NCBI GenBank assembly: GCA_050181585.1 | Contig: JBFXDA010000003.1 | Coordinates: 6,155-70,154, forward strand | Direction of reading: 5' to 3' | DNA from: Reyranellaceae bacterium | Lineage (GTDB): Bacteria > Pseudomonadota > Alphaproteobacteria > Reyranellales > JAQSWP01 | Length of the DNA: 64,000 bases | Shown: positions 1 through 64,000 of the stretch, piece by piece | How the letters are laid out: the number at the start of each line of letters is the position of its first letter | Position numbering within the stretch: the first letter of the stretch is position 1 | Translations under genes and position numbers: made by a program | The notes under the pieces: model-generated | Database searches by the model: none | What the model was told of the DNA's origin: nothing | Seen by the model: the letters and a program-made list of their open reading frames with translations, nothing else

Positions 1-153
1 AGCGCTGCGAGAAGGCGCAATTAGCAGGACGCGCCAAGACCGATCGAAGCCGTTGTGAGATTTGCCGGGCTGGCATCAACGCAACGATCCTCGATGCACG
101 GGGCCCATTTTTATGCGAATTCAGGCGGTTGGCGCCAAGAAATGCAATTTTGT

Positions 154-166
154 TGAACCGTTTCAT
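154..166. promoter_or_regulatory. Operator-like site 1 (TGAACCGTTTCAT), about 70 nt upstream of the hyuA-like start
   Basis: Read directly: ttgtTGAACCGTTTCATAgaag. The arms TGAA/TTCA form an inverted repeat around a 4-nt core. The same 13-mer recurs at 8832-8844 (minus strand), 9608-9620 and 15559-15571 (minus strand), always between genes. Confidence 0.6.
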
Positions 167-234
167 AGAAGTGATAACGTGTTCGACGTAAATGCCGATG
201 GTGAAGCCAATTCTACAGAGAGGGGCGTAATCGA

Positions 235-2253
235 ATGCTCTGGGTGGGAGTCGACGTTGGCGGCACGTTTACGGACGGCGTGCTGTATAATAGCCAAACC
301 AAGGAATTCATGTTTGCGAAGGTGCCGTCGACGCCCGGCGATCCCGCGTCGGGGGTGATCGACGTGATCAAAGACCTCGACGTGAATATGGAGGCCATCG
401 ACCGCTTCGTGCACGGCGTGACGATCGGCACCAACACCATCCTGCAGCACCGCGGCGCCAAAGTCTGGATGATCGTCACCAAGGGTTTCGGCGACGTGCT
501 GGAGATAGCGCGTACGAATCGAGGGCATCAACTTTACGACATCAGAACCGTCAAACCGGCGCCAATCGTCCCCCGCACGCAGTCGATCGAGATCAGCGAG
601 CGAGTCGCTTATGACGGGACCGAGGTTCTGGAGCTGGACGAACGGGAGATTCGCAGAGTCCTGCGAGGATTGCCGATCGCGGAGAACGACGCCATCGCCA
701 TATGTTTCCTGCACAGCTACCTGCATCCGAAGAACGAACAGCGCGTGGCCGAGATCGTTCGCGACGAATGCCCTGGCGTCTATGTGTGCACCTCGTCGGA
801 CGTTCTGGCCCAGTTCCGCGAGTACGAGCGCTTCAATACGACTGCCCTGAATGCCTATATCGGGCCGCTCATGGCGCGGTACCTGACGAACCTCCGCAAT
901 CGCTTGGGCGAGCGAGGCTACCGGAACGGCGTCTTCATCACGACCTCCAACGGCGGATCGGCGCCAGCGGAAAGGGCCATCCGGCTGCCCATCAGCACGG
1001 TGCTGTCGGGGCCGGCGGGCGGCGTCGCCGCGGCGCTGCATCTGGGCCGCGACAACGGATTGCCGAACTTGATCACGTGCGACATGGGCGGGACGAGCAC
1101 CGACGTCTGCCTGGTCACGGATTCGGAGGCTCCGGTAACGAACGAGCAGTTCATTGGCGGTTACGCCAACCGCACGCCGCAGATCGAGATCAATGCGGTC
1201 GGCGCCGGCGGCGGCAGCATCGCCTGGCTCGATGCGGGCGACATTCTGATGGTTGGGCCGCAGAGCGCGGGAGCCAATCCGGGCCCGGCTTGCTATGGGC
1301 AAGGCGGAACGTCGCCCACGGTCACCGATGCCAATCTGGTCCTGAATCGCCTCAGCCCGGATACGTCGCTGGCCGGGCGGATCGCGCTCGACAGGAATCT
1401 GGCGCTCGAGGTCCTGCGACCCCTCGGCGCGAAACTGGGCCTCAAGGAACTGAACCTCGCGGACGGCATCGTCCAAATCGCCGTCGCGCGCATGGTCAGC
1501 GCGATCAAGCAGATCTCGATCACGCAGGGCCACGATCCGCGCGATTTCGTCCTGTGCGCGTATGGCGGCGCCGGCCCCATGCATGCGGCCTTCATCGCCG
1601 ACGAGCTGGAGATCGGCAGGATAATCGTGCCGGTCGGACCGGGCAATTTCTGCGCGCTGGGATCGATCATCTCCGACGTCCGGCGCGACTACGTCTCGAC
1701 CCGGTTGATGCAGACGCAAGGGATCGCCTTCTCGTTGGTCGAAGACACGTTCAGCCAGATGGAAGAGAAAGCCCAATCCGACCTCCTGGCGGAGGGAATA
1801 GACCATCGCGAGATCGAACTCCGAAGAGTGCTCGGGATGCGATATGTCGGCCAGAGCTGGGAGCTGGAAGTGCCGTTGCCTGGTTCGATCACATCGCTTG
1901 AAGCTCTCGACGAGGCTTTCTTCAAGATCTACCAAAGGCGCTTCGGCCAGAATATCAAGGCTCCGACCGAAATTGTGACTTTCCGGCTGGCGGCGCTGGG
2001 CCGGGGCGAGAAGCCGAAGTTCTCGAAGTGGCGCGGACTCGGCGGATTGGAAGACGCGAAGCTGGCGGAGCGCGACGTCTATTTCGGCGGTTCTTATCTG
2101 CCGACGGCGATCTACGATCGGCAGAAGCTCTCGGCCGGCGTCGAGATCAACGGTCCCGCCATCATCGAGGAGAGCGGCGCAACGACGATCGTTCCCCCCG
2201 CCTGGCGCGCAGTGGTGCAGGAATTCGGCCACCTGATGTTGGAGCGGAGATAG
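235..2253 (+). CDS. Hydantoinase/oxoprolinase family, A-type subunit (HyuA/OplA-like ATP-dependent cyclic-amide hydrolase), 672 aa
   Basis: ORF track 235..2253. The N-terminus MLWVGVDVGGTFTDGVLY is the actin-fold phosphate-binding motif typical of HyuA-type proteins. An AGAGAGGGG run lies about 9 nt upstream of the ATG. There is a 4-nt gap to the B-type partner. Confidence 0.9.
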   Translation: MLWVGVDVGGTFTDGVLYNSQTKEFMFAKVPSTPGDPASGVIDVIKDLDVNMEAIDRFVHGVTIGTNTILQHRGAKVWMIVTKGFGDVLEIARTNRGHQLYDIRTVKPAPIVPRTQSIEISERVAYDGTEVLELDEREIRRVLRGLPIAENDAIAICFLHSYLHPKNEQRVAEIVRDECPGVYVCTSSDVLAQFREYERFNTTALNAYIGPLMARYLTNLRNRLGERGYRNGVFITTSNGGSAPAERAIRLPISTVLSGPAGGVAAALHLGRDNGLPNLITCDMGGTSTDVCLVTDSEAPVTNEQFIGGYANRTPQIEINAVGAGGGSIAWLDAGDILMVGPQSAGANPGPACYGQGGTSPTVTDANLVLNRLSPDTSLAGRIALDRNLALEVLRPLGAKLGLKELNLADGIVQIAVARMVSAIKQISITQGHDPRDFVLCAYGGAGPMHAAFIADELEIGRIIVPVGPGNFCALGSIISDVRRDYVSTRLMQTQGIAFSLVEDTFSQMEEKAQSDLLAEGIDHREIELRRVLGMRYVGQSWELEVPLPGSITSLEALDEAFFKIYQRRFGQNIKAPTEIVTFRLAALGRGEKPKFSKWRGLGGLEDAKLAERDVYFGGSYLPTAIYDRQKLSAGVEINGPAIIEESGATTIVPPAWRAVVQEFGHLMLERR

Positions 2254-2257
2254 TCGC

Positions 2258-4366
2258 ATGAACGAAGCACTGCAAACTCAGGCCACCGGCGAAAGAATCA
2301 ACCCGATTACGCTGGAAGTGGTCACGGAAGCGATGATCGCCATCGTGCGGGAGATGCGCGCCACCGTCATTCGGTCGTCGTACTCTTCGGTCATTTTCGA
2401 GTTCGACGATTTCTCCTGCGCGTTGTTCGACGCCGCGGGAAACATGGTCGCGCAGTCCTGGGATCACCCGGGACACGTCCTGCCTTTGCCGTGGGGCGTG
2501 CGCTGCACGCTCGAAGACTATAAGGGCGACATCAATCCGGGAGACGTCTTTCTTCTCAACGACCCCTATCGCGGCGGCACGCATCTGAACGACGTCGCCG
2601 TGATCTATCCGGTCTTCGACGAGCACGGCAAACTGATTCTGTTCCCGGCCGTCAGGGCGCACTGGCCGGACGTCGGCGGCATGGTTCCCGGCAGCTATTC
2701 GGGCCTGTCCACCAACGTTTATCAGGAAGGGGTGCGGATACCGCCGATCAAGATCGTGGAAGGCGGCATCGAGAATCGCTCGGCCCTGACTCTGCTCATG
2801 ACCAATATGCGCGTGCCCGAGGAGAGGGAAGGCGATCTTCGCGCCGCTATCGGCGCGTGCAAGGTCGCCGAGGTGCGCATCGCGAAACTGTACAAGAAAT
2901 ATGGCGCCGCCGTCGTCAACGACTGCGTCGCGCTGCAGCTCGATCGCACGGAACGCCGACTGCGGGAGAAAATCGCTCCCCTGCCGGACGGCGATTACTA
3001 TTACGAGGACTATCTGGAGTATTTCGACGACGGGATATTCGACCCGGTCCTGGTCCGCTTCAAACTGACGGTCAAAGGCGACCAGCTGATCGCCGATTTT
3101 GCCGGATCGAACCCGCAAGTCCCCGGCGTCGTGAATTCGTCCCTTGCCGTGGCGGGCGCCGGCGTCTTCGTGGCGATCAAGGCGACGCTGGACCCTGGCG
3201 GCGCCGTCAATGAAGGAGCGTTCAGACCCATAGAACTGAGGGCGCCGGAAGGCTCGGTGGTCAACGTCCGTCTTGACGCGCCGGCGGGCGCGCATGGCGA
3301 GGTCCGCAAGCGCGGCGTATCGGTGGCGCTGGGCGCTCTGTCGCAGATCATCCCGGACCTCGTCTCGGGGGATCTGTGCGGCTCGTCCTTCCCCAATAAT
3401 TTCGGCGGCTTCAACAAGAAGCGGAATCGCCACTTCATCTACCTGGAGGCGCCGGCGGGCGGCAATGGCGGTTTGCTGGGCCAGGACGGCCCCAGCGCGA
3501 TGGTCAATGTCGACTTCGGCAATCTCCCTTCCATCCAGAATGCGGAAGTCACCGAGAGCGAGATGCCGGTTCTGGTCGAGGGCGCCTGGCTGCGCACCGA
3601 TTCGGGCGGCGAGGGCGCGGGCAGGGGCGGCCTGGGAATGCGCCGTCAGGTTCGCCTCCTGGATGGCGAGGCAAGCTACTCGGTGCTCAGCGATCGCGCG
3701 GTCATTCCGCCCTACGGGGTTTTCGGCGGTCGCAGCGGCGCTCCCTACCGGGTTTCCGTGCTCACGGGAAATCAGGAGCACATGTTCAATACGCCGGGAA
3801 AGGTCACGGGACACCCGATGGGCAAGGGCGAGGTTCTCGTCATGCAATCGTCCGGGGGCGGGGGATACGGGGACCCGCTCGAGCGGGATCCGCAAAAGGT
3901 TCGGGCGGATTTGCTGGCCGGCTACATTTCCGGGGATCGCGCCAACAACGGCTATGGCGTGCAGTTCAGGGCCGACGGAGAAGTGGACGTCGAGGCGACG
4001 CGCAAACGCCGCGCCGAACTGCAGAAGGCCAGGAAATCGTTTCGGATCCTCGCCGATAGCGAACTCGCGCCCTACGAAGGACGACGGGGCTGGCACCGGA
4101 TGGTGGATATGTCCGAGGATATGGCCAAGAGCCTGGGGGCGGCGCCTGGCCAACTGGTGGAGCTGCTGGGTCGCCACCCCGCTCCCCTGCGCGGCTGGGT
4201 CCGGATTCGGAAAGGACATCCTGCAGACACGTTGAAGATGGACGATTTCGGCATGAAGGTGCTGGGATTGCGCACCGGCGATTCGATCGAGGTGCGGGTG
4301 GTCGAAAGCCCGGTGCCGGCCGCCGTCATGGCATCGAATCCAGCCAAGCCGGCGCCGCCGTCGTAA
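2258..4366 (+). CDS. Hydantoinase B/oxoprolinase family subunit (HyuB/OplB-like) with an extra C-terminal domain of about 130 aa, 702 aa
   Basis: ORF track 2258..4366. The N-terminus INPITLEVVTEAMIAIVREMRATVIRSSYS is typical of HyuB. The gene is tightly coupled to the A subunit. The tail after about aa 565 is not part of the usual HyuB core. Confidence 0.9.
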   Translation: MNEALQTQATGERINPITLEVVTEAMIAIVREMRATVIRSSYSSVIFEFDDFSCALFDAAGNMVAQSWDHPGHVLPLPWGVRCTLEDYKGDINPGDVFLLNDPYRGGTHLNDVAVIYPVFDEHGKLILFPAVRAHWPDVGGMVPGSYSGLSTNVYQEGVRIPPIKIVEGGIENRSALTLLMTNMRVPEEREGDLRAAIGACKVAEVRIAKLYKKYGAAVVNDCVALQLDRTERRLREKIAPLPDGDYYYEDYLEYFDDGIFDPVLVRFKLTVKGDQLIADFAGSNPQVPGVVNSSLAVAGAGVFVAIKATLDPGGAVNEGAFRPIELRAPEGSVVNVRLDAPAGAHGEVRKRGVSVALGALSQIIPDLVSGDLCGSSFPNNFGGFNKKRNRHFIYLEAPAGGNGGLLGQDGPSAMVNVDFGNLPSIQNAEVTESEMPVLVEGAWLRTDSGGEGAGRGGLGMRRQVRLLDGEASYSVLSDRAVIPPYGVFGGRSGAPYRVSVLTGNQEHMFNTPGKVTGHPMGKGEVLVMQSSGGGGYGDPLERDPQKVRADLLAGYISGDRANNGYGVQFRADGEVDVEATRKRRAELQKARKSFRILADSELAPYEGRRGWHRMVDMSEDMAKSLGAAPGQLVELLGRHPAPLRGWVRIRKGHPADTLKMDDFGMKVLGLRTGDSIEVRVVESPVPAAVMASNPAKPAPPS

Positions 4367-4490
4367 AGCGATGTTTGCGCTGCCTTGCTTTGTTCGGCGG
4401 CATTCGGGTCGCGGCGGGTCGTGATCGCAAACGCGGCGGCAACAGCATCCTGCCAGCGGGGCATCCAACAGCCAAAAAAACGAGGACACC

Positions 4491-5372
4491 ATCAGTACCA
4501 CGGTCAGCGTCATAGGTTTGGGCGCCATGGGGTGCGCCATTTCGCGGGTCCTTGCCGGCGCGGGATACAAGGTCACCGCCTGGAATCGAACGCCGCGCGA
4601 TTTCTCGACGCTTTCGGCTTTGGGCATATCGCTCGCGGAGCAAGCAGTTGACGCCGTCGCGGCAAGCGACTTGGTCATTCTCATCACGTCGAACTACCCG
4701 AGCGCCCAATCGGCTCTATCCGAGGCCGCATCCCGCAAGCGCCTCGGCGGAAAGACGGTCGTGCAGCTGGTGAGCGGCAGTCCCGACGACGCCGTCCGGT
4801 TCGCCGCCTGGATAGAGGCGCAGGACGCGCTGTATCTGGATGGAGCGCTCAAGGCCAATCCCAGCGATATCGGCTCGCCATTGGGAACGTACCTGATTGC
4901 GGGTCGGGAGGACGCCTTCCACGGCGCCTCGAAGATGCTATCCGCCTTCGGCGGCCGCCTGATCCATCTGGGCGAAAAAGTCGCCCTGGCGAAGGCGTTC
5001 GATTGCGCCCTGTTCGCGAGGAACTACACATGGATGGCCGGCTACTTCGAGGGGCTGGCTTTGGCAAAAGCCAGCGGCATAGCGGCGAAGGACTATACAT
5101 CCCTGTGCTTGCTGCTGATCGACCGGGTTCGGGTCAACATCGAGCGCAGCGCCGCCCAGATTGAGAGCGACACGTATCCGCCGGCGCGGGAGGCGACGGT
5201 CGCCGTCCACGAAGCCGCGGTAAGAGCGACCCTCGACTACTCGGAAGAGCAGAAGCTGGACATGCCGGCCCTCAGGGTAGCGCAGCAATATCTGGCGAAG
5301 GCAATTGCCGCGGGATACGGGCAGCATGAACTGGCTGCGTGCTTCAAAGCGGCCTTTGCGCGAGAACCTTGA
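4491..5372 (+). CDS. NAD(P)-dependent oxidoreductase, beta-hydroxyacid / 6-phosphogluconate dehydrogenase-like
   Basis: The ORF track starts at TTG 4518 (MGAMGCAISRVLAGAGYKVTAWNRTP). The Rossmann beta1-GxGxxG element (VSVIGLGAMG) extends upstream of that codon. Between the in-frame stop at 4422 and 4518 there is no ATG, GTG, TTG or CTG. GAGGA at 4482-4486 followed by ATC at 4491 suggests a non-canonical start. The 3' end at 5372 is firm. Confidence 0.75.
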   Translation: MSTTVSVIGLGAMGCAISRVLAGAGYKVTAWNRTPRDFSTLSALGISLAEQAVDAVAASDLVILITSNYPSAQSALSEAASRKRLGGKTVVQLVSGSPDDAVRFAAWIEAQDALYLDGALKANPSDIGSPLGTYLIAGREDAFHGASKMLSAFGGRLIHLGEKVALAKAFDCALFARNYTWMAGYFEGLALAKASGIAAKDYTSLCLLLIDRVRVNIERSAAQIESDTYPPAREATVAVHEAAVRATLDYSEEQKLDMPALRVAQQYLAKAIAAGYGQHELAACFKAAFAREP

Positions 5373-5480
5373 TCCGGCGCCGCGGCTTCAACGTCGTGGC
5401 GACGGCAAAACGACTCTGTCGATGAACCGACGCCTTCCGTCCGGAGTCGACGAGCGGGAATACACGCGGGGTGGAGAAGA

Positions 5481-6785
5481 ATGAGCAATCTTTATACGCG
5501 GTCCGGGGAAATCTACGAGCGGGCGCTCAAGGTCTTTCCAGGCGGCAATACCCGCATCACCTATGTCATGACGCCGTTCGCCCCGTATGCGGCGAAAGGC
5601 GAGGGGGCGCATGTCTGGGACGCCGATGGCCAAGAATACCTCGATCTCGCCAACAACTTTTTCTCCCTTATCCACGGCCATGCCAAAGCCGAGATAGCCA
5701 ATGCCATTATCGATGTCGTGTCGTCCGGCACCGCCTTCGGGCTGCCGACGCAGCACGAAGTCCTGCTGGCAGAGGAGATATGCTGCAGATCGAGCGCATT
5801 CGAACAAATAAGATTCGTCAACAGCGGCACCGAAGCGGTCATGATGGCGATCAAGGCCGCTCGGGCATTCAGCCGGAAAACGAAGATCGCCAAGGTCGAA
5901 GGAGGCTATCACGGCTCCTACGACCACATGGAGGTCTCGCTCGATTCGTCGCCGAAGAACTGGGGAGCGGAGGAGCCTGCTTCCGTCGCCTACACGAGGG
6001 GGACCCCGCAAAGCGTCCTGGACGAAACCGTCGTGCTCCCCTTCAACGATGCGGAGCGCGCCGTATCGATCATCGAGAAGCATGCCAAGGACCTGGCGGC
6101 CGTGATCATCGACCCGATGCCGTCCCGTGTCGGGATGATTGCGGCGACGCGCGAGTTCCTGGACGCGATCCGCGACGTGACCAGACGCCACCAGATCGTG
6201 CTGATATTCGACGAAGTCATCTCGTTCCGCCTCGATATCGGCGGCGCCCATGGCCTTATGGGCGTGGAGCCCGATTTGATCGCGCTGGGAAAGATCATCG
6301 GCGGCGGGCTTCCCATCGGCGCCATAGCCGGCAAGCGCGAGGTGATGAGCGTATTCGATTGGCGTTTCGGCAAGCCATTGCTGCCGGCCGGGGGAACCTT
6401 CGCGGCAAATCCGGTGACCATGGCGGCGGGACTGGCTTCGATGCGGCTTCTCACGCCGGCCGCGCTGAGCAGGCTCAATGCGCTGGGCGAGCATTTCCGC
6501 GCCGGCATGCGGCAGATATTCGCCGCCGAAGGCGCCGCGTGGCAGGTCACGGGGGGCGGTTCCCTGTTCCGCCTGCATCCGCACACGCGGCCGGTAACGG
6601 ACTATCGCTCGAGCTATCCCACCGACGACGAGAAAAACAAGATAGACCGGCTTTACCGCGAGCTGCTGAAGCGAGGCGTACTGCTCACGCTCAATTGCTC
6701 GGGCGCCATTTCCACGCCGACGCAGGAAGCCGATATCGACCGCGTCCTGGTCGTGCTGCGGGATCTTGTCAAAGAGGGATTCTAG
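5481..6785 (+). CDS. Class-III (omega) aminotransferase, glutamate-1-semialdehyde aminomutase-like, 434 aa
   Basis: ORF track 5481..6785. It has the KVFPGGNTR N-terminal motif and the PLP-lysine context ALGKIIGGGLPIGA, both typical of the GSA-aminomutase / class-III family. Confidence 0.9.
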   Translation: MSNLYTRSGEIYERALKVFPGGNTRITYVMTPFAPYAAKGEGAHVWDADGQEYLDLANNFFSLIHGHAKAEIANAIIDVVSSGTAFGLPTQHEVLLAEEICCRSSAFEQIRFVNSGTEAVMMAIKAARAFSRKTKIAKVEGGYHGSYDHMEVSLDSSPKNWGAEEPASVAYTRGTPQSVLDETVVLPFNDAERAVSIIEKHAKDLAAVIIDPMPSRVGMIAATREFLDAIRDVTRRHQIVLIFDEVISFRLDIGGAHGLMGVEPDLIALGKIIGGGLPIGAIAGKREVMSVFDWRFGKPLLPAGGTFAANPVTMAAGLASMRLLTPAALSRLNALGEHFRAGMRQIFAAEGAAWQVTGGGSLFRLHPHTRPVTDYRSSYPTDDEKNKIDRLYRELLKRGVLLTLNCSGAISTPTQEADIDRVLVVLRDLVKEGF

Positions 6786-6882
6786 GAATCCAGCCTGGAA
6801 TGCGGATAGCCCGCCCGATCGGCCGGCCCTCGGCTGCCGTCGCCGCGGCGAACCGGAACGTCCTGTTAGGCGGAATGGAAAA

Positions 6883-7392
6883 GTGAACGATCTCCCGTAC
6901 GAGCTGCCCGATCTCGACCTCTCCGCGCCGCTGAGCAGGTTCCGCGAAACCGTCAAAAGCGAGTGGATAGACTGGAACGGCCATATGAACGTGGGGTACT
7001 ACGTCATTCTGTTCGACCGGGCCAGCAGCGTGCTGTTCGACCAGTTCGGTTGCGGTCCGGATTACGGATTGCATAAGGTCGGATTGGCGTTCGTATTGGA
7101 AGCCCATCTGACGTATGAGCGGGAGGTCAGGGCCGGCGCCACGATAGCGATAACCTCGCAGATCCTGGCTTACGATGCGAAACGCCTGCACTATTTCCAC
7201 ACGATGTACGATTCGCACGACAATTCCCGCGTCGCGACAAACGAGCTCGTGGCGATCAATATTTCCTATCACAGCCGCCGTTCGGCGCCGTGGCCGGATT
7301 TCGCCATCGACCGCATAGAAAGACTGTATTCCGCGCACGGCGCGCTCCCCCGGCCAAGCCAGGTCGGCCGCGCCGTCGGCTTGCGGCGCTAG
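6883..7392 (+). CDS. Hotdog-fold acyl-CoA thioesterase (4HBT/YbgC-like)
   Basis: ORF track 6766..7392. The conserved part begins around VKSEWIDWNGHMNVGYYVILFD. I placed the start at in-frame GTG 6883, downstream of the aminotransferase stop. The start is uncertain. Confidence 0.7.
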   Translation: MNDLPYELPDLDLSAPLSRFRETVKSEWIDWNGHMNVGYYVILFDRASSVLFDQFGCGPDYGLHKVGLAFVLEAHLTYEREVRAGATIAITSQILAYDAKRLHYFHTMYDSHDNSRVATNELVAINISYHSRRSAPWPDFAIDRIERLYSAHGALPRPSQVGRAVGLRR

Positions 7393-7475
7393 GGCCAGCA
7401 ACGAGCCGTTACGGGCTTTAAACGACTAGCCCTTCTTCGCGTGGGCGGGCGAAGGCGCGTGGGCTGCCGGAATTC

Positions 7476-8696
7476 CTACAATATGATTCTTTCCTTGCGC
7501 AGGGTTTCGATCGATCGAGGCATGTGGCCTGCCGCGCGCAGTATTTCTTCGGTATGTTCGCCCAGCATCGGCGATCGGAACCTGTGGCCGCTGGGAGTCG
7601 CCGTCATTCGAATCGGCGTGTTGGCGACACCGAAGGTCTTCTGGACCGACCCGGGATGAGCCATCTCGACGATCATCGACCGCACTTGGGCATGGAGATC
7701 CGACACGATGTCCTGCGCCGAATTGACCGGCCCGAAAGGCACGTGGCCGCCCAGCTTGTCTTTCAGCTCGTCCCGTGAATGCAGGGAGGTCCATTCGCTG
7801 ACGATGGCGAGGACTTCCTGCCGGCGGGCAAGTCGCTGCTCGTTCGTTATGAAATTCTGGTTGTTGGCCAATCCAGGCCCATCGATGATCTGGGCGAGGG
7901 TGGCCCAAAAGGGATCGGGGCAGGCGATGCTGACGAACCCGTCATTCGCGGGAAATATGCCGAACGGACAGACGAGCGGATGGTGGTTGCCTTCCGGCGC
8001 CGGATTCATCCCGGTATACGAGAACTGATGTATCAGCCTCTCGCATACGGATATGACGCTGTCGTACATCGACACGTCGACGAACTGGCCCTCGCCTGTG
8101 AGCTGGGCATGGCGATAGGCGGCCAGAACGCCGATCGCCAGGAACAGGCCGGGTATGATGTCGCCCAGGCTCGGGCCGGCCTTGCTCGGATGCGCTTCGT
8201 CGGGCCCCGATCCTCCGACCAGGCCGCCCATCGCCTGCGCAATGACGTCGAAACAAGGCCAGTCCGCATACGGACTCTTGCCCGTGCGGGGATCTCCAAA
8301 ACCGCGAACCGCGCCGTAGACGATCCGCGGATTGATCTTCTTGAAGGATTCGTACGACAAGCCCAGACGCTCCATCACGCCAGGGCGAAAGTTCTCGAGG
8401 ATCAGATCGGTGCTTTTGGCGAGGGCCAAAATCGTCTCTCGCCCTTTCTTCTCTTTCAAGTTGATGGCTATGCTCTTCTTTCCGCAATTGATGCTCTGGA
8501 AGTAGCCGCCGAATGCCGGGTTGGCGTTCGCCGGCGGAAACGGGCCCAAACGCCGGGAGCGATCGCCTTCCAGGAACTCTACTTTCAAAACCTCAGCGCC
8601 GAGGTCGGCGAAAATCATCGAACAATAGGGACCGGCAAGCATCTGGGTAAAGTCGAGGACCCGTACGCCGTGCAAAGGTCCTGGTTCTTTCAACAT
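7476..8696 (-). CDS. Family III CoA-transferase (CaiB/BaiF/Frc-like), 406 aa
   Basis: ORF track 7476..8696. It carries the N-terminal signature GVRVLDFTQMLAGPYCSMIFADLGAEVLKVE. A GGAAGGAAG Shine-Dalgarno sequence lies upstream of the ATG on the minus strand. Confidence 0.9.
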   Translation of the reverse strand: MLKEPGPLHGVRVLDFTQMLAGPYCSMIFADLGAEVLKVEFLEGDRSRRLGPFPPANANPAFGGYFQSINCGKKSIAINLKEKKGRETILALAKSTDLILENFRPGVMERLGLSYESFKKINPRIVYGAVRGFGDPRTGKSPYADWPCFDVIAQAMGGLVGGSGPDEAHPSKAGPSLGDIIPGLFLAIGVLAAYRHAQLTGEGQFVDVSMYDSVISVCERLIHQFSYTGMNPAPEGNHHPLVCPFGIFPANDGFVSIACPDPFWATLAQIIDGPGLANNQNFITNEQRLARRQEVLAIVSEWTSLHSRDELKDKLGGHVPFGPVNSAQDIVSDLHAQVRSMIVEMAHPGSVQKTFGVANTPIRMTATPSGHRFRSPMLGEHTEEILRAAGHMPRSIETLRKERIIL

Positions 8697-8828
8697 TCCG
8701 CTTCCTTCCTATAGGTATTCGCGTATGCGAACGCGTTCTCCATTGGTCAAAGCGATGGCAAGCGGCGGAATCATCGGTTCCATTCCGGCGTAAGTCCGAC
8801 TTGACATAACTATTGGCCATTTGCTCAT

Positions 8829-8857
8829 ATTATGAAACGGTTCACAAAACTTGGCAA
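8829..8857 (-). promoter_or_regulatory. Candidate sigma-70 promoter of the CoA-transferase gene, with operator site 2 in its spacer
   Basis: The minus strand reads TTGCCA-agttttgTGAACCGTTT-CATAAT. The -35 is at 8852-8857 and the -10 at 8829-8834, with a 17-nt spacer. The 13-mer TGAACCGTTTCAT (8832-8844) spans the spacer and the -10. Confidence 0.55.
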
Positions 8858-9578
8858 TAGGACTAACGGGCAATGCTGCTGCGCGGGCAGCGCCGACCGA
8901 CCTGCTTTCCGACAACTCACATGCAATATGATTGCGTCCGCTTGAGAGGCGCGGATGTGAAACGGCAGCACTCTAGAACGGATCGTTCGAATCCTTCCGC
9001 CGCGTGTCGGGCTGCTACTGCAGCTTTCCGGGGAGGAGACTCGCAAGCCGGGGAATTGCTGGCCAAGGCGATGCCGGAATGCGACGTCGAAGGACGACAT
9101 CTCGGGAAAGTCCTGGAGCTTGCAGTTCAGCCATCGGCGCCTGAGGCAGCCGCGGGAAGAGTTGGGTGCGGGACAGCCGCGAACATCGTGGTTGGTACGC
9201 GAGTAGTTCACTTGCTCAGCACGCAACATGATCCGATTGCCGCGCAGCCGGCCTTAACAGCCGCAAAGCGGATAAACGGACGGGCGCTGGCGTCCGGCGA
9301 GCGGTGCAGTATCCGACTCCGAAGAGCAGCGGAGCAAGAGGCTGCGCTCGGTCGGGGGAATACTCGCTCTGCCCTTTGTGCCAACCAGCGCCAAACGAAA
9401 AGAGGAGCAGACTCAATCGCCTGCCGCCCGAAAACCGGGAGCTGACTGTAACCGATACTCACGTTTTTGTTCGTGTCCATGCCGGGCCGACATCGGCTGC
9501 GCTCCTCAATTAATGGCGATCGCAATCAAGGCTATGGACGCCATGCGGATCCGCAGCGCGGCGTTCGGAAAGCGTCAG

Positions 9579-9620
9579 TTGACACAAAACCGCCACCGCG
9601 TTTAACATGAACCGTTTCAT
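9579..9620 (+). promoter_or_regulatory. Candidate promoter of the ABC-transporter operon, overlapped by operator site 3
   Basis: TTGACA (9579-9584), an 18-nt spacer, then TAACAT (9603-9608). aTGAACCGTTTCAT (9607-9620) overlaps the -10. The flanks CGCGTTT / AAACGCG extend the dyad. The ATG at 9637 follows a GAGGGGG Shine-Dalgarno sequence. Confidence 0.5.
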
Positions 9621-9636
9621 AAAACGCGAGGGGGTC

Positions 9637-10929
9637 ATGACAAAGGAACCGAAGAACAGAGTTGCTGTCTCCCGACGCCGAGTGCTTGGGACGGCAGCCG
9701 CCGCAGGGGCATTGACATTTGGAGTGCCGTTCATTCCTCGTGCGCAAGCCCCGACCATTCGCATCGGAATTCTTCATCCAGTCACCGGCGCATTGAGTGA
9801 AACCGGGCAATCCATGCGTTTGGCCGCCCAGATGGCGGCGGAATACATAAACGGCAATGGCGGCATCAAGTCCATGGGCGGCGCCCGCATCGAGCTCGTC
9901 TACGGCGATACGCAAAGCAATGCGGACGTCGCCAAGACGGAGGCGGAGCGCCTCGTCAACTCGGGCGTCGTCATGCTGCAGGGGGCATTCCATTCCGGGC
10001 ACACGGCGGCCATCGTGCCGATCGCGCAGCAGCGGCAGATACCCCTGATGATCGATCTGGGCAGTTCGGCGGCAATAACCGCGAACGTGGCGCAATCGGT
10101 GCGCGAAGGGAAGCAGAAGCTCCAGTACGTCTATCGAGTCTGCCCTTCATCCAACGTCTATGCCGCTTCGACGGTCAAGCACATGGCGGAGCTGTTCGCG
10201 GATGCCGGCGTCTCGGTGAAGCGCTGCGCCATGCTGCTGTCGAACGATTTGCTCGCGCAGTCCACCGGCACCCGTCTCAAGACCGAGATTGCGAAGGCGA
10301 ACGCCGGGTTCTCGATCGTCGATTCGATCGACTATCCCGAGAATGCCGTCGACCTCTCGACCGAGATCTCGCGCATAAAGGCCATGAAGCCGGACGTGAT
10401 CATTCCGATCGTGCGGCCGGCAACCGCGTCGATCATGCTGCAGGAACTGTACCGGCAGCGCGTCGACTACATGGGCATCATAGCGTCGGCGTCTTCCGGC
10501 CTTTACGAGCCATACCAGATAAACGCGCTGAAGAATCTGATCGAGTTCGTCATGAACGATCTGCCGTGGCCGAATTTCCGTCGGCCCCGCATGGACCAGA
10601 TCTCGGCGGAATACAGCAAGAGAGCCAATGGCCTGGCTTTCGACCTGAATTCCGGATTCGCCTACGAGACGCAATTGGTCATCGCCGATGTCCTGGAGCG
10701 CGCCAAGACGACCGATCCGGTCGGCCTGGTCGAGGCTATCAAAAAGACGGAATTCCACGGCAGCATCAGCATCAACAACGGCCCCATCCGCTTCGACGAG
10801 AATGGCGACAACGCGGCCGGCGGCACCGCCATGCTGCAGATACTGCGCGGAAAGACGCAGGTGGTTTGGCCCAAGGACGCGGCCGAGACGGAGTACGTTT
10901 TCCCCAGCACCAAGCAGCGAAGGCCTTAG
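9637..10929 (+). CDS. ABC transporter periplasmic substrate-binding protein (Liv/branched-chain amino acid-type, family 4), Tat-type signal peptide
   Basis: ORF track 9607..10929. The internal ATG at 9637 gives MTKEPKNRVAVSRRRVLGTAAAAGALTFG..AQA, which has a twin-arginine leader. The 9607 ATG lies inside the operator palindrome. Confidence 0.85.
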   Translation: MTKEPKNRVAVSRRRVLGTAAAAGALTFGVPFIPRAQAPTIRIGILHPVTGALSETGQSMRLAAQMAAEYINGNGGIKSMGGARIELVYGDTQSNADVAKTEAERLVNSGVVMLQGAFHSGHTAAIVPIAQQRQIPLMIDLGSSAAITANVAQSVREGKQKLQYVYRVCPSSNVYAASTVKHMAELFADAGVSVKRCAMLLSNDLLAQSTGTRLKTEIAKANAGFSIVDSIDYPENAVDLSTEISRIKAMKPDVIIPIVRPATASIMLQELYRQRVDYMGIIASASSGLYEPYQINALKNLIEFVMNDLPWPNFRRPRMDQISAEYSKRANGLAFDLNSGFAYETQLVIADVLERAKTTDPVGLVEAIKKTEFHGSISINNGPIRFDENGDNAAGGTAMLQILRGKTQVVWPKDAAETEYVFPSTKQRRP

Positions 10930-10989
10930 TGCGATCTTCCGACGTGGCTCGACTGGACTATTGCTGCAGAAGATCGGGGGAGAGGCATA

Positions 10990-11865
10990 GTGTTGGATCC
11001 AGAGCTGCTCATACAGGCGATAATTAACGGGGTATTGCTGGGCGGCGTCTACGCCCTGATGGCGACGGGCCTGAGTCTGATTTTCGGCGTGATGCGCGTC
11101 ATCAATTTCGCCCATGGCGAAATGATGGTGCTCGGCATGTATGTCGCGTTCCTTTGCAAGAGCCTGCTTGGCGCCGATCCATTCGTCGCGTGGCCCGTCG
11201 CCGCTCTCGTGTTGTTCTTCCTGGGCGTCTTCATCCAACGCTATGTCATCAACCGGATCCTCGACGCGCCGCACGAAATCCAGCTCCTCCTGATGCTCGG
11301 GCTGGCTCTCGTGCTGCAGAATACCTTCCTGGTGCTGTTTGGCCCGGCGCCGAAAAGCGTCGGGTCCTTCATGTCGCTCTGGACGGTGTGGCTCGGCCCG
11401 TGGTTCATCGACATGCCGCGTCTGATCACGTTCGGCCTCGCGGTGGTCGTCACCGGCCTGCTTTTCGTATTCCTCCAATATTCCAGAATGGGCCGCGAAA
11501 TCAGGGCGGCATCCGACAACCCGTACGGCGCCAAGGTAATCGGACTCGATTCGAGATTCATCTATGCCGTGGCGTTCGGCATCGGGGCCGCCTGCGTCGG
11601 CATAAGCGGGACGCTGGTCGCCTCGTTCGTGAATTTCGATCCCTCGATGGGCTTCGTGCTCGGCGTGACTTCGTTCTACGTCGTGATAATCGGCGGCATG
11701 GGCAACATTCCCGGCGCGTTTCTCGGAGGATTGGTGGTCGCGATCGGGGAGTCGCTCGGGGCGGTCTTGCTGTCGCCGTCGTTGAAGCAGCTGGTCTCGT
11801 TCTCGCTGTTCATCGTAATTCTGCTTTTCCGACCGGCCGGTCTGCTGGGGCGGGGCAGGCTATGA
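10990..11865 (+). CDS. Branched-chain amino acid-type ABC permease (LivH-like), 291 aa
   Basis: ORF track 10990..11865, starting at GTG. The protein is hydrophobic and multi-pass and contains the motif INFAHGEMMVLGMY, which is typical of LivH. Confidence 0.9.
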   Translation: MLDPELLIQAIINGVLLGGVYALMATGLSLIFGVMRVINFAHGEMMVLGMYVAFLCKSLLGADPFVAWPVAALVLFFLGVFIQRYVINRILDAPHEIQLLLMLGLALVLQNTFLVLFGPAPKSVGSFMSLWTVWLGPWFIDMPRLITFGLAVVVTGLLFVFLQYSRMGREIRAASDNPYGAKVIGLDSRFIYAVAFGIGAACVGISGTLVASFVNFDPSMGFVLGVTSFYVVIIGGMGNIPGAFLGGLVVAIGESLGAVLLSPSLKQLVSFSLFIVILLFRPAGLLGRGRL

Positions 11866-12815
11866 AACACTGGCCGCTTCTGCTTCTCCTCGTCGTTCTC
11901 GGGTTGCTTCCGCTCGCGGTGAATTCCCACATTCTGGCCGTCCTGACCCTGATCTTCTATTACGGATTTCTCGGCCAGGCCTGGAACATCATCGGCGGTT
12001 ACGGGGGGCAGCTCTCGTTCGGACACGCGGCGTTCTTCGGTTGCGCCGCCTATGTTACCGTCATGCTCTCCATGACCATAGGCCTCACGCCGTGGATCGG
12101 CATGTTCGTCGGCTCCCTGGCCGCCGGCGTGCTCGGCGCCGCCATGGGGTATCTGGGATTCCGCTTCGGCCTGAGAGGGTTCTATTTCGCGCTTCTGACG
12201 GTGGCGGTGGCGGAGATCGCGCGCATCATCGCCCATAACACCGAGGCGATCGGCGGCGGCGTGGGCCTGTTCATCACCTATACCGGAAACCCCGCCGAAT
12301 TCCAGTTCAGCAATCCGATGACGTACTGCTACGTCGCCTTCACCATGATGCTGATAGCGACCGGCATCGTATGGCTGATCGAGCACTCGAAGTTCGGCAC
12401 CTATCTGACCGCAATCAGGGAGGACGAGGAAGCGGCCGCGTCGCTCGGGGTGAACGTCTTTCTCTACAAGATGTTCGCCTGCACGCTGTCCGCGTTCCTG
12501 ACGGGTTTCGGCGGCGCGTTCTACGCCTATCACCATTTCTCGCTTCAGCCGGACAGCGTGTTCGGCATGCCGCTGTCGGTGGAGATCGTCATCCGCCCGA
12601 TCATCGGCGGCCTGGGCACGGTTGCGGGGCCGATTCTGGGATCTCTGCTGCTCTCGCCGCTCGGTGAGATATCGCGCACCTTCTTCGCCGAAGTGGGTCG
12701 CCCCGGCGCCCACCTGATCGTCTATGGCGCGCTGCTCATGGCGGTGGCGCTGTTCATGCCGGGCGGGATCGTATCGCTGCTTCGTCGGCTGAACCTGCGG
12801 AGACCCCGGTCGTGA
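11862..12815 (+). CDS. Branched-chain amino acid-type ABC permease (LivM-like), 317 aa
   Basis: An in-frame ATG at 11862 within track ORF 11154..12815 makes an ATGA overlap with the livH-like stop. The product begins MKHWPLLLLLVVLG and contains QLSFGHAAFFG, which is typical of LivM. The upstream part of the track ORF is an Arg-rich out-of-frame overlap. Confidence 0.85.
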   Translation: MKHWPLLLLLVVLGLLPLAVNSHILAVLTLIFYYGFLGQAWNIIGGYGGQLSFGHAAFFGCAAYVTVMLSMTIGLTPWIGMFVGSLAAGVLGAAMGYLGFRFGLRGFYFALLTVAVAEIARIIAHNTEAIGGGVGLFITYTGNPAEFQFSNPMTYCYVAFTMMLIATGIVWLIEHSKFGTYLTAIREDEEAAASLGVNVFLYKMFACTLSAFLTGFGGAFYAYHHFSLQPDSVFGMPLSVEIVIRPIIGGLGTVAGPILGSLLLSPLGEISRTFFAEVGRPGAHLIVYGALLMAVALFMPGGIVSLLRRLNLRRPRS

Positions 12816-13540
12816 ACATGCTGGAGGTCAACAATCTCTCCAAAGGGTTTGGCGGGCTTATGGCGTTGCGGAACGTAACGTTCGAAATGCGGACCGGCGA
12901 GATTCTGGGGGTGATCGGGCCGAACGGAGCGGGCAAAACGACATTGTTCAATGTCATATCCGGCTCCATGTGGCCCGATACCGGCGACGTCCGCTTTTGC
13001 GGCAAAGGCATCGGCCGGATGCCGCCGCACGAAGTATGCAAGCTCGGCCTGGTGCGCACTTTCCAGATCGTCAGGCCGTTTGCCAAGCTGTCGGTCATCA
13101 AGAACATCGCGGTCGGGGCGCTGAACCGGACCAATCGGATGGCCGAAGCGCTTGCCCTGGCCGAGGAAATATCGGAGCGGGTCGGTCTTGGCGAGAAAAG
13201 GGACGCGCCTGCCACGTCTCTGACGCTGGCCGACCGCAAGCGCCTCGAACTGGCGAGGGCGCTGGCGACGACTCCAAGCCTGCTGCTGCTCGACGAGGTC
13301 ATGGCCGGACTGACGCCCACGGAAACCGACATGATCATCGACGTGATACGCTCGATCAGGCAATCCGGCACGTCGATTCTGCTCATCGAGCACAATCTTC
13401 GCGCCGTGATGGCCCTTTCCGAACGGCTCATCGTCCTGAACTTCGGCGAAAAAATCTCCGAAGGCAGTCCAGCCGAGGTCTCGAAGGATCCGCTCGTCAT
13501 CAAGGCCTATCTGGGCGAGAAAGGCGGATTGAGTGCTTAG
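12812..13540 (+). CDS. ABC transporter ATP-binding protein (LivG-like), 242 aa
   Basis: ORF track 12812..13540. It has the Walker A motif GPNGAGKTT, a signature/Walker B region LLLLDEVMAGL, and a 4-nt overlap with the permease gene. Confidence 0.9.
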   Translation: MNMLEVNNLSKGFGGLMALRNVTFEMRTGEILGVIGPNGAGKTTLFNVISGSMWPDTGDVRFCGKGIGRMPPHEVCKLGLVRTFQIVRPFAKLSVIKNIAVGALNRTNRMAEALALAEEISERVGLGEKRDAPATSLTLADRKRLELARALATTPSLLLLDEVMAGLTPTETDMIIDVIRSIRQSGTSILLIEHNLRAVMALSERLIVLNFGEKISEGSPAEVSKDPLVIKAYLGEKGGLSA

Positions 13541-14237
13541 GGTTTCGGAAATCCAGGCCGGATACCAGTCTCTCGTGGCGGTCCACGACGTTTCGCTCGA
13601 ACTCGAGGAAGGCGAGGCCGTTGCCCTGATCGGCTCCAACGGCGCGGGCAAAACCACGACGTTGCGCGCGATCGCGGGTCTCATCCCGATAAGCCGTGGA
13701 ACCATAGAATTCATGGGAAAGCGCATCGACAGGATGGAGTTCTCCAAGATCGCCGAACTTGGCCTGGTGCACATTCCGGAAGGCCGCGAGCTGTTCCCGA
13801 CAATGACGGTTCGCGAGAACCTCGAGCTTGGCGCCCAGACCCGCGAGGCGCGAGCCAAATCGAAGGCCAATCTCGACCGCGCCTTCGAGCTGTTTCCCGT
13901 CCTCAAGGAACGCGAGCGCCAGGCCGCCGGGACCCTTTCGGGGGGAGAACGGCAGATGTGCGCGATCGGACGCGGGCTCATGGCTTGTCCGCAACTGCTG
14001 ATGCTCGATGAACCCTCGCTTGGTCTGGCGCCGGTAATGGTCGAACGGATCATGGGCGATCTTACGCGCATCAAGGAGAACGGCCTGACGATACTTCTCG
14101 TCGAACAGCACGTCTCCCGCGCGCTCGAGCTTGCGCAGAAGGGTTACGTCATCGAGAACGGACGCATCACCCTGTCGGGCGATAGCGCAAGCCTGATCTC
14201 CAATCCGCGGGTTCAGGAAGCCTATCTCGGCATGTAG
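13533..14237 (+). CDS. ABC transporter ATP-binding protein (LivF-like), 234 aa
   Basis: ORF track 13533..14237. It has the Walker A motif GSNGAGKTT, the signature LSGGERQM and the Walker B motif LLMLDEPS. Confidence 0.9.
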   Translation: MLRVSEIQAGYQSLVAVHDVSLELEEGEAVALIGSNGAGKTTTLRAIAGLIPISRGTIEFMGKRIDRMEFSKIAELGLVHIPEGRELFPTMTVRENLELGAQTREARAKSKANLDRAFELFPVLKERERQAAGTLSGGERQMCAIGRGLMACPQLLMLDEPSLGLAPVMVERIMGDLTRIKENGLTILLVEQHVSRALELAQKGYVIENGRITLSGDSASLISNPRVQEAYLGM

Positions 14238-14256
14238 GGAAATCGGGAAGAACGAC

Positions 14257-15354
14257 GTGAAGATCAAGACGGTTCGGCCAATCGCGCTAAGTATTCCGGT
14301 CCGGTACGCGGGCAAGCCGCTGCAGCTTGCCGGCGCTCCCTGGCGCAACCAGGAAATAGTGCTGGTCGAGATCCGGACCGAGTCGGGCGCTGTCGGCTAT
14401 GGCGAAGCCTACTGCATCGTGGCGGGCATTCGAAACGCGCTGGTCAGTCTGGTCAACGACATGATCGCTCCGCTTCTGGTCGGCCAGAACGCGGCCGATA
14501 TCGCCGGCGTGGTGACTGGCTTGCAGCGTTCCGTGCAGCCTTTCGGCCGCTATGGGCTGATGATGGCAGCCGTATCGGGGGTCGACATCGCGCTCTGGGA
14601 TATTGCCGGGAAAGTCGCCAACCAACCGCTGAGCCGTCTGCTGGGCGGGTATCAGGAGGCCCTGCCGTCCGCCGCCAGTCTGGTGCGGACCGGCGATGCG
14701 TCCGAACTCGCTCGCAAGATCGAAGAGGCAATGGCGGCAGGCTACAAGGCCGTCAAGATCCACGAGAACGATCTCGGCTGCATCGCGGCCGCTCGATCCG
14801 CCGCCGGTCCGGATACCCGGATGAGCGTCGACATAAACTGCTCGTGGGATTTGCCCTATGCCCAGAAGGCCCTGAGCATCATCGGCGAAGCCCGTCCCTA
14901 TTTCGTCGAAGACCCGATTTGGCCGCCCGAGAACCTGAAAGGCCTGGCGCGTCTTCGCGCGCAGTCCGGATTGCTCATTGCGACCGGGGGCACCAGCTGC
15001 ACCGCTTGGGAGTTCCAGAACATTTTCGACGCGGACGCGGCCGATTTCTGCCAGCCGAGCGTGACGGTCGTGGGCGGCGTGACGGAAGTCCAGAAAATCG
15101 CGCATATTGCGCGGACCCGCAACGTCGCCTTGTCGCTGCACACGCCGTATTTCGGTCCCGGTCTTCTGGCGTCCCTCCATCTTGCGGCGGCGTACGGAAT
15201 GACCAACGAATTCGAGCGGCCGTTCTACGCTCTCGAGGCCGATCCTTACGGCGGGCAGTTTCTGGCCCGCGCCGGAGCGTCGCGGGTACCCAAAGGACCG
15301 GGACTCGGCGCCGACCCGGATCCGGCAGTCATCGAAAGATATGCCGTAAACTGA
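14257..15354 (+). CDS. Enolase-superfamily enzyme (mandelate racemase / muconate lactonizing enzyme family), 365 aa
   Basis: ORF track 14257..15354. The N-terminal capping domain (VLVEIRTESGAVGYGEAY) and barrel metal-ligand contexts (VDINCSWD, FVEDPIWP) are typical of the MR/MLE family. Confidence 0.8.
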   Translation: MKIKTVRPIALSIPVRYAGKPLQLAGAPWRNQEIVLVEIRTESGAVGYGEAYCIVAGIRNALVSLVNDMIAPLLVGQNAADIAGVVTGLQRSVQPFGRYGLMMAAVSGVDIALWDIAGKVANQPLSRLLGGYQEALPSAASLVRTGDASELARKIEEAMAAGYKAVKIHENDLGCIAAARSAAGPDTRMSVDINCSWDLPYAQKALSIIGEARPYFVEDPIWPPENLKGLARLRAQSGLLIATGGTSCTAWEFQNIFDADAADFCQPSVTVVGGVTEVQKIAHIARTRNVALSLHTPYFGPGLLASLHLAAAYGMTNEFERPFYALEADPYGGQFLARAGASRVPKGPGLGADPDPAVIERYAVN

Positions 15355-15558
15355 TTGCGACAATGGATTCGGCTCGCGCATCTGGCGCGAGCCGAACCGC
15401 ACGCACGAACCGAGCTTCGGCCGGCATCGCCAACCGATCGTTCCCGCTCGTCGCCCGCGATCCCGCTGCCCGATCGCGTTCGCCCTTGGCGCCGGCAAAC
15501 CAAAAATCCCCAATGGCGGTCAATCGTATTGAACTTGGAAGCAATAAGTGCTGAACTA

Positions 15559-15572
15559 ATGAAACGGTTCAT
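15559..15572. promoter_or_regulatory. Operator-like site 4 (ATGAAACGGTTCAT), abutting the Shine-Dalgarno sequence of the Mo-hydroxylase gene
   Basis: Read directly: ctaATGAAACGGTTCATAAGAGGctggcgTTG. The reverse complement contains the shared 13-mer TGAACCGTTTCAT. The site lies 13 nt upstream of the TTG start at 15585. Confidence 0.55.
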
Positions 15573-15584
15573 AAGAGGCTGGCG

Positions 15585-17915
15585 TTGGAATTGATTGGAG
15601 CAAGGAAAGGCTCGAATCCAAGCGAATTGGTCATGGGTCAGGGCCAGTACGTGGCCGACCTGACTTTTCCCGGCTTGGCTCATGCGGCGATTGTCCGCTC
15701 TGGCGCGGCGCATGCCGAACTTGCGGCAGTCGACATCAAGGCGGCCATGAGCATGCCCGGGGTCATCGCGATCATGACCTTTGCCGACATCGCCGATTTG
15801 CAGCCGATTCCCTGCCTGCGTCCCGTCGAAAGCCACGACGGCCGCGGTTGGATCGAGCCGCCAAGGTACGTGCTTGCCAAGACGTCCGTTCGGCACGTCG
15901 GCGAAGCGATCGCCATGGTGATCGCGGAGAGCGAAACGGAAGCTCAACTCGCCGCCGATGCGGTGGAGATCAGCTACGAGGAAGCCGAGGCGCTTACGGC
16001 AGTCGAAGAAGCCATAATGGAGGGCGCTCCCCAACTTTATCCGACTCATCCGAACAACATTTGCTTCGATTGGCGCCTCGGGTCGCTCCAGGACGTGGAT
16101 GCGAGGATCGCCGAGGCCTCGTACGCGATCAAACTCAAGACGGTTCAAAGCCGGGTGGTCGGAAATCCGATCGAGACGCGCCAGGCGATCGGCCATTACG
16201 ATCCGTCCCTCGGGCAATACACGTTGTGGGCGGGAACGCAATCGCCTCACTACCTTCGCGATGCGCTGGCGGAGAAGGTGCTGCAGATCCCCAAGGAGCG
16301 TCTGCGCCTGATTTCCCCGGATGTCGGCGGCGGGTTCGGTCCCAAGCATTACCTGTATCCCGAATATGCCCTCGTTCTTTCCGCCGCAAAGCAGATAGGG
16401 CGGCCAATCAAGTGGAACGCCACGCGGTCGGAGGCCTTTCTCAGCGACACCCAGGGGCGGGACTATGTCGTCGAGGCGACGATGGCGCTGAACAGCGATC
16501 TGCGGATCGTGGCATTGAAAGTGGATGCCCTGGCGAACATGGGCGCCTATCTCTCCACCTTGTGCACGTCCAGCCCGACCGGCGGCTTCGCGGGCTCGCT
16601 GCCGAACGTCTACGACATCGCCTCCCTCTTCGTGCGCTCCCGCGGCGTTTTCACCAACACCGTCCCAGTCGATGCCTACCGGGGCGCCGGGCGGTCGGAG
16701 GCGGTCTACGTTATCGAGCGCCTGATCGACCGGGCGGCGCGCGACATCGGCGTCTGCCCGGCCGAGCTTCGCAAAAGGAACCTGGTATCGGTCTCGCAGA
16801 TGCCGTTTCGCTCGGCGGCGGGGCATGTCTACGACAGCGGCGACTTCCACCGCTCGATGAGCACCGCTCTCGAATTGAGCCAGTGGTCCACATTCGGCCA
16901 GCGCCGCCTCGAATCGCGAGACTGCCGGAAATTGAGAGGCATTGGCGTGGCCAATTACCTCGAGCACACGAGCCGGTCGGTGAAGGAGAACGCCAGCATC
17001 GGCTTTGCCGAAGACGGAACGGTTCGGGTCCGTGTCGGCACGCAGTCGACCGGACAGGACCATGCCAGCGCCTACTCGAAAATCGTCGCCAGAAATCTCG
17101 GCATTCCGCCGGAACTCGTCCAGCTACAGCAGGGAGACACCGATCTCCTGCCGTTCGGGTTCGGTACGGGCGGCTCCCGATCCCTCATGGCGGGAGGCAA
17201 CGCCGTCGATCTCGCCTGCAAGACGATCCTGCGCCGGTCGCGCAAAATCGCCTGCGTCCTCCTGGAATGCCAAGACGACGAACTGGAGTATTCCCAGGGG
17301 GCCTGGCAGCTCAAGAACTCCAATCGCCATCTGCCGATCCTGGAAATCGCAAAAATTTGCCGCGACCGCCGCCTCGCCGTGGAGGAGGGCTGGAATATTC
17401 TGGACGTGCACAGCGTTTTCGAAGGCTCCGCGGTCACCTATCCGAACGGGTGCCACGTATGCGAAGTGGAAATCGACCCCGAAACCGGCGAGATCGCGAT
17501 CCTCAACTATAGCGCCGTCGACGATTTCGGCCAGATCATTAGCTCTTCCTCCGCCCTGGGCCAGGTCCATGGCGGCGTTGCCCAGGGCATCGGGCAGGCG
17601 CTGTTCGAGCAAGCGATCTACGATCGGCAGAGCGGGCAGCTCCTGACCGGCTCGTTCATGGATTACGCCATGCCGCGGGCGGAACACTTGCCGATCTTTC
17701 GCCACGCGTTCAACGAAGTGCCTTGCCTGACCAACCCGATCGGCGTCAAGGGCGCCGGCGAAAGCGGCGCGATCGCGGCGCCGCCGGCGGTGGTCAATGC
17801 CGTGGTCGATGCCGTGTGGGAGCTTGGAATTCGGGAGCTGGACATGCCGATCACGCCAAGTGCGCTGTGGCGTCTCATGCAGTCCGCAAAACCGTCCGAA
17901 CTGCATCGGAGATAG
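15585..17915 (+). CDS. Xanthine dehydrogenase / aldehyde oxidase / CoxL family molybdopterin-binding large subunit, 776 aa
   Basis: ORF track 15585..17915, starting at TTG. The N-terminus (ELVMGQGQYVADLTFPGLAHAAIVRS) and the GGGFG-type motif (PDVGGGFGPK) are typical of this family. No adjacent 2Fe-2S or FAD-binding (CoxS/CoxM-type) subunit genes are present. Confidence 0.85.
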   Translation: MELIGARKGSNPSELVMGQGQYVADLTFPGLAHAAIVRSGAAHAELAAVDIKAAMSMPGVIAIMTFADIADLQPIPCLRPVESHDGRGWIEPPRYVLAKTSVRHVGEAIAMVIAESETEAQLAADAVEISYEEAEALTAVEEAIMEGAPQLYPTHPNNICFDWRLGSLQDVDARIAEASYAIKLKTVQSRVVGNPIETRQAIGHYDPSLGQYTLWAGTQSPHYLRDALAEKVLQIPKERLRLISPDVGGGFGPKHYLYPEYALVLSAAKQIGRPIKWNATRSEAFLSDTQGRDYVVEATMALNSDLRIVALKVDALANMGAYLSTLCTSSPTGGFAGSLPNVYDIASLFVRSRGVFTNTVPVDAYRGAGRSEAVYVIERLIDRAARDIGVCPAELRKRNLVSVSQMPFRSAAGHVYDSGDFHRSMSTALELSQWSTFGQRRLESRDCRKLRGIGVANYLEHTSRSVKENASIGFAEDGTVRVRVGTQSTGQDHASAYSKIVARNLGIPPELVQLQQGDTDLLPFGFGTGGSRSLMAGGNAVDLACKTILRRSRKIACVLLECQDDELEYSQGAWQLKNSNRHLPILEIAKICRDRRLAVEEGWNILDVHSVFEGSAVTYPNGCHVCEVEIDPETGEIAILNYSAVDDFGQIISSSSALGQVHGGVAQGIGQALFEQAIYDRQSGQLLTGSFMDYAMPRAEHLPIFRHAFNEVPCLTNPIGVKGAGESGAIAAPPAVVNAVVDAVWELGIRELDMPITPSALWRLMQSAKPSELHRR

Positions 17916-17944
17916 TTCTTGGAACGCATCTGGGGAAAACGGAC

Positions 17945-19105
17945 ATGAGACAACTGCGGATAGCAATCATTGGCGGCGGAACGGCGGGCTGCGGCGCCTG
18001 CCGTCGCGCCGCCGAACTCGGAGCATCCGAGGTAACGCTGATAGAGAAAAGCAGCCTGGCTTCCGGTTCGTCGGGGCGGTCGGCTGGCGTGTACAATCTG
18101 CAGGTCCTCAATCCGATCGACATGCGGATAAGGATTCGGGCCCGCGAGCTGTTTTTCCGGCTCAACGACGAAGACAAGCTGCCGCTGGCGAAAATCGGCT
18201 ATTTGCGCGTGGCGAAATCGGAAAAGGATCTGGCGCGCTTCGCCGAAGCCCAACGCTTCCAGAAATCCTTGGGCGCTCACGATGCCAGGCTATTGACGAG
18301 AGCGGAAATCCAGAAGCTCGTTCCCGACCTGTCGGTCGCCGATATTGCCGGCGCTCTTTACGGGCCCAATGACGGACATCTGGACGGGCATATCCTGTGC
18401 AATGCGATCGTCGACGAGGCGCGATCCATGGGCGCCAGGGTGATGCTGAATACCAAGGTGACCGGATATGAGCGTCGTCGGGCAGGGCATTTGCTGACTA
18501 CCGACAAAGGCGCGCTCGAGTGCGATGTCGTCATAAACGCTGCCGGTGCGTGGGCCCGCCAGGTGGGGGCAATGCTCGGGCATGCCGCTCCGGTCAACCC
18601 GCAAGTGCACGAAGTCGTTCGTGTCCGTCTGCCTCGGAAGCTGTCCTATACGATTCCCATGGTGAATTTTTACGTGCCCGATACCGAAGGCGAGGCCATT
18701 TATTTCCGGCAGGACGGCGAGGACAGTCTGATCTCCGGCTTGCACACGACGTTGGCGCTGGAAGGCCTGGACGTAACCGATCCGGACAATTACAGCCCTC
18801 CCGATGGCGACGCATATCTGGAGGAGATTGCGAAGCAGGTATCGGAACGGCTGCTCGTCGAAGATCTGGGTTTCAAGTATGGCTGGTACGGCCTCTATCC
18901 TCTGAGCGCCGACGGAATATTCCAAGTGGGACCCTACCAGGCCGACCCGACCGTGCTGGTCGTCGCCGGCATGGGCGGTATCGGAGTCGTTTCGGGGACG
19001 ATCCTGGGTGCGTTGGCGGCGGAATGGGCCGTGCTCGGCAAAGGGCAAATAATAGACGGCGCCGAGGCCCTATTGCCCGATCGACCGACGCTTGCGGGGA
19101 GATGA
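17945..19105 (+). CDS. FAD-dependent oxidoreductase (DAO / sarcosine-oxidase-beta-like), 386 aa
   Basis: An in-frame ATG at 17945 within track ORF 17723..19105 gives MRQLRIAIIGGGTAGCGACRRAAELG, which carries a GxGxxG dinucleotide-binding fold. The upstream part of the track ORF overlaps the preceding gene out of frame. Confidence 0.85.
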   Translation: MRQLRIAIIGGGTAGCGACRRAAELGASEVTLIEKSSLASGSSGRSAGVYNLQVLNPIDMRIRIRARELFFRLNDEDKLPLAKIGYLRVAKSEKDLARFAEAQRFQKSLGAHDARLLTRAEIQKLVPDLSVADIAGALYGPNDGHLDGHILCNAIVDEARSMGARVMLNTKVTGYERRRAGHLLTTDKGALECDVVINAAGAWARQVGAMLGHAAPVNPQVHEVVRVRLPRKLSYTIPMVNFYVPDTEGEAIYFRQDGEDSLISGLHTTLALEGLDVTDPDNYSPPDGDAYLEEIAKQVSERLLVEDLGFKYGWYGLYPLSADGIFQVGPYQADPTVLVVAGMGGIGVVSGTILGALAAEWAVLGKGQIIDGAEALLPDRPTLAGR

Positions 19106-19126
19106 CCGCGAACCGATGCCTGCGGG

Positions 19127-19969
19127 ATGACGCCTGCGTTGCTGTACAAGGATGGTCACCAGATGAATGCGGGAAAAGTCGAGACGGATTCCAGATCCTC
19201 GCAGTTGCCGAACTCCACGCCGACATTGTCGGTGGAAGGAACTTGCGCAACCATCACCTTGAATCGGCCAAGCGTGCACAATCGCATAGAACCCGATGAC
19301 GTTCGGGTTCTAGGCGAGCTGCTGTTGCAGGCGGGCGACAATAGGGACGCCCGGGTTCTCGTGCTGAGGGCGCACGGCAAATCATTCAGTTCCGGCTATC
19401 ACATCGGCGCCCTCGAGCAGGCGGAGCGCAATATCGATCATCTGGCGCTGAGCCGGCTGATCGACAGGCTCGAAACGCTCCGCCTGCCCACGATCTGCGC
19501 CCTGAATGGAAGCGTCTTTGGCGCCGGCGCGGATCTCGCCCTGGCCTGCGATTTTCGCATCGGCGTGACCGGCATGAAATTGAGGATTCCGGCCGGTCGG
19601 CTGGCTTTGCACTATGCGTTTGGCGGCTTGAAGCGTTTTGTATCCCGTTTGGGACCTGCTGCCAGCAAATCCATCTTCCTGCTGGCGCGCGAAATAGAAG
19701 CGAACGACCTGCTTGGCATAGGGTATCTCCACCAATTGGTCCCATCCGCAGAGCTCGACAGGACGGTCGATCAACTGGCGAGCGCTCTTTCCGAGCTTGC
19801 TCCACTGGCGATCCAGGGAATGAAGGCGACAATCAACGATATTGCGGCAGGTGTCGCGAATCCGGACAAGGGCAATGCGGATTTTCTTGCCTCGCTGCGG
19901 TCGCAGGACGCCGCCGAAGCGATACAAGCCTGGCGAGACAAGCGAAAGCCGCAATTCATCGGAAAATAG
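19127..19969 (+). CDS. Enoyl-CoA hydratase/isomerase (crotonase) family protein
   Basis: ORF track 19127..19969. The crotonase core runs from TITLNRPSVHNRIEP through FSSGYHIG. An alternative start is ATG 19163, preceded by AAGGATGG. Confidence 0.85.
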   Translation: MTPALLYKDGHQMNAGKVETDSRSSQLPNSTPTLSVEGTCATITLNRPSVHNRIEPDDVRVLGELLLQAGDNRDARVLVLRAHGKSFSSGYHIGALEQAERNIDHLALSRLIDRLETLRLPTICALNGSVFGAGADLALACDFRIGVTGMKLRIPAGRLALHYAFGGLKRFVSRLGPAASKSIFLLAREIEANDLLGIGYLHQLVPSAELDRTVDQLASALSELAPLAIQGMKATINDIAAGVANPDKGNADFLASLRSQDAAEAIQAWRDKRKPQFIGK

Positions 19970-20005
19970 CGTCGGGCGCGAGGCGCTTGGCGGCGGAAAC
20001 CCGGC

Positions 20006-20129
20006 TAGAGCGGATCACGATCAGACGGAAGCGTAGACGCTTCCGTCTGATCGTGTGAATCCGCTCTATTCTTTAAAGTTTAGAGCAAATTCACATGTTT
20101 TGACGTCCGTCAAAACATGATTTGCTCTA
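20006..20129 (+). repeat. Two-hairpin intergenic palindromic element, copy A
   Basis: Hairpin 1 (20006-20068) is TAGAGCGGATCACGAT-cagacggaagcg/cgcttccgtctg-ATCGTGTGAATCCGCTCTA. Hairpin 2 (20081-20129) is TAGAGCAAATTCACatgttttgacg/cgtcaaaacatGATTTGCTCTA. The same modular element recurs at 53519-53655 in the same orientation. Confidence 0.85.
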
Positions 20130-20186
20130 GGGAGAGTTCCTCGATTTCCCGATCGCCTGCGGGAACACCGGAAGGTCTCGGCCATT

Positions 20187-20207
20187 GGGAAGAGGGAGGA
20201 TCTTCCC
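20187..20207 (+). promoter_or_regulatory. Stem-loop that presents the Shine-Dalgarno sequence in its loop, abutting the start codon at 20208
   Basis: GGGAAGA (20187-20193), GGGAGGA (20194-20200), TCTTCCC (20201-20207), then ATG. The stem is a perfect 7-bp inverted repeat and the 7-nt loop is the Shine-Dalgarno sequence. Confidence 0.4.
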
Positions 20208-20960
20208 ATGCCGACCACAGCGACCGCCCGATCCAGGACGTCGAAGCCGCCCGCGAAAACCAAGGCCGGGAACCGCACGGCCGCCCGCAAGGGCAACGGC
20301 CGTGCCGGCGCCAGCTACAACCGCGTCAAGGACTACCAGGGCCGGCAATACACCGGCATGACCGTCGGGCGCACCCATCACTGGCTCTACGACAGGTCCG
20401 ACTGGAAGGAGAAGAAGGTGACGCCCGAGAAATGGGAGTTCGCCTACTCCACCACCAAGCGGCGCGCCGGCAAGGCGCCGGAAGGCTCGGGCGCGCCGGT
20501 CGGCACCGGCTATCACTGGTTCATCCTGGCGCACCAGTATGTCGAGAAGCTGAACGCCAACGATTATTCGACCCAGATGGTCGGGCTGAAGTTCAAGCTG
20601 GCGCACAAGCGGGCGGCGGGACAGAAATGGAGCGCCTCGATCGAGAAACGGCGCCAGGACCTGATCGCCATCCTGAAGGCGCTGATCGCCGATCTCGAAC
20701 GCGAGCCGGAGCAGATCGCGCCGGTGACGCTCGAATTCGAGCATCGCGGCAAGAGCTACAGCGGCACCGGCATTCCGATCCTGACGTCGTGCGAGGAGGG
20801 CGTCTGCCAGCGCTTCGACATCACCTTGAACGCCCGGCATGTCGGCGTGCTGCGCCATGCCGGCGGCAAATGGAAGATCAGCGAGATCAAGAGCCAGAGC
20901 CTGGCCAACGCCATCGGCGGGCAGATCGAAGCCTGGTACCGGCACCACCAAGGGGCGTAG
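20208..20960 (+). CDS. Hypothetical protein with a basic, disordered-looking N-terminus, 250 aa
   Basis: ORF track 20208..20960, with a strong GGGAGGA Shine-Dalgarno sequence. The composition is protein-like (W, Y, H, K, F-rich core: GYHWFILAHQYVEKLNANDY), unlike the Arg/Pro-rich alternative frame 20117..21007. I recognise no family. Confidence 0.7.
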   Translation: MPTTATARSRTSKPPAKTKAGNRTAARKGNGRAGASYNRVKDYQGRQYTGMTVGRTHHWLYDRSDWKEKKVTPEKWEFAYSTTKRRAGKAPEGSGAPVGTGYHWFILAHQYVEKLNANDYSTQMVGLKFKLAHKRAAGQKWSASIEKRRQDLIAILKALIADLEREPEQIAPVTLEFEHRGKSYSGTGIPILTSCEEGVCQRFDITLNARHVGVLRHAGGKWKISEIKSQSLANAIGGQIEAWYRHHQGA

Positions 20961-20979
20961 GCGACATGACGCCTGCGGC

Positions 20980-22080
20980 TCAGCGGCCGACGCGCACCGC
21001 CTTGTAGATGCCCTCGCGCACACGCGCGCCGAGATTGGCGTAGGGGCGCACGTGCCACAGCACGGCGCCGGCGGCGTCGATCTCGACGATGTCGGCGCCG
21101 CCGGCGACCAGAAAATTGCCGTTCGGCAGCGGCTCGACGGTGCGGATCGGCCGGATGTCGATGGCGTTGGCGAACAGCACCTCGCGCTGGCCCTGGCCCA
21201 GCCGCACCACGGTCATCGGCATGTGCTCGGCGGCGACCAGCCGGCCGTCGGGCAGCAGGCTGGGATCGTGCACGCGGTTGATGTTGGCGGAGGCCCATTT
21301 CACCCGGCCGTCGGGCGCCACGCGCACGACGCGGCCGTAATTGCGCAGGCTGACCAGCGTGTCGCCGTCCGCCAGCCGCGCCACCGCATTGGCATGGGTG
21401 AAGCCCTCGCCGCGGCCGCCGCCCTGGCCGGCCCCTTGGCCGGCGCCCGCGCCGCCGCCCGGCCCCTGGCTGCCCGAACGCCGCCCGCTGCCGCGCTCGT
21501 TGCGCGCCGCGCCGCCGCCCTCGGCCGCGTTGCGCCAGGCGGGGTTGATATGGCCATGCGCCTGCCAGCGCCAGACGATGCGGCCGGCGGGATCGATCTC
21601 GACCGCCTGCGAATCGCCGGTGTCGTCCCAGGCGAAGGTGTAGAGCACGTTGCCGTTGGGCAGCAGGTCGGCGTCGTGGCTGACGCGGGGCGTGCGATGG
21701 CTCCAGACGACGGCGCAGTTGCGGTCGAGGCGGAAAATGCCGGAGAAGGGCACCACCAGCAGGAACGTGTCGTCGGCGGCGATCCATTCCAGATCGGCGC
21801 CGCGCTGCAACTCGTCGCTGCCGAAGCGGGCGTCGCCCAGCTCGCATTGCCACACCACGTTGCCGGCGCGGTCGATCTCGACGATGCGCTTGCCCAGCAC
21901 GGCATCGACGAACGCGGTGCGGGCCGGCGCCAGACGCGGCGCGGCCGGCGTGACGACGGCGAATTTCTCCGCCCGCGCCGCTCCGGGCGCGGTCAGGATG
22001 GCGGCGAGCAGCAGCGGCAGCAACGCTGCGGCGCGCCGGATGGTGGGTGGCGTTGCGCGCAACCGATCCACGAACGGCAT
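20980..22080 (-). CDS. Secreted beta-propeller protein, arylsulfotransferase (ASST)-like, with a Gly-rich insert, 366 aa
   Basis: An in-frame ATG at 22080 within track ORF 20980..22692 gives the signal peptide MPFVDRLRATPPTIRRAAALLPLLLAAILTAPGAARA. Blade motifs recur (EIDRAGNVVWQ, LPNGNVLYT, EIDPAGRIVWRW, VAPDGRVKW, LPDGRLV, EIDAAGAVLWH). FTHANAV..LVSLRN resembles the ASST H-x-N core. The rest of the track ORF overlaps dctM out of frame. Confidence 0.7.
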   Translation of the reverse strand: MPFVDRLRATPPTIRRAAALLPLLLAAILTAPGAARAEKFAVVTPAAPRLAPARTAFVDAVLGKRIVEIDRAGNVVWQCELGDARFGSDELQRGADLEWIAADDTFLLVVPFSGIFRLDRNCAVVWSHRTPRVSHDADLLPNGNVLYTFAWDDTGDSQAVEIDPAGRIVWRWQAHGHINPAWRNAAEGGGAARNERGSGRRSGSQGPGGGAGAGQGAGQGGGRGEGFTHANAVARLADGDTLVSLRNYGRVVRVAPDGRVKWASANINRVHDPSLLPDGRLVAAEHMPMTVVRLGQGQREVLFANAIDIRPIRTVEPLPNGNFLVAGGADIVEIDAAGAVLWHVRPYANLGARVREGIYKAVRVGR

Positions 22081-22163
22081 TGTAGCGCGGGAGGCCGGCG
22101 CGCGGAATTGCCGGTTTGCCGGACCGGCGGCGGGGCCCGCCGGCCGGCGGATCGCGGCCGTCC

Positions 22164-23450
22164 CTATCGCATCAGCGCGTGCGGCAGGAACATGACGATC
22201 TCGGGCCAGAAGGTGATGATGGCGATGGTGGCCAGCATCGCGCCCAGGAAAGGCAGGGTGCCGATGAAGACGTCCTCGATGCGCCCGCGCGTCCGCAGGC
22301 TCTGGATGACGTAGGCGTTCATGCCGACCGGCGGCGTGATCAGCGCCGCCTCCGACACCAGCATGACCAGGATGCCGAACCACACCGCGTCGTAGCCCAG
22401 CCCCACCATGATCGGCGTCAGCACCGGCACGGTCAGCACCGTCATGGAGAGCACGTCCAGCACGCAGCCCAGCATCAGATACATCAGCACCACGATCAGC
22501 ACCGTCTGCTGCGGCGTGACGTCGAGCGCGGCGATGACGTCGGTGAGCTGCCGCACCAGGCCGGTGAGGACGACGGCGAAGTTGAGGAAGAAGGCGGCCA
22601 CCAGGATCAGCATGATCATGGCGGTGGTGCGCATCGTGTCCTCGAACGCCTTGTGCAGCAGGGCAAGGCTGAAGCGGCCGCTCCACAGGCACAGGCCCAG
22701 CGCCGCCAGCACGCCCAGCGCCGCCGCCTCGGTGGCGGTGGCCCAGCCGGCATAGATCGAGCCCACCACCAGCAGGAACAGCCCGATCGGCGGCAGCAGG
22801 TCCGGCAGGGACCGCAGCCGCTGGCTCCAGGAATATCTCTCGCCGCGCCCGCTCCAGCCGGGCCGGATCAGGCAGGCGATCAGGATGGTGAGCATGAACA
22901 GGCCGGCCAGCACGAGGCCGGGCAGGAAGCCGCCGAGATAGAGCTGCGGGATCGAGGTGTTGGTCAGCGCGCCGTAGATGATCATGTTGATCGACGGCGG
23001 GATCAGGATGCCGAGCGTGCCGCCGGCGGCCAGCGAGCCCAGGAACAGCCGCTCGTTGTAGCCCAGCGCCTTGATCTGCGGGATGGCAACGGTGCCCACC
23101 GTGGCCGCCGTCGCCACGCTCGACCCCGAGGTGGCGGCGAACAGGGTGCAGGTGGCGATGTTGGTGTGCATCAGCCGGCCGGGCAGCCAGTTGAGCCAGG
23201 GCAGCAATGCCGCGTACATGCGCGCGGCGACGCCGCTCAGCAGCAGCAGTTCGCCCATCAGCACGAAAAGCGGCACGGAGAACAGCAGGTCGCTGCGGCC
23301 GTTCTCCCAGGCGATCGAGCCCAGCATGGCGTGGATCGGCACCGGCGTGACGAAGGCCTCGATCAGCAGGCCGAGGATCATCAGCACGGCGGCGACGGGC
23401 AGGCCCAGCAGCGCCAGCACCAGCAGCGCGACGGTGAACTTGGCCAGCAT
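22164..23450 (-). CDS. dctM: TRAP transporter large permease subunit (DctM family), 428 aa
   Basis: An in-frame ATG at 23450 within track ORF 22164..23576 gives MLAKFTVALLVLALLGLPVAAVL. The protein is a multi-pass membrane protein. TGATG couples it to the dctQ stop. Confidence 0.9.
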   Translation of the reverse strand: MLAKFTVALLVLALLGLPVAAVLMILGLLIEAFVTPVPIHAMLGSIAWENGRSDLLFSVPLFVLMGELLLLSGVAARMYAALLPWLNWLPGRLMHTNIATCTLFAATSGSSVATAATVGTVAIPQIKALGYNERLFLGSLAAGGTLGILIPPSINMIIYGALTNTSIPQLYLGGFLPGLVLAGLFMLTILIACLIRPGWSGRGERYSWSQRLRSLPDLLPPIGLFLLVVGSIYAGWATATEAAALGVLAALGLCLWSGRFSLALLHKAFEDTMRTTAMIMLILVAAFFLNFAVVLTGLVRQLTDVIAALDVTPQQTVLIVVLMYLMLGCVLDVLSMTVLTVPVLTPIMVGLGYDAVWFGILVMLVSEAALITPPVGMNAYVIQSLRTRGRIEDVFIGTLPFLGAMLATIAIITFWPEIVMFLPHALMR

Positions 23451-23992
23451 CAGCGTTCGTCCATCACGTCGTGGACCGGCGGCGGCGCGGGACGGATCAG
23501 GCGGGCGGCGAGCAGGACGGCCGCCGCCAGGGCGAAGCCGATCAGGCCGACCAGCCACAATCCTTGCGGCAGCCACAGCGGCACCCGCAGCGGCGTGTTC
23601 GAGACCGAGCCCAGCCGCAGCGATTCGCCGAAGACGCCGATCGCCTGCCAGGCCAGCAGGACGGCGACCCCAACCAGGCTGGCCAGCGCCAGCAGATCGA
23701 AGATGCGGCGCGGGCCGGCCGGCAGCCGCGAGGAGACGACGTCGATGCGGATATGGGCGTCGCGGAACAGGGCCCAGGCGGCGGTCCAGGCGAAGGTCAC
23801 GACCAGCACGTAGCCGGAAATCTCGTCCGTGCCCTGCAGGCTGACGGAGAACAGCTTGCGCAGGACGATCTCGACGCCGATCAGCACGGCGCAGGCCAGA
23901 ACGGCGTAGCCCGCCGCCCAGGCGGCGTAGCGCGACAACTGCCGCGCCCGCCCGACCAGCCTTTCGACCCCGCTGTCGCCTTCCTCCGCCAT
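23450..23992 (-). CDS. dctQ: TRAP transporter small permease subunit (DctQ family), 180 aa
   Basis: An in-frame ATG at 23992 within track ORF 23450..24226 gives MAEEGDSGVERLV. The protein has four hydrophobic spans and lies between dctP and dctM. Confidence 0.85.
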   Translation of the reverse strand: MAEEGDSGVERLVGRARQLSRYAAWAAGYAVLACAVLIGVEIVLRKLFSVSLQGTDEISGYVLVVTFAWTAAWALFRDAHIRIDVVSSRLPAGPRRIFDLLALASLVGVAVLLAWQAIGVFGESLRLGSVSNTPLRVPLWLPQGLWLVGLIGFALAAAVLLAARLIRPAPPPVHDVMDER

Positions 23993-24017
23993 CGCCGTTC
24001 CCTCGACGCGATCCCCG

Positions 24018-25142
24018 CTACTGGGCCTGCATCTTGAGCTGCATGACGCTGCCGATGGTCTCGTTCCATTTCTGCGTGCAGGCGGGGCCGCAGGACTTGG
24101 CGAAGCTGGGCAGCACGTTCTTCTCGACGATGCCCGCCAGCGCCTTCTTGTCGGCGTCGCTGACCGGCACCAGCACCATCTTGGCCTTGGTGATACCCTG
24201 CTTGCCTTCCCAGGCGCAGCGCGCATCGCCGGCGCTGCACCAGATGCCCTGCTCGGTCGCGTCGCGCGCCAGCTTGTTGGCGGCGGGCACGAACACCTTG
24301 TCGGTCGCCTGCTGCAGCCAGGCGCGGACCTTGGGATCGAGCTTGTCCCAGCTGCCCTTGTTGGCGGCGCGGATCCACGGCGCCCAGCCGACGGTCAGCG
24401 GATAGATGTGGTCGGCCACTTCGAACAGCTTGCCGGTGTTGCCCGACAGCGTGCCGGTGATGACGCAATCGATGACGCCGCGCTGCAGGGCCGACGGCAC
24501 TTCGCCGAACGACATGGTGATCGGCGTGCCGCCCAGGCCGGACACCAGGTCGGCCACGGTGGCGCTGGAGCCGCGGATCTTCTTGCCCTTCAGGTCGGCG
24601 ATCGATTTCACCTCGCCCTTGCACCAGACCACCTGGGCCAGCGACGGTCCCATCGCCAGCGGCACGACGCCGACGGCGTTCTGCAGCTTGGCGCGCACCG
24701 TCGGCGCATAGGCCTCGATCGCCCTGACCTCGGCGTCGACGTCGGGCGCCACGCCCGCCAGATCCATGCCGTCGAGTTCGGGCGCGTCGCCGGCGGCGTA
24801 GTTGGCGATCATGTCGACGACATCGACCAGCCCGGCCTTGAGATGCCGGAAGGCTTCCGGTCCCTGCATGTTGAGGTCGGTCATGCTGACCAGCTCGACC
24901 TCGATCTTGCCGCCGCTGAGTTCGGGCACCTGCTGCGACCAGAACGGCTTTTGCAGCAGCGACCAGGCCGGCGTGTTGGACCAGATGCCCAGCACGCGGA
25001 TCTTGGCTTTCGGCAGGTCCTGCGCCAGGCGCTTCAGGTCGGCCTCGTCGGCGGCCTGGTCGGCGCGGGCCGGCAGCGCGGCGCTGCCCAGGCCGGCGAG
25101 CGTGAGCATCAGTGCGGCGATACGGGTAATGCGGTCGAACAT
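24018..25142 (-). CDS. dctP: TRAP transporter substrate-binding protein (DctP family), 374 aa
   Basis: An in-frame ATG at 25142 within track ORF 24018..25547 gives the signal peptide MFDRITRIAALMLTLAGLGSAALPARA. The gene lies upstream of dctQM on the same strand. Confidence 0.85.
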   Translation of the reverse strand: MFDRITRIAALMLTLAGLGSAALPARADQAADEADLKRLAQDLPKAKIRVLGIWSNTPAWSLLQKPFWSQQVPELSGGKIEVELVSMTDLNMQGPEAFRHLKAGLVDVVDMIANYAAGDAPELDGMDLAGVAPDVDAEVRAIEAYAPTVRAKLQNAVGVVPLAMGPSLAQVVWCKGEVKSIADLKGKKIRGSSATVADLVSGLGGTPITMSFGEVPSALQRGVIDCVITGTLSGNTGKLFEVADHIYPLTVGWAPWIRAANKGSWDKLDPKVRAWLQQATDKVFVPAANKLARDATEQGIWCSAGDARCAWEGKQGITKAKMVLVPVSDADKKALAGIVEKNVLPSFAKSCGPACTQKWNETIGSVMQLKMQAQ

Positions 25143-25174
25143 CGGGGCCTCCCGTGGCAAAGGATGGGTTGGGG

Positions 25175-25963
25175 TCAACTGCGCGGCAATCCGCTGAAAA
25201 ATTTCGCGCGATCGTTCAGCCGGTACATCAGCATCGACAAATCGTTCTCGCTCAGCAGCACGCGCATGCCCATGCCGGTGTAGCGCGCCCAGTCGGAGGG
25301 CTCCTTCACGCCGCCCATGCCGGCCACCTTGCCGTGCTTGCGGGCGGCGGCGCATACCCTGGCCACGGCGTCGGTCACGCGGTCGTGGCCGTATTGCGAG
25401 GGAATGCCCATTTCGAAGGTCAGGTCGCTGGCGCCCATGAACAGCACGTCGACGCCCTTGACCGCGGCGATGGCGTCGACATTGGCCACCGCCTCGGGCG
25501 ATTCGATCATCACCGTGCAGACGACGTTGTCGTTGAAGACGCCGCACAGCTCGGGCAGCGACTTGCCGGTGTAGCCGAATTGCGGGATCGAGCCGGGCAC
25601 CGAGAGCTTGCCGACCGGCGGATAGCGGCAGGCCATCGCGGCGGCCTCGGCCTCGGCGGCGGTGTTGACATGCGGCACGAAGACGCCCAGCGCCCCGTTG
25701 GAGAGATGGCAGCCGATCTCCGCCGGATTGTTCTGCCGCGCGCGCACGAATGGCAGGACGCCGGCGCGGATGGCGGCGAGATTGATATCGTAGGACCGGT
25801 CGAGCGGCACCGGGCTGTGCTCGTCGTCGGTGAAGAACCAGTGGTAGCCCGCACTGGCCAGCATGGGGCCGATCTCGCTGGTGCGGCTGTGGCGGATGTT
25901 CATGCCGACGACGATCTCGTCGGCTTTCAGGCGCTTGAAGAACGGCAGGTCGATCTTGCTCAT
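25175..25963 (-). CDS. HpcH/HpaI-family aldolase (2-keto-3-deoxy-acid aldolase type), 262 aa
   Basis: An in-frame ATG at 25963 within track ORF 25175..26296 gives MSKIDLPFFKRLKADEIVVGMNIRHSRTSEI. YHWFFTDDEHSP and VMIESPEAV are typical HpcH/HpaI contexts. It is the first gene of the aldolase-dctPQM minus-strand operon. Confidence 0.8.
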   Translation of the reverse strand: MSKIDLPFFKRLKADEIVVGMNIRHSRTSEIGPMLASAGYHWFFTDDEHSPVPLDRSYDINLAAIRAGVLPFVRARQNNPAEIGCHLSNGALGVFVPHVNTAAEAEAAAMACRYPPVGKLSVPGSIPQFGYTGKSLPELCGVFNDNVVCTVMIESPEAVANVDAIAAVKGVDVLFMGASDLTFEMGIPSQYGHDRVTDAVARVCAAARKHGKVAGMGGVKEPSDWARYTGMGMRVLLSENDLSMLMYRLNDRAKFFSGLPRS

Positions 25964-25967
25964 CGCT

Positions 25968-25984
25968 ATTCCATTATTTGGACC
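25968..25984. promoter_or_regulatory. Candidate IclR operator, copy 1 (aTTCCATTATTTGGACC)
   Basis: It matches the perfect palindrome at 26055-26071 at 14 of 17 positions. It lies 5 nt from the aldolase start codon, in the divergent aldolase/iclR region. Confidence 0.45.
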
Positions 25985-26054
25985 TTTGATTGCATCGAGC
26001 CTTGCCGATCCTTGCAACGATGACAATAACGTTGAATAGTTGCCGCAACAGATC

Positions 26055-26071
26055 GGTCCATTATATGGACC
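26055..26071. promoter_or_regulatory. Candidate IclR operator, copy 2 (GGTCCAT-TAT-ATGGACC)
   Basis: This is a perfect 7-bp inverted repeat with a 3-nt spacer. It lies 17 nt upstream of the GTG at 26088, which is preceded by AAGGCGAGG. Confidence 0.5.
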
Positions 26072-26087
26072 GGAAGGCGAGGTTGCG

Positions 26088-26924
26088 GTGTCGGCGGCAG
26101 GATCGGGCAGCCAGTATTCGGGCGGCGCGCAGACGGTGCGGCGCGCGGTGGACGTGCTGCGCTTTCTGGCCACCGGCGGTCCCGATGGCTGGTCGTTGGG
26201 CGACGTCGTCAGCGCCGCCGATCTGACCAAGGGCACCGCGCATCGCCTGCTCTCGGCGCTGATGGCCGAGGATCTGGTCGAGCAGGAACCCAGCACGCGG
26301 CGCTATCGGCTGCGCGTCGATCTGCTCGGCTTGCGGCCGGATATGGACTGGTACGAGCCGCTGCGCCGGCTGGTGGCGCCGATCCTGCGCGAGCTGGCCG
26401 ACGAGCTGGGCGATACGGCGTTCCTGTCGGTGCGCAGCGGCTTCGACGCGCTCTGCATCGCCTGCAAACTGGGCGGGTTTCCCATTCGCACTTTCCCCTA
26501 CGACGAGGGCGAGCGTCGTCCGCTGGGCGTCGGCGCCAGCGGCCTTGCCATGCTGGGCGCGCTCGATCAGGCGAGCGTCGAGCGCGTGCTGAGCTTCAAC
26601 CGCGGCCGCCTGCGGGGGCACAAGAATTTCTCGCCGCAGGAACTGCAGCTCATGGTCGAGCAGACCCGGCGGCGCGGCTATTCCGTGATCGACGGATTGA
26701 TCGTGCCGGGCATGGTGGCGATCGGCATCGTCTTCAGCGATCCGGCGCTACGGCCCAACCTGGCGATAAGCGCCGCCGGCATTGCCGACCGCATGCCGCC
26801 GTCGCGCTGGCCGCAGATCGTTGCCGCCCTGCAACGGGCCCGCGACAGCATCGAAAAAGCGGTGCGGGCGGATATGCGCCGCCGCGGCGCCCAGCGCTCG
26901 GGCCCGCGGCGCCTGCGCGGCTAG
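26088..26924 (+). CDS. IclR-family transcriptional regulator
   Basis: ORF track 26040..26924. The winged-HTH region is VRRAVDVLRFLATGGPDGWSLGDVVSAADLTKGTAHRLLSALMAEDLVEQ. I placed the start at GTG 26088, downstream of the palindrome. TTG 26040 remains possible. Confidence 0.85.
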   Translation: MSAAGSGSQYSGGAQTVRRAVDVLRFLATGGPDGWSLGDVVSAADLTKGTAHRLLSALMAEDLVEQEPSTRRYRLRVDLLGLRPDMDWYEPLRRLVAPILRELADELGDTAFLSVRSGFDALCIACKLGGFPIRTFPYDEGERRPLGVGASGLAMLGALDQASVERVLSFNRGRLRGHKNFSPQELQLMVEQTRRRGYSVIDGLIVPGMVAIGIVFSDPALRPNLAISAAGIADRMPPSRWPQIVAALQRARDSIEKAVRADMRRRGAQRSGPRRLRG

Positions 26925-27056
26925 AACGATCCTGCGGCTGTCGTGCGGAAAAACACCGGCGAGCACTCCAGGAACAATGATGGAGAGCGGTTCGATCTGG
27001 CCAAGGATCGGCGGGAAATGGTAAATCTGGTGGCCGATCGGATCGTGGAGCGTGAG

Positions 27057-27611
27057 ATGAAAGTCAGATTTTTGCCGGCGTTTTGCCTTTTGCTGGCGTT
27101 TTTGCCGGCGTTTGCTTCCCCCGCCAGCGCCGACAGCGCGGCCGAAATCGCCCGCGATTCCAGAGCGGCCCTGAACGAGCTGACGGCGACGAATCACGCC
27201 GCCCGCGCCTTGGCGGCGGAGGCCAAGGGCATTCTGGTGTTTCCCGACATCATCAAGTTCGGGCTGATAGTCGGCGGGCAAGGCGGCGAAGGCGCCCTGC
27301 TGAAGGGCGGCAACGTCGCAGGCTATTATCGCACGGCCTCGGCCTCCTATGGGCTGCAGGCGGGCGTGCAGAAGTTCGGCTATGTGCTCTTCCTCATGAG
27401 CGACCGGGCTCTGGAGTATCTCGACCGCTCGGATGGCTGGGAGCTGGGCGTCGGACCCAGCTTCGTCGTCGTCGATGAAGGGGCCGGCAGAAGCATTACC
27501 TCGACGACGACGCGCAGCGACGTCTATGCCTTCATCTTCGATCAGAAGGGCCTGATGGCCGGCATAGGGCTGCAGGGCACCAAGGTAACGAGATTCTCGC
27601 CGTCGCGCTGA
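27057..27611 (+). CDS. SYLF (Ysc84/DUF500) lipid-binding domain protein, secreted, 184 aa
   Basis: An in-frame ATG at 27057 within track ORF 26943..27611 gives the signal peptide MKVRFLPAFCLLLAFLPAFASPASA. GILVFPDIIKFGLIVGGQGGEGAL is a typical SYLF core. Confidence 0.7.
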   Translation: MKVRFLPAFCLLLAFLPAFASPASADSAAEIARDSRAALNELTATNHAARALAAEAKGILVFPDIIKFGLIVGGQGGEGALLKGGNVAGYYRTASASYGLQAGVQKFGYVLFLMSDRALEYLDRSDGWELGVGPSFVVVDEGAGRSITSTTTRSDVYAFIFDQKGLMAGIGLQGTKVTRFSPSR

Positions 27612-27635
27612 TCGCCGCTTGCGCCGGAGCCCGGC

Positions 27636-28421
27636 TCAGCGCCCTAGCGCCCGTTCGATGCTCTTTGCCGTTTGCCGCAAAGCCGGCAGCAGCGTTTCCT
27701 GCAGCGCGACGTCGTCGAAACGGGCGGTCGGCAGGGTAAGGCTGAGGCCGGCAGCGACCTTGCCGTCGTGTTCCGTCAAGACGACCGCCACGGCGCACAC
27801 GCCTTCGCGCCATTCGCCGCGATTGACGGCATAACCCTGGCGGCGGATTGTCGCCAGCTCGCGGTCGAAGGCGTCGCGTTCGACCACGGTGCTGCGCGTG
27901 TAACGCTGCGGCTGCCAGGCGGCGTCGACGGTTTCGCGATCGGCGAACGCCAGGATGATCTTGCCCAGCGCCGAGCAATGCGCCGGGGCGCGCTGGCCGA
28001 CATAGGTGTCGACGCGCACCGGCTGGGTGCACTCGACCTTCTCGACGATCACCACGCCGTCGCCGTCCAGCACGCCCAGATGCGGGCTTTCGTTGATTCT
28101 CGCCGCCAGCGCGCGCATCGGCTCCAGCGCCACGTCGCGCAGCGCGATGCGGCCCAGCGCCCGGGCGCCGAGCTGCCAGGAGCGCAAGGTCAGCCGGTAA
28201 CGCCCCGACTGCGGCAGCTTCTCGACATAGCCGCGATGCGCCAGGGTCGCCAGGATGCGGAACAGCGTGGCGTTGGAGGATTTCAGCCGCGCCGCCAGTT
28301 CGGTCAGCGCGATCTCCTCGACCTCGGCCAGCGCCTCCAGCACGTCCAGTCCCTTGCCCAGGGTGGCGGTGTAATAGGCCGGTTTTTCCGCCGTGTTCGC
28401 TGCGGCTTTGGCGCGGGCCAT
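27636..28421 (-). CDS. IclR-family transcriptional regulator, 261 aa
   Basis: An in-frame ATG at 28421 within track ORF 27636..28529. The HTH region is LGKGLDVLEALAEVEEIALTELAARLKSSNATLFRILATLAHRGYVEK. Confidence 0.85.
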   Translation of the reverse strand: MARAKAAANTAEKPAYYTATLGKGLDVLEALAEVEEIALTELAARLKSSNATLFRILATLAHRGYVEKLPQSGRYRLTLRSWQLGARALGRIALRDVALEPMRALAARINESPHLGVLDGDGVVIVEKVECTQPVRVDTYVGQRAPAHCSALGKIILAFADRETVDAAWQPQRYTRSTVVERDAFDRELATIRRQGYAVNRGEWREGVCAVAVVLTEHDGKVAAGLSLTLPTARFDDVALQETLLPALRQTAKSIERALGR

Positions 28422-28470
28422 GCGTGTTCTTGACCTTGGACGGGGAGGCGCGTATGGAATCTGACAGAAA

Positions 28471-28485
28471 TGAAAATCGTTTTCA
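28471..28485. promoter_or_regulatory. Candidate operator TGAAAA-TCG-TTTTCA between iclR and the PhyH-family gene
   Basis: This is a perfect 6-bp inverted repeat with a 3-nt spacer. An extra half-site TGAAAACGA lies at 28491-28499. The element sits in a 101-bp divergent intergenic region. Confidence 0.45.
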
Positions 28486-28522
28486 ATAAATGAAAACGAG
28501 GCAAAGTGAGGGAGGAAACGCC

Positions 28523-29365
28523 ATGGCATCGGTCCTCAGCCCCGAACAGTTGCGCCAGTACGAGCGCGACGGTCTGGTTTTCGTGCGCAAGCTGTTCGAC
28601 GCGGAGGAAGTCGACCTGCTGCGCCGCGCCATGGAAGAAGATCCGGCGATCCGCGACCACACCATCGGGCGGCCCGACGCCGACGGCAAGATCACGCGCA
28701 TCTCGCTGTGGAACCGGGCCGGCGACAGCGTCTACGGGCTGGCGGCGCGCTGCGATCGCATGGTCGATACCGCCGAAGCGCTGATCGGCGAGGAGGTCTA
28801 TCACTACCAGTCGAAGCTGACCGCCAAGGAGCCCTTCACCGGCGGCGCCTGGGAATGGCACCAGGATTACGGCTACTGGTACTACAATGGCTGCCTGCGG
28901 CCGGACATGTTCTCCTGCATGATCGCGCTCGACCGCAGCGACCGCCACAATGGCTGCCTGCAGATCGTCAAGGGCTCGCACCGGCTGGGCCGCATCGACC
29001 ATGTGCCTGTGTCGGACAAGCAGAACGCGGCCGACCCGGAGCGCATGAAGCACATACTGGAGAAGCACGAGCTGGTCTATTGCGAGCTCGATCCGGGCGA
29101 TGCGGTGTTCTTCCACGCCAACGCCCTGCACCGTTCCGACCAGAACCGCTCGCCCAACCGGCGCTGGACGCTGCTGATCTGCTACAACGCGGCCAGCAAC
29201 GACGCCTATGTGCGCGAGGACGACCGCTCCTACGTCAAGCTCGACCGCGTCGACGACGGCGCCATCAAGCGCGCGGGGCTGAAATTCTCGACCGGCGATC
29301 TGGAGCATTTCGCCAGCAAGCCCTTCGTGCCCGATGTCGGGCGCTCTGCGGCGGCGGGCGACTGA
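28523..29365 (+). CDS. Phytanoyl-CoA dioxygenase (PhyH) family Fe(II)/2-oxoglutarate oxygenase, 280 aa
   Basis: An in-frame ATG at 28523 follows GGGAGGA. The N-terminus is MASVLSPEQLRQYERDGLVFVRKLF. WHQDYGYW provides the HxD facial-triad context, and HANALHRSDQN provides the distal His. Confidence 0.8.
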   Translation: MASVLSPEQLRQYERDGLVFVRKLFDAEEVDLLRRAMEEDPAIRDHTIGRPDADGKITRISLWNRAGDSVYGLAARCDRMVDTAEALIGEEVYHYQSKLTAKEPFTGGAWEWHQDYGYWYYNGCLRPDMFSCMIALDRSDRHNGCLQIVKGSHRLGRIDHVPVSDKQNAADPERMKHILEKHELVYCELDPGDAVFFHANALHRSDQNRSPNRRWTLLICYNAASNDAYVREDDRSYVKLDRVDDGAIKRAGLKFSTGDLEHFASKPFVPDVGRSAAAGD

Positions 29366-29375
29366 CCGAAGCGCG

Positions 29376-30104
29376 CTACGCCAGCGGTCCCAGCCCGACC
29401 AGCCCCAGCCGGATGCGCCGGTTGTGGCGGCCCTTGTTGTCGATCTTCAGGATCTTCAGCGGGCGCGAATTGCCGGTATTGGCCAGATGCGTGCCGCCGC
29501 AGGCCTGGCGGTCCAGCCCGTCGATCTCGACGATGCGGATCAGCCCGTCGGCGGCGGGCGGCGGGGCGACGGAACGGCTGCGGATCAGGCCGGGCGTGTT
29601 CTGCGCCTCCTCCTGGCCGACATAGACGCAGTTCACCGCCAGGTCCTGGCGCATCGCCTCGTTGATCGGGCCTTCCAGGGCGCGCAGCTTCTCGTTGTCG
29701 GCCTGCGGCAGGTCGAAATCCATGCGCGCCGTGCCGTCCTCGTTCATCTGCACGCCGGTGACCAGCGCGCCGTCGAAGTTCTGGAACACCAGCGCGTTGA
29801 GGATATGCGTGCCGGTGTGCATCTCGCGCATCATCTGGCGGAAACCGGCATCGGCCTCGATCACGACGGCGCCGGCGGCCTCGACCGGATCGGCCAGCAC
29901 GTGCCAGAGCTGGCCGCCGCTCAGTTCAAGGCCGATGACCGCGCTCTCGCCGCCCGACCAGCGCAAGATGCCGCGATCGGGGAGCTGGCCGCCGCCGCCG
30001 GGATAGAGTGGCGACTGCTTCAGCCGCACGCGGCCGGGCGCGGCGTCGAGGATTTCGGTTTCCAGCGACAGGGTTTCGGGATGGTCGTGGCAGAAATAGC
30101 GCAT
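29376..30104 (-). CDS. AlaX-type alanyl-tRNA editing domain protein, 242 aa
   Basis: An in-frame ATG at 30104 within track ORF 29376..30764. The zinc motifs HTGTHILN and CGGTHL are typical of the threonyl/alanyl-tRNA synthetase second additional domain. Confidence 0.75.
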   Translation of the reverse strand: MRYFCHDHPETLSLETEILDAAPGRVRLKQSPLYPGGGGQLPDRGILRWSGGESAVIGLELSGGQLWHVLADPVEAAGAVVIEADAGFRQMMREMHTGTHILNALVFQNFDGALVTGVQMNEDGTARMDFDLPQADNEKLRALEGPINEAMRQDLAVNCVYVGQEEAQNTPGLIRSRSVAPPPAADGLIRIVEIDGLDRQACGGTHLANTGNSRPLKILKIDNKGRHNRRIRLGLVGLGPLA

Positions 30105-30187
30105 GGCGGCGGCGGTTTCGCTCCGGTTCGAGGGTGAGGAGCGAGTGTCGCCGCTTCCGGGGCGGGGCGTATTGGCGAAAATTGAAC

Positions 30188-31018
30188 TCAGCCGAAAGCG
30201 GCGGCGCGGTACTGCAGCGGGGTGATGCCGTAGGCGCGCTTGAAATGGCGGGTCATGGCGCTCTGGTCGTAGAAACCGGCCTCGGCGGCGACGACGGCCA
30301 GCGGCGTGCCATGCTTCAGCGCCCGGCAGGCGGCGCGCAGGCGCAGATTGGTGAGATAGGCGTGCGGGCTCAAGCCGGTGCCGCGGTTGAACAGGCCGAT
30401 GAGCTGGAACTGCGTCAGCCCCGCTTCCGCCGCCAGCGTTTCCAAGGTCAGCGGCTGGGCATGGTCCTGGCGCATGCGCGCGATGCTGCGGTTCAGCAGC
30501 GTCCGATCCGGCGGCGCCAGGGCGATGCCGTGCGGCCTGCTGCCATGGCGGGCGAACAGCTTGCCGAAGGAGCCGACCAGCAATTCCCGTTGGCGCAAGG
30601 CGTCGGCGTCCTGCGCCAGGGCGGCGTGCAGGCGCAGGAAGCCCGCGATCAGGTCGGAGTCGGTGAAGAGATTGGCGGTGAAATAGGGGATGCGCCGCAG
30701 CCCGAGGCCCTTGCGCACCGTCTCCAGCGCCGAGTGCGTGAGATAGAAGGAGCGATAGCGCCACAGATCGCTCCAGCCCATCCAGCCGGCATGCGGCTCG
30801 TCGGGGTTGAAGACGAACAGCGTGCCGGTCGTGGCGCGCTGGACGGCGCCGCGGCTCTTCACTTCCGAGCCGCCTTCCTCGGTGACGGCCAGCACCAGCG
30901 CGTCGTGGGCGTGCGGGGCGAATTCCTGGGTGCGGAAATCGGCGCGCATCAGCGTCAGCCCCGGCACGCTGGCGGCGCGGCGGTACTCGGCGCGGTTATG
31001 GCGGTCGATGCGCGGCAT
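30188..31018 (-). CDS. AraC-family transcriptional regulator, 276 aa
   Basis: ORF track 30188..31018. The C-terminal dual HTH includes LTLETLAAEAGLTQFQLIGLF and HFKRAYGITPLQY. Confidence 0.85.
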   Translation of the reverse strand: MPRIDRHNRAEYRRAASVPGLTLMRADFRTQEFAPHAHDALVLAVTEEGGSEVKSRGAVQRATTGTLFVFNPDEPHAGWMGWSDLWRYRSFYLTHSALETVRKGLGLRRIPYFTANLFTDSDLIAGFLRLHAALAQDADALRQRELLVGSFGKLFARHGSRPHGIALAPPDRTLLNRSIARMRQDHAQPLTLETLAAEAGLTQFQLIGLFNRGTGLSPHAYLTNLRLRAACRALKHGTPLAVVAAEAGFYDQSAMTRHFKRAYGITPLQYRAAAFG

Positions 31019-31022
31019 CCGC

Positions 31023-31409
31023 CTAGAGCGGTTTCACGGCATCGGCCTGGATCTCGATCAGCATTTCCGGCCAGGGCAGCTCCATGCCGTAGAACAGCGT
31101 CGAGGCCGGCCGCGCCGCGCCCAGGAATTTCTCGCGGATCGGCCGGTACAGCGGCGCGTCGCTCTTGCGCACGATGTATTGCGTGACCTTCACGATGTCG
31201 TCGACCCCCATGTCGGCCTGCTCCAGGGCGGCCAGCACGTTCTTCCACGCCCATTCCGCCTGGACCGCGAACTCGGGCGAGAGCTTGCCGTCCGGGTCGA
31301 AACCCGGCGTGCCCGAAGTGGTGACGTAGCGCGCCGGCCCCTGCCATTGCACCGCATCGCTGTAGAGCGCGATTCTTTTCGCGATGCCGGTGTCGATGTT
31401 TCTGCGCAT
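31023..31409 (-). CDS. RidA/YjgF/UK114-family protein, 128 aa
   Basis: An in-frame ATG at 31409 within track ORF 31023..31808. The size and the C-terminal pattern (STLFYGMELPWPEMLIEIQADAV) fit the YjgF fold. Confidence 0.7.
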   Translation of the reverse strand: MRRNIDTGIAKRIALYSDAVQWQGPARYVTTSGTPGFDPDGKLSPEFAVQAEWAWKNVLAALEQADMGVDDIVKVTQYIVRKSDAPLYRPIREKFLGAARPASTLFYGMELPWPEMLIEIQADAVKPL

Positions 31410-31450
31410 GGCGTTCCTCCGTCTTGCCGGGCGGAGCAGAATAGCGCTGC

Positions 31451-32434
31451 TCAGGCGTCTTCCTTGGCCGGCCGGTTGAACGGGGCGAAGGCCTCGATCA
31501 AGAGGCGCCGCCACCAGCGATGGCCGGGATCGTTCTGGAAGCGCTGGTGCCACCACATGTATCCCTCCGCCCGCGGCATGGGAAGCGGCGCCGGCCGCAG
31601 GGCGGCGCCGAAATGCGCCCGGGCGAAGTCGCCGATGGCGCGCGGCACCGTCGAGATCAGGTCGGAGCCGGCCACGATCGCCGGGGCGCCGATGAAGGCC
31701 GGCACGGTCAGCGCGACGCGCCGCGTTTTGCCCAGCTTGGCCAGGGCGCCGTCGACGAAGCCGGTATCGGCGCCGCCCGTGCTGACCAGCAGATGCGCCT
31801 GGGCGCAATAGGCGTCGAGATCGAATTTGCGCCGCAGGGCGGGATGGCCCGCGCGCAGGATGCAGACGAAATCCTCGCTGATGAACCGGGTTTTCATCAG
31901 CGTCCGGTCCAGCGCCATCTGCTGCTCGACTTCGCCCCCGGCCAGCACGGTATCGAGCGCGCCGGCGACCAGCTTGGGGTGCAGGTCCGGCCCGACCGGC
32001 AGGATCCGCACGTCGATGCCCGGGGCCTCCCGGCTCAGCCGCTTCATCAGGGGCGCGATGCCGGTCATGAGCGGGTAATCCACAGTGGAAAGTGTAAAAC
32101 GCCGGCGGGAGGTGGCGGGGTCGAATGCCGGATCGCTTTGCAGCGTGCGTTCCAGTTCGCTCAGGCCGCTGCGCAGCATGGGCGCCAGGCTGGAGGCCAG
32201 CGGCGTCGGCGCCAGCCCGTCGGCGCTGCGTACGAACAATTGATCGTCGTAGAGCGTGCGCAGTTGTTTCAGCGCGTGGCTTACGGCAGGCTGGGTCAGG
32301 TTGAGTTTCTTCGCCGCCCGGGTAACGCTCAATTCGCTGAGCAGGGCGTCGAGGACGAGAAAAAGGCGCAAGTTCGCTTCACTAATATTAGCGCGGCGCA
32401 TGGCAATATGAATTCCGTCTATTTGATTCATCAT
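31451..32434 (-). CDS. LysR-family transcriptional regulator, 327 aa
   Basis: ORF track 31451..32434. The HTH is LSVTRAAKKLNLTQPAVSHALKQLR. It is transcribed divergently from the 32485 gene across 50 bp. Confidence 0.9.
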   Translation of the reverse strand: MMNQIDGIHIAMRRANISEANLRLFLVLDALLSELSVTRAAKKLNLTQPAVSHALKQLRTLYDDQLFVRSADGLAPTPLASSLAPMLRSGLSELERTLQSDPAFDPATSRRRFTLSTVDYPLMTGIAPLMKRLSREAPGIDVRILPVGPDLHPKLVAGALDTVLAGGEVEQQMALDRTLMKTRFISEDFVCILRAGHPALRRKFDLDAYCAQAHLLVSTGGADTGFVDGALAKLGKTRRVALTVPAFIGAPAIVAGSDLISTVPRAIGDFARAHFGAALRPAPLPMPRAEGYMWWHQRFQNDPGHRWWRRLLIEAFAPFNRPAKEDA

Positions 32435-32484
32435 GCCCGTCGCGGGCCAATAGAGCGATAGATTTAATCGAAGGTCAGGGATCT

Positions 32485-33213
32485 ATGAATTTTCAGGGCC
32501 CGCTCGATTTCGAGACCTTTTCCCGGATCGATTTCTACGCCACGCCCCACAAAGGGTTGCGCCGGGCCCTGTACGGCGCGTCGCAGGCGATCGCCGCCGC
32601 CGATCCGTCCGACCAGGCTGCCGTCGATACCGCGCTCGACCTGCTGCACGACACGCTGAAACTGGTCAGCCGGCTGGGAGCCGTCGAATCGGTCCGCATC
32701 CATGCGTTCCTGGAAGCGCTCAGGCCCGGCGCCACCCAGGCGGCGCAGGCCGACAGCGAGCGCCAGACCCTGGCGATCGGCGCGCTGGTGCAGTTGGAGA
32801 AGGAAGTGCGGGCGGCCGACCGCAAGGAGCGTCGGGAATTGCTGGCGACGCTGAATTCTACCTATGCCGGCTTCGTCGGCGAAGTGCTGCAACACCTCTA
32901 CGACGCCGAGATGGAGCTGATGCCGCTGCTGCGCGAGACGGTCTCCTACGAGGAGTTAAACGCCATCCAGCGGCAGATTTTCGCCGATCTGGGCCGCGAC
33001 GCCTTCGTCGCCCTGGTGCGGGAAATCGTGCCGGCGGTTCCGTCCCCCGAGCGGACGGAGTTCCTGTCGACGGTGCAGCGCTGCGCCCCCTCGGCCGTCT
33101 GGCCGTCGATCTGGTGGGCGGTCTGCGCGCTGCTGTCGGAGAACGAGCAGGAGGATTTCACCCGACTGCTCGGCGTCGACTGCGCCCGAATCGGGCTGGG
33201 ACAGGGCTTCTAG
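32485..33213 (+). CDS. Hypothetical protein, possibly hemerythrin-like (HHE cation-binding), 242 aa
   Basis: ORF track 32485..33213. His/Glu spacing patterns (HKGLRRAL, IHAFLEAL, HLYDAEMELMPLL) are reminiscent of hemerythrin-type four-helix bundles. This is an eye-level call only. Confidence 0.45.
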   Translation: MNFQGPLDFETFSRIDFYATPHKGLRRALYGASQAIAAADPSDQAAVDTALDLLHDTLKLVSRLGAVESVRIHAFLEALRPGATQAAQADSERQTLAIGALVQLEKEVRAADRKERRELLATLNSTYAGFVGEVLQHLYDAEMELMPLLRETVSYEELNAIQRQIFADLGRDAFVALVREIVPAVPSPERTEFLSTVQRCAPSAVWPSIWWAVCALLSENEQEDFTRLLGVDCARIGLGQGF

Positions 33214-33222
33214 AATCTTTCC

Positions 33223-36200
33223 TCAATAGTCCCATTCGATCGTCACGCCGACCTTGCTGCGCGCGTCGGTTCCGACTTCGCTTTCGACCTTGATGTTGGG
33301 CGTGACTTCGATCTCGACCACCGCACTGCTGCTGCCCGAAGCCGCGCCCTGCTTGGCGCCGACATAGACGCCCGGCGCAATGTTGCGTCCCACTTCCAGC
33401 GACGTGCCGCCCAGCGGCGAGGAGCCTGCCGCTGTCGCGTCGGGATCGGAACTGACGCCGAGCCGGTCGAAGCCCAGCGCCTTGCGCAGGTTCTCCAGGA
33501 TGCCGCCGCCGGAGCTCGCCATGCCGGAAAGCGTTCCGATCGACGAGGCGATCTCCGCCAGTTGCAGCGGGCTGAGCTGGGCGGTGGCGCGGCCGAACAG
33601 CAGCCGCGCCATGATCTCGTCCTCCGGCAAAGGCGGGGCGGATGTCAGCTTCACCTTCGGATCCTCGGGCGTGCCGGAGATCCTGATCTCCGCCGTTCCC
33701 CCTTCGATGCGGGCGGTGGCGGTGAAGTCGATCGCCGGCTGCAGGCGGTTGGGGTCGGGAAAGCCGACCGTGCCGCGGGTGAACTCCAGCCGCCGCCCGA
33801 CGCCGGAGAAGGTGCCGCGGCGCAGGTTCAGCGCGCCCTCGATGCGCGGCTGGCTCAGCGTGCCGCTGACGGCGAAAGCGCCGCCCAGCTCGACGTCGAG
33901 GCCGCGGCCGCGCACGAACACGTTCTGCGGCGCCTCGATCCTGACCGCCAGGCGCAGCTCGGGGCCGGGCAGCCGGGCCCGCGGCGGCTTGTCGTCCGGC
34001 GCGCCGCCGGGCCGGTTGATCTCGCGCACGTCGAGGCTGGCGATTTCCGGCCCGCTGCTGACGTTGGCGCCGAGATCGAGCTCGGCGCGCTCGACCTTGG
34101 CATTGCCGTCGAGGCTGAGGCCTTCGCCCACCGAGCCGGACAGGCGCAAATTGGCGGATATGGTCGCCTGCACGTCGCGGCGGTCGAGAATGCGGGCGGA
34201 GCGGGCCACGATCGCCAGCTCCACCGGCAGGGTGAGCTGGGGATCGATCCGCATGTGGCCGTCGACGGTCACTTCGCCATGGCGCGGCCGGGCGGTGAAG
34301 TTGCGCACCTCCAGCCGGTCGCCGACCACGGCGATGGTGGCCGCGATGTCGCGGATGGCGATGCCGTTGGCGAGGTTGAAATAGCGGCCCTCGACGATAC
34401 GGATGGCGCCGTCGCCGCCGATGGCGCCGTTGCTGGCCGTCAGGGTGAGGTCGACCGCCAGATTGCCGTTCAGCCGGCCGTTGCCGCCCAGGAACGGCGT
34501 GAGCTGGGCCAGCCGGATGCCGCCCTCCAGCCGCAGCCGCCCGTTGCCGACGCCGTTGGGGCCCGGCAAGGGGCCGGAGCCGGAGAAATTCAACACGTTG
34601 TCGCGGCCGGCGCTGAAGCGGCCTTCGAAGGTCACGGTGTCGCCTTGCAGAACGGCCTTGGCGTTCAGCGCGCCGGGCGGGATGCCCGCGGTGCGGATGG
34701 TGCGCAGGCGCATGTCGCTGGCCTCGAGCGTCAGGTCGATTTTCGGCTGGGCCAGCGGGCCGGTAAGCGCGGCGGTGAAGTTGGCGACGCCGAACAGCTG
34801 CAAGTCGGGATCGAAGGCGCGCAGCAGCTGCAGCGGCAGGCCACGGCCCTGCACGTCGAGATTGCCGTTGGGGCCGAGCGTGCCGGCGACGCTAACCGAA
34901 CCGTCGCCGGCGCGCAGCACCGCCCGCTCGACGCTGACGGTCTCGCCGGCGAGGCGAATCCGCGCCGGCGACGCCAGTACTACCTGCTGGCCGGACTGGA
35001 TCGCGGTCAGGCTCTGCAGGCTGACGGTCGTTTCGCTCTCCCCGATGGCGGCGCGGCCTTGGGCGGTGGCGCGCAGGTTCTCGCCCGTGCCGTCGAGGTT
35101 AAAGGCGAAATCGGCGCGCGTGCCGCTGGCTTTCAGGGTCGCCTGGCGCAAGGGGCCGGCCAGCTTGCTGCCGCTGGCGCTGGCCGTCAGCTCGAAGGCG
35201 GCGCGCCCCAGCGGATCGGCGATTTCGCCGTCGATCTGCGCCCGGTCGAGCGCGACGCTGTCGTCGAGCCGGAAGTTGCGGGCCGCGGCGCTGACTTTTA
35301 TCTTGTTGTTTGCGACCGCCTTGAGCGTGGCATCGAGGCTGCCGGCCAGCCGCACCGGCAGGAACGGATTGAGCTGCTGCAGGTTGTCGGCCTTGATCGC
35401 CAGGTCGCCGCTGGCGCCGTCGGGACCGATGGCGAAGTCGTCGCCGGTGACGGCAATGCCGGACCAGTGCAGATCGAAATTCCGCACCGCCGCGCGCCCG
35501 TCATCGGCGAGGGCGAAATCGCCGCCGCCCTGGATGGGCGCGTCGCGCATCTGCCCGTCGACGGAGAGAGTGCCCGTGGTCTCGCCCTGGGCGCGCCTGG
35601 CGTCCAGGATCAGCGCCAGGCGCGGCACCTCGGCGACGCCGATGCGGGCCTCCGACAAGGCGCCGTCGAGGCGGGCGGTGAGCGCGTCGGCGGTCTGCCG
35701 CAGCTCGACGATGCCGGAGGAGCGGCCGGCCATTTGCGGGTCGACGGTCCGCAGGTCGTGCAGGGTCCATTCCACCTGCGCCTGGCCCTGCCGTCCGGCG
35801 CCCTGGCCCTGGGCCACCAGGCTGCCGGCCGCCGATTCGAGCTTCAGGGATTGCACCGACCACGCCTGGTCCGATCCCAGCGCGCCGCGCAGGCTGACGG
35901 CGAGCTGCGGTTGCAGCAGCGGCGCCGGAATCTGCGGCAGCTTTCCGTTCTGCAATGTCCCGTCCAGCGCGATCGCCGTCTGCTGCCGGCCGGCGCGTTC
36001 GGCCTGCAGCGACAGATCGAGACGCCCGGCGATGTCGAGGCCCACGGCGTCGGCGAAGACCGACAGATCGGCGGCGGTTGCGCGCAGCGTGCCGCTGGCG
36101 AGATTGCGCTGCGCCTCGTACTGGCCGGAACCTTCGGCGGACAGCACCGGCGAGGCCAGGTTGAAATCGTGGACGGCGATCGGCCCGTTGCGCGGCTGCG

Positions 36201-37521
36201 ACAGCGAGGCGGCGATCCGGGCCTCGGTGGTCAGGGTGCGATCGCCCGCGGCGGGCAGCACGATGCGGTTCAGCCCGGCCTGCACGATGGCGGCCCGCGT
36301 GCCGTCCGCCTCGATCCCGCCGTCGAAATCGACGGCAGCCTCGCCGAGCTTCACTTCGCCGAGCTGCGCGTTCTCGACCCTGACCGCCGCCGTGATCGAG
36401 GGCCGCACCAGCTTGCCGGCCAGCCGGCCCTCCGCGGTCAGCGATTGCCATGTCGCTTCCGGCAACGCCTTGCCGAAAGCGACGGCGGCCAGGCTGGCGG
36501 CGAAGCTCAGGTCGGCGGTATCGTCGCGGCGGTCGATGCGGCCGCTGCCGCTCAGGCGTCCCGGCGGGCCCTGCAACTGGGCTTGCCGCAGCGCGATCGC
36601 GGCGGCGTCGAAACTGCCATTGGCGGTCAGGCTCCAGTCGCCCCGCAGCGCCTCCAGCCAGGGATCGTCGCCCAGCGCGCCGATGCGTCCCGTCAACGTC
36701 AGCGTCGTCTCGGTCGCCGCCGCGCGCCGTTCGGCCCGCACCTGGCCGTCGACCCGCAGCATGTCGCCGGCATCGATCGTCAACGTGCCGTTGAGGCCGT
36801 CGAGCGGTCCGGAGATATCCGCCAGCATTTCGACGCCGGTCCGGGCCTCGACCTGCGAATAGCGGTTGATGGTGGCGGCACTTTCGCGCGCCGTCAGCTT
36901 GATCTCCAGGTGCTGCCGCGCCCCCTGGTAGCGGCCGTGCAGGTCGACCAGCCCCTCGCCGCCGTCGCTGCGCTCGGCCTTCAGGGTCAGCCAGTTGTCT
37001 TCCTGCAGCCCGGCGACCCGCGCCGCGCCCTGCAGCCGCCATTGCGCCCGCTCGCCGGCGATCTCCGCGCCCAGCGTCAGTTCGTCGACGCGCACCGCCT
37101 CGATATCGATCCGGCGCGGCAGGCCCGAACCGGCGCCGTCGTCCGCGGACCGGCTGGTCCCGTCGTCGACGGGCTGCCGCACGATCTCGACCGCAGCTGC
37201 ATGCAGGCGCTCGACTTTCAGCCGGCTGCCTAAAAGGGCCAGCGGCGACCAGTCCAGCGTCAGCGAGCTGGCGCTGAGCCAGACGCCTTTGGCGTCGGCG
37301 ATCTCCAGCCGCCCGACGCCGATATCGAACGGAACGAAGCCGGTCAGCCCCTCGATGCGGATTTGCTGCTGCGGCGAACCGGCCAGGTCTTCGATCAGGC
37401 CGGCCAGCAGGCGCTTGCCGGGCGGGGTCTGGGCCAGGCCGAGGACCAGCAGCAGCGCCACGATCGGAACGCCGAGGATAGCGGTGGCGATCGCCACTAT
37501 GCGACGCTGGTTCGACTTCAC
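33223..37521 (-). CDS. tamB: Translocation and assembly module inner-membrane protein TamB (DUF490), 1432 aa
   Basis: A GTG at 37521 within track ORF 33223..39771 gives (M)KSNQRRIVAIATAILGVPIVALLLVLGL, an N-terminal anchor. A long beta-rich repetitive body follows, and the C-terminus matches DUF490. There is a 1-nt overlap with the tamA stop. The upstream 750 codons of the track ORF are an out-of-frame overlap on tamA. Confidence 0.9.
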   Translation of the reverse strand: MKSNQRRIVAIATAILGVPIVALLLVLGLAQTPPGKRLLAGLIEDLAGSPQQQIRIEGLTGFVPFDIGVGRLEIADAKGVWLSASSLTLDWSPLALLGSRLKVERLHAAAVEIVRQPVDDGTSRSADDGAGSGLPRRIDIEAVRVDELTLGAEIAGERAQWRLQGAARVAGLQEDNWLTLKAERSDGGEGLVDLHGRYQGARQHLEIKLTARESAATINRYSQVEARTGVEMLADISGPLDGLNGTLTIDAGDMLRVDGQVRAERRAAATETTLTLTGRIGALGDDPWLEALRGDWSLTANGSFDAAAIALRQAQLQGPPGRLSGSGRIDRRDDTADLSFAASLAAVAFGKALPEATWQSLTAEGRLAGKLVRPSITAAVRVENAQLGEVKLGEAAVDFDGGIEADGTRAAIVQAGLNRIVLPAAGDRTLTTEARIAASLSQPRNGPIAVHDFNLASPVLSAEGSGQYEAQRNLASGTLRATAADLSVFADAVGLDIAGRLDLSLQAERAGRQQTAIALDGTLQNGKLPQIPAPLLQPQLAVSLRGALGSDQAWSVQSLKLESAAGSLVAQGQGAGRQGQAQVEWTLHDLRTVDPQMAGRSSGIVELRQTADALTARLDGALSEARIGVAEVPRLALILDARRAQGETTGTLSVDGQMRDAPIQGGGDFALADDGRAAVRNFDLHWSGIAVTGDDFAIGPDGASGDLAIKADNLQQLNPFLPVRLAGSLDATLKAVANNKIKVSAAARNFRLDDSVALDRAQIDGEIADPLGRAAFELTASASGSKLAGPLRQATLKASGTRADFAFNLDGTGENLRATAQGRAAIGESETTVSLQSLTAIQSGQQVVLASPARIRLAGETVSVERAVLRAGDGSVSVAGTLGPNGNLDVQGRGLPLQLLRAFDPDLQLFGVANFTAALTGPLAQPKIDLTLEASDMRLRTIRTAGIPPGALNAKAVLQGDTVTFEGRFSAGRDNVLNFSGSGPLPGPNGVGNGRLRLEGGIRLAQLTPFLGGNGRLNGNLAVDLTLTASNGAIGGDGAIRIVEGRYFNLANGIAIRDIAATIAVVGDRLEVRNFTARPRHGEVTVDGHMRIDPQLTLPVELAIVARSARILDRRDVQATISANLRLSGSVGEGLSLDGNAKVERAELDLGANVSSGPEIASLDVREINRPGGAPDDKPPRARLPGPELRLAVRIEAPQNVFVRGRGLDVELGGAFAVSGTLSQPRIEGALNLRRGTFSGVGRRLEFTRGTVGFPDPNRLQPAIDFTATARIEGGTAEIRISGTPEDPKVKLTSAPPLPEDEIMARLLFGRATAQLSPLQLAEIASSIGTLSGMASSGGGILENLRKALGFDRLGVSSDPDATAAGSSPLGGTSLEVGRNIAPGVYVGAKQGAASGSSSAVVEIEVTPNIKVESEVGTDARSKVGVTIEWDY

Positions 37522-39407
37522 TAGAAGGCCTGTCCAAGGCTTACGTACAGACCGAAATAATCGTCCCCCTTGCGCCGGTTCAGCGGCACCGCGACATCCA
37601 GGCGCAGCGGTCCGAAATCGGTGTAGTAGCGCGCGCCGAGGCCGGCGGCGTATTGCAGGCCCTGCTGTGGCTTGGGCGTCGAGGTTTCCCACACGTTGCC
37701 GGCGTCGACGAACGCGACCATGCCGAAGCGGCCGGAGATGCGCTGGCGCAGCTCGGCGCTGAGCTCGATCGAGCTGCGCCCGCCCAGGGGGTCGTTGCCG
37801 TCGCGCGGGCCCAGGCTCTGATATTCGTAGCCGCGCACCGAACCGCCGCCGCCGGCATAGATGCGCCGGTCGAACGGCACCAGCGAGTTGCCCAGATCGA
37901 GCAGCGAGGCGATGCCGGCGCGCCCGGCCAGCACCGTGGTCTTGTCGGAGGAAAGGTCGAGATAGGCGGTGCCGGTCAGCCGGCCGACGATGAAACGCGA
38001 CTGGGTGTCGAGCACGTCGACGAAGGGCGTCAGCGCGGCGGTCAGCCGGAAGCCTTCGGTGGGATTGAGCAGATCGTTGCTGCGGTCGAGCGCCAGCGTC
38101 AGCGGCAGGCCCACCAGCGTGAAGCGCTCCCGGTTGTCGTCGCGGGTCTGGATCGACTGCTCGACCAGAATGCCGGCGGTGCCCTTCAGCCCCTCGCCGA
38201 AGGTCCGCTCCAGCCCCACGCCGGCGCCGATGGCCTGCTTGGTATAGGCGTCCAGGATCTTGCGTTCGGCATAGAGGTCGGCCGTCAGGTCCTGGTCCAG
38301 ACGCTGGAAATCGGGTTCGCGATACTTGGCGTAGAGCCCGAAGCTGGGCTCGGTGAGCTTGTTGTGCAGCAGGCCGCCCACTTCGGCCGACAGCCGCAGC
38401 GATTCGGCGCCGCCGAACAGGTTGCGGTGCTGCCAGTAAGCGGTGGCGCCGAACCCCTCGGACGTGGCGTAGGAAGCGCCCAGGCCGATGGTGCGCGGCG
38501 CCCGTTCGACCACTTCGACGGCGATCGGCAGGCGGTTCTGCGCGTCGAGCTGCGGCGCGTCGACGGTCTTCACGGTGCTGAAGATGCCGAGCGCCTGCAG
38601 GGCGTCGCGCATTTCGTCGACGCGAGCCGGCGTGTACTGCTCGCCGGGCCGGAAAGGCACGTATTTGCGCAGGAAGTCCTCGCGCGTGCGCTCCAGGCCC
38701 TTGAATTCGACGGTTCCGAACTGCGCCACCGGTCCGGGCAAGACTTTCCACGTCACCGTCATGCTCCGATCGGCGTGATCGACGACGGCTTCGCGGTTGT
38801 CGATCCGGGCATAGGGATGGCCGTGCTCGCGCAACTGGCGCACGATCTGCTCGTCGGCGGCGATCACCTTGGCGGAATCGGCGATGGAGCCGCCTTCCAC
38901 TTCCAACTGCTCGCGCGGCACCAGGGTTTGCGGCACCTCCTGCCCGTCTTCGGCACGCAGGATGACCGGCGGCTTGAACTTGTACCGGGGGCCGACCTCC
39001 ACGTCGAACCGCACCTCGATGCGATCGCCGCGATCGATGGTCTCGAGCTGCTCGAACAGGGCGGGATCGTCGAGGCGATAGCCGGCGAAGCGCGATTCGA
39101 TGGTGCTGGCGTAGTAGCCTTCCGATCGCAGGGCGCGGGTCAGCTCCCTTTCCTGCAACTGCGCGCGCTGCAGCACGGTAACCGGTTCTGGCGGGCGGCG
39201 GCGCGCCTCCGGCGTGTTGGCGTCCAGCACCGCCTGCAGGAATTTCTCCATTCTTTCGTTGCCCTTGACGACCAACTGCGTATCGACAACGCGCCGGTCG
39301 CTGTCGTTCTCCTGGGCGGAGGCGGTCAGGGAAAAAAAGGCAGGAAGGACCGACAGCAGAACCGTCAGCGCAACCCTCAGCGGCAGTTGACGGTGTTGCA
39401 TGTCCAT
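37521..39407 (-). CDS. tamA: Outer-membrane Omp85-family protein TamA, 628 aa
   Basis: ORF track 37521..39407. The signal peptide ends in SLTASAQE. A POTRA-like N-terminal region is followed by a barrel ending in the C-terminal aromatic signature LYVSLGQAF. Confidence 0.9.
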   Translation of the reverse strand: MDMQHRQLPLRVALTVLLSVLPAFFSLTASAQENDSDRRVVDTQLVVKGNERMEKFLQAVLDANTPEARRRPPEPVTVLQRAQLQERELTRALRSEGYYASTIESRFAGYRLDDPALFEQLETIDRGDRIEVRFDVEVGPRYKFKPPVILRAEDGQEVPQTLVPREQLEVEGGSIADSAKVIAADEQIVRQLREHGHPYARIDNREAVVDHADRSMTVTWKVLPGPVAQFGTVEFKGLERTREDFLRKYVPFRPGEQYTPARVDEMRDALQALGIFSTVKTVDAPQLDAQNRLPIAVEVVERAPRTIGLGASYATSEGFGATAYWQHRNLFGGAESLRLSAEVGGLLHNKLTEPSFGLYAKYREPDFQRLDQDLTADLYAERKILDAYTKQAIGAGVGLERTFGEGLKGTAGILVEQSIQTRDDNRERFTLVGLPLTLALDRSNDLLNPTEGFRLTAALTPFVDVLDTQSRFIVGRLTGTAYLDLSSDKTTVLAGRAGIASLLDLGNSLVPFDRRIYAGGGGSVRGYEYQSLGPRDGNDPLGGRSSIELSAELRQRISGRFGMVAFVDAGNVWETSTPKPQQGLQYAAGLGARYYTDFGPLRLDVAVPLNRRKGDDYFGLYVSLGQAF

Positions 39408-39634
39408 CCGCTAGCGCCAATACAAGCATAGAGTAAGGCGATCCCGGGGTTTCGCCCCCGCAAATCGCACCGGCCGGCTCCGTTTGCCAAGGAAAGCCCG
39501 TTCCGCCAAGGCCCAACGTAAAGTCCACCGCGGGGTTCCTGCAAGCGTCGGATTTTCCTTGGGTTTTCGCCCCGCACCGAGGGGTTGAGCGCAGCCCGTC
39601 GGGCTGTAGTATCGGGCCAAAGGGGAGGACAGAC

Positions 39635-41309
<1,675 letters not shown>

Positions 41310-41317
<8 letters not shown>

Positions 41318-41936
41318 GCGGGGTGCGGATGCCGTCCTGCTGGTGGTCGACGTGCAGAACGATTTCTGCCCCGGCGGGGCGCTGGCGGTGGCCGAGGGCG
41401 ATCTCGTGGTGCCGGTGGCCAACCGGCTGATCGGGCGCTTCGCGCATGTGATCCTGACCCAGGACTGGCATCCGGCCGATCACCGCTCTTTCGCCTCCAC
41501 CCATGACGGCCGGCAGCCCTTCGACAGCGTCGCGTTCCCCTACGGGCCGCAGACGCTGTGGCCCGACCACTGCGTGCAGGGTACGGCGGGGGCGGCGTTC
41601 CATCCCGGGCTCGAGGCCGCCAAGGCCGAGCTGGTGGTCCGCAAGGGCTTCCGGCGCGACATCGATTCCTATTCCGCTTTCGCCGAGAACGACCGACGCA
41701 CCCGCACCGGACTGGCCGGCTATCTGCGCGAGCGCGGCCTGACGCGGCTGTTCCTGTGCGGGCTGGCGACCGATTTCTGCGTCGCCTATTCGGCCCTGGA
41801 CGGGCGGGCCGAGGGCTTCGACGTCACCGTGATCGAGGACGGCTGCCGCGCCATCGATCTGGACGGCAGCCTCGCTTCCGCCTGGAGCCGGATGGCGCAA
41901 GCCGGCGTCAAGCGCGTGCTGTCGACTGCAATCTGA
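41310..41936 (+). CDS. pncA: Nicotinamidase/pyrazinamidase (isochorismatase family), 208 aa
   Basis: ORF track 41310..41936. [16 protein letters not shown] and [10 protein letters not shown] provide the catalytic Cys context. There is an 8-nt overlap with the upstream gene. Confidence 0.85.
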
Positions 41937-42069
41937 TCTTGTCTAAAATATAGGCAAGAAATCAGCTAAGACGCCGATATTTGATCGTTTGATCACATTT
42001 TAATCAGTTTTGTGACGCTACGTCTGCCGATCCGGCCTGAAGCCCGTACCAGATAGGCCCTCCGATCCT

Positions 42070-42084
42070 TGGCACGGGATTTGC
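42070..42084 (+). promoter_or_regulatory. Sigma-54 (-24/-12) promoter upstream of urtA
   Basis: TGGCACgggatTTGC matches the TGGCAC-N5-TTGC consensus with correct GG/GC spacing. It lies about 100 nt upstream of the urtA ATG. An AT-rich tract containing TGATC-gttt-GATCA lies upstream of it. Confidence 0.75.
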
Positions 42085-42182
42085 GGAGAAGCTTTCGCGG
42101 GTGCGAGATGGCGGGGGACGCCGCGCGCATCCGTGCCAGGTCGCGGCTGTGCGGCCATCCACTTCGCGGGGATGGGATCTAA

Positions 42183-43478
42183 ATGACGAAACTCTGGAAG
42201 AATATCGCTGTCGGCGCCGCGATGAGCGCGGCGGTGGCGATTTCCGGCGCCGCTCCGGCGCTGGCGCAGGAAACGATCAAGGTCGGCGTGCTGCATTCGC
42301 TCTCCGGCACCATGGCCATCAGCGAGACGACCCTGAAGGACGTCATGCTGATGCTGATCGAGGAGCAGAACAAGAAGGGCGGCCTCTTGGGCAAGAAGCT
42401 CGAGGCGGTGGTGGTCGATCCGGCCTCCAACTGGCCGCTGTTCGCCGAGAAGGCGCGCGAGCTGATCTCGGTGCAGAAGGTGGCCGCCACCTTCGGCTGC
42501 TGGACCTCGGTGTCGCGCAAGTCGGTGCTGCCGGTGTTCGAGGAACTGAACTCGATCCTGTTCTATCCCGTGCAGTACGAGGGCGAGGAAAGCTCGAAGA
42601 ACATCTTCTACACCGGCGCCGCGCCCAACCAGCAGGCGATCCCGGCGGTCGACTACCTGATGAAGGAAGAGAAGGTGCAGCGCTGGGTTCTGGCCGGCAC
42701 CGACTACGTCTATCCGCGCACCACCAACAAGATCCTCGAGGCCTACCTGAAGCTGAAGGGCGTCAAGGCCGAGGACATCATGATCAACTACACGCCGTTC
42801 GGCCATTCCGACTGGCAGACGATCGTGGCCAACGTCAAGAAGTTCGGCTCGGCCGGCAAGAAGACGGCGGTGGTCTCGACCATCAACGGCGACGCCAACG
42901 TGCCGTTCTACAAGGAGCTGGCCAACCAGGGCATCAAGGCCACCGACATCCCCGTCGTCGCCTTCTCGGTCGGCGAGGAGGAGCTGGCCGGCATCGACAC
43001 CGCGCCGCTGGTCGGGCATCTGGCGGCCTGGAACTACTTCCAGTCGGTGAAGAACCCGGACAACGACGCCTTCATCGCCAAGTGGAAGGCCTTCACCAAG
43101 AACCCGAAGCGCGTCACCAACGATCCGATGGAAGCGCACGTGATCGGCTTCAACATGTGGGTCAAGGCGGTCGAGAAGGCCGGCACCACCGATCCGTCGG
43201 CGGTGATCGACGCCATCATCGGCGTGTCGGTGCCCAACCTGTCGGGCGGCTATTCGACCATGATGCCGAACCACCACATCACCAAGCCGGTGCTGATCGG
43301 CGAGGTGAAGGCGGACGGCCAGTTCGAGACCGTGTGGCAGACCTCCGGCCTGGTGGTGGGCGACGAGTGGTCCGACTATCTCGACGGCTCGAAGGACCTG
43401 ATCGCCGACTGGCGCGCGCCGATGTCGTGCGGCAACTTCAACGTCAAGACCGGCAAGTGCGGCGGCGCCGGCAAGTAA
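42183..43478 (+). CDS. urtA: Urea ABC transporter substrate-binding protein UrtA, 431 aa
   Basis: ORF track 42183..43478. It has a signal peptide followed by QETIKVGVLHSLSGTMAISE, which is typical of UrtA. It is followed by urtBCDE and the urease genes. Confidence 0.92.
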   Translation: MTKLWKNIAVGAAMSAAVAISGAAPALAQETIKVGVLHSLSGTMAISETTLKDVMLMLIEEQNKKGGLLGKKLEAVVVDPASNWPLFAEKARELISVQKVAATFGCWTSVSRKSVLPVFEELNSILFYPVQYEGEESSKNIFYTGAAPNQQAIPAVDYLMKEEKVQRWVLAGTDYVYPRTTNKILEAYLKLKGVKAEDIMINYTPFGHSDWQTIVANVKKFGSAGKKTAVVSTINGDANVPFYKELANQGIKATDIPVVAFSVGEEELAGIDTAPLVGHLAAWNYFQSVKNPDNDAFIAKWKAFTKNPKRVTNDPMEAHVIGFNMWVKAVEKAGTTDPSAVIDAIIGVSVPNLSGGYSTMMPNHHITKPVLIGEVKADGQFETVWQTSGLVVGDEWSDYLDGSKDLIADWRAPMSCGNFNVKTGKCGGAGK

Positions 43479-43506
43479 GTCCGGCCTCCTGATCCGCACG
43501 CAAATC

Positions 43507-43536
43507 GCGGCCGGGAGAAATCTTTCTCCCGGCCGC
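43507..43536 (+). terminator. Perfect 14-bp stem-loop between urtA and urtB (intra-operon attenuator or mRNA-stabilising hairpin)
   Basis: GCGGCCGGGAGAAA-tc-TTTCTCCCGGCCGC. There is no U-tract after it, so it is more likely a partial terminator or processing barrier than a full terminator. Confidence 0.5.
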
Positions 43537-43552
43537 ATCTCCCTAACCAACA

Positions 43553-45175
43553 ATGAAGCACGGGTGGCGCATGAAGGGGATGTTGCGCGCGTTGGCGTGG
43601 GTCTGCTGCCTGGCGGGCATCGGCCTGCTGGGCGCGGCGATCGCCACTTCCGCCCGCGCCCAGTCCGTCGAGACGGCGCTGCCCTTGCTGGCTTCCTCGT
43701 CCTACGCCGACATCGAGAAGGGCATCGAGGCGCTGGCCGGCTCCGGCCACGCCAATGCCGCCGCCCTGCTGCAGGCGATGGCCGACGGCAAGCTCCTGGT
43801 TGGCCCGGGCAAGGCGGTGATCCAGTCCGCCGACGGCAAGTTCGCCGATGCGCTGAGCGGCCAGGCGGTCGCCAACGCGCAGGGGCTGGCGGCGCCGCGC
43901 GTCAACAACCGCATCCGCCGCGCCATCGACGCCGCGCTGGGCACGCTCACCATCATGTCGCCCGATCCGGCCAGGAGGCTGGAAGCGGCGGCCTCGGTGT
44001 TCAAGACGCGCGATCTGGCGGCGCGGCCGCTGATCGAGACGGCGCTGGCCAAGGAGACCGACTCCCGCGTGCGCCGCGCCTTCGAGCAGGCGCGGGCGGC
44101 GCTGATCCTGGCCGACAAGTCGCCCGACAGCGACAAGCTGGCCGCCATCGCCATCCTGGCCGAGCGCGGCGACCAGGACGCGCGCGCCATCCTGGCCGCC
44201 GTCGGCGACGGCAGCCCGCAGGTGGTGGCCGCCGCCAGATCGGCGGTCGAGCGCATCGAATCGCGGCTGGCGATCTGGAACGGGGTGCAGAGCGTCTATT
44301 ACGGCATCTCGCTGGGCTCGGTGCTGCTGCTGGCCGCCATCGGGCTGGCCATCACCTTCGGCGTCATGGGCGTCATCAACATGGCGCATGGCGAGATGGT
44401 GATGCTGGGCGCCTACACCACCTTCGCCGTGCAGGAGATCATCCGCACCTCCGCCCCCGGCCTGTTCGACTGGTCGCTGGCCATCGCCCTGCCGCTGGCT
44501 TTCCTGGTGTCCGGCGCGGTCGGCATGGCGATCGAACGCGGCATCATCCGCTTCCTCTACGGCCGGCCGCTGGAAACCCTGCTGGCGACCTTCGGCCTGT
44601 CGCTGGTGCTGCAGCAGGCGGTGCGCACCATTTTCGGCGCCAACAACCGCGAAGTCGGCAACCCGTCCTGGATGTCGGGCGCCTTCGAGCTGGGCGGGCT
44701 GACGCTGACCTACAACCGCATGTGGATCATCGTCTTCGCCTTCGCCGTGCTGGCCGCCCTGATGGTGGTGCTGCGGCGCACCGCCTTCGGCCTGCAGATG
44801 CGGGCGGTGACGCAGAACCGGCGCATGGCCGCCTCGATGGGCATCCGCACCTCCTGGGTCGACTGCCTGACCTTCGGGCTGGGCTCGGGCATTGCCGGCA
44901 TCGCCGGAGTGGCGCTGAGCCAGATCGACAATGTCAGCCCCAATCTGGGCCAGGGCTACATCATCGACAGCTTCATGGTGGTCGTGTTCGGCGGCGTCGG
45001 CAATCTGTGGGGCACCTTGGTCGGCGCGCTGTCGCTGGGGATCGCCAACAAGCTGCTGGAGCCGGTGGCGGGCGCGGTGCTGGGCAAGATCATCGTGCTG
45101 GTGCTGATCGTGCTGTTCATCCAGCGCAAGCCGCGCGGGCTGTTCCCGCTCAAGGGCCGGGCGGTCGAAACATGA
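43553..45175 (+). CDS. urtB: Urea ABC transporter permease UrtB with a long N-terminal periplasmic extension, 540 aa
   Basis: ORF track 43553..45175. The C-terminal LivH-like core contains INMAHGEMVMLGAY. The N-terminal region of about 240 aa is Ala-rich and looks helical-repeat-like. Confidence 0.9.
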   Translation: MKHGWRMKGMLRALAWVCCLAGIGLLGAAIATSARAQSVETALPLLASSSYADIEKGIEALAGSGHANAAALLQAMADGKLLVGPGKAVIQSADGKFADALSGQAVANAQGLAAPRVNNRIRRAIDAALGTLTIMSPDPARRLEAAASVFKTRDLAARPLIETALAKETDSRVRRAFEQARAALILADKSPDSDKLAAIAILAERGDQDARAILAAVGDGSPQVVAAARSAVERIESRLAIWNGVQSVYYGISLGSVLLLAAIGLAITFGVMGVINMAHGEMVMLGAYTTFAVQEIIRTSAPGLFDWSLAIALPLAFLVSGAVGMAIERGIIRFLYGRPLETLLATFGLSLVLQQAVRTIFGANNREVGNPSWMSGAFELGGLTLTYNRMWIIVFAFAVLAALMVVLRRTAFGLQMRAVTQNRRMAASMGIRTSWVDCLTFGLGSGIAGIAGVALSQIDNVSPNLGQGYIIDSFMVVVFGGVGNLWGTLVGALSLGIANKLLEPVAGAVLGKIIVLVLIVLFIQRKPRGLFPLKGRAVET

Positions 45176-46347
45176 TCTTCGCCCGTTTCCTGGCCAACGA
45201 CCGGCTGGTGATCGGCTTCGCCGCCGCCATCCTGGGCATCACGGCGCTGCTGATCGCCGGCAACCTGCTGGCGTCGCCCGGCTCGCCGCTGCACGTGCCG
45301 ACCTACGTCATCGCGCTGTTCGGCAAATATCTCTGCTATGCGCTGCTGGCGCTGTCGGTCGACCTGGTGTGGGGCCAGGTCGGCATATTGTCGCTGGGGC
45401 ACGGCGCTTTCTTCGCGCTGGGCGGCTACGCCATGGGCATGTACCTGATGCGCCAGATCGGCCCGCGCGGCGTCTACGGCAATCCCGTCCTGCCCGACTT
45501 CATGGTGTTCCTGAACTACAAGGAACTGCCCTGGTTCTGGCACGGCATGGACATGTTCTGGTTCGCCATGGTGATGGTGATGCTGGTGCCGGGCCTGCTG
45601 GCCTTCGTGTTCGGCTATCTCGCCTTCCGAAGCCGCGTCACCGGCGTCTATCTCTCGATCATCACCCAGGCGCTGACCTACGCGCTGCTGCTGGCGTTCT
45701 TCCGCAACGACATGGGTTTCGGCGGCAACAACGGACTGACCGACTTCAAGGACATTCTCGGTTTCAACATCCAGGCCGACGGCACCCGCGCCGGCCTGCT
45801 GGCGGCGACGGCGATCTTCCTGACGCTGGGTTTCCTCGCCGCCCGGGCGCTGCAGAAATCGCGCTTCGGCAAGGTGCTGGTGGCGATCCGCGACGCCGAG
45901 AGCCGCACCCGCTTCCTGGGCTACCGGGTCGAGCACTACAAGCTGGCGGTGTTCACCTTCTCCGCCGTCATGGCCGGCATCGCCGGCGCGCTCTACGTGC
46001 CGCAGGTCGGCATCATCAACCCCGGCGAATTCGCGCCCGCCAACTCGATCGAGGCGGTGGTGTGGGTCGCGGTCGGCGGGCGCGGCACGCTGGTCGGGGC
46101 CGTGATCGGCGCCATCCTGGTGAATTTCGGCAAGACGCTGTTCACCGGCGTGCTGCCCGAATTGTGGCTGTTCGCGCTGGGCGGGCTGTTCGTCTTCGTC
46201 ACGCTCTTCATGCCCAAGGGCGTGGTCGGCTCGCTGCCGGTATGGTCCGCCTGGCTGCGCCGCCGCCTGCTGCCCTCGAAGGTGGACGTGCCGCCGCCGG
46301 TTTCGGTGCAGCCGCCGCCGGTGATGCCGGCGCGGCCGGGAGAATAG
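45172..46347 (+). CDS. urtC: Urea ABC transporter permease UrtC, 391 aa
   Basis: An in-frame ATG at 45172 (ATGA overlap with the urtB stop) lies within composite track ORF 43564..46347. The product starts MIFARFLANDRLVIGF and contains ILSLGHGAFFALGGY. Confidence 0.9.
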   Translation: MIFARFLANDRLVIGFAAAILGITALLIAGNLLASPGSPLHVPTYVIALFGKYLCYALLALSVDLVWGQVGILSLGHGAFFALGGYAMGMYLMRQIGPRGVYGNPVLPDFMVFLNYKELPWFWHGMDMFWFAMVMVMLVPGLLAFVFGYLAFRSRVTGVYLSIITQALTYALLLAFFRNDMGFGGNNGLTDFKDILGFNIQADGTRAGLLAATAIFLTLGFLAARALQKSRFGKVLVAIRDAESRTRFLGYRVEHYKLAVFTFSAVMAGIAGALYVPQVGIINPGEFAPANSIEAVVWVAVGGRGTLVGAVIGAILVNFGKTLFTGVLPELWLFALGGLFVFVTLFMPKGVVGSLPVWSAWLRRRLLPSKVDVPPPVSVQPPPVMPARPGE

Positions 46348-46349
46348 AC

Positions 46350-47117
46350 ATGAACGCCATCTCCGACGCGCCGCTGAGGATCGAGCCCGTCCTCTATCTC
46401 GACGGCGTCCAGGTCAGCTTCGACGGCTTCAAGGCGCTGAACAATCTGTCGCTGGTGGTCGAGCCGGGCGAGATGCGGGCGGTGATCGGTCCCAACGGGG
46501 CCGGCAAGACCACCATGATGGACGTCATCACCGGCAAGACGCGGCCGGATGCCGGCAAGGTGTTCTTCCGCGGCGACGTCGACCTGACCAAGAAGGACGA
46601 GGCGGAGATCGCCCAGCTCGGCATCGGGCGCAAGTTCCAGAAGCCGACCGTGTTCGAGAGCCACACGGTCTACGACAATCTGCTGCTGGCGCTGGCGGGC
46701 CATCGCGGGCCGGCCGCGGTGCTGTTCGCGCGCGAGCGGGCGGACGAGCGCACGCGGCTGGAGGAGCTGCTGTCGATCGTCAAGCTGGCCGGCCAGCGCC
46801 ACCGCTTGGCGGCGGAGCTGTCGCACGGGCAGAAGCAATGGCTGGAGATCGGCATGCTGCTGGCGCAGGAGCCGGCCCTGCTGCTGGTCGACGAGCCGGT
46901 GGCGGGCATGACCGACGCGGAGACCGAGGAGACCGCGCATCTGCTGCGCGAGATCAACAAGACGCGCTCGGTGGTGGTGGTCGAGCACGACATGACCTTC
47001 GTGCGGGCGCTGGGGGTGAAGGTGACCTGCCTGCACGAGGGCTCGGTGCTGGCCGAGGGCAGCCTCGACACGGTCAGCGCCAACCAGCGCGTCATCGAAG
47101 TCTATCTGGGGCGCTGA
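46350..47117 (+). CDS. urtD: Urea ABC transporter ATP-binding protein UrtD, 255 aa
   Basis: An in-frame ATG at 46350 within track ORF 45369..47117. It has the Walker A motif GPNGAGKTT, the signature LSHGQKQWLEIG and the Walker B motif LLLVDEPVAGM. Confidence 0.9.
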   Translation: MNAISDAPLRIEPVLYLDGVQVSFDGFKALNNLSLVVEPGEMRAVIGPNGAGKTTMMDVITGKTRPDAGKVFFRGDVDLTKKDEAEIAQLGIGRKFQKPTVFESHTVYDNLLLALAGHRGPAAVLFARERADERTRLEELLSIVKLAGQRHRLAAELSHGQKQWLEIGMLLAQEPALLLVDEPVAGMTDAETEETAHLLREINKTRSVVVVEHDMTFVRALGVKVTCLHEGSVLAEGSLDTVSANQRVIEVYLGR

Positions 47118-47119
47118 TC

Positions 47120-47815
47120 ATGCTGAAGGTCGAGGGCGTCGATCTCTACTACGGCGCGGCGCAGGCGCTGAAGCGGGTGTCGCTGACCGCCGAGATCGGC
47201 CAGGTCACCTGCATCCTGGGCCGCAACGGGGTGGGCAAGACCAGCCTGCTGCGGGCGGTGACCGGCATCCAGCCGGTGCGCAACGGCAGCGTGAGCTGGG
47301 ACGGGCAGGACATCACCCGGCTGTCCTCGGTCGAGCGGGCGCGGCGGGGCATCGCCTACGTGCCGCAGGGCCGCGACATTTTTCCGTTGCTGACCGTCAA
47401 GGAGAATCTGGAGACCGGCTTCGCCGTGCTGCCGCGCCGGGAGCGCAGGATCCCGGAGGAAATCTACGACCTGTTCCCGATCCTGAAGACCATGCTGCGG
47501 CGGCGCGGCGGCGATCTCTCGGGCGGCCAGCAGCAGCAGCTCGCCATCGCCCGCGCCCTGATCATGAAGCCGCGCCTGCTGGTGCTGGACGAGCCGACCG
47601 AAGGCATCCAGCCCTCGATCATCAAGGACATCGGCAAGGTCATCGAGCTGTTGCGCGGCCGCGGCCAGATGGCCATCCTGCTGGTCGAACAGTATTTCGA
47701 TTTCGCGCGCGACCTGGCGCAGCGTTTCGCCGTGATGGATCGCGGCGAGATCGTGCTGGCCGGCGCCAGGAATGAGCTCGATGAAGGCGACGTCCGCCGC
47801 CATCTCACGGTTTGA
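47120..47815 (+). CDS. urtE: Urea ABC transporter ATP-binding protein UrtE, 231 aa
   Basis: An in-frame ATG at 47120 within track ORF 46838..47815. It has the Walker A motif GRNGVGKTS, the signature LSGGQQQQL and the Walker B motif LLVLDEPTEG. Confidence 0.9.
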   Translation: MLKVEGVDLYYGAAQALKRVSLTAEIGQVTCILGRNGVGKTSLLRAVTGIQPVRNGSVSWDGQDITRLSSVERARRGIAYVPQGRDIFPLLTVKENLETGFAVLPRRERRIPEEIYDLFPILKTMLRRRGGDLSGGQQQQLAIARALIMKPRLLVLDEPTEGIQPSIIKDIGKVIELLRGRGQMAILLVEQYFDFARDLAQRFAVMDRGEIVLAGARNELDEGDVRRHLTV

Positions 47816-48656
47816 ACCGGCCGCCTCGCCCGATGCGCGCCTCTCGTCATTGCCGCGCGCGCAAGGCGACTTGCGGCTGGGCTTCAAGCGGCGCGGGATG
47901 CTGACCGTGCTCGACACGCTCTACCAGCAGGGCTGCGCCAAGGCGCGCCTGCCCAATGCCGAGCCGGGCGGCTGGAAGAGCGCGGTGCTGATCAACACCG
48001 CCGGCGGCCTGACCGGCGGCGACCGGCTGGGGATTGCCGTCGACTGGCGCGAGGGAGCGCAGGCCGTCGTGGCGGGGCAGGCGGCGGAGAAAATCTATCG
48101 CGCAACGTCGGGCGTGGCGCAGGTGCGCACGCGGCTGACCCTGGCGGCAGGCGCGCAAGGCGAGTGGCTGCCGCAGGAAACCATCCTGTTCGATCGCGCC
48201 GCGCTCGATCGCGATACCGTCGTCAATTTGATGCCGGACAGCGAATTCCTGGGGCTGGAAGCGGTGGTGCTGGGACGCGAGGCGATGGGCGAGAGCGTGC
48301 GGCAGGGCGCGCTGCGCGATGCCTGGCGCATCATTCGCGGCGGCCGGTTGGTCCATGCCGACGTGATCGCCATCGACGGCGACATCGCTGCGCGCTTCGC
48401 CCGCACCGCCGTCGCGCAAGGTGCGCGCGCCTTCGCCACCATCCTGCATGTCGCGCCGCAGGCCGAGCGCAAGCTGGAACCGGTGCGTGAAGCGATCGCC
48501 GGTCTGGCTGACGCGCGCGCGGGGGCGTCTTGCTGGGATGGATTGCTGGCGGTGCGGCTGCTGGCGCGGGACGGGGAGGCGCTGTTGGCCGCCATACGGC
48601 GGGCATTGGAACCGCTGCGCGAGGGCCGCGCCCTGCCGCGCGTCTGGAAATGCTGA
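47772..48656 (+). CDS. ureD: Urease accessory protein UreD
   Basis: ORF track 47772..48656. [33 protein letters not shown] and [13 protein letters not shown] are typical of UreD. The start is uncertain: ATG 47772 overlaps urtE by 44 nt, and in-frame TTG 47850 is an alternative. Confidence 0.85.
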
Positions 48657-48669
48657 GGGAGGAAACAAG

Positions 48670-48972
<303 letters not shown>

Positions 48973-48988
48973 ACGAGGGAGAACGACG

Positions 48989-49303
48989 ATGATTCCAGGC
49001 GAAGTCTTTGCCGCCGCCGGCGAGATCGAGATCAATGCCGGGCTGGAGCCGGTCGCGCTCACCGTCGCCAATACCGGCGACCGGCCGATCCAGGTCGGCA
49101 GCCACTACCATTTCTTCGAGACCAATCCCGCCCTGTCGTTCGACCGCGCCAGGGCGCGCGGCATGCGGCTCGACATCGCCTCGGGCACGGCGGTGCGCTT
49201 CGAGCCGGGGCAGAAGCGGGAGGTGCGACTGGTGCCGTTCCGCGGCCGGCGCGAGGTGTTCGGCTTCCGCCAGGACGTCATGGGTAAACTCGACCAGGCA
49301 TAG
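48989..49303 (+). CDS. ureB: Urease beta subunit UreB, 104 aa
   Basis: ORF track 48989..49303. MIPGEV and [19 protein letters not shown] are canonical for UreB. Confidence 0.95.
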
Positions 49304-49313
49304 GAGACGCATC

Positions 49314-51026
<1,713 letters not shown>

Positions 51027-51028
51027 CC

Positions 51029-51565
51029 ATGAAGCGCTGCAGCACGATCATCCCCGCCTTCACCCTCGCCGGGCGACCGGTCGAGCCGGCCTCCGATCGC
51101 GTGGTGCTGGATCACGATCTGCGCCATCGCCGCCGCATCGTGCTGCGCACGGTGGCGGGGGCGGAGTTTCTGTTGGACCTGCCGCAAGCGACGACGTTGC
51201 GTCATGGCGATTCGCTGGTCCTGGAGGACGGGCAGTTGATCGCCGTCGAGGCCGCGCCGGAGAGGCTCGTGGAGATCGCGGCGGACGATGCCGATGCGCT
51301 GATGCGCATCGCCTGGCACCTGGGCAACCGGCATCTGCCGACGCAGCTCATGGGCGACCGCATCCGCATCCGCTACGATCACGTCATCGTCGACATGGTG
51401 AAAGGTCTGGGCGGCAGCGTGCGCGAGGTGATGGCGGCGTTCGACCCCGAAGGCGGCGCCTACGGTTTCGGCACCACCATGGGCCATCATCACGGTCATG
51501 GGCACGATCACAACCATGAACACGATCATGGCCATCACCATCATCGCGGCCACAAGCATGACTGA
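51029..51565 (+). CDS. ureE: Urease accessory metallochaperone UreE with a His-rich tail, 178 aa
   Basis: An in-frame ATG at 51029 within track ORF 50024..51565. It has the core motif [10 protein letters not shown] and the C-terminus [26 protein letters not shown]. Confidence 0.92.
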
Positions 51566-52243
51566 TCCGCTCTACCGGCTGATGGCCTGGCTGTCGCCGT
51601 CCTACCCGGTGGGCGCGTTCGCCCATTCCAACGGGCTGGAATGGGCGGTGGAGACGCAGATGGTGCGCGACCGGGTCACGCTGGTCGCGTGGCTGCGGGA
51701 CGTGCTGCAGCATGGCAGCGGCTGGAACGATGCGGTGCTGTTCGTGCACGCCCATCGCGCGGCCTCGGACAATGACGGGCAGCGGCTGCGCAACGTGGCG
51801 CTGCTGGCCGCCGCCGCCCATCCCGGCCGCGAGCGGCGGCTGGAGAGCACCGCGCAGGGCACCGCCTTCCGCCGCATCTCGCGCGACGCCTGGAATGCGC
51901 CGGCGCTGGCGCTGCTGGACGGCATCGAGGACGGCGACCTGGCCTATCCGGTGGCGGTGGCCACCCTGGCGGCCGGGCATGGCGTGGCGTTGCGGCCAGC
52001 GCTGACCGCCTATCTGCAGGCGGTGGCGGCCAACATCGTCTCGGCGGCGCAGCGGCTGGTGCCGCTGGGCCAGACCGACGGGCAGCGCGCCATCGCCGCC
52101 CTGATGGCGGATGTCGAGGCGGTTGCGGCCCGGGCCGTGGCGTTAGACGATGGCGATCCGTTCCGGGCGCTGGGCGGCTGCACCCTGATGGCCGACCTGG
52201 CGACGATCGAACACGAAACCCAGTACACGAGGTTGTTCCGCAC

Positions 52244-52247
<4 letters not shown>
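51558..52247 (+). CDS. ureF: Urease accessory protein UreF, 229 aa
   Basis: An in-frame ATG at 51558 within track ORF 51498..52247 gives [28 protein letters not shown], which is typical of UreF. It overlaps the ureE stop by 8 nt. Confidence 0.9.
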
Positions 52248-52885
<638 letters not shown>

Positions 52886-52905
52886 CTTCCAGCAGGGGAA
52901 CGACA

Positions 52906-53487
52906 ATGAAGAGACAGACTGGACTTTCCGCCTTCGCGCTGGCGCTGAGCTTCGCCTCGCCGGCGCTGGCGCATACCGGCGTCGGCGAGACGGCAGGCCT
53001 CATGGCCGGGCTGGAGCATCCCGTGTTCGGGCTCGACCATCTGCTGGCGATGGTGGCGGTGGGATTGTGGGCCGGGCTGGTCGGCGGCCGCGCCTTCTGG
53101 GTGTGGCCGGCGGCCTTCGTCGGCTCGATGGTGCTGGGCGGCATCCTCGGCATGAACGGCGTCGCGCTGCCGGCGATCGAACTGGTGATCGTGGTGTCGG
53201 TGATCGCGCTGGGCATGGCGACGGCGCTGGACCTGAAGCTGCATGTCGTGCTGGGGGCGGCGATCATCGCCGTTTTCGGCATCGCCCACGGCCATGCCCA
53301 CGGCATGGAAGCGCCGGAGACCGGCAGCGGCCTGACCTATGCCGCGGGCTTCGTGATCGCCACGGCCGCGCTGCACGGCATCGGGCTGGGCCTGGCGGCG
53401 CTGACCCGCACGCGCTTCGCCGCCAGGATCACCCGGGCGCTGGGCGGGCTGGTGGCGCTGGCCGGCATCGGCCTGCTGGCGAGCTGA
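52906..53487 (+). CDS. hupE: HupE/UreJ-family nickel transporter, 193 aa
   Basis: ORF track 52906..53487. It has a signal peptide, then the motif HTGVGE, then HPVFGLDHLLAMVAVGLW, followed by hydrophobic spans. This pattern is typical of HupE/UreJ. Confidence 0.88.
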   Translation: MKRQTGLSAFALALSFASPALAHTGVGETAGLMAGLEHPVFGLDHLLAMVAVGLWAGLVGGRAFWVWPAAFVGSMVLGGILGMNGVALPAIELVIVVSVIALGMATALDLKLHVVLGAAIIAVFGIAHGHAHGMEAPETGSGLTYAAGFVIATAALHGIGLGLAALTRTRFAARITRALGGLVALAGIGLLAS

Positions 53488-53518
53488 GACTTTCCTTCCT
53501 TCCGTGCGCGCGCCAGAC

Positions 53519-53655
53519 TAGAGCGGATCACGATTGGATGGGAGCGCATGCGCTTCCATCCAATCGTGTGAATCCGCTCTACTCATTGGTATTTAGAGCA
53601 AATTCACACGTTCTGACGGAATCGCTTACGATTCCGTCAGAACGTGATTTGCTCT
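53519..53655 (+). repeat. Two-hairpin intergenic palindromic element, copy B
   Basis: Hairpin 1 (53519-53581) is TAGAGCGGATCACGAT-tggatgggagcg/cgcttccatcca-ATCGTGTGAATCCGCTCTA. Hairpin 2 (53594-53655) is TAGAGCAAATTCACacgttctgacggaatcg/cgattccgtcagaacgtGATTTGCTCTg. The outer arms are identical to copy A. The inner stems differ but stay paired. Confidence 0.85.
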
Positions 53656-53678
53656 GAGGCGCAGCACAGGAGGAAGCA

Positions 53679-54434
53679 ATGAAACTGGACTTCACCGGCC
53701 GCAAGGTCGTGGTGTGCGGCGGCAGCCGCGGCATCGGCCGCTCGATCGCGCTGGCTTTCGCGCAAGGCGGCGCCAGCGTCTCGATCTGCGCCCGCAACAA
53801 GGAATCGCTGGATCATGCCGCGGCCGATCTGGCCAAGGCGACCAAGGCCACGATCCATCATCTGCCCTGCGATCTGGCCCGGGGGCCGGAAGTCATCGCC
53901 TATGTGAAGGCGGCGGCGGAGGCGCTGGGCGGCATCGACGTTCTGGTCAACAACGCCTCCGGCTTCGGCCGCACCGACGACGAGGAAGGCTGGAAACTGT
54001 CGCTGGACGTCGACGTGATGGCCAGCGTGCGCGCCAGCCTGGCGGCGATTCCCTTTCTCGAGCAGAGCGGGCGCGGCTCGATCATCCACATCTCCTCCAT
54101 CTCTGGCCTGATGCCGTCCTTGCGCACGCCGCCCTATGGCGCGGTCAAGGCGCTCCTGATCCAATACACCAAGACCCAGGCGCTGGCGCTGGCCAAGAAG
54201 GGCATTCGCGTCAACTGCATCGCGCCGGGCTCGATCGAGTTCGAGGGCGGGCTGTGGGACCTCGCCAAGCAGCACAACCGCAAGCTCTATGACGGCATCC
54301 TGGCCAGCATCCCGCATGGCCGGCTGGGCAAGCCGGAGGAGATCGCCAAGGTGGCGGTGTTCCTGGCCTCCGACCTGGCGAGCTGGGTCACCGGCCAGAC
54401 CATCGCGGTCGATGGCGGCCAGATGCTGACTTAA
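53679..54434 (+). CDS. Short-chain dehydrogenase/reductase (SDR), 251 aa
   Basis: ORF track 53679..54434. It has the cofactor motif VCGGSRGIGRSIA, the catalytic YGAVKA (YxxxK) and NNAS. Confidence 0.9.
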   Translation: MKLDFTGRKVVVCGGSRGIGRSIALAFAQGGASVSICARNKESLDHAAADLAKATKATIHHLPCDLARGPEVIAYVKAAAEALGGIDVLVNNASGFGRTDDEEGWKLSLDVDVMASVRASLAAIPFLEQSGRGSIIHISSISGLMPSLRTPPYGAVKALLIQYTKTQALALAKKGIRVNCIAPGSIEFEGGLWDLAKQHNRKLYDGILASIPHGRLGKPEEIAKVAVFLASDLASWVTGQTIAVDGGQMLT

Positions 54435-55270
54435 GGTTTGACCTTGGCGCGGGCGGCGAATTCGGCCGCCGCCTGTTCCATGCTCATGAACGTCGCGCCG
54501 CCGGCCGCCAGCTTCTCCAGCAGCCGCTCCAGCATCAGGATGCGATGGCCGCGGCCGATGACGTAGGGGTGGAAGGTGTAGGTCAGCACGCCCCACTCGA
54601 CGTTCTTCTGCATCCAGACGAAATCGTCGAAGAAATTCTCCAGCACGCCATTGGCGTTCTGCAGCCCCGGCAAGGTGAATTCCTTGGTGCGCAGGAATTC
54701 GAAATGCGGGTAGTCGTCCAGGCTCCAGGAGATCGGCATTTCGATCAACGTCGTCGGCTGGCCGAAGCTCATCGGTCCGTCGGCGGGAATGACATCGCCC
54801 TGGCGGCACCAATAGGGCGTGTAGTCGTCGCCCATCATGCTGCTCTCGTAGACGAAGCCGTGTTGGAGCAGCAGCTCGACCGTGTGCGGGCTGAGATCCC
54901 AGGCCGGCGAGCGGTAGCCGCGCGGGTTCCTGCCGCTGAGTTTTTTGATCGCCGCCATGCCTTTCAGCAGGTGTTCCTCTTCTTCTGCGCGGCTCAGGCT
55001 GGCTGGAGTGACATGCGTCCAGCCGTGATGGCCGACCTCGTGTCCGGCCTCGACGATCATGGCGCTCTCGCGCGGATAGGTGCCGATCACCACGCCGGGG
55101 ATGAAGAAGCTCGACGTAATGCCGAAGCGTTTCAAGAGCGGCAGCAGGCGGCGCACCGCCACGGCGCCGAATTCGCCGCGCGAGATCGAGGTCGGCGTCG
55201 TCAGCCCGCGCGCCACGAAGCCGGACATGGCGTCGAAATCGAAGGTGATGCAGACGATGTGGCGCGGCAT
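54431..55270 (-). CDS. Polysaccharide deacetylase (CE4/NodB-homology) family protein, 279 aa
   Basis: An in-frame ATG at 55270 within track ORF 54431..55300 gives MPRHIVCITFDFD. HEVGHHGWTH is a metal-binding context. Its stop overlaps the convergent SDR stop in the tetranucleotide TTAA (54431-54434). Confidence 0.8.
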   Translation of the reverse strand: MPRHIVCITFDFDAMSGFVARGLTTPTSISRGEFGAVAVRRLLPLLKRFGITSSFFIPGVVIGTYPRESAMIVEAGHEVGHHGWTHVTPASLSRAEEEEHLLKGMAAIKKLSGRNPRGYRSPAWDLSPHTVELLLQHGFVYESSMMGDDYTPYWCRQGDVIPADGPMSFGQPTTLIEMPISWSLDDYPHFEFLRTKEFTLPGLQNANGVLENFFDDFVWMQKNVEWGVLTYTFHPYVIGRGHRILMLERLLEKLAAGGATFMSMEQAAAEFAARAKVKP

Positions 55271-55283
55271 GGGCGTTCCCCGA

Positions 55284-57062
55284 TCAGCGTCCGGCGGCAT
55301 AGGCCTGCATGCCGCGCGGGTTGGCGGCGGCTTTCAGGATGCTGCCGTCGCGCGCGGCGGCGGTGAGGCGGCCTTCCGACCAGTCGCCGCCGACTTCCAC
55401 GACGTGTCCCAGCGCGCGCAGCGCCTCGACGGTGGTGGCCGGCATGCGGCCTTCCACCGCCAGCACGCCCGGGCGCGAAATGCGCGGCCAGAAGGAGGAG
55501 GGGAAGTGCTCGGAATGGAAGGCTGGACAGTCGATGCCCTGCTGCAGATTCATGCCGGCATGGACGTGGCGCAGGAAGAGCTGCGTCGACCACTGGTCCT
55601 GCTGGTCGCCGCCGGGCGTGCCCAGCGCCAGATAGGCCTCGCCCTCGCGCAGCACCAGGCCGGGACTCAAGGTCGAGCGCGGCCGCTTGCGCGGCGCCAG
55701 GCCGGAGGGCATCGCGGCATCGAGCCAGAACATCTGCGCCCGGGTGCCGAGGCAGAAGCCCAGCGCGGGGATGACGGGCGAGGATTGCAGCCAGCCGCCG
55801 CTGGGCGTGGCCGACACCATGTTGCCGTCGCGGTCGATGATGTCGAAATGCACCGTGTCGCCCACCACCTGGCCGAGCTTGCCGACGGTGGGCTCGCCGG
55901 TGCCGGCGGAGCCGGGGACAACGGCGCCGGCGCGCCGCTGCAGCACCTTGGCGTTGAAGCCGCCGATGCGGCCGGGCCGCAGCTCCATCGAGGCGCGCAC
56001 GTCGATCAGGGTGCGGCGGGCGTCGTTGTATGCTTCCGACAGCAGCGTCGCCAGCGGCACCTCGGCGAATTCGGGATCGCCGTAGAAGGCCTCGCGATCG
56101 GCATAGGCCAGCTTGCCGCATTCGGCGACGATGTGGATGAATTCCGGCCCGGTGGGGTCCAGCCCGTCGAGTTCGAAGCCCTTGAGCAGGGCGAGCTGTT
56201 GCAGCATCACCGGCCCCTGGCTCCAGGGGCCGCATTTCTCGACCGTGTAGCGTCCGTATTGCAGCGTGGCGGGCGGCTCCACGCTGGCCTGCCAGTGCGC
56301 CAGGTCGTCACCGTCCAGCAGCCCGCGATGGGCGCGGCCGGAAACGTCGAAGACTTCGGTGTCGCGGCAGAAGCGCTCGATCTCCTGAGCGACGAAGCCG
56401 CGCGACCAGATGCGGCGCGCCGCCTCGATCTGCATCTGCCGGTCGGCGCTGGCGGCTTCGGCCTCGCGCAGCAGGCGGGCATAGGTCATGGCCAGCGCCG
56501 GATTGGCGAACACCGTGCCCGGCGCCGGGACGGTGTTGCCCGGCAGGTAGACGGCGGCGGAACTGCGCCAGTGCTGGCGGAAGAGATCGGCCACGGTGGC
56601 GATGGTGTCGCAGATGCGCGGCACCAGCGGATAGCCCTTGGCCGCCAGATCGATGGCCGGCTGCAGCACCTGGCCCAGCCGCATCGTGCCCCAGTCGCGC
56701 AGCAGCAGCATGAAGGCGTCGAAGGCGCCGGGCGTGCAGGCGGCCAGCAGCCCGGTGCCGGGGATCATGTCCAGCCCCAGCGACTGGAAGCGTTCGATGC
56801 TGGCAGCGGCCGGCGCCACGCCCTGGCCGCAGATCACCTCGGTGCGGCCGCGGCGGCGCTCGTGCACCATGATCGGCGCTTCGCCGCCGGGACCGTTGAG
56901 ATGCGGTTCGACCACCTGCAGGGCGAAGCCGGTGGCGACGGCGGCGTCGAAGGCGTTGCCGCCTTTTTCCAGCGCCGCCATGCCGATGGCGGTGCCGATC
57001 CAGTGCGTGGAGGTGACGACGCCGAAAGTGCCGAGAATCTCGGGGCGGGTTGTAAAAGCCAT
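55284..57062 (-). CDS. Gamma-glutamyltransferase-family Ntn-hydrolase with no evident signal peptide, 592 aa
   Basis: An in-frame ATG at 57062 within track ORF 55284..57644 gives MAFTTRPEILGTFGVVTSTHWIGTAIGMAALEKGGNAFDAAVA, a GGT-type N-terminus. The N-terminus lacks a hydrophobic leader. Confidence 0.8.
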   Translation of the reverse strand: MAFTTRPEILGTFGVVTSTHWIGTAIGMAALEKGGNAFDAAVATGFALQVVEPHLNGPGGEAPIMVHERRRGRTEVICGQGVAPAAASIERFQSLGLDMIPGTGLLAACTPGAFDAFMLLLRDWGTMRLGQVLQPAIDLAAKGYPLVPRICDTIATVADLFRQHWRSSAAVYLPGNTVPAPGTVFANPALAMTYARLLREAEAASADRQMQIEAARRIWSRGFVAQEIERFCRDTEVFDVSGRAHRGLLDGDDLAHWQASVEPPATLQYGRYTVEKCGPWSQGPVMLQQLALLKGFELDGLDPTGPEFIHIVAECGKLAYADREAFYGDPEFAEVPLATLLSEAYNDARRTLIDVRASMELRPGRIGGFNAKVLQRRAGAVVPGSAGTGEPTVGKLGQVVGDTVHFDIIDRDGNMVSATPSGGWLQSSPVIPALGFCLGTRAQMFWLDAAMPSGLAPRKRPRSTLSPGLVLREGEAYLALGTPGGDQQDQWSTQLFLRHVHAGMNLQQGIDCPAFHSEHFPSSFWPRISRPGVLAVEGRMPATTVEALRALGHVVEVGGDWSEGRLTAAARDGSILKAAANPRGMQAYAAGR

Positions 57063-57135
57063 GGCGGGAGCTTGCCACGATGCGCCGCCGATGACCATTG
57101 CATGACGGCCGGCCGTGGCGCACAAACGCGCGATC

Positions 57136-59628
57136 ATGAGCCTGCCGGTCGAAGACATTGTTCCCGAATTTCTGGCCGTCCTGCGGGCCGGCGGCAATGC
57201 GGTGGTGCAGGCGCCGCCGGGTGCGGGCAAATCGACCCTGCTGCCGCTGAAGCTGCTCGACCAGGCGTGGCTGGACGGCGGCAGGATTCTGATGCTGGAG
57301 CCGCGCCGGCTGGCGGCGCGCATGGTCGCCAGAAGGCTGGCGCAGAATCTGGGGCAGGAGGTCGGCCGCACCGTCGGCTTCCGCGTCCGCGACGAGGCGC
57401 GGGTCGGGCGCGAGACGCGGCTGGAGGTGGTGACGGAGGGCATCCTGACCCGCCTGCTGCAGGCCGATCCCGAGCTGCCGGGCGTCGGCGCCATCCTGTT
57501 CGACGAATTCCACGAGCGCAGCCTGCAGGCCGATCTCGGCCTGGCGCTGGCGCTGGACGTGCAGCAGAGCCTGCGGCCCGAACTGCGGCTGGTGGCGATG
57601 TCGGCGACGCTGGACGGGCAGGCGGTGTCGGCCCTGTTGGGCAATGCGCCGATCCTGACCAGCGACGGTCGGCTGTTTCCGGTCGAGACGCGCTACCTGC
57701 CGCCCTCGGGCGGCGTGGCGATGGAGGCGGCCATGGCGCAGGCGGTGCGCCGGGCGGTGCGCGAGAACGAGGGCGACGTGCTGGCGTTCCTGCCCGGCGC
57801 GGGCGAGATCAGGCGGGTGCAGCGGCTGCTGGAGGAGGGGGCGCTGGCGGCGGACGTGCTGCCGCTTTACGGCGAGCTGCCGCCGGCGGAGCAGGATCGC
57901 GCCGTCGCGCCGGGCGGCGGGCGGCGCGTGGTGCTGGCGACGTCGATCGCGGAGACCTCGCTGACCATCGAGGGCGTGCGGGTGGTGGTCGATGCCGGGC
58001 TGGCGCGAAAACCGGTGTTCGATCCGCGCTCGGGCCTGACGCGGCTGGAAACGGTGAAGGCCAGCCTCGCCTCCGCCGACCAGCGGCGCGGCCGCGCCGG
58101 GCGGCTGGGGCCGGGTGTGTGCTACCGGCTATGGGCGGAAGCGGAGAACCGGGCGCGTCCCGCCGCCGACCGGCCGGAGATCGAAGCTGCCGATCTGGCG
58201 GCGCTGGCGCTGGATCTGGCGCAATGGGGCGTGGCCGATCCGGCCCGGCTGCGCTGGGTCAATCCGCCGCCGCCGGCCCATTACGCGCAGGCGGCCGAGC
58301 TGTTGCGCGAGCTCGAGGCGCTGGATGCGCAGGGGCGGATTGCCGAACACGGCAGGCAGCTTGCGAAGCTGCCGGTGCATCCGCGGCTCGCACACATGAT
58401 CCTGCGCGGCCGCGACATCGGCGCGGGCGGCACGGCCTGCCGCATCGCCGCCCTGCTGGAGGAGCGCGACATTCTGCGGGCGCGGCCGGGCACGCGCGCG
58501 GCCGATATCCGCTTGCGGCTGGAAGCGTTGCAGGCGCTGGCGCAGGGGCGCCGCTTCTCGCATTTCGAGCTGAACCTGAACGAGGGCGCGGCGCGGCGGG
58601 CGCTGCGCCTGGCGTCGCGGCTGGCGCGCCTGGCGGGCGTCGATGACGGCGAGGGCGATGCCAACGACGCCGGCCTGCTGCTGGCTTTCGCCTATCCCGA
58701 TCGCATCGCGCGGCGGCGGCCGGGCGGCGAGCCGCGCTACAGGCTGGCCAACGGGCGCGGGGCGGCGCTCGACGCCGCCGATGCGCTGGCGGGCGAGAAA
58801 TACATCGCCGTCGCCGATCTCGACGGCGCCGGGGCCGAAGGGCGCATCTTCATGGCCGGCGCGCTGGACGAGGCGGCGTTGCGCCAACACTTCGCCGCGC
58901 ATATCGAGCGGCGCGACACGGTCGAATGGGACGAGCAGCAGCAGAAGGTGCTGGCCGCGCAGCAGGAACGGTTGGGCGCGCTGGTGCTGAGCGAGAAGCC
59001 TCTGGCGAAGCCCTCGCGCGCGGCTATTGCCACAGCACTGCTGCAGGCGGTGCGCCAGCACGGGCTGGGTGCGCTGGCGTTCGACGAGTCCGTCCAGACG
59101 CTGCGCTGGCGCGTGGCGATGCTGCGGCGCGTGTTCGGCGAGGATTGGCCCGATCTCTCCGATGCCGCCCTGCTGGCGCGGCTGGAGGAGTGGCTGCCGG
59201 TCGATCAGGCCGGTTCGCTGGCGGCGCTGCGCCAGCTCGACCACGCCGGCGCCCTCCGCAACCTGCTGCCGTGGGAGCAGCAGCGCGCGCTCGACCGGCT
59301 GGCGCCGACCCATCTCGAGGTGCCGTCCGGCTCGCGCATCCGCATCGACTATGCCGATCCCGCCCAGCCGGTGCTGGCGGTGAAGCTGCAGGAGATGTTC
59401 GGCCTGGCGCAGACGCCGGCGATCGCCGATGGTCGCGTGAAGCTGAGCCTGCACCTGCTGTCGCCGGCCGGCCGTCCTCTGCAGGTCACCGGCGACCTCG
59501 CCGGCTTCTGGCGCTCCTCCTATGCCGAGGTGCGCAAGGAGATGCGCGGCCGCTACCCGCGCCACCCCTGGCCCGAAGACCCGCTCGCCGCCCCGCCGAC
59601 GGCGCGGGCGAAGCGGCGGGGGACGTAA
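57136..59628 (+). CDS. hrpB: ATP-dependent DEAH-box helicase HrpB, 830 aa
   Basis: An in-frame ATG at 57136 within track ORF 57115..59628 gives MSLPVEDIVPEFLAVLRAGGNAVVQAPPGAGKST (Walker A). DEFHERS is the DExH box. The C-terminal HrpB region ends RYPRHPWPEDP. Confidence 0.92.
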   Translation: MSLPVEDIVPEFLAVLRAGGNAVVQAPPGAGKSTLLPLKLLDQAWLDGGRILMLEPRRLAARMVARRLAQNLGQEVGRTVGFRVRDEARVGRETRLEVVTEGILTRLLQADPELPGVGAILFDEFHERSLQADLGLALALDVQQSLRPELRLVAMSATLDGQAVSALLGNAPILTSDGRLFPVETRYLPPSGGVAMEAAMAQAVRRAVRENEGDVLAFLPGAGEIRRVQRLLEEGALAADVLPLYGELPPAEQDRAVAPGGGRRVVLATSIAETSLTIEGVRVVVDAGLARKPVFDPRSGLTRLETVKASLASADQRRGRAGRLGPGVCYRLWAEAENRARPAADRPEIEAADLAALALDLAQWGVADPARLRWVNPPPPAHYAQAAELLRELEALDAQGRIAEHGRQLAKLPVHPRLAHMILRGRDIGAGGTACRIAALLEERDILRARPGTRAADIRLRLEALQALAQGRRFSHFELNLNEGAARRALRLASRLARLAGVDDGEGDANDAGLLLAFAYPDRIARRRPGGEPRYRLANGRGAALDAADALAGEKYIAVADLDGAGAEGRIFMAGALDEAALRQHFAAHIERRDTVEWDEQQQKVLAAQQERLGALVLSEKPLAKPSRAAIATALLQAVRQHGLGALAFDESVQTLRWRVAMLRRVFGEDWPDLSDAALLARLEEWLPVDQAGSLAALRQLDHAGALRNLLPWEQQRALDRLAPTHLEVPSGSRIRIDYADPAQPVLAVKLQEMFGLAQTPAIADGRVKLSLHLLSPAGRPLQVTGDLAGFWRSSYAEVRKEMRGRYPRHPWPEDPLAAPPTARAKRRGT

Positions 59629-59630
59629 TT

Positions 59631-59699
59631 CTTATATAAGATTCTATATAATATCATTGCAGGACCATAGTCCTAACGCTATATAGTTCCCTATATAAG
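59631..59699. promoter_or_regulatory. AT-rich dyad array (4 x YTATATAR boxes around AGGAC-CATA-GTCCT) upstream of hicA
   Basis: CTTATATAAG is at 59631-59640, TTCTATATAAT at 59642-59652, AGGACCATAGTCCT at 59661-59674, CTATATAG at 59679-59686 and CCTATATAAG at 59690-59699. This is the only strongly AT-rich stretch in the window. Confidence 0.6.
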
Positions 59700-59713
59700 A
59701 TCGGCGGGAAGAC

Positions 59714-59914
59714 ATGCCGAAAAGTCTCGGCAGCGACGATGTGCAGAAACGGTTGCTGAACGATGGCTGGACCATCGACCGGCAGCGCGGCAGTCACCGC
59801 ATTTTTCGCAAGGGTGGCATGTCCATCAGCCTGCCGATGGGCAGGAAGGATATGCCGAAGGGATTGCTGCGGCAGATCTTCCGCGATGCCGGCTGGAAAT
59901 GGCCGCCGGAGTAG
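59714..59914 (+). CDS. hicA: Type II toxin HicA (mRNA interferase), 66 aa
   Basis: ORF track 59714..59914. Its size and the motif GWTIDRQRGSHRIFRK (the conserved GSH context of the HicA/YcfA family) support the call. It is followed 18 nt later by hicB. Confidence 0.85.
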   Translation: MPKSLGSDDVQKRLLNDGWTIDRQRGSHRIFRKGGMSISLPMGRKDMPKGLLRQIFRDAGWKWPPE

Positions 59915-59932
59915 ATTCGGGAGTACCGGAAA

Positions 59933-60391
59933 ATGAAGGGATACTGGGCTTTCGTCTACGAGGAAGATGGTCAGTACTGGGGCCTCTTCCCCGAGCTGAA
60001 AGGCTGCTACACGGCGGCCGACGACATAACCGGCCTGGCCGCCAATCTGATCGAAGCGCTGGGACTGTGGATCGAGAGCCAGGAAAGCGCCAATGCGCGG
60101 ATTCCCGCGCCACGCAGCCTGCCGGAGGTTCTGAAGATCAGGGTCGAAGCCGGCAAGCCGCAGGCGGTGCAGTTCGTGCCGCTTCTGCCGCCGGCGGACC
60201 GCGCCAAGCAGGTCGCCATGTCGGTTGACGAGCGAAAGCTGGAAATAATCGACGAGGCGGCCGGGCGGCTGGGGCAGAGCCGCTCCGCCTTCATGGTCAA
60301 CGCCGCTTTGGCGGCGGCTGCGTCGCTGGGCGGCGGCTCGGTCGGAAAAGCGCGACGCCGGGCCAGGTCGTCCGAACGCAAGCGGGCTTGA
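59933..60391 (+). CDS. hicB: Type II antitoxin HicB with a C-terminal ribbon-helix-helix domain, 152 aa
   Basis: ORF track 59933..60391. The N-terminus YWAFVYEEDGQYWGLFPELKGCYTAADDI is typical of HicB. VAMSVDERKLEIIDEAAGRLGQSRSAFMVNAAL looks like an RHH/CopG-type DNA-binding domain. Confidence 0.85.
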   Translation: MKGYWAFVYEEDGQYWGLFPELKGCYTAADDITGLAANLIEALGLWIESQESANARIPAPRSLPEVLKIRVEAGKPQAVQFVPLLPPADRAKQVAMSVDERKLEIIDEAAGRLGQSRSAFMVNAALAAAASLGGGSVGKARRRARSSERKRA

Positions 60392-60422
60392 GTCCATCCG
60401 TCCGCCAGGGGTGATCGGGAGT

Positions 60423-61169
60423 TCATCCCTTCGCCGCGAACTGTTTCAGCCGTTCTTCCATGTCCGGGCCGCGGCCGGGGCTGTTGGCGCGTTCGAAGGC
60501 CAGGGCGTCGATGAGGCCGAGATTCTGGCCGCCGTCGACCAGCATCTTGTCGGCGCGCAGCGTGTGCCAGGAATTGGCGACGATCTGGCGCGCCAGCGCC
60601 TCGGTGCGGGCGCGCAGTTCGGCGTCGGGCACGACCAGATTGGCCAGGCCGATGGCGGCGGCTTCGGCGCCGGTGACGACGCGGCCGGTGAACATGATCT
60701 CCTTGGCGCGCAAGGGACCGATGCGGCGCGGCAGGCACTGGCTCATGCCCCAAAGCGGCGTCATCGAAAACTTGCCGTGCGTGTCGGCGAAGCGGGCGCT
60801 GTCGGCGCAGACCATCAGGTCGCAGCCCAGCACCAGCTCCAGCGCGCCGGTGTAGCAATGGCCCTGCACGGCGGCGATGGTGGGTTGCGGCAGCCGCTCC
60901 AAGGCGACGATGGCGTCGGCCTGGAAGGTCGGGGTGGGCGCCTTCTCGCCGGCCTGGATGGCGCGCAGATCGTTGCCGGCGGAAAACGAGCGGCCTTCGG
61001 CCTGCAGCACCACGCAACCCACCCGGTCGGGATGGGCGGCAATGTCGTCGACATGCCCGCGCAGCTCGACGAAAAGCCCCGGGCTGAGGGCGTTGAGCGC
61101 CTGCGGCCGGTTCAGAGTCAGAAAGGCGATGCCGTCGCGATCCTCGCGTCGCACCAGGGGCGGGGTCAT
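60423..61169 (-). CDS. Enoyl-CoA hydratase/isomerase (crotonase) family protein, 248 aa
   Basis: An in-frame ATG at 61169 follows GGAGGAAAC on the minus strand, within track ORF 60423..61850. The product contains IAFLTLNRPQALNALS and FSAGNDL. Confidence 0.88.
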   Translation of the reverse strand: MTPPLVRREDRDGIAFLTLNRPQALNALSPGLFVELRGHVDDIAAHPDRVGCVVLQAEGRSFSAGNDLRAIQAGEKAPTPTFQADAIVALERLPQPTIAAVQGHCYTGALELVLGCDLMVCADSARFADTHGKFSMTPLWGMSQCLPRRIGPLRAKEIMFTGRVVTGAEAAAIGLANLVVPDAELRARTEALARQIVANSWHTLRADKMLVDGGQNLGLIDALAFERANSPGRGPDMEERLKQFAAKG

Positions 61170-61347
61170 GTTTCCTCCGTTTTCCCCATCGAAGCCCCTA
61201 GCAGAGCCGAAATTTCTGCCGCCGGAAACCTTGCGGCGGCCGGTTTTCCGCCTATGTATTTGCGAATTCTGGGGATATTTACATTTGCCGCTTCGGCGGC
61301 CAGTATGCCCCGCCTTTTGCCCAGCGGTTCCGCAACGGGGATAGACT

Positions 61348-61989
61348 TTGTTCGGCATTGAGCTCGACTCCGCCGCCTTAAGCGCCTTCATCCAGGTCAT
61401 CGTCATCGACGTGGTGCTGTCGGGGGACAACGCCATCGTCATCGGTCTGGCGGTGGCCGGCCTGCCCAAGCACCAGCGCGGCCGCATCATCATGATCGGC
61501 ATCGTGGCCGCCACGGTCATGCGCGTGCTTTTCGCGCTGGTGGCGACCCAGCTCCTGGCCATCATCGGACTGACCCTGGCCGGCGGCATTCTGCTGCTGT
61601 GGGTGGCGTGGAAGATGTGGCGCGAGTTGCGGGCGCCCAAGCACAGCGACGACGAACTGGCGGAAGCCGAAGCCAATGCGGCCGCCGGCAAGAAGCCGGC
61701 CGAGGCCATCAAGCAGATCGTCATCGCCGACCTGTCCATGTCGCTGGACAACGTGCTGGCGGTGGCCGGCGCCGCGCGCGACCATCCCGAAATCCTGGTC
61801 TTCGGCCTGGTGCTGTCGATCGCCCTGATGGCGGTGGCCGCCAGCTTCATCGCCCGCGTGCTGAACCGTTACCACTGGATCGCCTATGTCGGTCTGGCGG
61901 TGATCGCCTATGTGGCGATCGAGATGATCTACAAGGGCGGCGACCAGGTCTATCGCTACCTCGGTCCGAATTTCTTCGGCATGGGCTGA
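61348..61989 (+). CDS. TerC/YjbE-family integral membrane protein, 213 aa
   Basis: ORF track 61348..61989, starting at TTG after GGGGA. It contains the repeated signatures VLSGDNAIVIG and SLDNVLAV, which are typical of TerC-family proteins. Confidence 0.85.
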   Translation: MFGIELDSAALSAFIQVIVIDVVLSGDNAIVIGLAVAGLPKHQRGRIIMIGIVAATVMRVLFALVATQLLAIIGLTLAGGILLLWVAWKMWRELRAPKHSDDELAEAEANAAAGKKPAEAIKQIVIADLSMSLDNVLAVAGAARDHPEILVFGLVLSIALMAVAASFIARVLNRYHWIAYVGLAVIAYVAIEMIYKGGDQVYRYLGPNFFGMG

Positions 61990-62007
61990 TCCCGCATCGC
62001 GAGGACG

Positions 62008-63180
62008 ATGGTGCAAGCCGCATTGCAGCCTTACGCCACCGATCCCGCGACAAGCCGCGGCCGCCTGCATCGCGAGCCGGAGGCCGAAGGGCGCACGCCG
62101 TTCCAGCGCGATCGCGACCGCATCATCCATGCCACCGCCTTCCGGCGGCTGAAGCACAAGACGCAGGTCTTCGTCTATCACGAGGGCGACCACTACCGCA
62201 CGCGGCTGACCCATTCGCTGGAGGTGGCGCAGATCGCCCGTTCGCTGGCGCGCCGGCTGGGCCTGGACGAGGACCTGGCCGAGGCGCTGGCGCTGGCGCA
62301 CGATCTGGGCCACACGCCGTTCGGCCATGCCGGCGAGGAGGCGCTCGATCTGGCGATGCGGGATTTCGGCGGCTTCGACCACAACGCCCAGACCTTGCGC
62401 ATCCTGACCCAGCTCGAGCAGCGCTACGCCGCCTTTGACGGGCTGAACCTGACCTGGGAGACGCTGGAGGGCGTGGTCAAGCATAACGGGCCGCTGGTCA
62501 CCGCCAGCCGCCCGGCGGCGGAGCTGCCGGTCGCCATCGTTGAGTACCAGCGGCGGCAGGATCTCGAACTGCACACCTGGCCCGGCGCCGAGGCGCAGGT
62601 GGCCGCACTGTCCGACGACATCGCCTACAACAACCACGACATCGACGACGGCTTGCGTGCCGGCCTGTTCACGCTGGCCGACATCTGCGCCGTGCCGCTG
62701 GTCGGCGAAGTGGTGGCGGAAGTGCGCAGCGCCTATCCGGCGCTGGACGAGCACCGGCTGGTGAGCGAGACCACGCGCCGGCTGATCGACCGCATGATCC
62801 GCGACGTGCTGGCCGAGTCCGGCAACAGGCTGGCGACGCTGCTTCCGGCCAGCGTCGAGGCGGTGCGCGGTCATGACCGGGCGGTGATCGCGTTCTCGCC
62901 GGAAATGGCGGCGGCCGACAAGCGCTTGAAACAATTCCTGTTCGAGCGTATGTACCGCCACTATCGCGTCAACCGCATGACCTCGAAGGCGCGGCGCGTG
63001 GTGCGCGAATTGTTCGACCTGCTGTTCCGCGAGCCCGATTGCCTGCCGGACGATTGGCGCGAACGCGCGCGCAATGCCGACGAGCGGCGGCGGGCGCGCC
63101 TGGTCGCCGACTACATCGCCGGCATGACCGACCGTTTCGCCTTGCTCGAGCATCGCCGCCTGCTGGACGTTTACGAGTAG
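62008..63180 (+). CDS. dgt: Deoxyguanosinetriphosphate triphosphohydrolase-like HD-domain protein, 390 aa
   Basis: ORF track 62008..63180. It has [24 protein letters not shown], then [17 protein letters not shown], then [10 protein letters not shown]. Confidence 0.9.
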
Positions 63181-63191
63181 AAAAGCCGCCG

Positions 63192-64000
63192 ATGGATCCC
63201 TTCAAGCATTTCGCCGCCGAGATCGAGGCGGCGCTCGGCCGGCTGGCCGCGTCCGGCGCGCTGCCGCGTCTCGACACCCAAGCCGTCACGGTCGAGCCGC
63301 CGCGCGATCCCACCCATGGCGACCTCGCCACCAATGCCGCGCTGGTGCTGACCAAGCAGGCGGGCAAGAAGCCGCGCGAGATCGCCGAGCTGCTGGCCGC
63401 GGAGCTGCGCCAGAACGCCGACGTGACCGAGGTGTCGGTCGCGGGTCCGGGCTTCGTCAACCTGCGTCTGTCGGACGATTTCTGGCGGGCGCGGCTGAAG
63501 GACGTGCTGGGCGAAGGCCGTTCCTACGGCGGCTCGCGGATCGGCGGCGGCAAGAGGGTCAACGTCGAGTACGTTTCGGCCAATCCGACCGGCCCGCTGC
63601 ACGTGGCGCATGCCCGCGGCGCGGTCTATGGCGACGTGCTGGCCTCGCTGCTGGAGAAGGTCGGCTACGCCGTCACGCGTGAATACTACATCAACGACGC
63701 CGGCGCCCAGGTCGACATCCTGGCGCGCTCGGCCTGGCTGCGCTACCGCGAGGCGCTGGGCGACGACATCGGCGAAATCCCCGAAGGCCTCTATCCCGGC
63801 GACTACCTGAAGCCGGTGGGGCAGGCGCTGGCGCAGAAATACGGCAACCGTTTCCACAACGCGCCGGAGAGCGAGTGGCTGGCGCCGATCCGCGACTTCG
63901 CCGTCGCCGCCATGATGGAAGGCATCAAGGCCGATCTGGAGCTGCTGGGCATCCACCAGGAAGTGTTCAGCTCGGAGCGGGCGCTGGTCGAAGCCGGTGC
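63192..64000 (+). CDS. argS: Arginine--tRNA ligase, N-terminal part (runs off the window)
   Basis: This gene is not in the ORF track because it has no stop in the window. My own translation from ATG 63192 gives [18 protein letters not shown], then [18 protein letters not shown], then [15 protein letters not shown] (HIGH motif), then [10 protein letters not shown]. Confidence 0.9.

Follow-up and report, generated by a model that had tools for sequence, protein, structure and literature searches.

A 14-bp dyad of the form ATGAAmC|GkTTCAT, with a central CG, is repeated upstream of four adjacent transcription units of a catabolic island in an uncultured Reyranellaceae lineage and is probably the operator of a local regulon. 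We put the probability that it serves as the operator of one dimeric HTH repressor co-regulating all four units at roughly 0.7. The DNA analyzed was a single window of 64,000 nucleotides (64 kb). Within the window the 13-mer TGAACCGTTTCAT, contained in the dyad, occurs in four exact copies at 154-166 (+), 8832-8844 (-), 9608-9620 (+) and 15559-15571 (-), the same coordinates and strands as given in the preliminary description of this DNA. The corresponding 14-bp sites (S1 to S4), the promoter elements around them and the genes of the island are presented in Table 1.

Table 1. Putative operator sites, promoter elements and transcription units of the island, with positions in the window.
Feature	Position	Strand	Description
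S1	153..166	+	TTGAACCGTTTCAT, 13/14 of dyad; 68 nt 5' of hyuA ATG at 235
S2	8832..8845	-	GTGAACCGTTTCAT on minus strand; 135 nt to CoA-transferase ATG at 8696
S3	9607..9620	+	ATGAACCGTTTCAT, full 14-bp dyad; 16 nt to SBP ATG at 9637
S4	15559..15572	+	ATGAAACGGTTCAT, full dyad, opposite orientation; 5' of Mo-hydroxylase operon
Putative weak hyuA promoter	142..169	+	ATGCAA-N16-CATAGA; inferred from sequence and S1/S2 similarity, not called by promoter scan
Predicted sigma-70-like promoter	8829..8857	-	TTGCCA-N17-CATAAT; promoter scan, 10/12; CoA-transferase gene
Predicted sigma-70-like promoter	9579..9608	+	TTGACA-N18-TAACAT; promoter scan, 10/12; ABC transporter operon
Putative extended -10	15552..15560	+	TGaACTAAT; inferred from sequence, ends in first bases of S4
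Unit 1	235..7392	+	hyuA, hyuB (caprolactamase-like), NAD-binding dehydrogenase, class III aminotransferase, thioesterase
Unit 2	7476..8696	-	Family III CoA-transferase
Spacer	8697..9636		Gene-free, 940 bp; divergent S2 and S3 promoters either side
Unit 3	9637..15354	+	Liv-type ABC transporter (SBP, two permeases, two ATPases), MR/MLE enolase-superfamily enzyme
Unit 4	15585..19969	+	Mo-hydroxylase large subunit, FAD (DAO) oxidoreductase, enoyl-CoA hydratase
Hairpin	20016..20055	+	Perfect 19+19; ends cluster, at GC step

With respect to abundance, none of 100 dinucleotide-preserving shuffles contained any copy of TGAACCGTTTCAT, and all four copies fell in the non-coding 9.9% of positions 1-20000 (P ~1e-4), which upholds the earlier claim that they are not due to chance. 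The 13-mer is AT-rich (5/13 GC) in a window of 66% GC. Other 13-mers with at least four occurrences in the window were GC-rich coding words such as CAGCGCCAGCGCC. When up to three mismatches were allowed, the window gave only three-mismatch matches beyond the four loci, with no further site within two mismatches of the 13-mer, and the degenerate core TGAAMCGKTTCA with at most one mismatch returned only the four known sites. Across some 0.8 Mb of unrelated loci there were four matches at two or fewer mismatches and none that was exact. A scan of metagenomes with the bare 14-mer gave at least 120 single matches, most of them coding (92 of 120 sampled exact matches lay inside long open frames), and because of this coding location they were regarded as background. 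One metagenome locus with two matches was rejected as a CRISPR array, the repeat of which ends in GATGAACCG. The exact 32-mer around S1 was absent from the JGI metagenomes.

The arms TGAA/TTCA had been described as inverted repeats, and the motif is indeed a dyad. In S3 and S4, 12 of 14 positions (6/7 pairs) are self-complementary, a size of dyad which suits a dimeric HTH protein, and in both sites the symmetry stops at 14 nt, the outer pairs being non-complementary. The C|G centre is present in 4/4 sites and the central four bases are invariant. The "flipped core" previously reported for site 4 represents the reverse-complement orientation of a near-palindrome.

As had been claimed, every copy is intergenic and lies 5' of the first gene of a transcription unit, at measured distances of 13-135 nt. 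The distance for S4 is 13 nt to the TTG at 15585, or 61 nt to the ATG at 15633, where the deposited NCBI protein begins; for the SBP, NCBI protein MGE0151611.1 confirmed the start at 9637. Each end of the dyad contains an ATG (MKRF/MNRF); this was considered as a leader-peptide or start-codon signal and was rejected as coincidence, given the confirmed SBP start; the exact 440-aa SBP form starting at the ATG at 9607 was absent from the protein collection. The statement that all four promoter regions carry the motif stands in that four units are preceded by it, but it extends beyond this observation, since two gaps within the hyuA unit (151 nt and 108 nt) could hide unmarked promoters.

Only two sigma-70-like promoters at 10/12 were called by promoter scan in positions 1-20000, and these are the two overlapped by S2 and S3. 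Shuffled sequence gave a mean of 4.5 such matches, at arbitrary positions. S2 occupies the spacer and overlaps the -10 element of the predicted CoA-transferase promoter, while S3 begins at the last two bases of its -10 element (9603-9608) and spans the predicted transcription start of the ABC operon. Both the promoter at S2 and the -10 overlap at S3 had been pointed out in the preliminary description and were recovered by the scan. Core-promoter overlap at S1 and S4 is something we infer only, from the elements in Table 1; the layout of the putative hyuA promoter resembles that of the S2 promoter. S1 and S2 have 20 of 23 nt in common, including an upstream CAAnTTTTG, and the flanks of S2 and S4 are also similar, although flank similarity is pairwise only and reaches 23-26 nt at most. 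This likeness hints that the promoter segments may partly be of shared ancestry and not the result of independent selection.

The four units form a single functional and compositional block of about 20 kb, with a GC content of 0.60-0.63 versus 0.66-0.71 elsewhere in the window. Because S2 and S3 overlap predicted core promoters, which is the classic geometry, the sites are read as probable repressor operators; protein binding, repression, an inducer and any assignment to a regulator family are inferred. Under this reading the lower-GC catabolic island would have been acquired horizontally. Alongside an ATP-dependent, lactamase-like HyuAB it carries genes for an aminotransferase and a thioesterase; its other units encode a CoA-transferase, a Liv-type ABC importer together with an MR/MLE enzyme, and a Mo-hydroxylase accompanied by an FAD oxidase and an enoyl-CoA hydratase. 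When no inducer is present, the repressor would occupy the -35/-10 spacer at S1 and S2 and the -10/+1 region at S3 and S4, blocking RNA polymerase, and a pathway substrate or intermediate would bring about its release. Counting against this reading, the identical 13-mer, with the same central asymmetry, is present in 4/4 sites, which is more uniform than typical operators and would be expected about 1 time in 16 under a symmetric model; the S1/S2 and S2/S4 flank similarities point the same way.

The search for a regulator gene agreed with the earlier observation that none is encoded in 235-19969, as none of the 15 cluster genes has a DNA-binding domain recognized by Pfam. In the 940-bp spacer, no Pfam domain was detected in any of the six frames with a cut-off as loose as E <= 10, no Rfam family was matched, and there was no tblastn similarity to ORFs, whether from the fetched loci or from the rest of the window; a decayed regulator there was therefore rejected. 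No NCBI protein lies between MGE0151610 and MGE0151611, which flank this spacer. The deposited proteins of the contig include MGE0151606.1 to MGE0151620.1, with MGE0151605.1 as the expected left-hand neighbour of hyuA, and the gene at 20208-20960 has the locus tag AB7R90_03315. The repressor-operator reading of the preliminary description is retained with respect to the dyad, the core-promoter overlap, the four catabolic units and the lack of a transcription-factor domain in 235-19969, but not its suggestion that a minus-strand ORF at the left edge (ATG 76-74, MPARQ...) could be the divergent regulator. This ORF had no match in a 5.8-billion-cluster protein database containing at least 10 other proteins from the same MAG, and being unmatched where those proteins are present, it does not correspond to an annotated gene beginning at this ATG. 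Peptide searches with left-edge ORFs of both strands likewise gave no match, and a weak terminator-like hairpin lies at 89-113 on the plus strand.

Two IclR genes are located 6-12 kb to the right of S4. Each has its own distinct palindrome adjoining its own divergent operon; for one of them this is a three-box site at 28459-28499, the half-sites of which read ATGAAAA. Both of these genes (IclR1 and IclR2) and the LysR gene of the window were rejected as the regulator, no copy of the cluster motif being found near any of them and the palindrome of each IclR being different. The regulator gene would lie outside 235-19969, most likely to the left of the window in the same island or at another place in the genome.

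Comparison with known operators gave two candidate families. The Cra/FruR box TGAAACGTTTCA, of the LacI family, is one base away from the motif (TGAACC|GTTTCA versus TGAAAC|GTTTCA) with identical half-site spacing. Operators of the LacI family are even palindromes with a central CG pair (PMC4052901), as is the motif here, and are mostly found 30-140 nt 5' of start codons with repressor action (PMC4052901). However, LacI-family motifs usually measure 16-22 nt, which at 14 nt the motif does not reach, and while autoregulation applies to about 72% of LacI regulators and most members of the family adjoin their targets, Pfam revealed no LacI or Peripla_BP_1/3 regulator among the window ORFs scanned. 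The IclR family box is TGRAMC/GKTYCA, appearing as GRAMC/GKTYC in the group 1 consensus and as TGRAAC/GTTYCA in group 2, the motif of which is TGRAACA-N1-2-TGTTYCA, e.g., of KdgR type (PMC8222616). Both half-sites of the motif, TGAAAC and TGAACC (GGTTCA), fit the family box; in group 2, however, the boxes are 3-4 nt apart (A-N1-2-T), whereas those of the motif abut (0 nt) at 4/4 sites. By sequence the motif is thus Cra/FruR-like to within one base and IclR-like in its half-sites at the wrong spacing.

No orthologous, syntenic cluster was present in the collections searched. With the CoA-transferase as query, 43 loci were recovered in a genome scan; the best was 55% identical, none was syntenic and none had the motif. 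The contexts of four HyuA homologues (62-65% identity) had only hyuAB and ABC genes as common content. Two metagenomic clusters with hyuAB, Liv-type ABC and CoA-transferase genes (L048 and L049) likewise repeat one palindrome at their promoters, although this is a 19-bp element, GAAynrTGAsTCAynrTTC, unlike the motif here, and the clusters differ from the island in gene content, with HyuA 65% identical. While L049 carries a TetR gene inside its cluster, no TetR homologue was found in the 64-kb window and a regulator of this kind was rejected.

In an unlikely variant, the island, with four invariant operators and no regulator of its own, came under the control of a host regulator in trans, or its regulator was lost to leave orphan operators and a constitutive pathway, or the regulator belongs to a family the known sites of which differ in geometry, for example an IclR-type protein on abutting boxes. 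If the last were true, the protein would respond to a lactam-like substrate and might become a new biosensor.

Binding of an activator or dual regulator, such as one of CRP/FNR type, would read the element as ATGAA-N4-TTCAT and is likewise unlikely. The element does contain the TGA-N6-TCA core of this superfamily, its 5-4-5 architecture recalls the FNR box TTGAT-N4-ATCAA, and with class II geometry at S1 a TAAAT-like -10 would fall at roughly 188-194 and the start about 34 nt before hyuA. Sites of this type have a variable, uncontacted centre and activate from positions near -41.5 or -61.5. The centre of S3, however, is just 23.5 nt from the SBP start codon, which makes activation from -41.5 impossible there, and the strong promoters predicted at S2 and S3 are overlapped by these sites at the -10 or start. 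The invariant central bases of the motif are also unlike an uncontacted centre, and the window ORFs scanned included no cNMP-binding or Crp-type gene.

It is very doubtful that the motif is a short dispersed repeat or the end of a recombination or mobile element. The copies do alternate in orientation (+ - + -), so that the inverted pairs 154(+)/8832(-) and 9608(+)/15559(-) flank two gene modules; the S1/S2 arms extend to 23 nt with 87% complementarity, and the cluster is a lower-GC island. Orientation is nevertheless set by a single central base pair, the pattern having a chance of about 1 in 8, and similarity ends within 23-26 nt. Moreover, the cluster has no transposase or recombinase, every copy is at predicted or inferred promoter elements, and no copy occurs elsewhere in the window.

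An RNA-level element in 5' leaders, with a hairpin masking the ribosome-binding site, has just as little to commend it. S3 and S4 are only 13-16 nt from start codons, and in the S3 leader fold the motif is paired to both SD and AUG (-10.5 kcal/mol, z = -2.6, equalled by 1 of 200 shuffles), but folds at S1, S2 and S4 were no better than those of shuffles (z 0 to -1.3). The stem of the motif itself consists of five weak pairs only, S2 would be untranscribed within its promoter spacer, the predicted transcription start at S3 is inside the motif, and S4 has the opposite orientation. Functionless repeats arising by chance or composition are extremely improbable, as the other 13-mers reaching at least four copies in the window are GC-rich coding words, whereas the motif is AT-rich, wholly non-coding, palindromic, promoter-associated and absent from all shuffles.

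As the operator of one repressor, the motif would join the four units in one regulon, which favours viewing the cluster as one pathway comprising caprolactamase-like HyuAB, the aminotransferase, CoA enzymes, the ABC importer and the Mo-hydroxylase. While it exemplifies routine bacterial regulation and reveals no new principle, the putative 14-bp operator provides a precise handle on the regulator and its inducer in this lineage. The best matches of the MR/MLE enzyme and the Mo enzyme were sugar-acid-like, and the cluster contains no clear sugar pathway. Logan contigs that match the window at 100% identity begin at its positions 1483 and 1488.

The four exact copies of the 13-mer TGAACCGTTTCAT named in the preliminary description, here called S1 to S4, were recovered at the hyuA, CoA-transferase, ABC transporter and Mo-hydroxylase units of the catabolic cluster (Table), and the 13-mer was present in 0/100 dinucleotide-preserving shuffles of the window. 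Relaxing the search to three mismatches added, elsewhere in the window, only matches that carried exactly three, and a search for the degenerate core TGAAMCGKTTCA that tolerated one mismatch found the four sites only (0.23 expected). Together with their flanks the sites form a 14-bp dyad, ATGAAmC/GkTTCAT, which is complete in S3 (ATGAACCGTTTCAT) and S4 (ATGAAACGGTTCAT) and holds at 13/14 positions in S1 and S2, where the first base is T and G respectively. The dyad centre is CG in all four. In one central pair C faces T, so that each site can be assigned an orientation, and relative to its gene S4 is the reverse complement of S1-S3; the flipped core described earlier at this site comes down to that orientation. 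Other 13-mers are also repeated in the window (66% GC), with CAGCGCCAGCGCC occurring five times and several further GC-rich coding words four times; unlike these, the motif is AT-rich, palindromic and entirely non-coding. Since 9.9% of positions 1-20000 is non-coding, placement of 4/4 copies there has a chance probability of ~1e-4. Unrelated loci totalling ~0.8 Mb gave four matches at up to two mismatches and no exact one, and in a metagenome sample 92 of 120 exact 14-mer matches fell in frames open for at least 150 codons, a good number of them being MKRF or MNRF gene starts. Both background samples point the same way. No auxiliary half-sites were found within 70 nt of any of the four sites. 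Two motif-like matches occurred together at a single metagenome locus (JGI contig Ga0255345_1074858), a CRISPR array whose type I-E-like repeat ends ...GGGGATGAACCG, and were rejected as coincidental.

Table. Coordinates of motif copies, genes and comparison palindromes (window coordinates unless a locus is named; cluster gene products assigned by Pfam and NCBIfam)
Feature	Position	Strand	Remark
S1	154-166	+	
S2	8832-8844	-	
S3	9608-9620	+	
S4	15559-15571	-	
hyuA	235-2253	+	best NCBIfam match caprolactamase alpha, under its cut-off
hyuB	2258-4366	+	best NCBIfam match caprolactamase beta, under its cut-off
NAD-binding dehydrogenase	4518-5372	+	
Class III aminotransferase	5481-6785	+	
Thioesterase	6883-7392	+	
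Family III CoA-transferase	7476-8696	-	
Liv-type ABC transporter	9637-14237	+	
MR/MLE enzyme	14257-15354	+	
Mo-hydroxylase large subunit	15585-17915	+	
DAO-type flavoprotein	to 19105	+	
Enoyl-CoA hydratase	19127-19969	+	
IclR1	26040-26924	+	divergent from own HpcH-TRAP operon
IclR2	27636-28529	-	divergent from own PhyH operon
LysR	31451-32434	-	
GAAynrTGAsTCAynrTTC	L048 2930-2948 and 7873-7891; L049 4635-4653		

The promoter at S2 and the -10 element at S3 reported previously were found again by a consensus scan of 1-20000, which returned just two sigma-70-like promoters at 10/12, each overlapped by the motif. S2 occupies the spacer of TTGCCA-N17-CATAAT (8857-8829, minus strand) and provides the CAT of the -10, while S3 starts at the final two bases of the -10 of TTGACA-N18-TAACAT (9579-9608, plus strand) and spans the predicted transcription start. 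S1 and S2 are identical at 20/23 nt, and a weaker counterpart promoter, ATGCAA-N16-CATAGA, may lie at S1; TGaACTAAT 5' of S4 is a candidate extended -10. The substrate-binding protein gene (SBP, first of the ABC transporter operon) starts at 9637 with a GAGGGGG Shine-Dalgarno and a twin-arginine-like signal, as does the NCBI protein, so the S3 centre lies just 23.5 nt from the start codon and a class II activator position is excluded. For the Mo-hydroxylase, TTG 15585 with an AAGAGG Shine-Dalgarno is favoured over ATG 15633, the start of the 760-aa NCBI protein; S4 is upstream with either start.

We put at about 0.7 the probability that the motif is a repressor operator common to four promoters in a single acquired catabolic island, with a putative single repressor, encoded outside the cluster, that would act at all four. 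Repressor operators shared among promoters are a well-known kind of system; the motif is useful for pathway annotation and for tracing its sensor, and is unsurprising to the specialist. An RNA hairpin is suggested by the S3 leader, which folded better than shuffles (z = -2.6), but leaders of S1, S2 and S4 did not fold notably better and S2 sits in a promoter spacer. The + - + - orientation, which encloses two modules, could mark a mobile or recombination element; however, this pattern depends on one base pair, flank conservation stops at 23-26 nt and no recombinase was found in the cluster with Pfam or NCBIfam. The TGA-N6-TCA core of a CRP/FNR-type activator site is present, but this reading is disfavoured by the invariant centre and by where S2, S3 and S4 lie. 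Chance, already dismissed in the preliminary description, is excluded by the shuffles, the AT-rich palindromic sequence and the non-coding placement.

With respect to the family of the putative repressor, LacI-family operators, even-length palindromes centred on CG and usually 16-22 nt long (PMC4052901), are nearest to the cluster site by spacing and central CG, and the Cra/FruR palindrome TGAAACGTTTCA is one base away. The half-sites also fit the IclR box TGRAMC/GKTYCA, but IclR group 2 boxes are 3-4 nt apart (PMC8222616) and those of the cluster site 0 nt. The MR/MLE enzyme best matches a sugar-acid dehydratase-like and the Mo subunit a glyceraldehyde-dehydrogenase-like protein; these matches are compatible with LacI and IclR alike and prove nothing.

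No DNA-binding domain was detected in the cluster proteins (Pfam, NCBIfam), and the 940-bp spacer (8697-9636) from which the CoA-transferase and SBP genes diverge is free of genes in the NCBI annotation because MGE0151610 (CoA-transferase) is directly followed by MGE0151611 (SBP); the earlier statement that the cluster lacks a regulator gene is thus upheld for 235-19969. The spacer gave no match to Pfam (six frames, E <= 10) or Rfam and no similarity to any ORF of the comparison loci. Gene calls on Logan contigs place a 190-aa ORF there, which has a non-coding-like GC3 of 0.60 and does not appear in the NCBI annotation, and a minus-strand terminator-like hairpin lies at 9406-9425. The left-edge minus-strand ORF (ATG 76), earlier offered as a possible regulator, found no support: a 55-aa version beginning at an ATG inside S1 had no word in common with a collection of 5.8 billion protein clusters. 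Since this collection contains at least 10 other proteins of the source genome assembly, an ORF with that N-terminus is not an annotated protein. A divergent gene may begin further left, or a plus-strand gene may end in the first 24-58 nt; a weak terminator-like hairpin is found on the plus strand at 89-113.

GC content is 0.60-0.63 in 1-20000 versus 0.66-0.71 in 20001-64000, and because of this step at ~20.0 kb the motif-bearing cluster is a compositional island whose left end lies beyond the window; it was probably acquired horizontally. The step coincides with a perfect 19+19 hairpin (20016-20055), and a second strong hairpin, long and imperfect (TAGAGCAAAT..CATGTTTTGACG / CGTCAAAACATGATTTGCTCTA), lies at ~20081-20131; these may be terminators, or else mark the edge of the island or the remnant of an attachment site. 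Scanning the CoA-transferases of 185,579 species genomes, where the nearest had 55% identity without synteny, gave no orthologous cluster, nor did the contexts of the closest HyuA proteins (65% identity), whose overlap with the window cluster is limited to hyuAB and a Liv-type ABC transporter. Two HyuA-homologue contexts from other metagenomic bacteria (L048, L049) carry a different 19-bp palindrome at corresponding promoter regions (Table), and L049 has a TetR gene (2715-3407) in its CoA-transferase operon, whereas no homologue of it was found in the window. These contexts show what would be the same regulatory logic with another protein-operator pair. A 32-mer around S1 was absent from JGI metagenomes. 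Two independent assemblies from Logan (SRR27751815, SRR27751816) match the window at 100% identity and start inside hyuA (1483-1488); a k-mer repeated at that point, or variation between strains, may account for the near-identical break.

The window HyuA is 100% identical to MGE0151606.1 (Reyranellaceae MAG). The NAD-binding dehydrogenase has no canonical start codon (4482-4520) and consecutive NCBI protein numbers pass over it; its expected N-terminus, (I)STTVSVIGLGAMG, would begin from ATC 4491, 4 nt past an SD-like GAGGA (4482-4486), and it may be a pseudogene or use a rare start codon. The CoxL/XdhA-type Mo-hydroxylase large subunit stands alone, followed by the DAO-type flavoprotein, and no [2Fe-2S] or FAD-binding partner was found in Pfam scans of window ORFs.

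No copy of the cluster motif was found near the IclR1, IclR2 or LysR genes (window scan). IclR1 has its own perfect palindrome, GGTCCATTATATGGACC (GGTCCAT-TAT-ATGGACC, 26056-26072), which is probably its operator; it falls just within the predicted 5' end of the ORF, and the true start is likely further downstream. The IclR2/PhyH divergent region (28459-28499, AAATGAAAATCGTTTTCAATAAATGAAAACGA) holds three ATGAAAA boxes of alternating direction, matching the three-box IclR arrangement of PMC8222616; this half-site is similar to that of the cluster motif, with a 3-bp difference in spacing. Elsewhere in the window (42183-53487 and 59714-60391) are urea ABC transporter, urease and accessory genes and a HicA/HicB toxin-antitoxin pair, which are unconnected with the motif.
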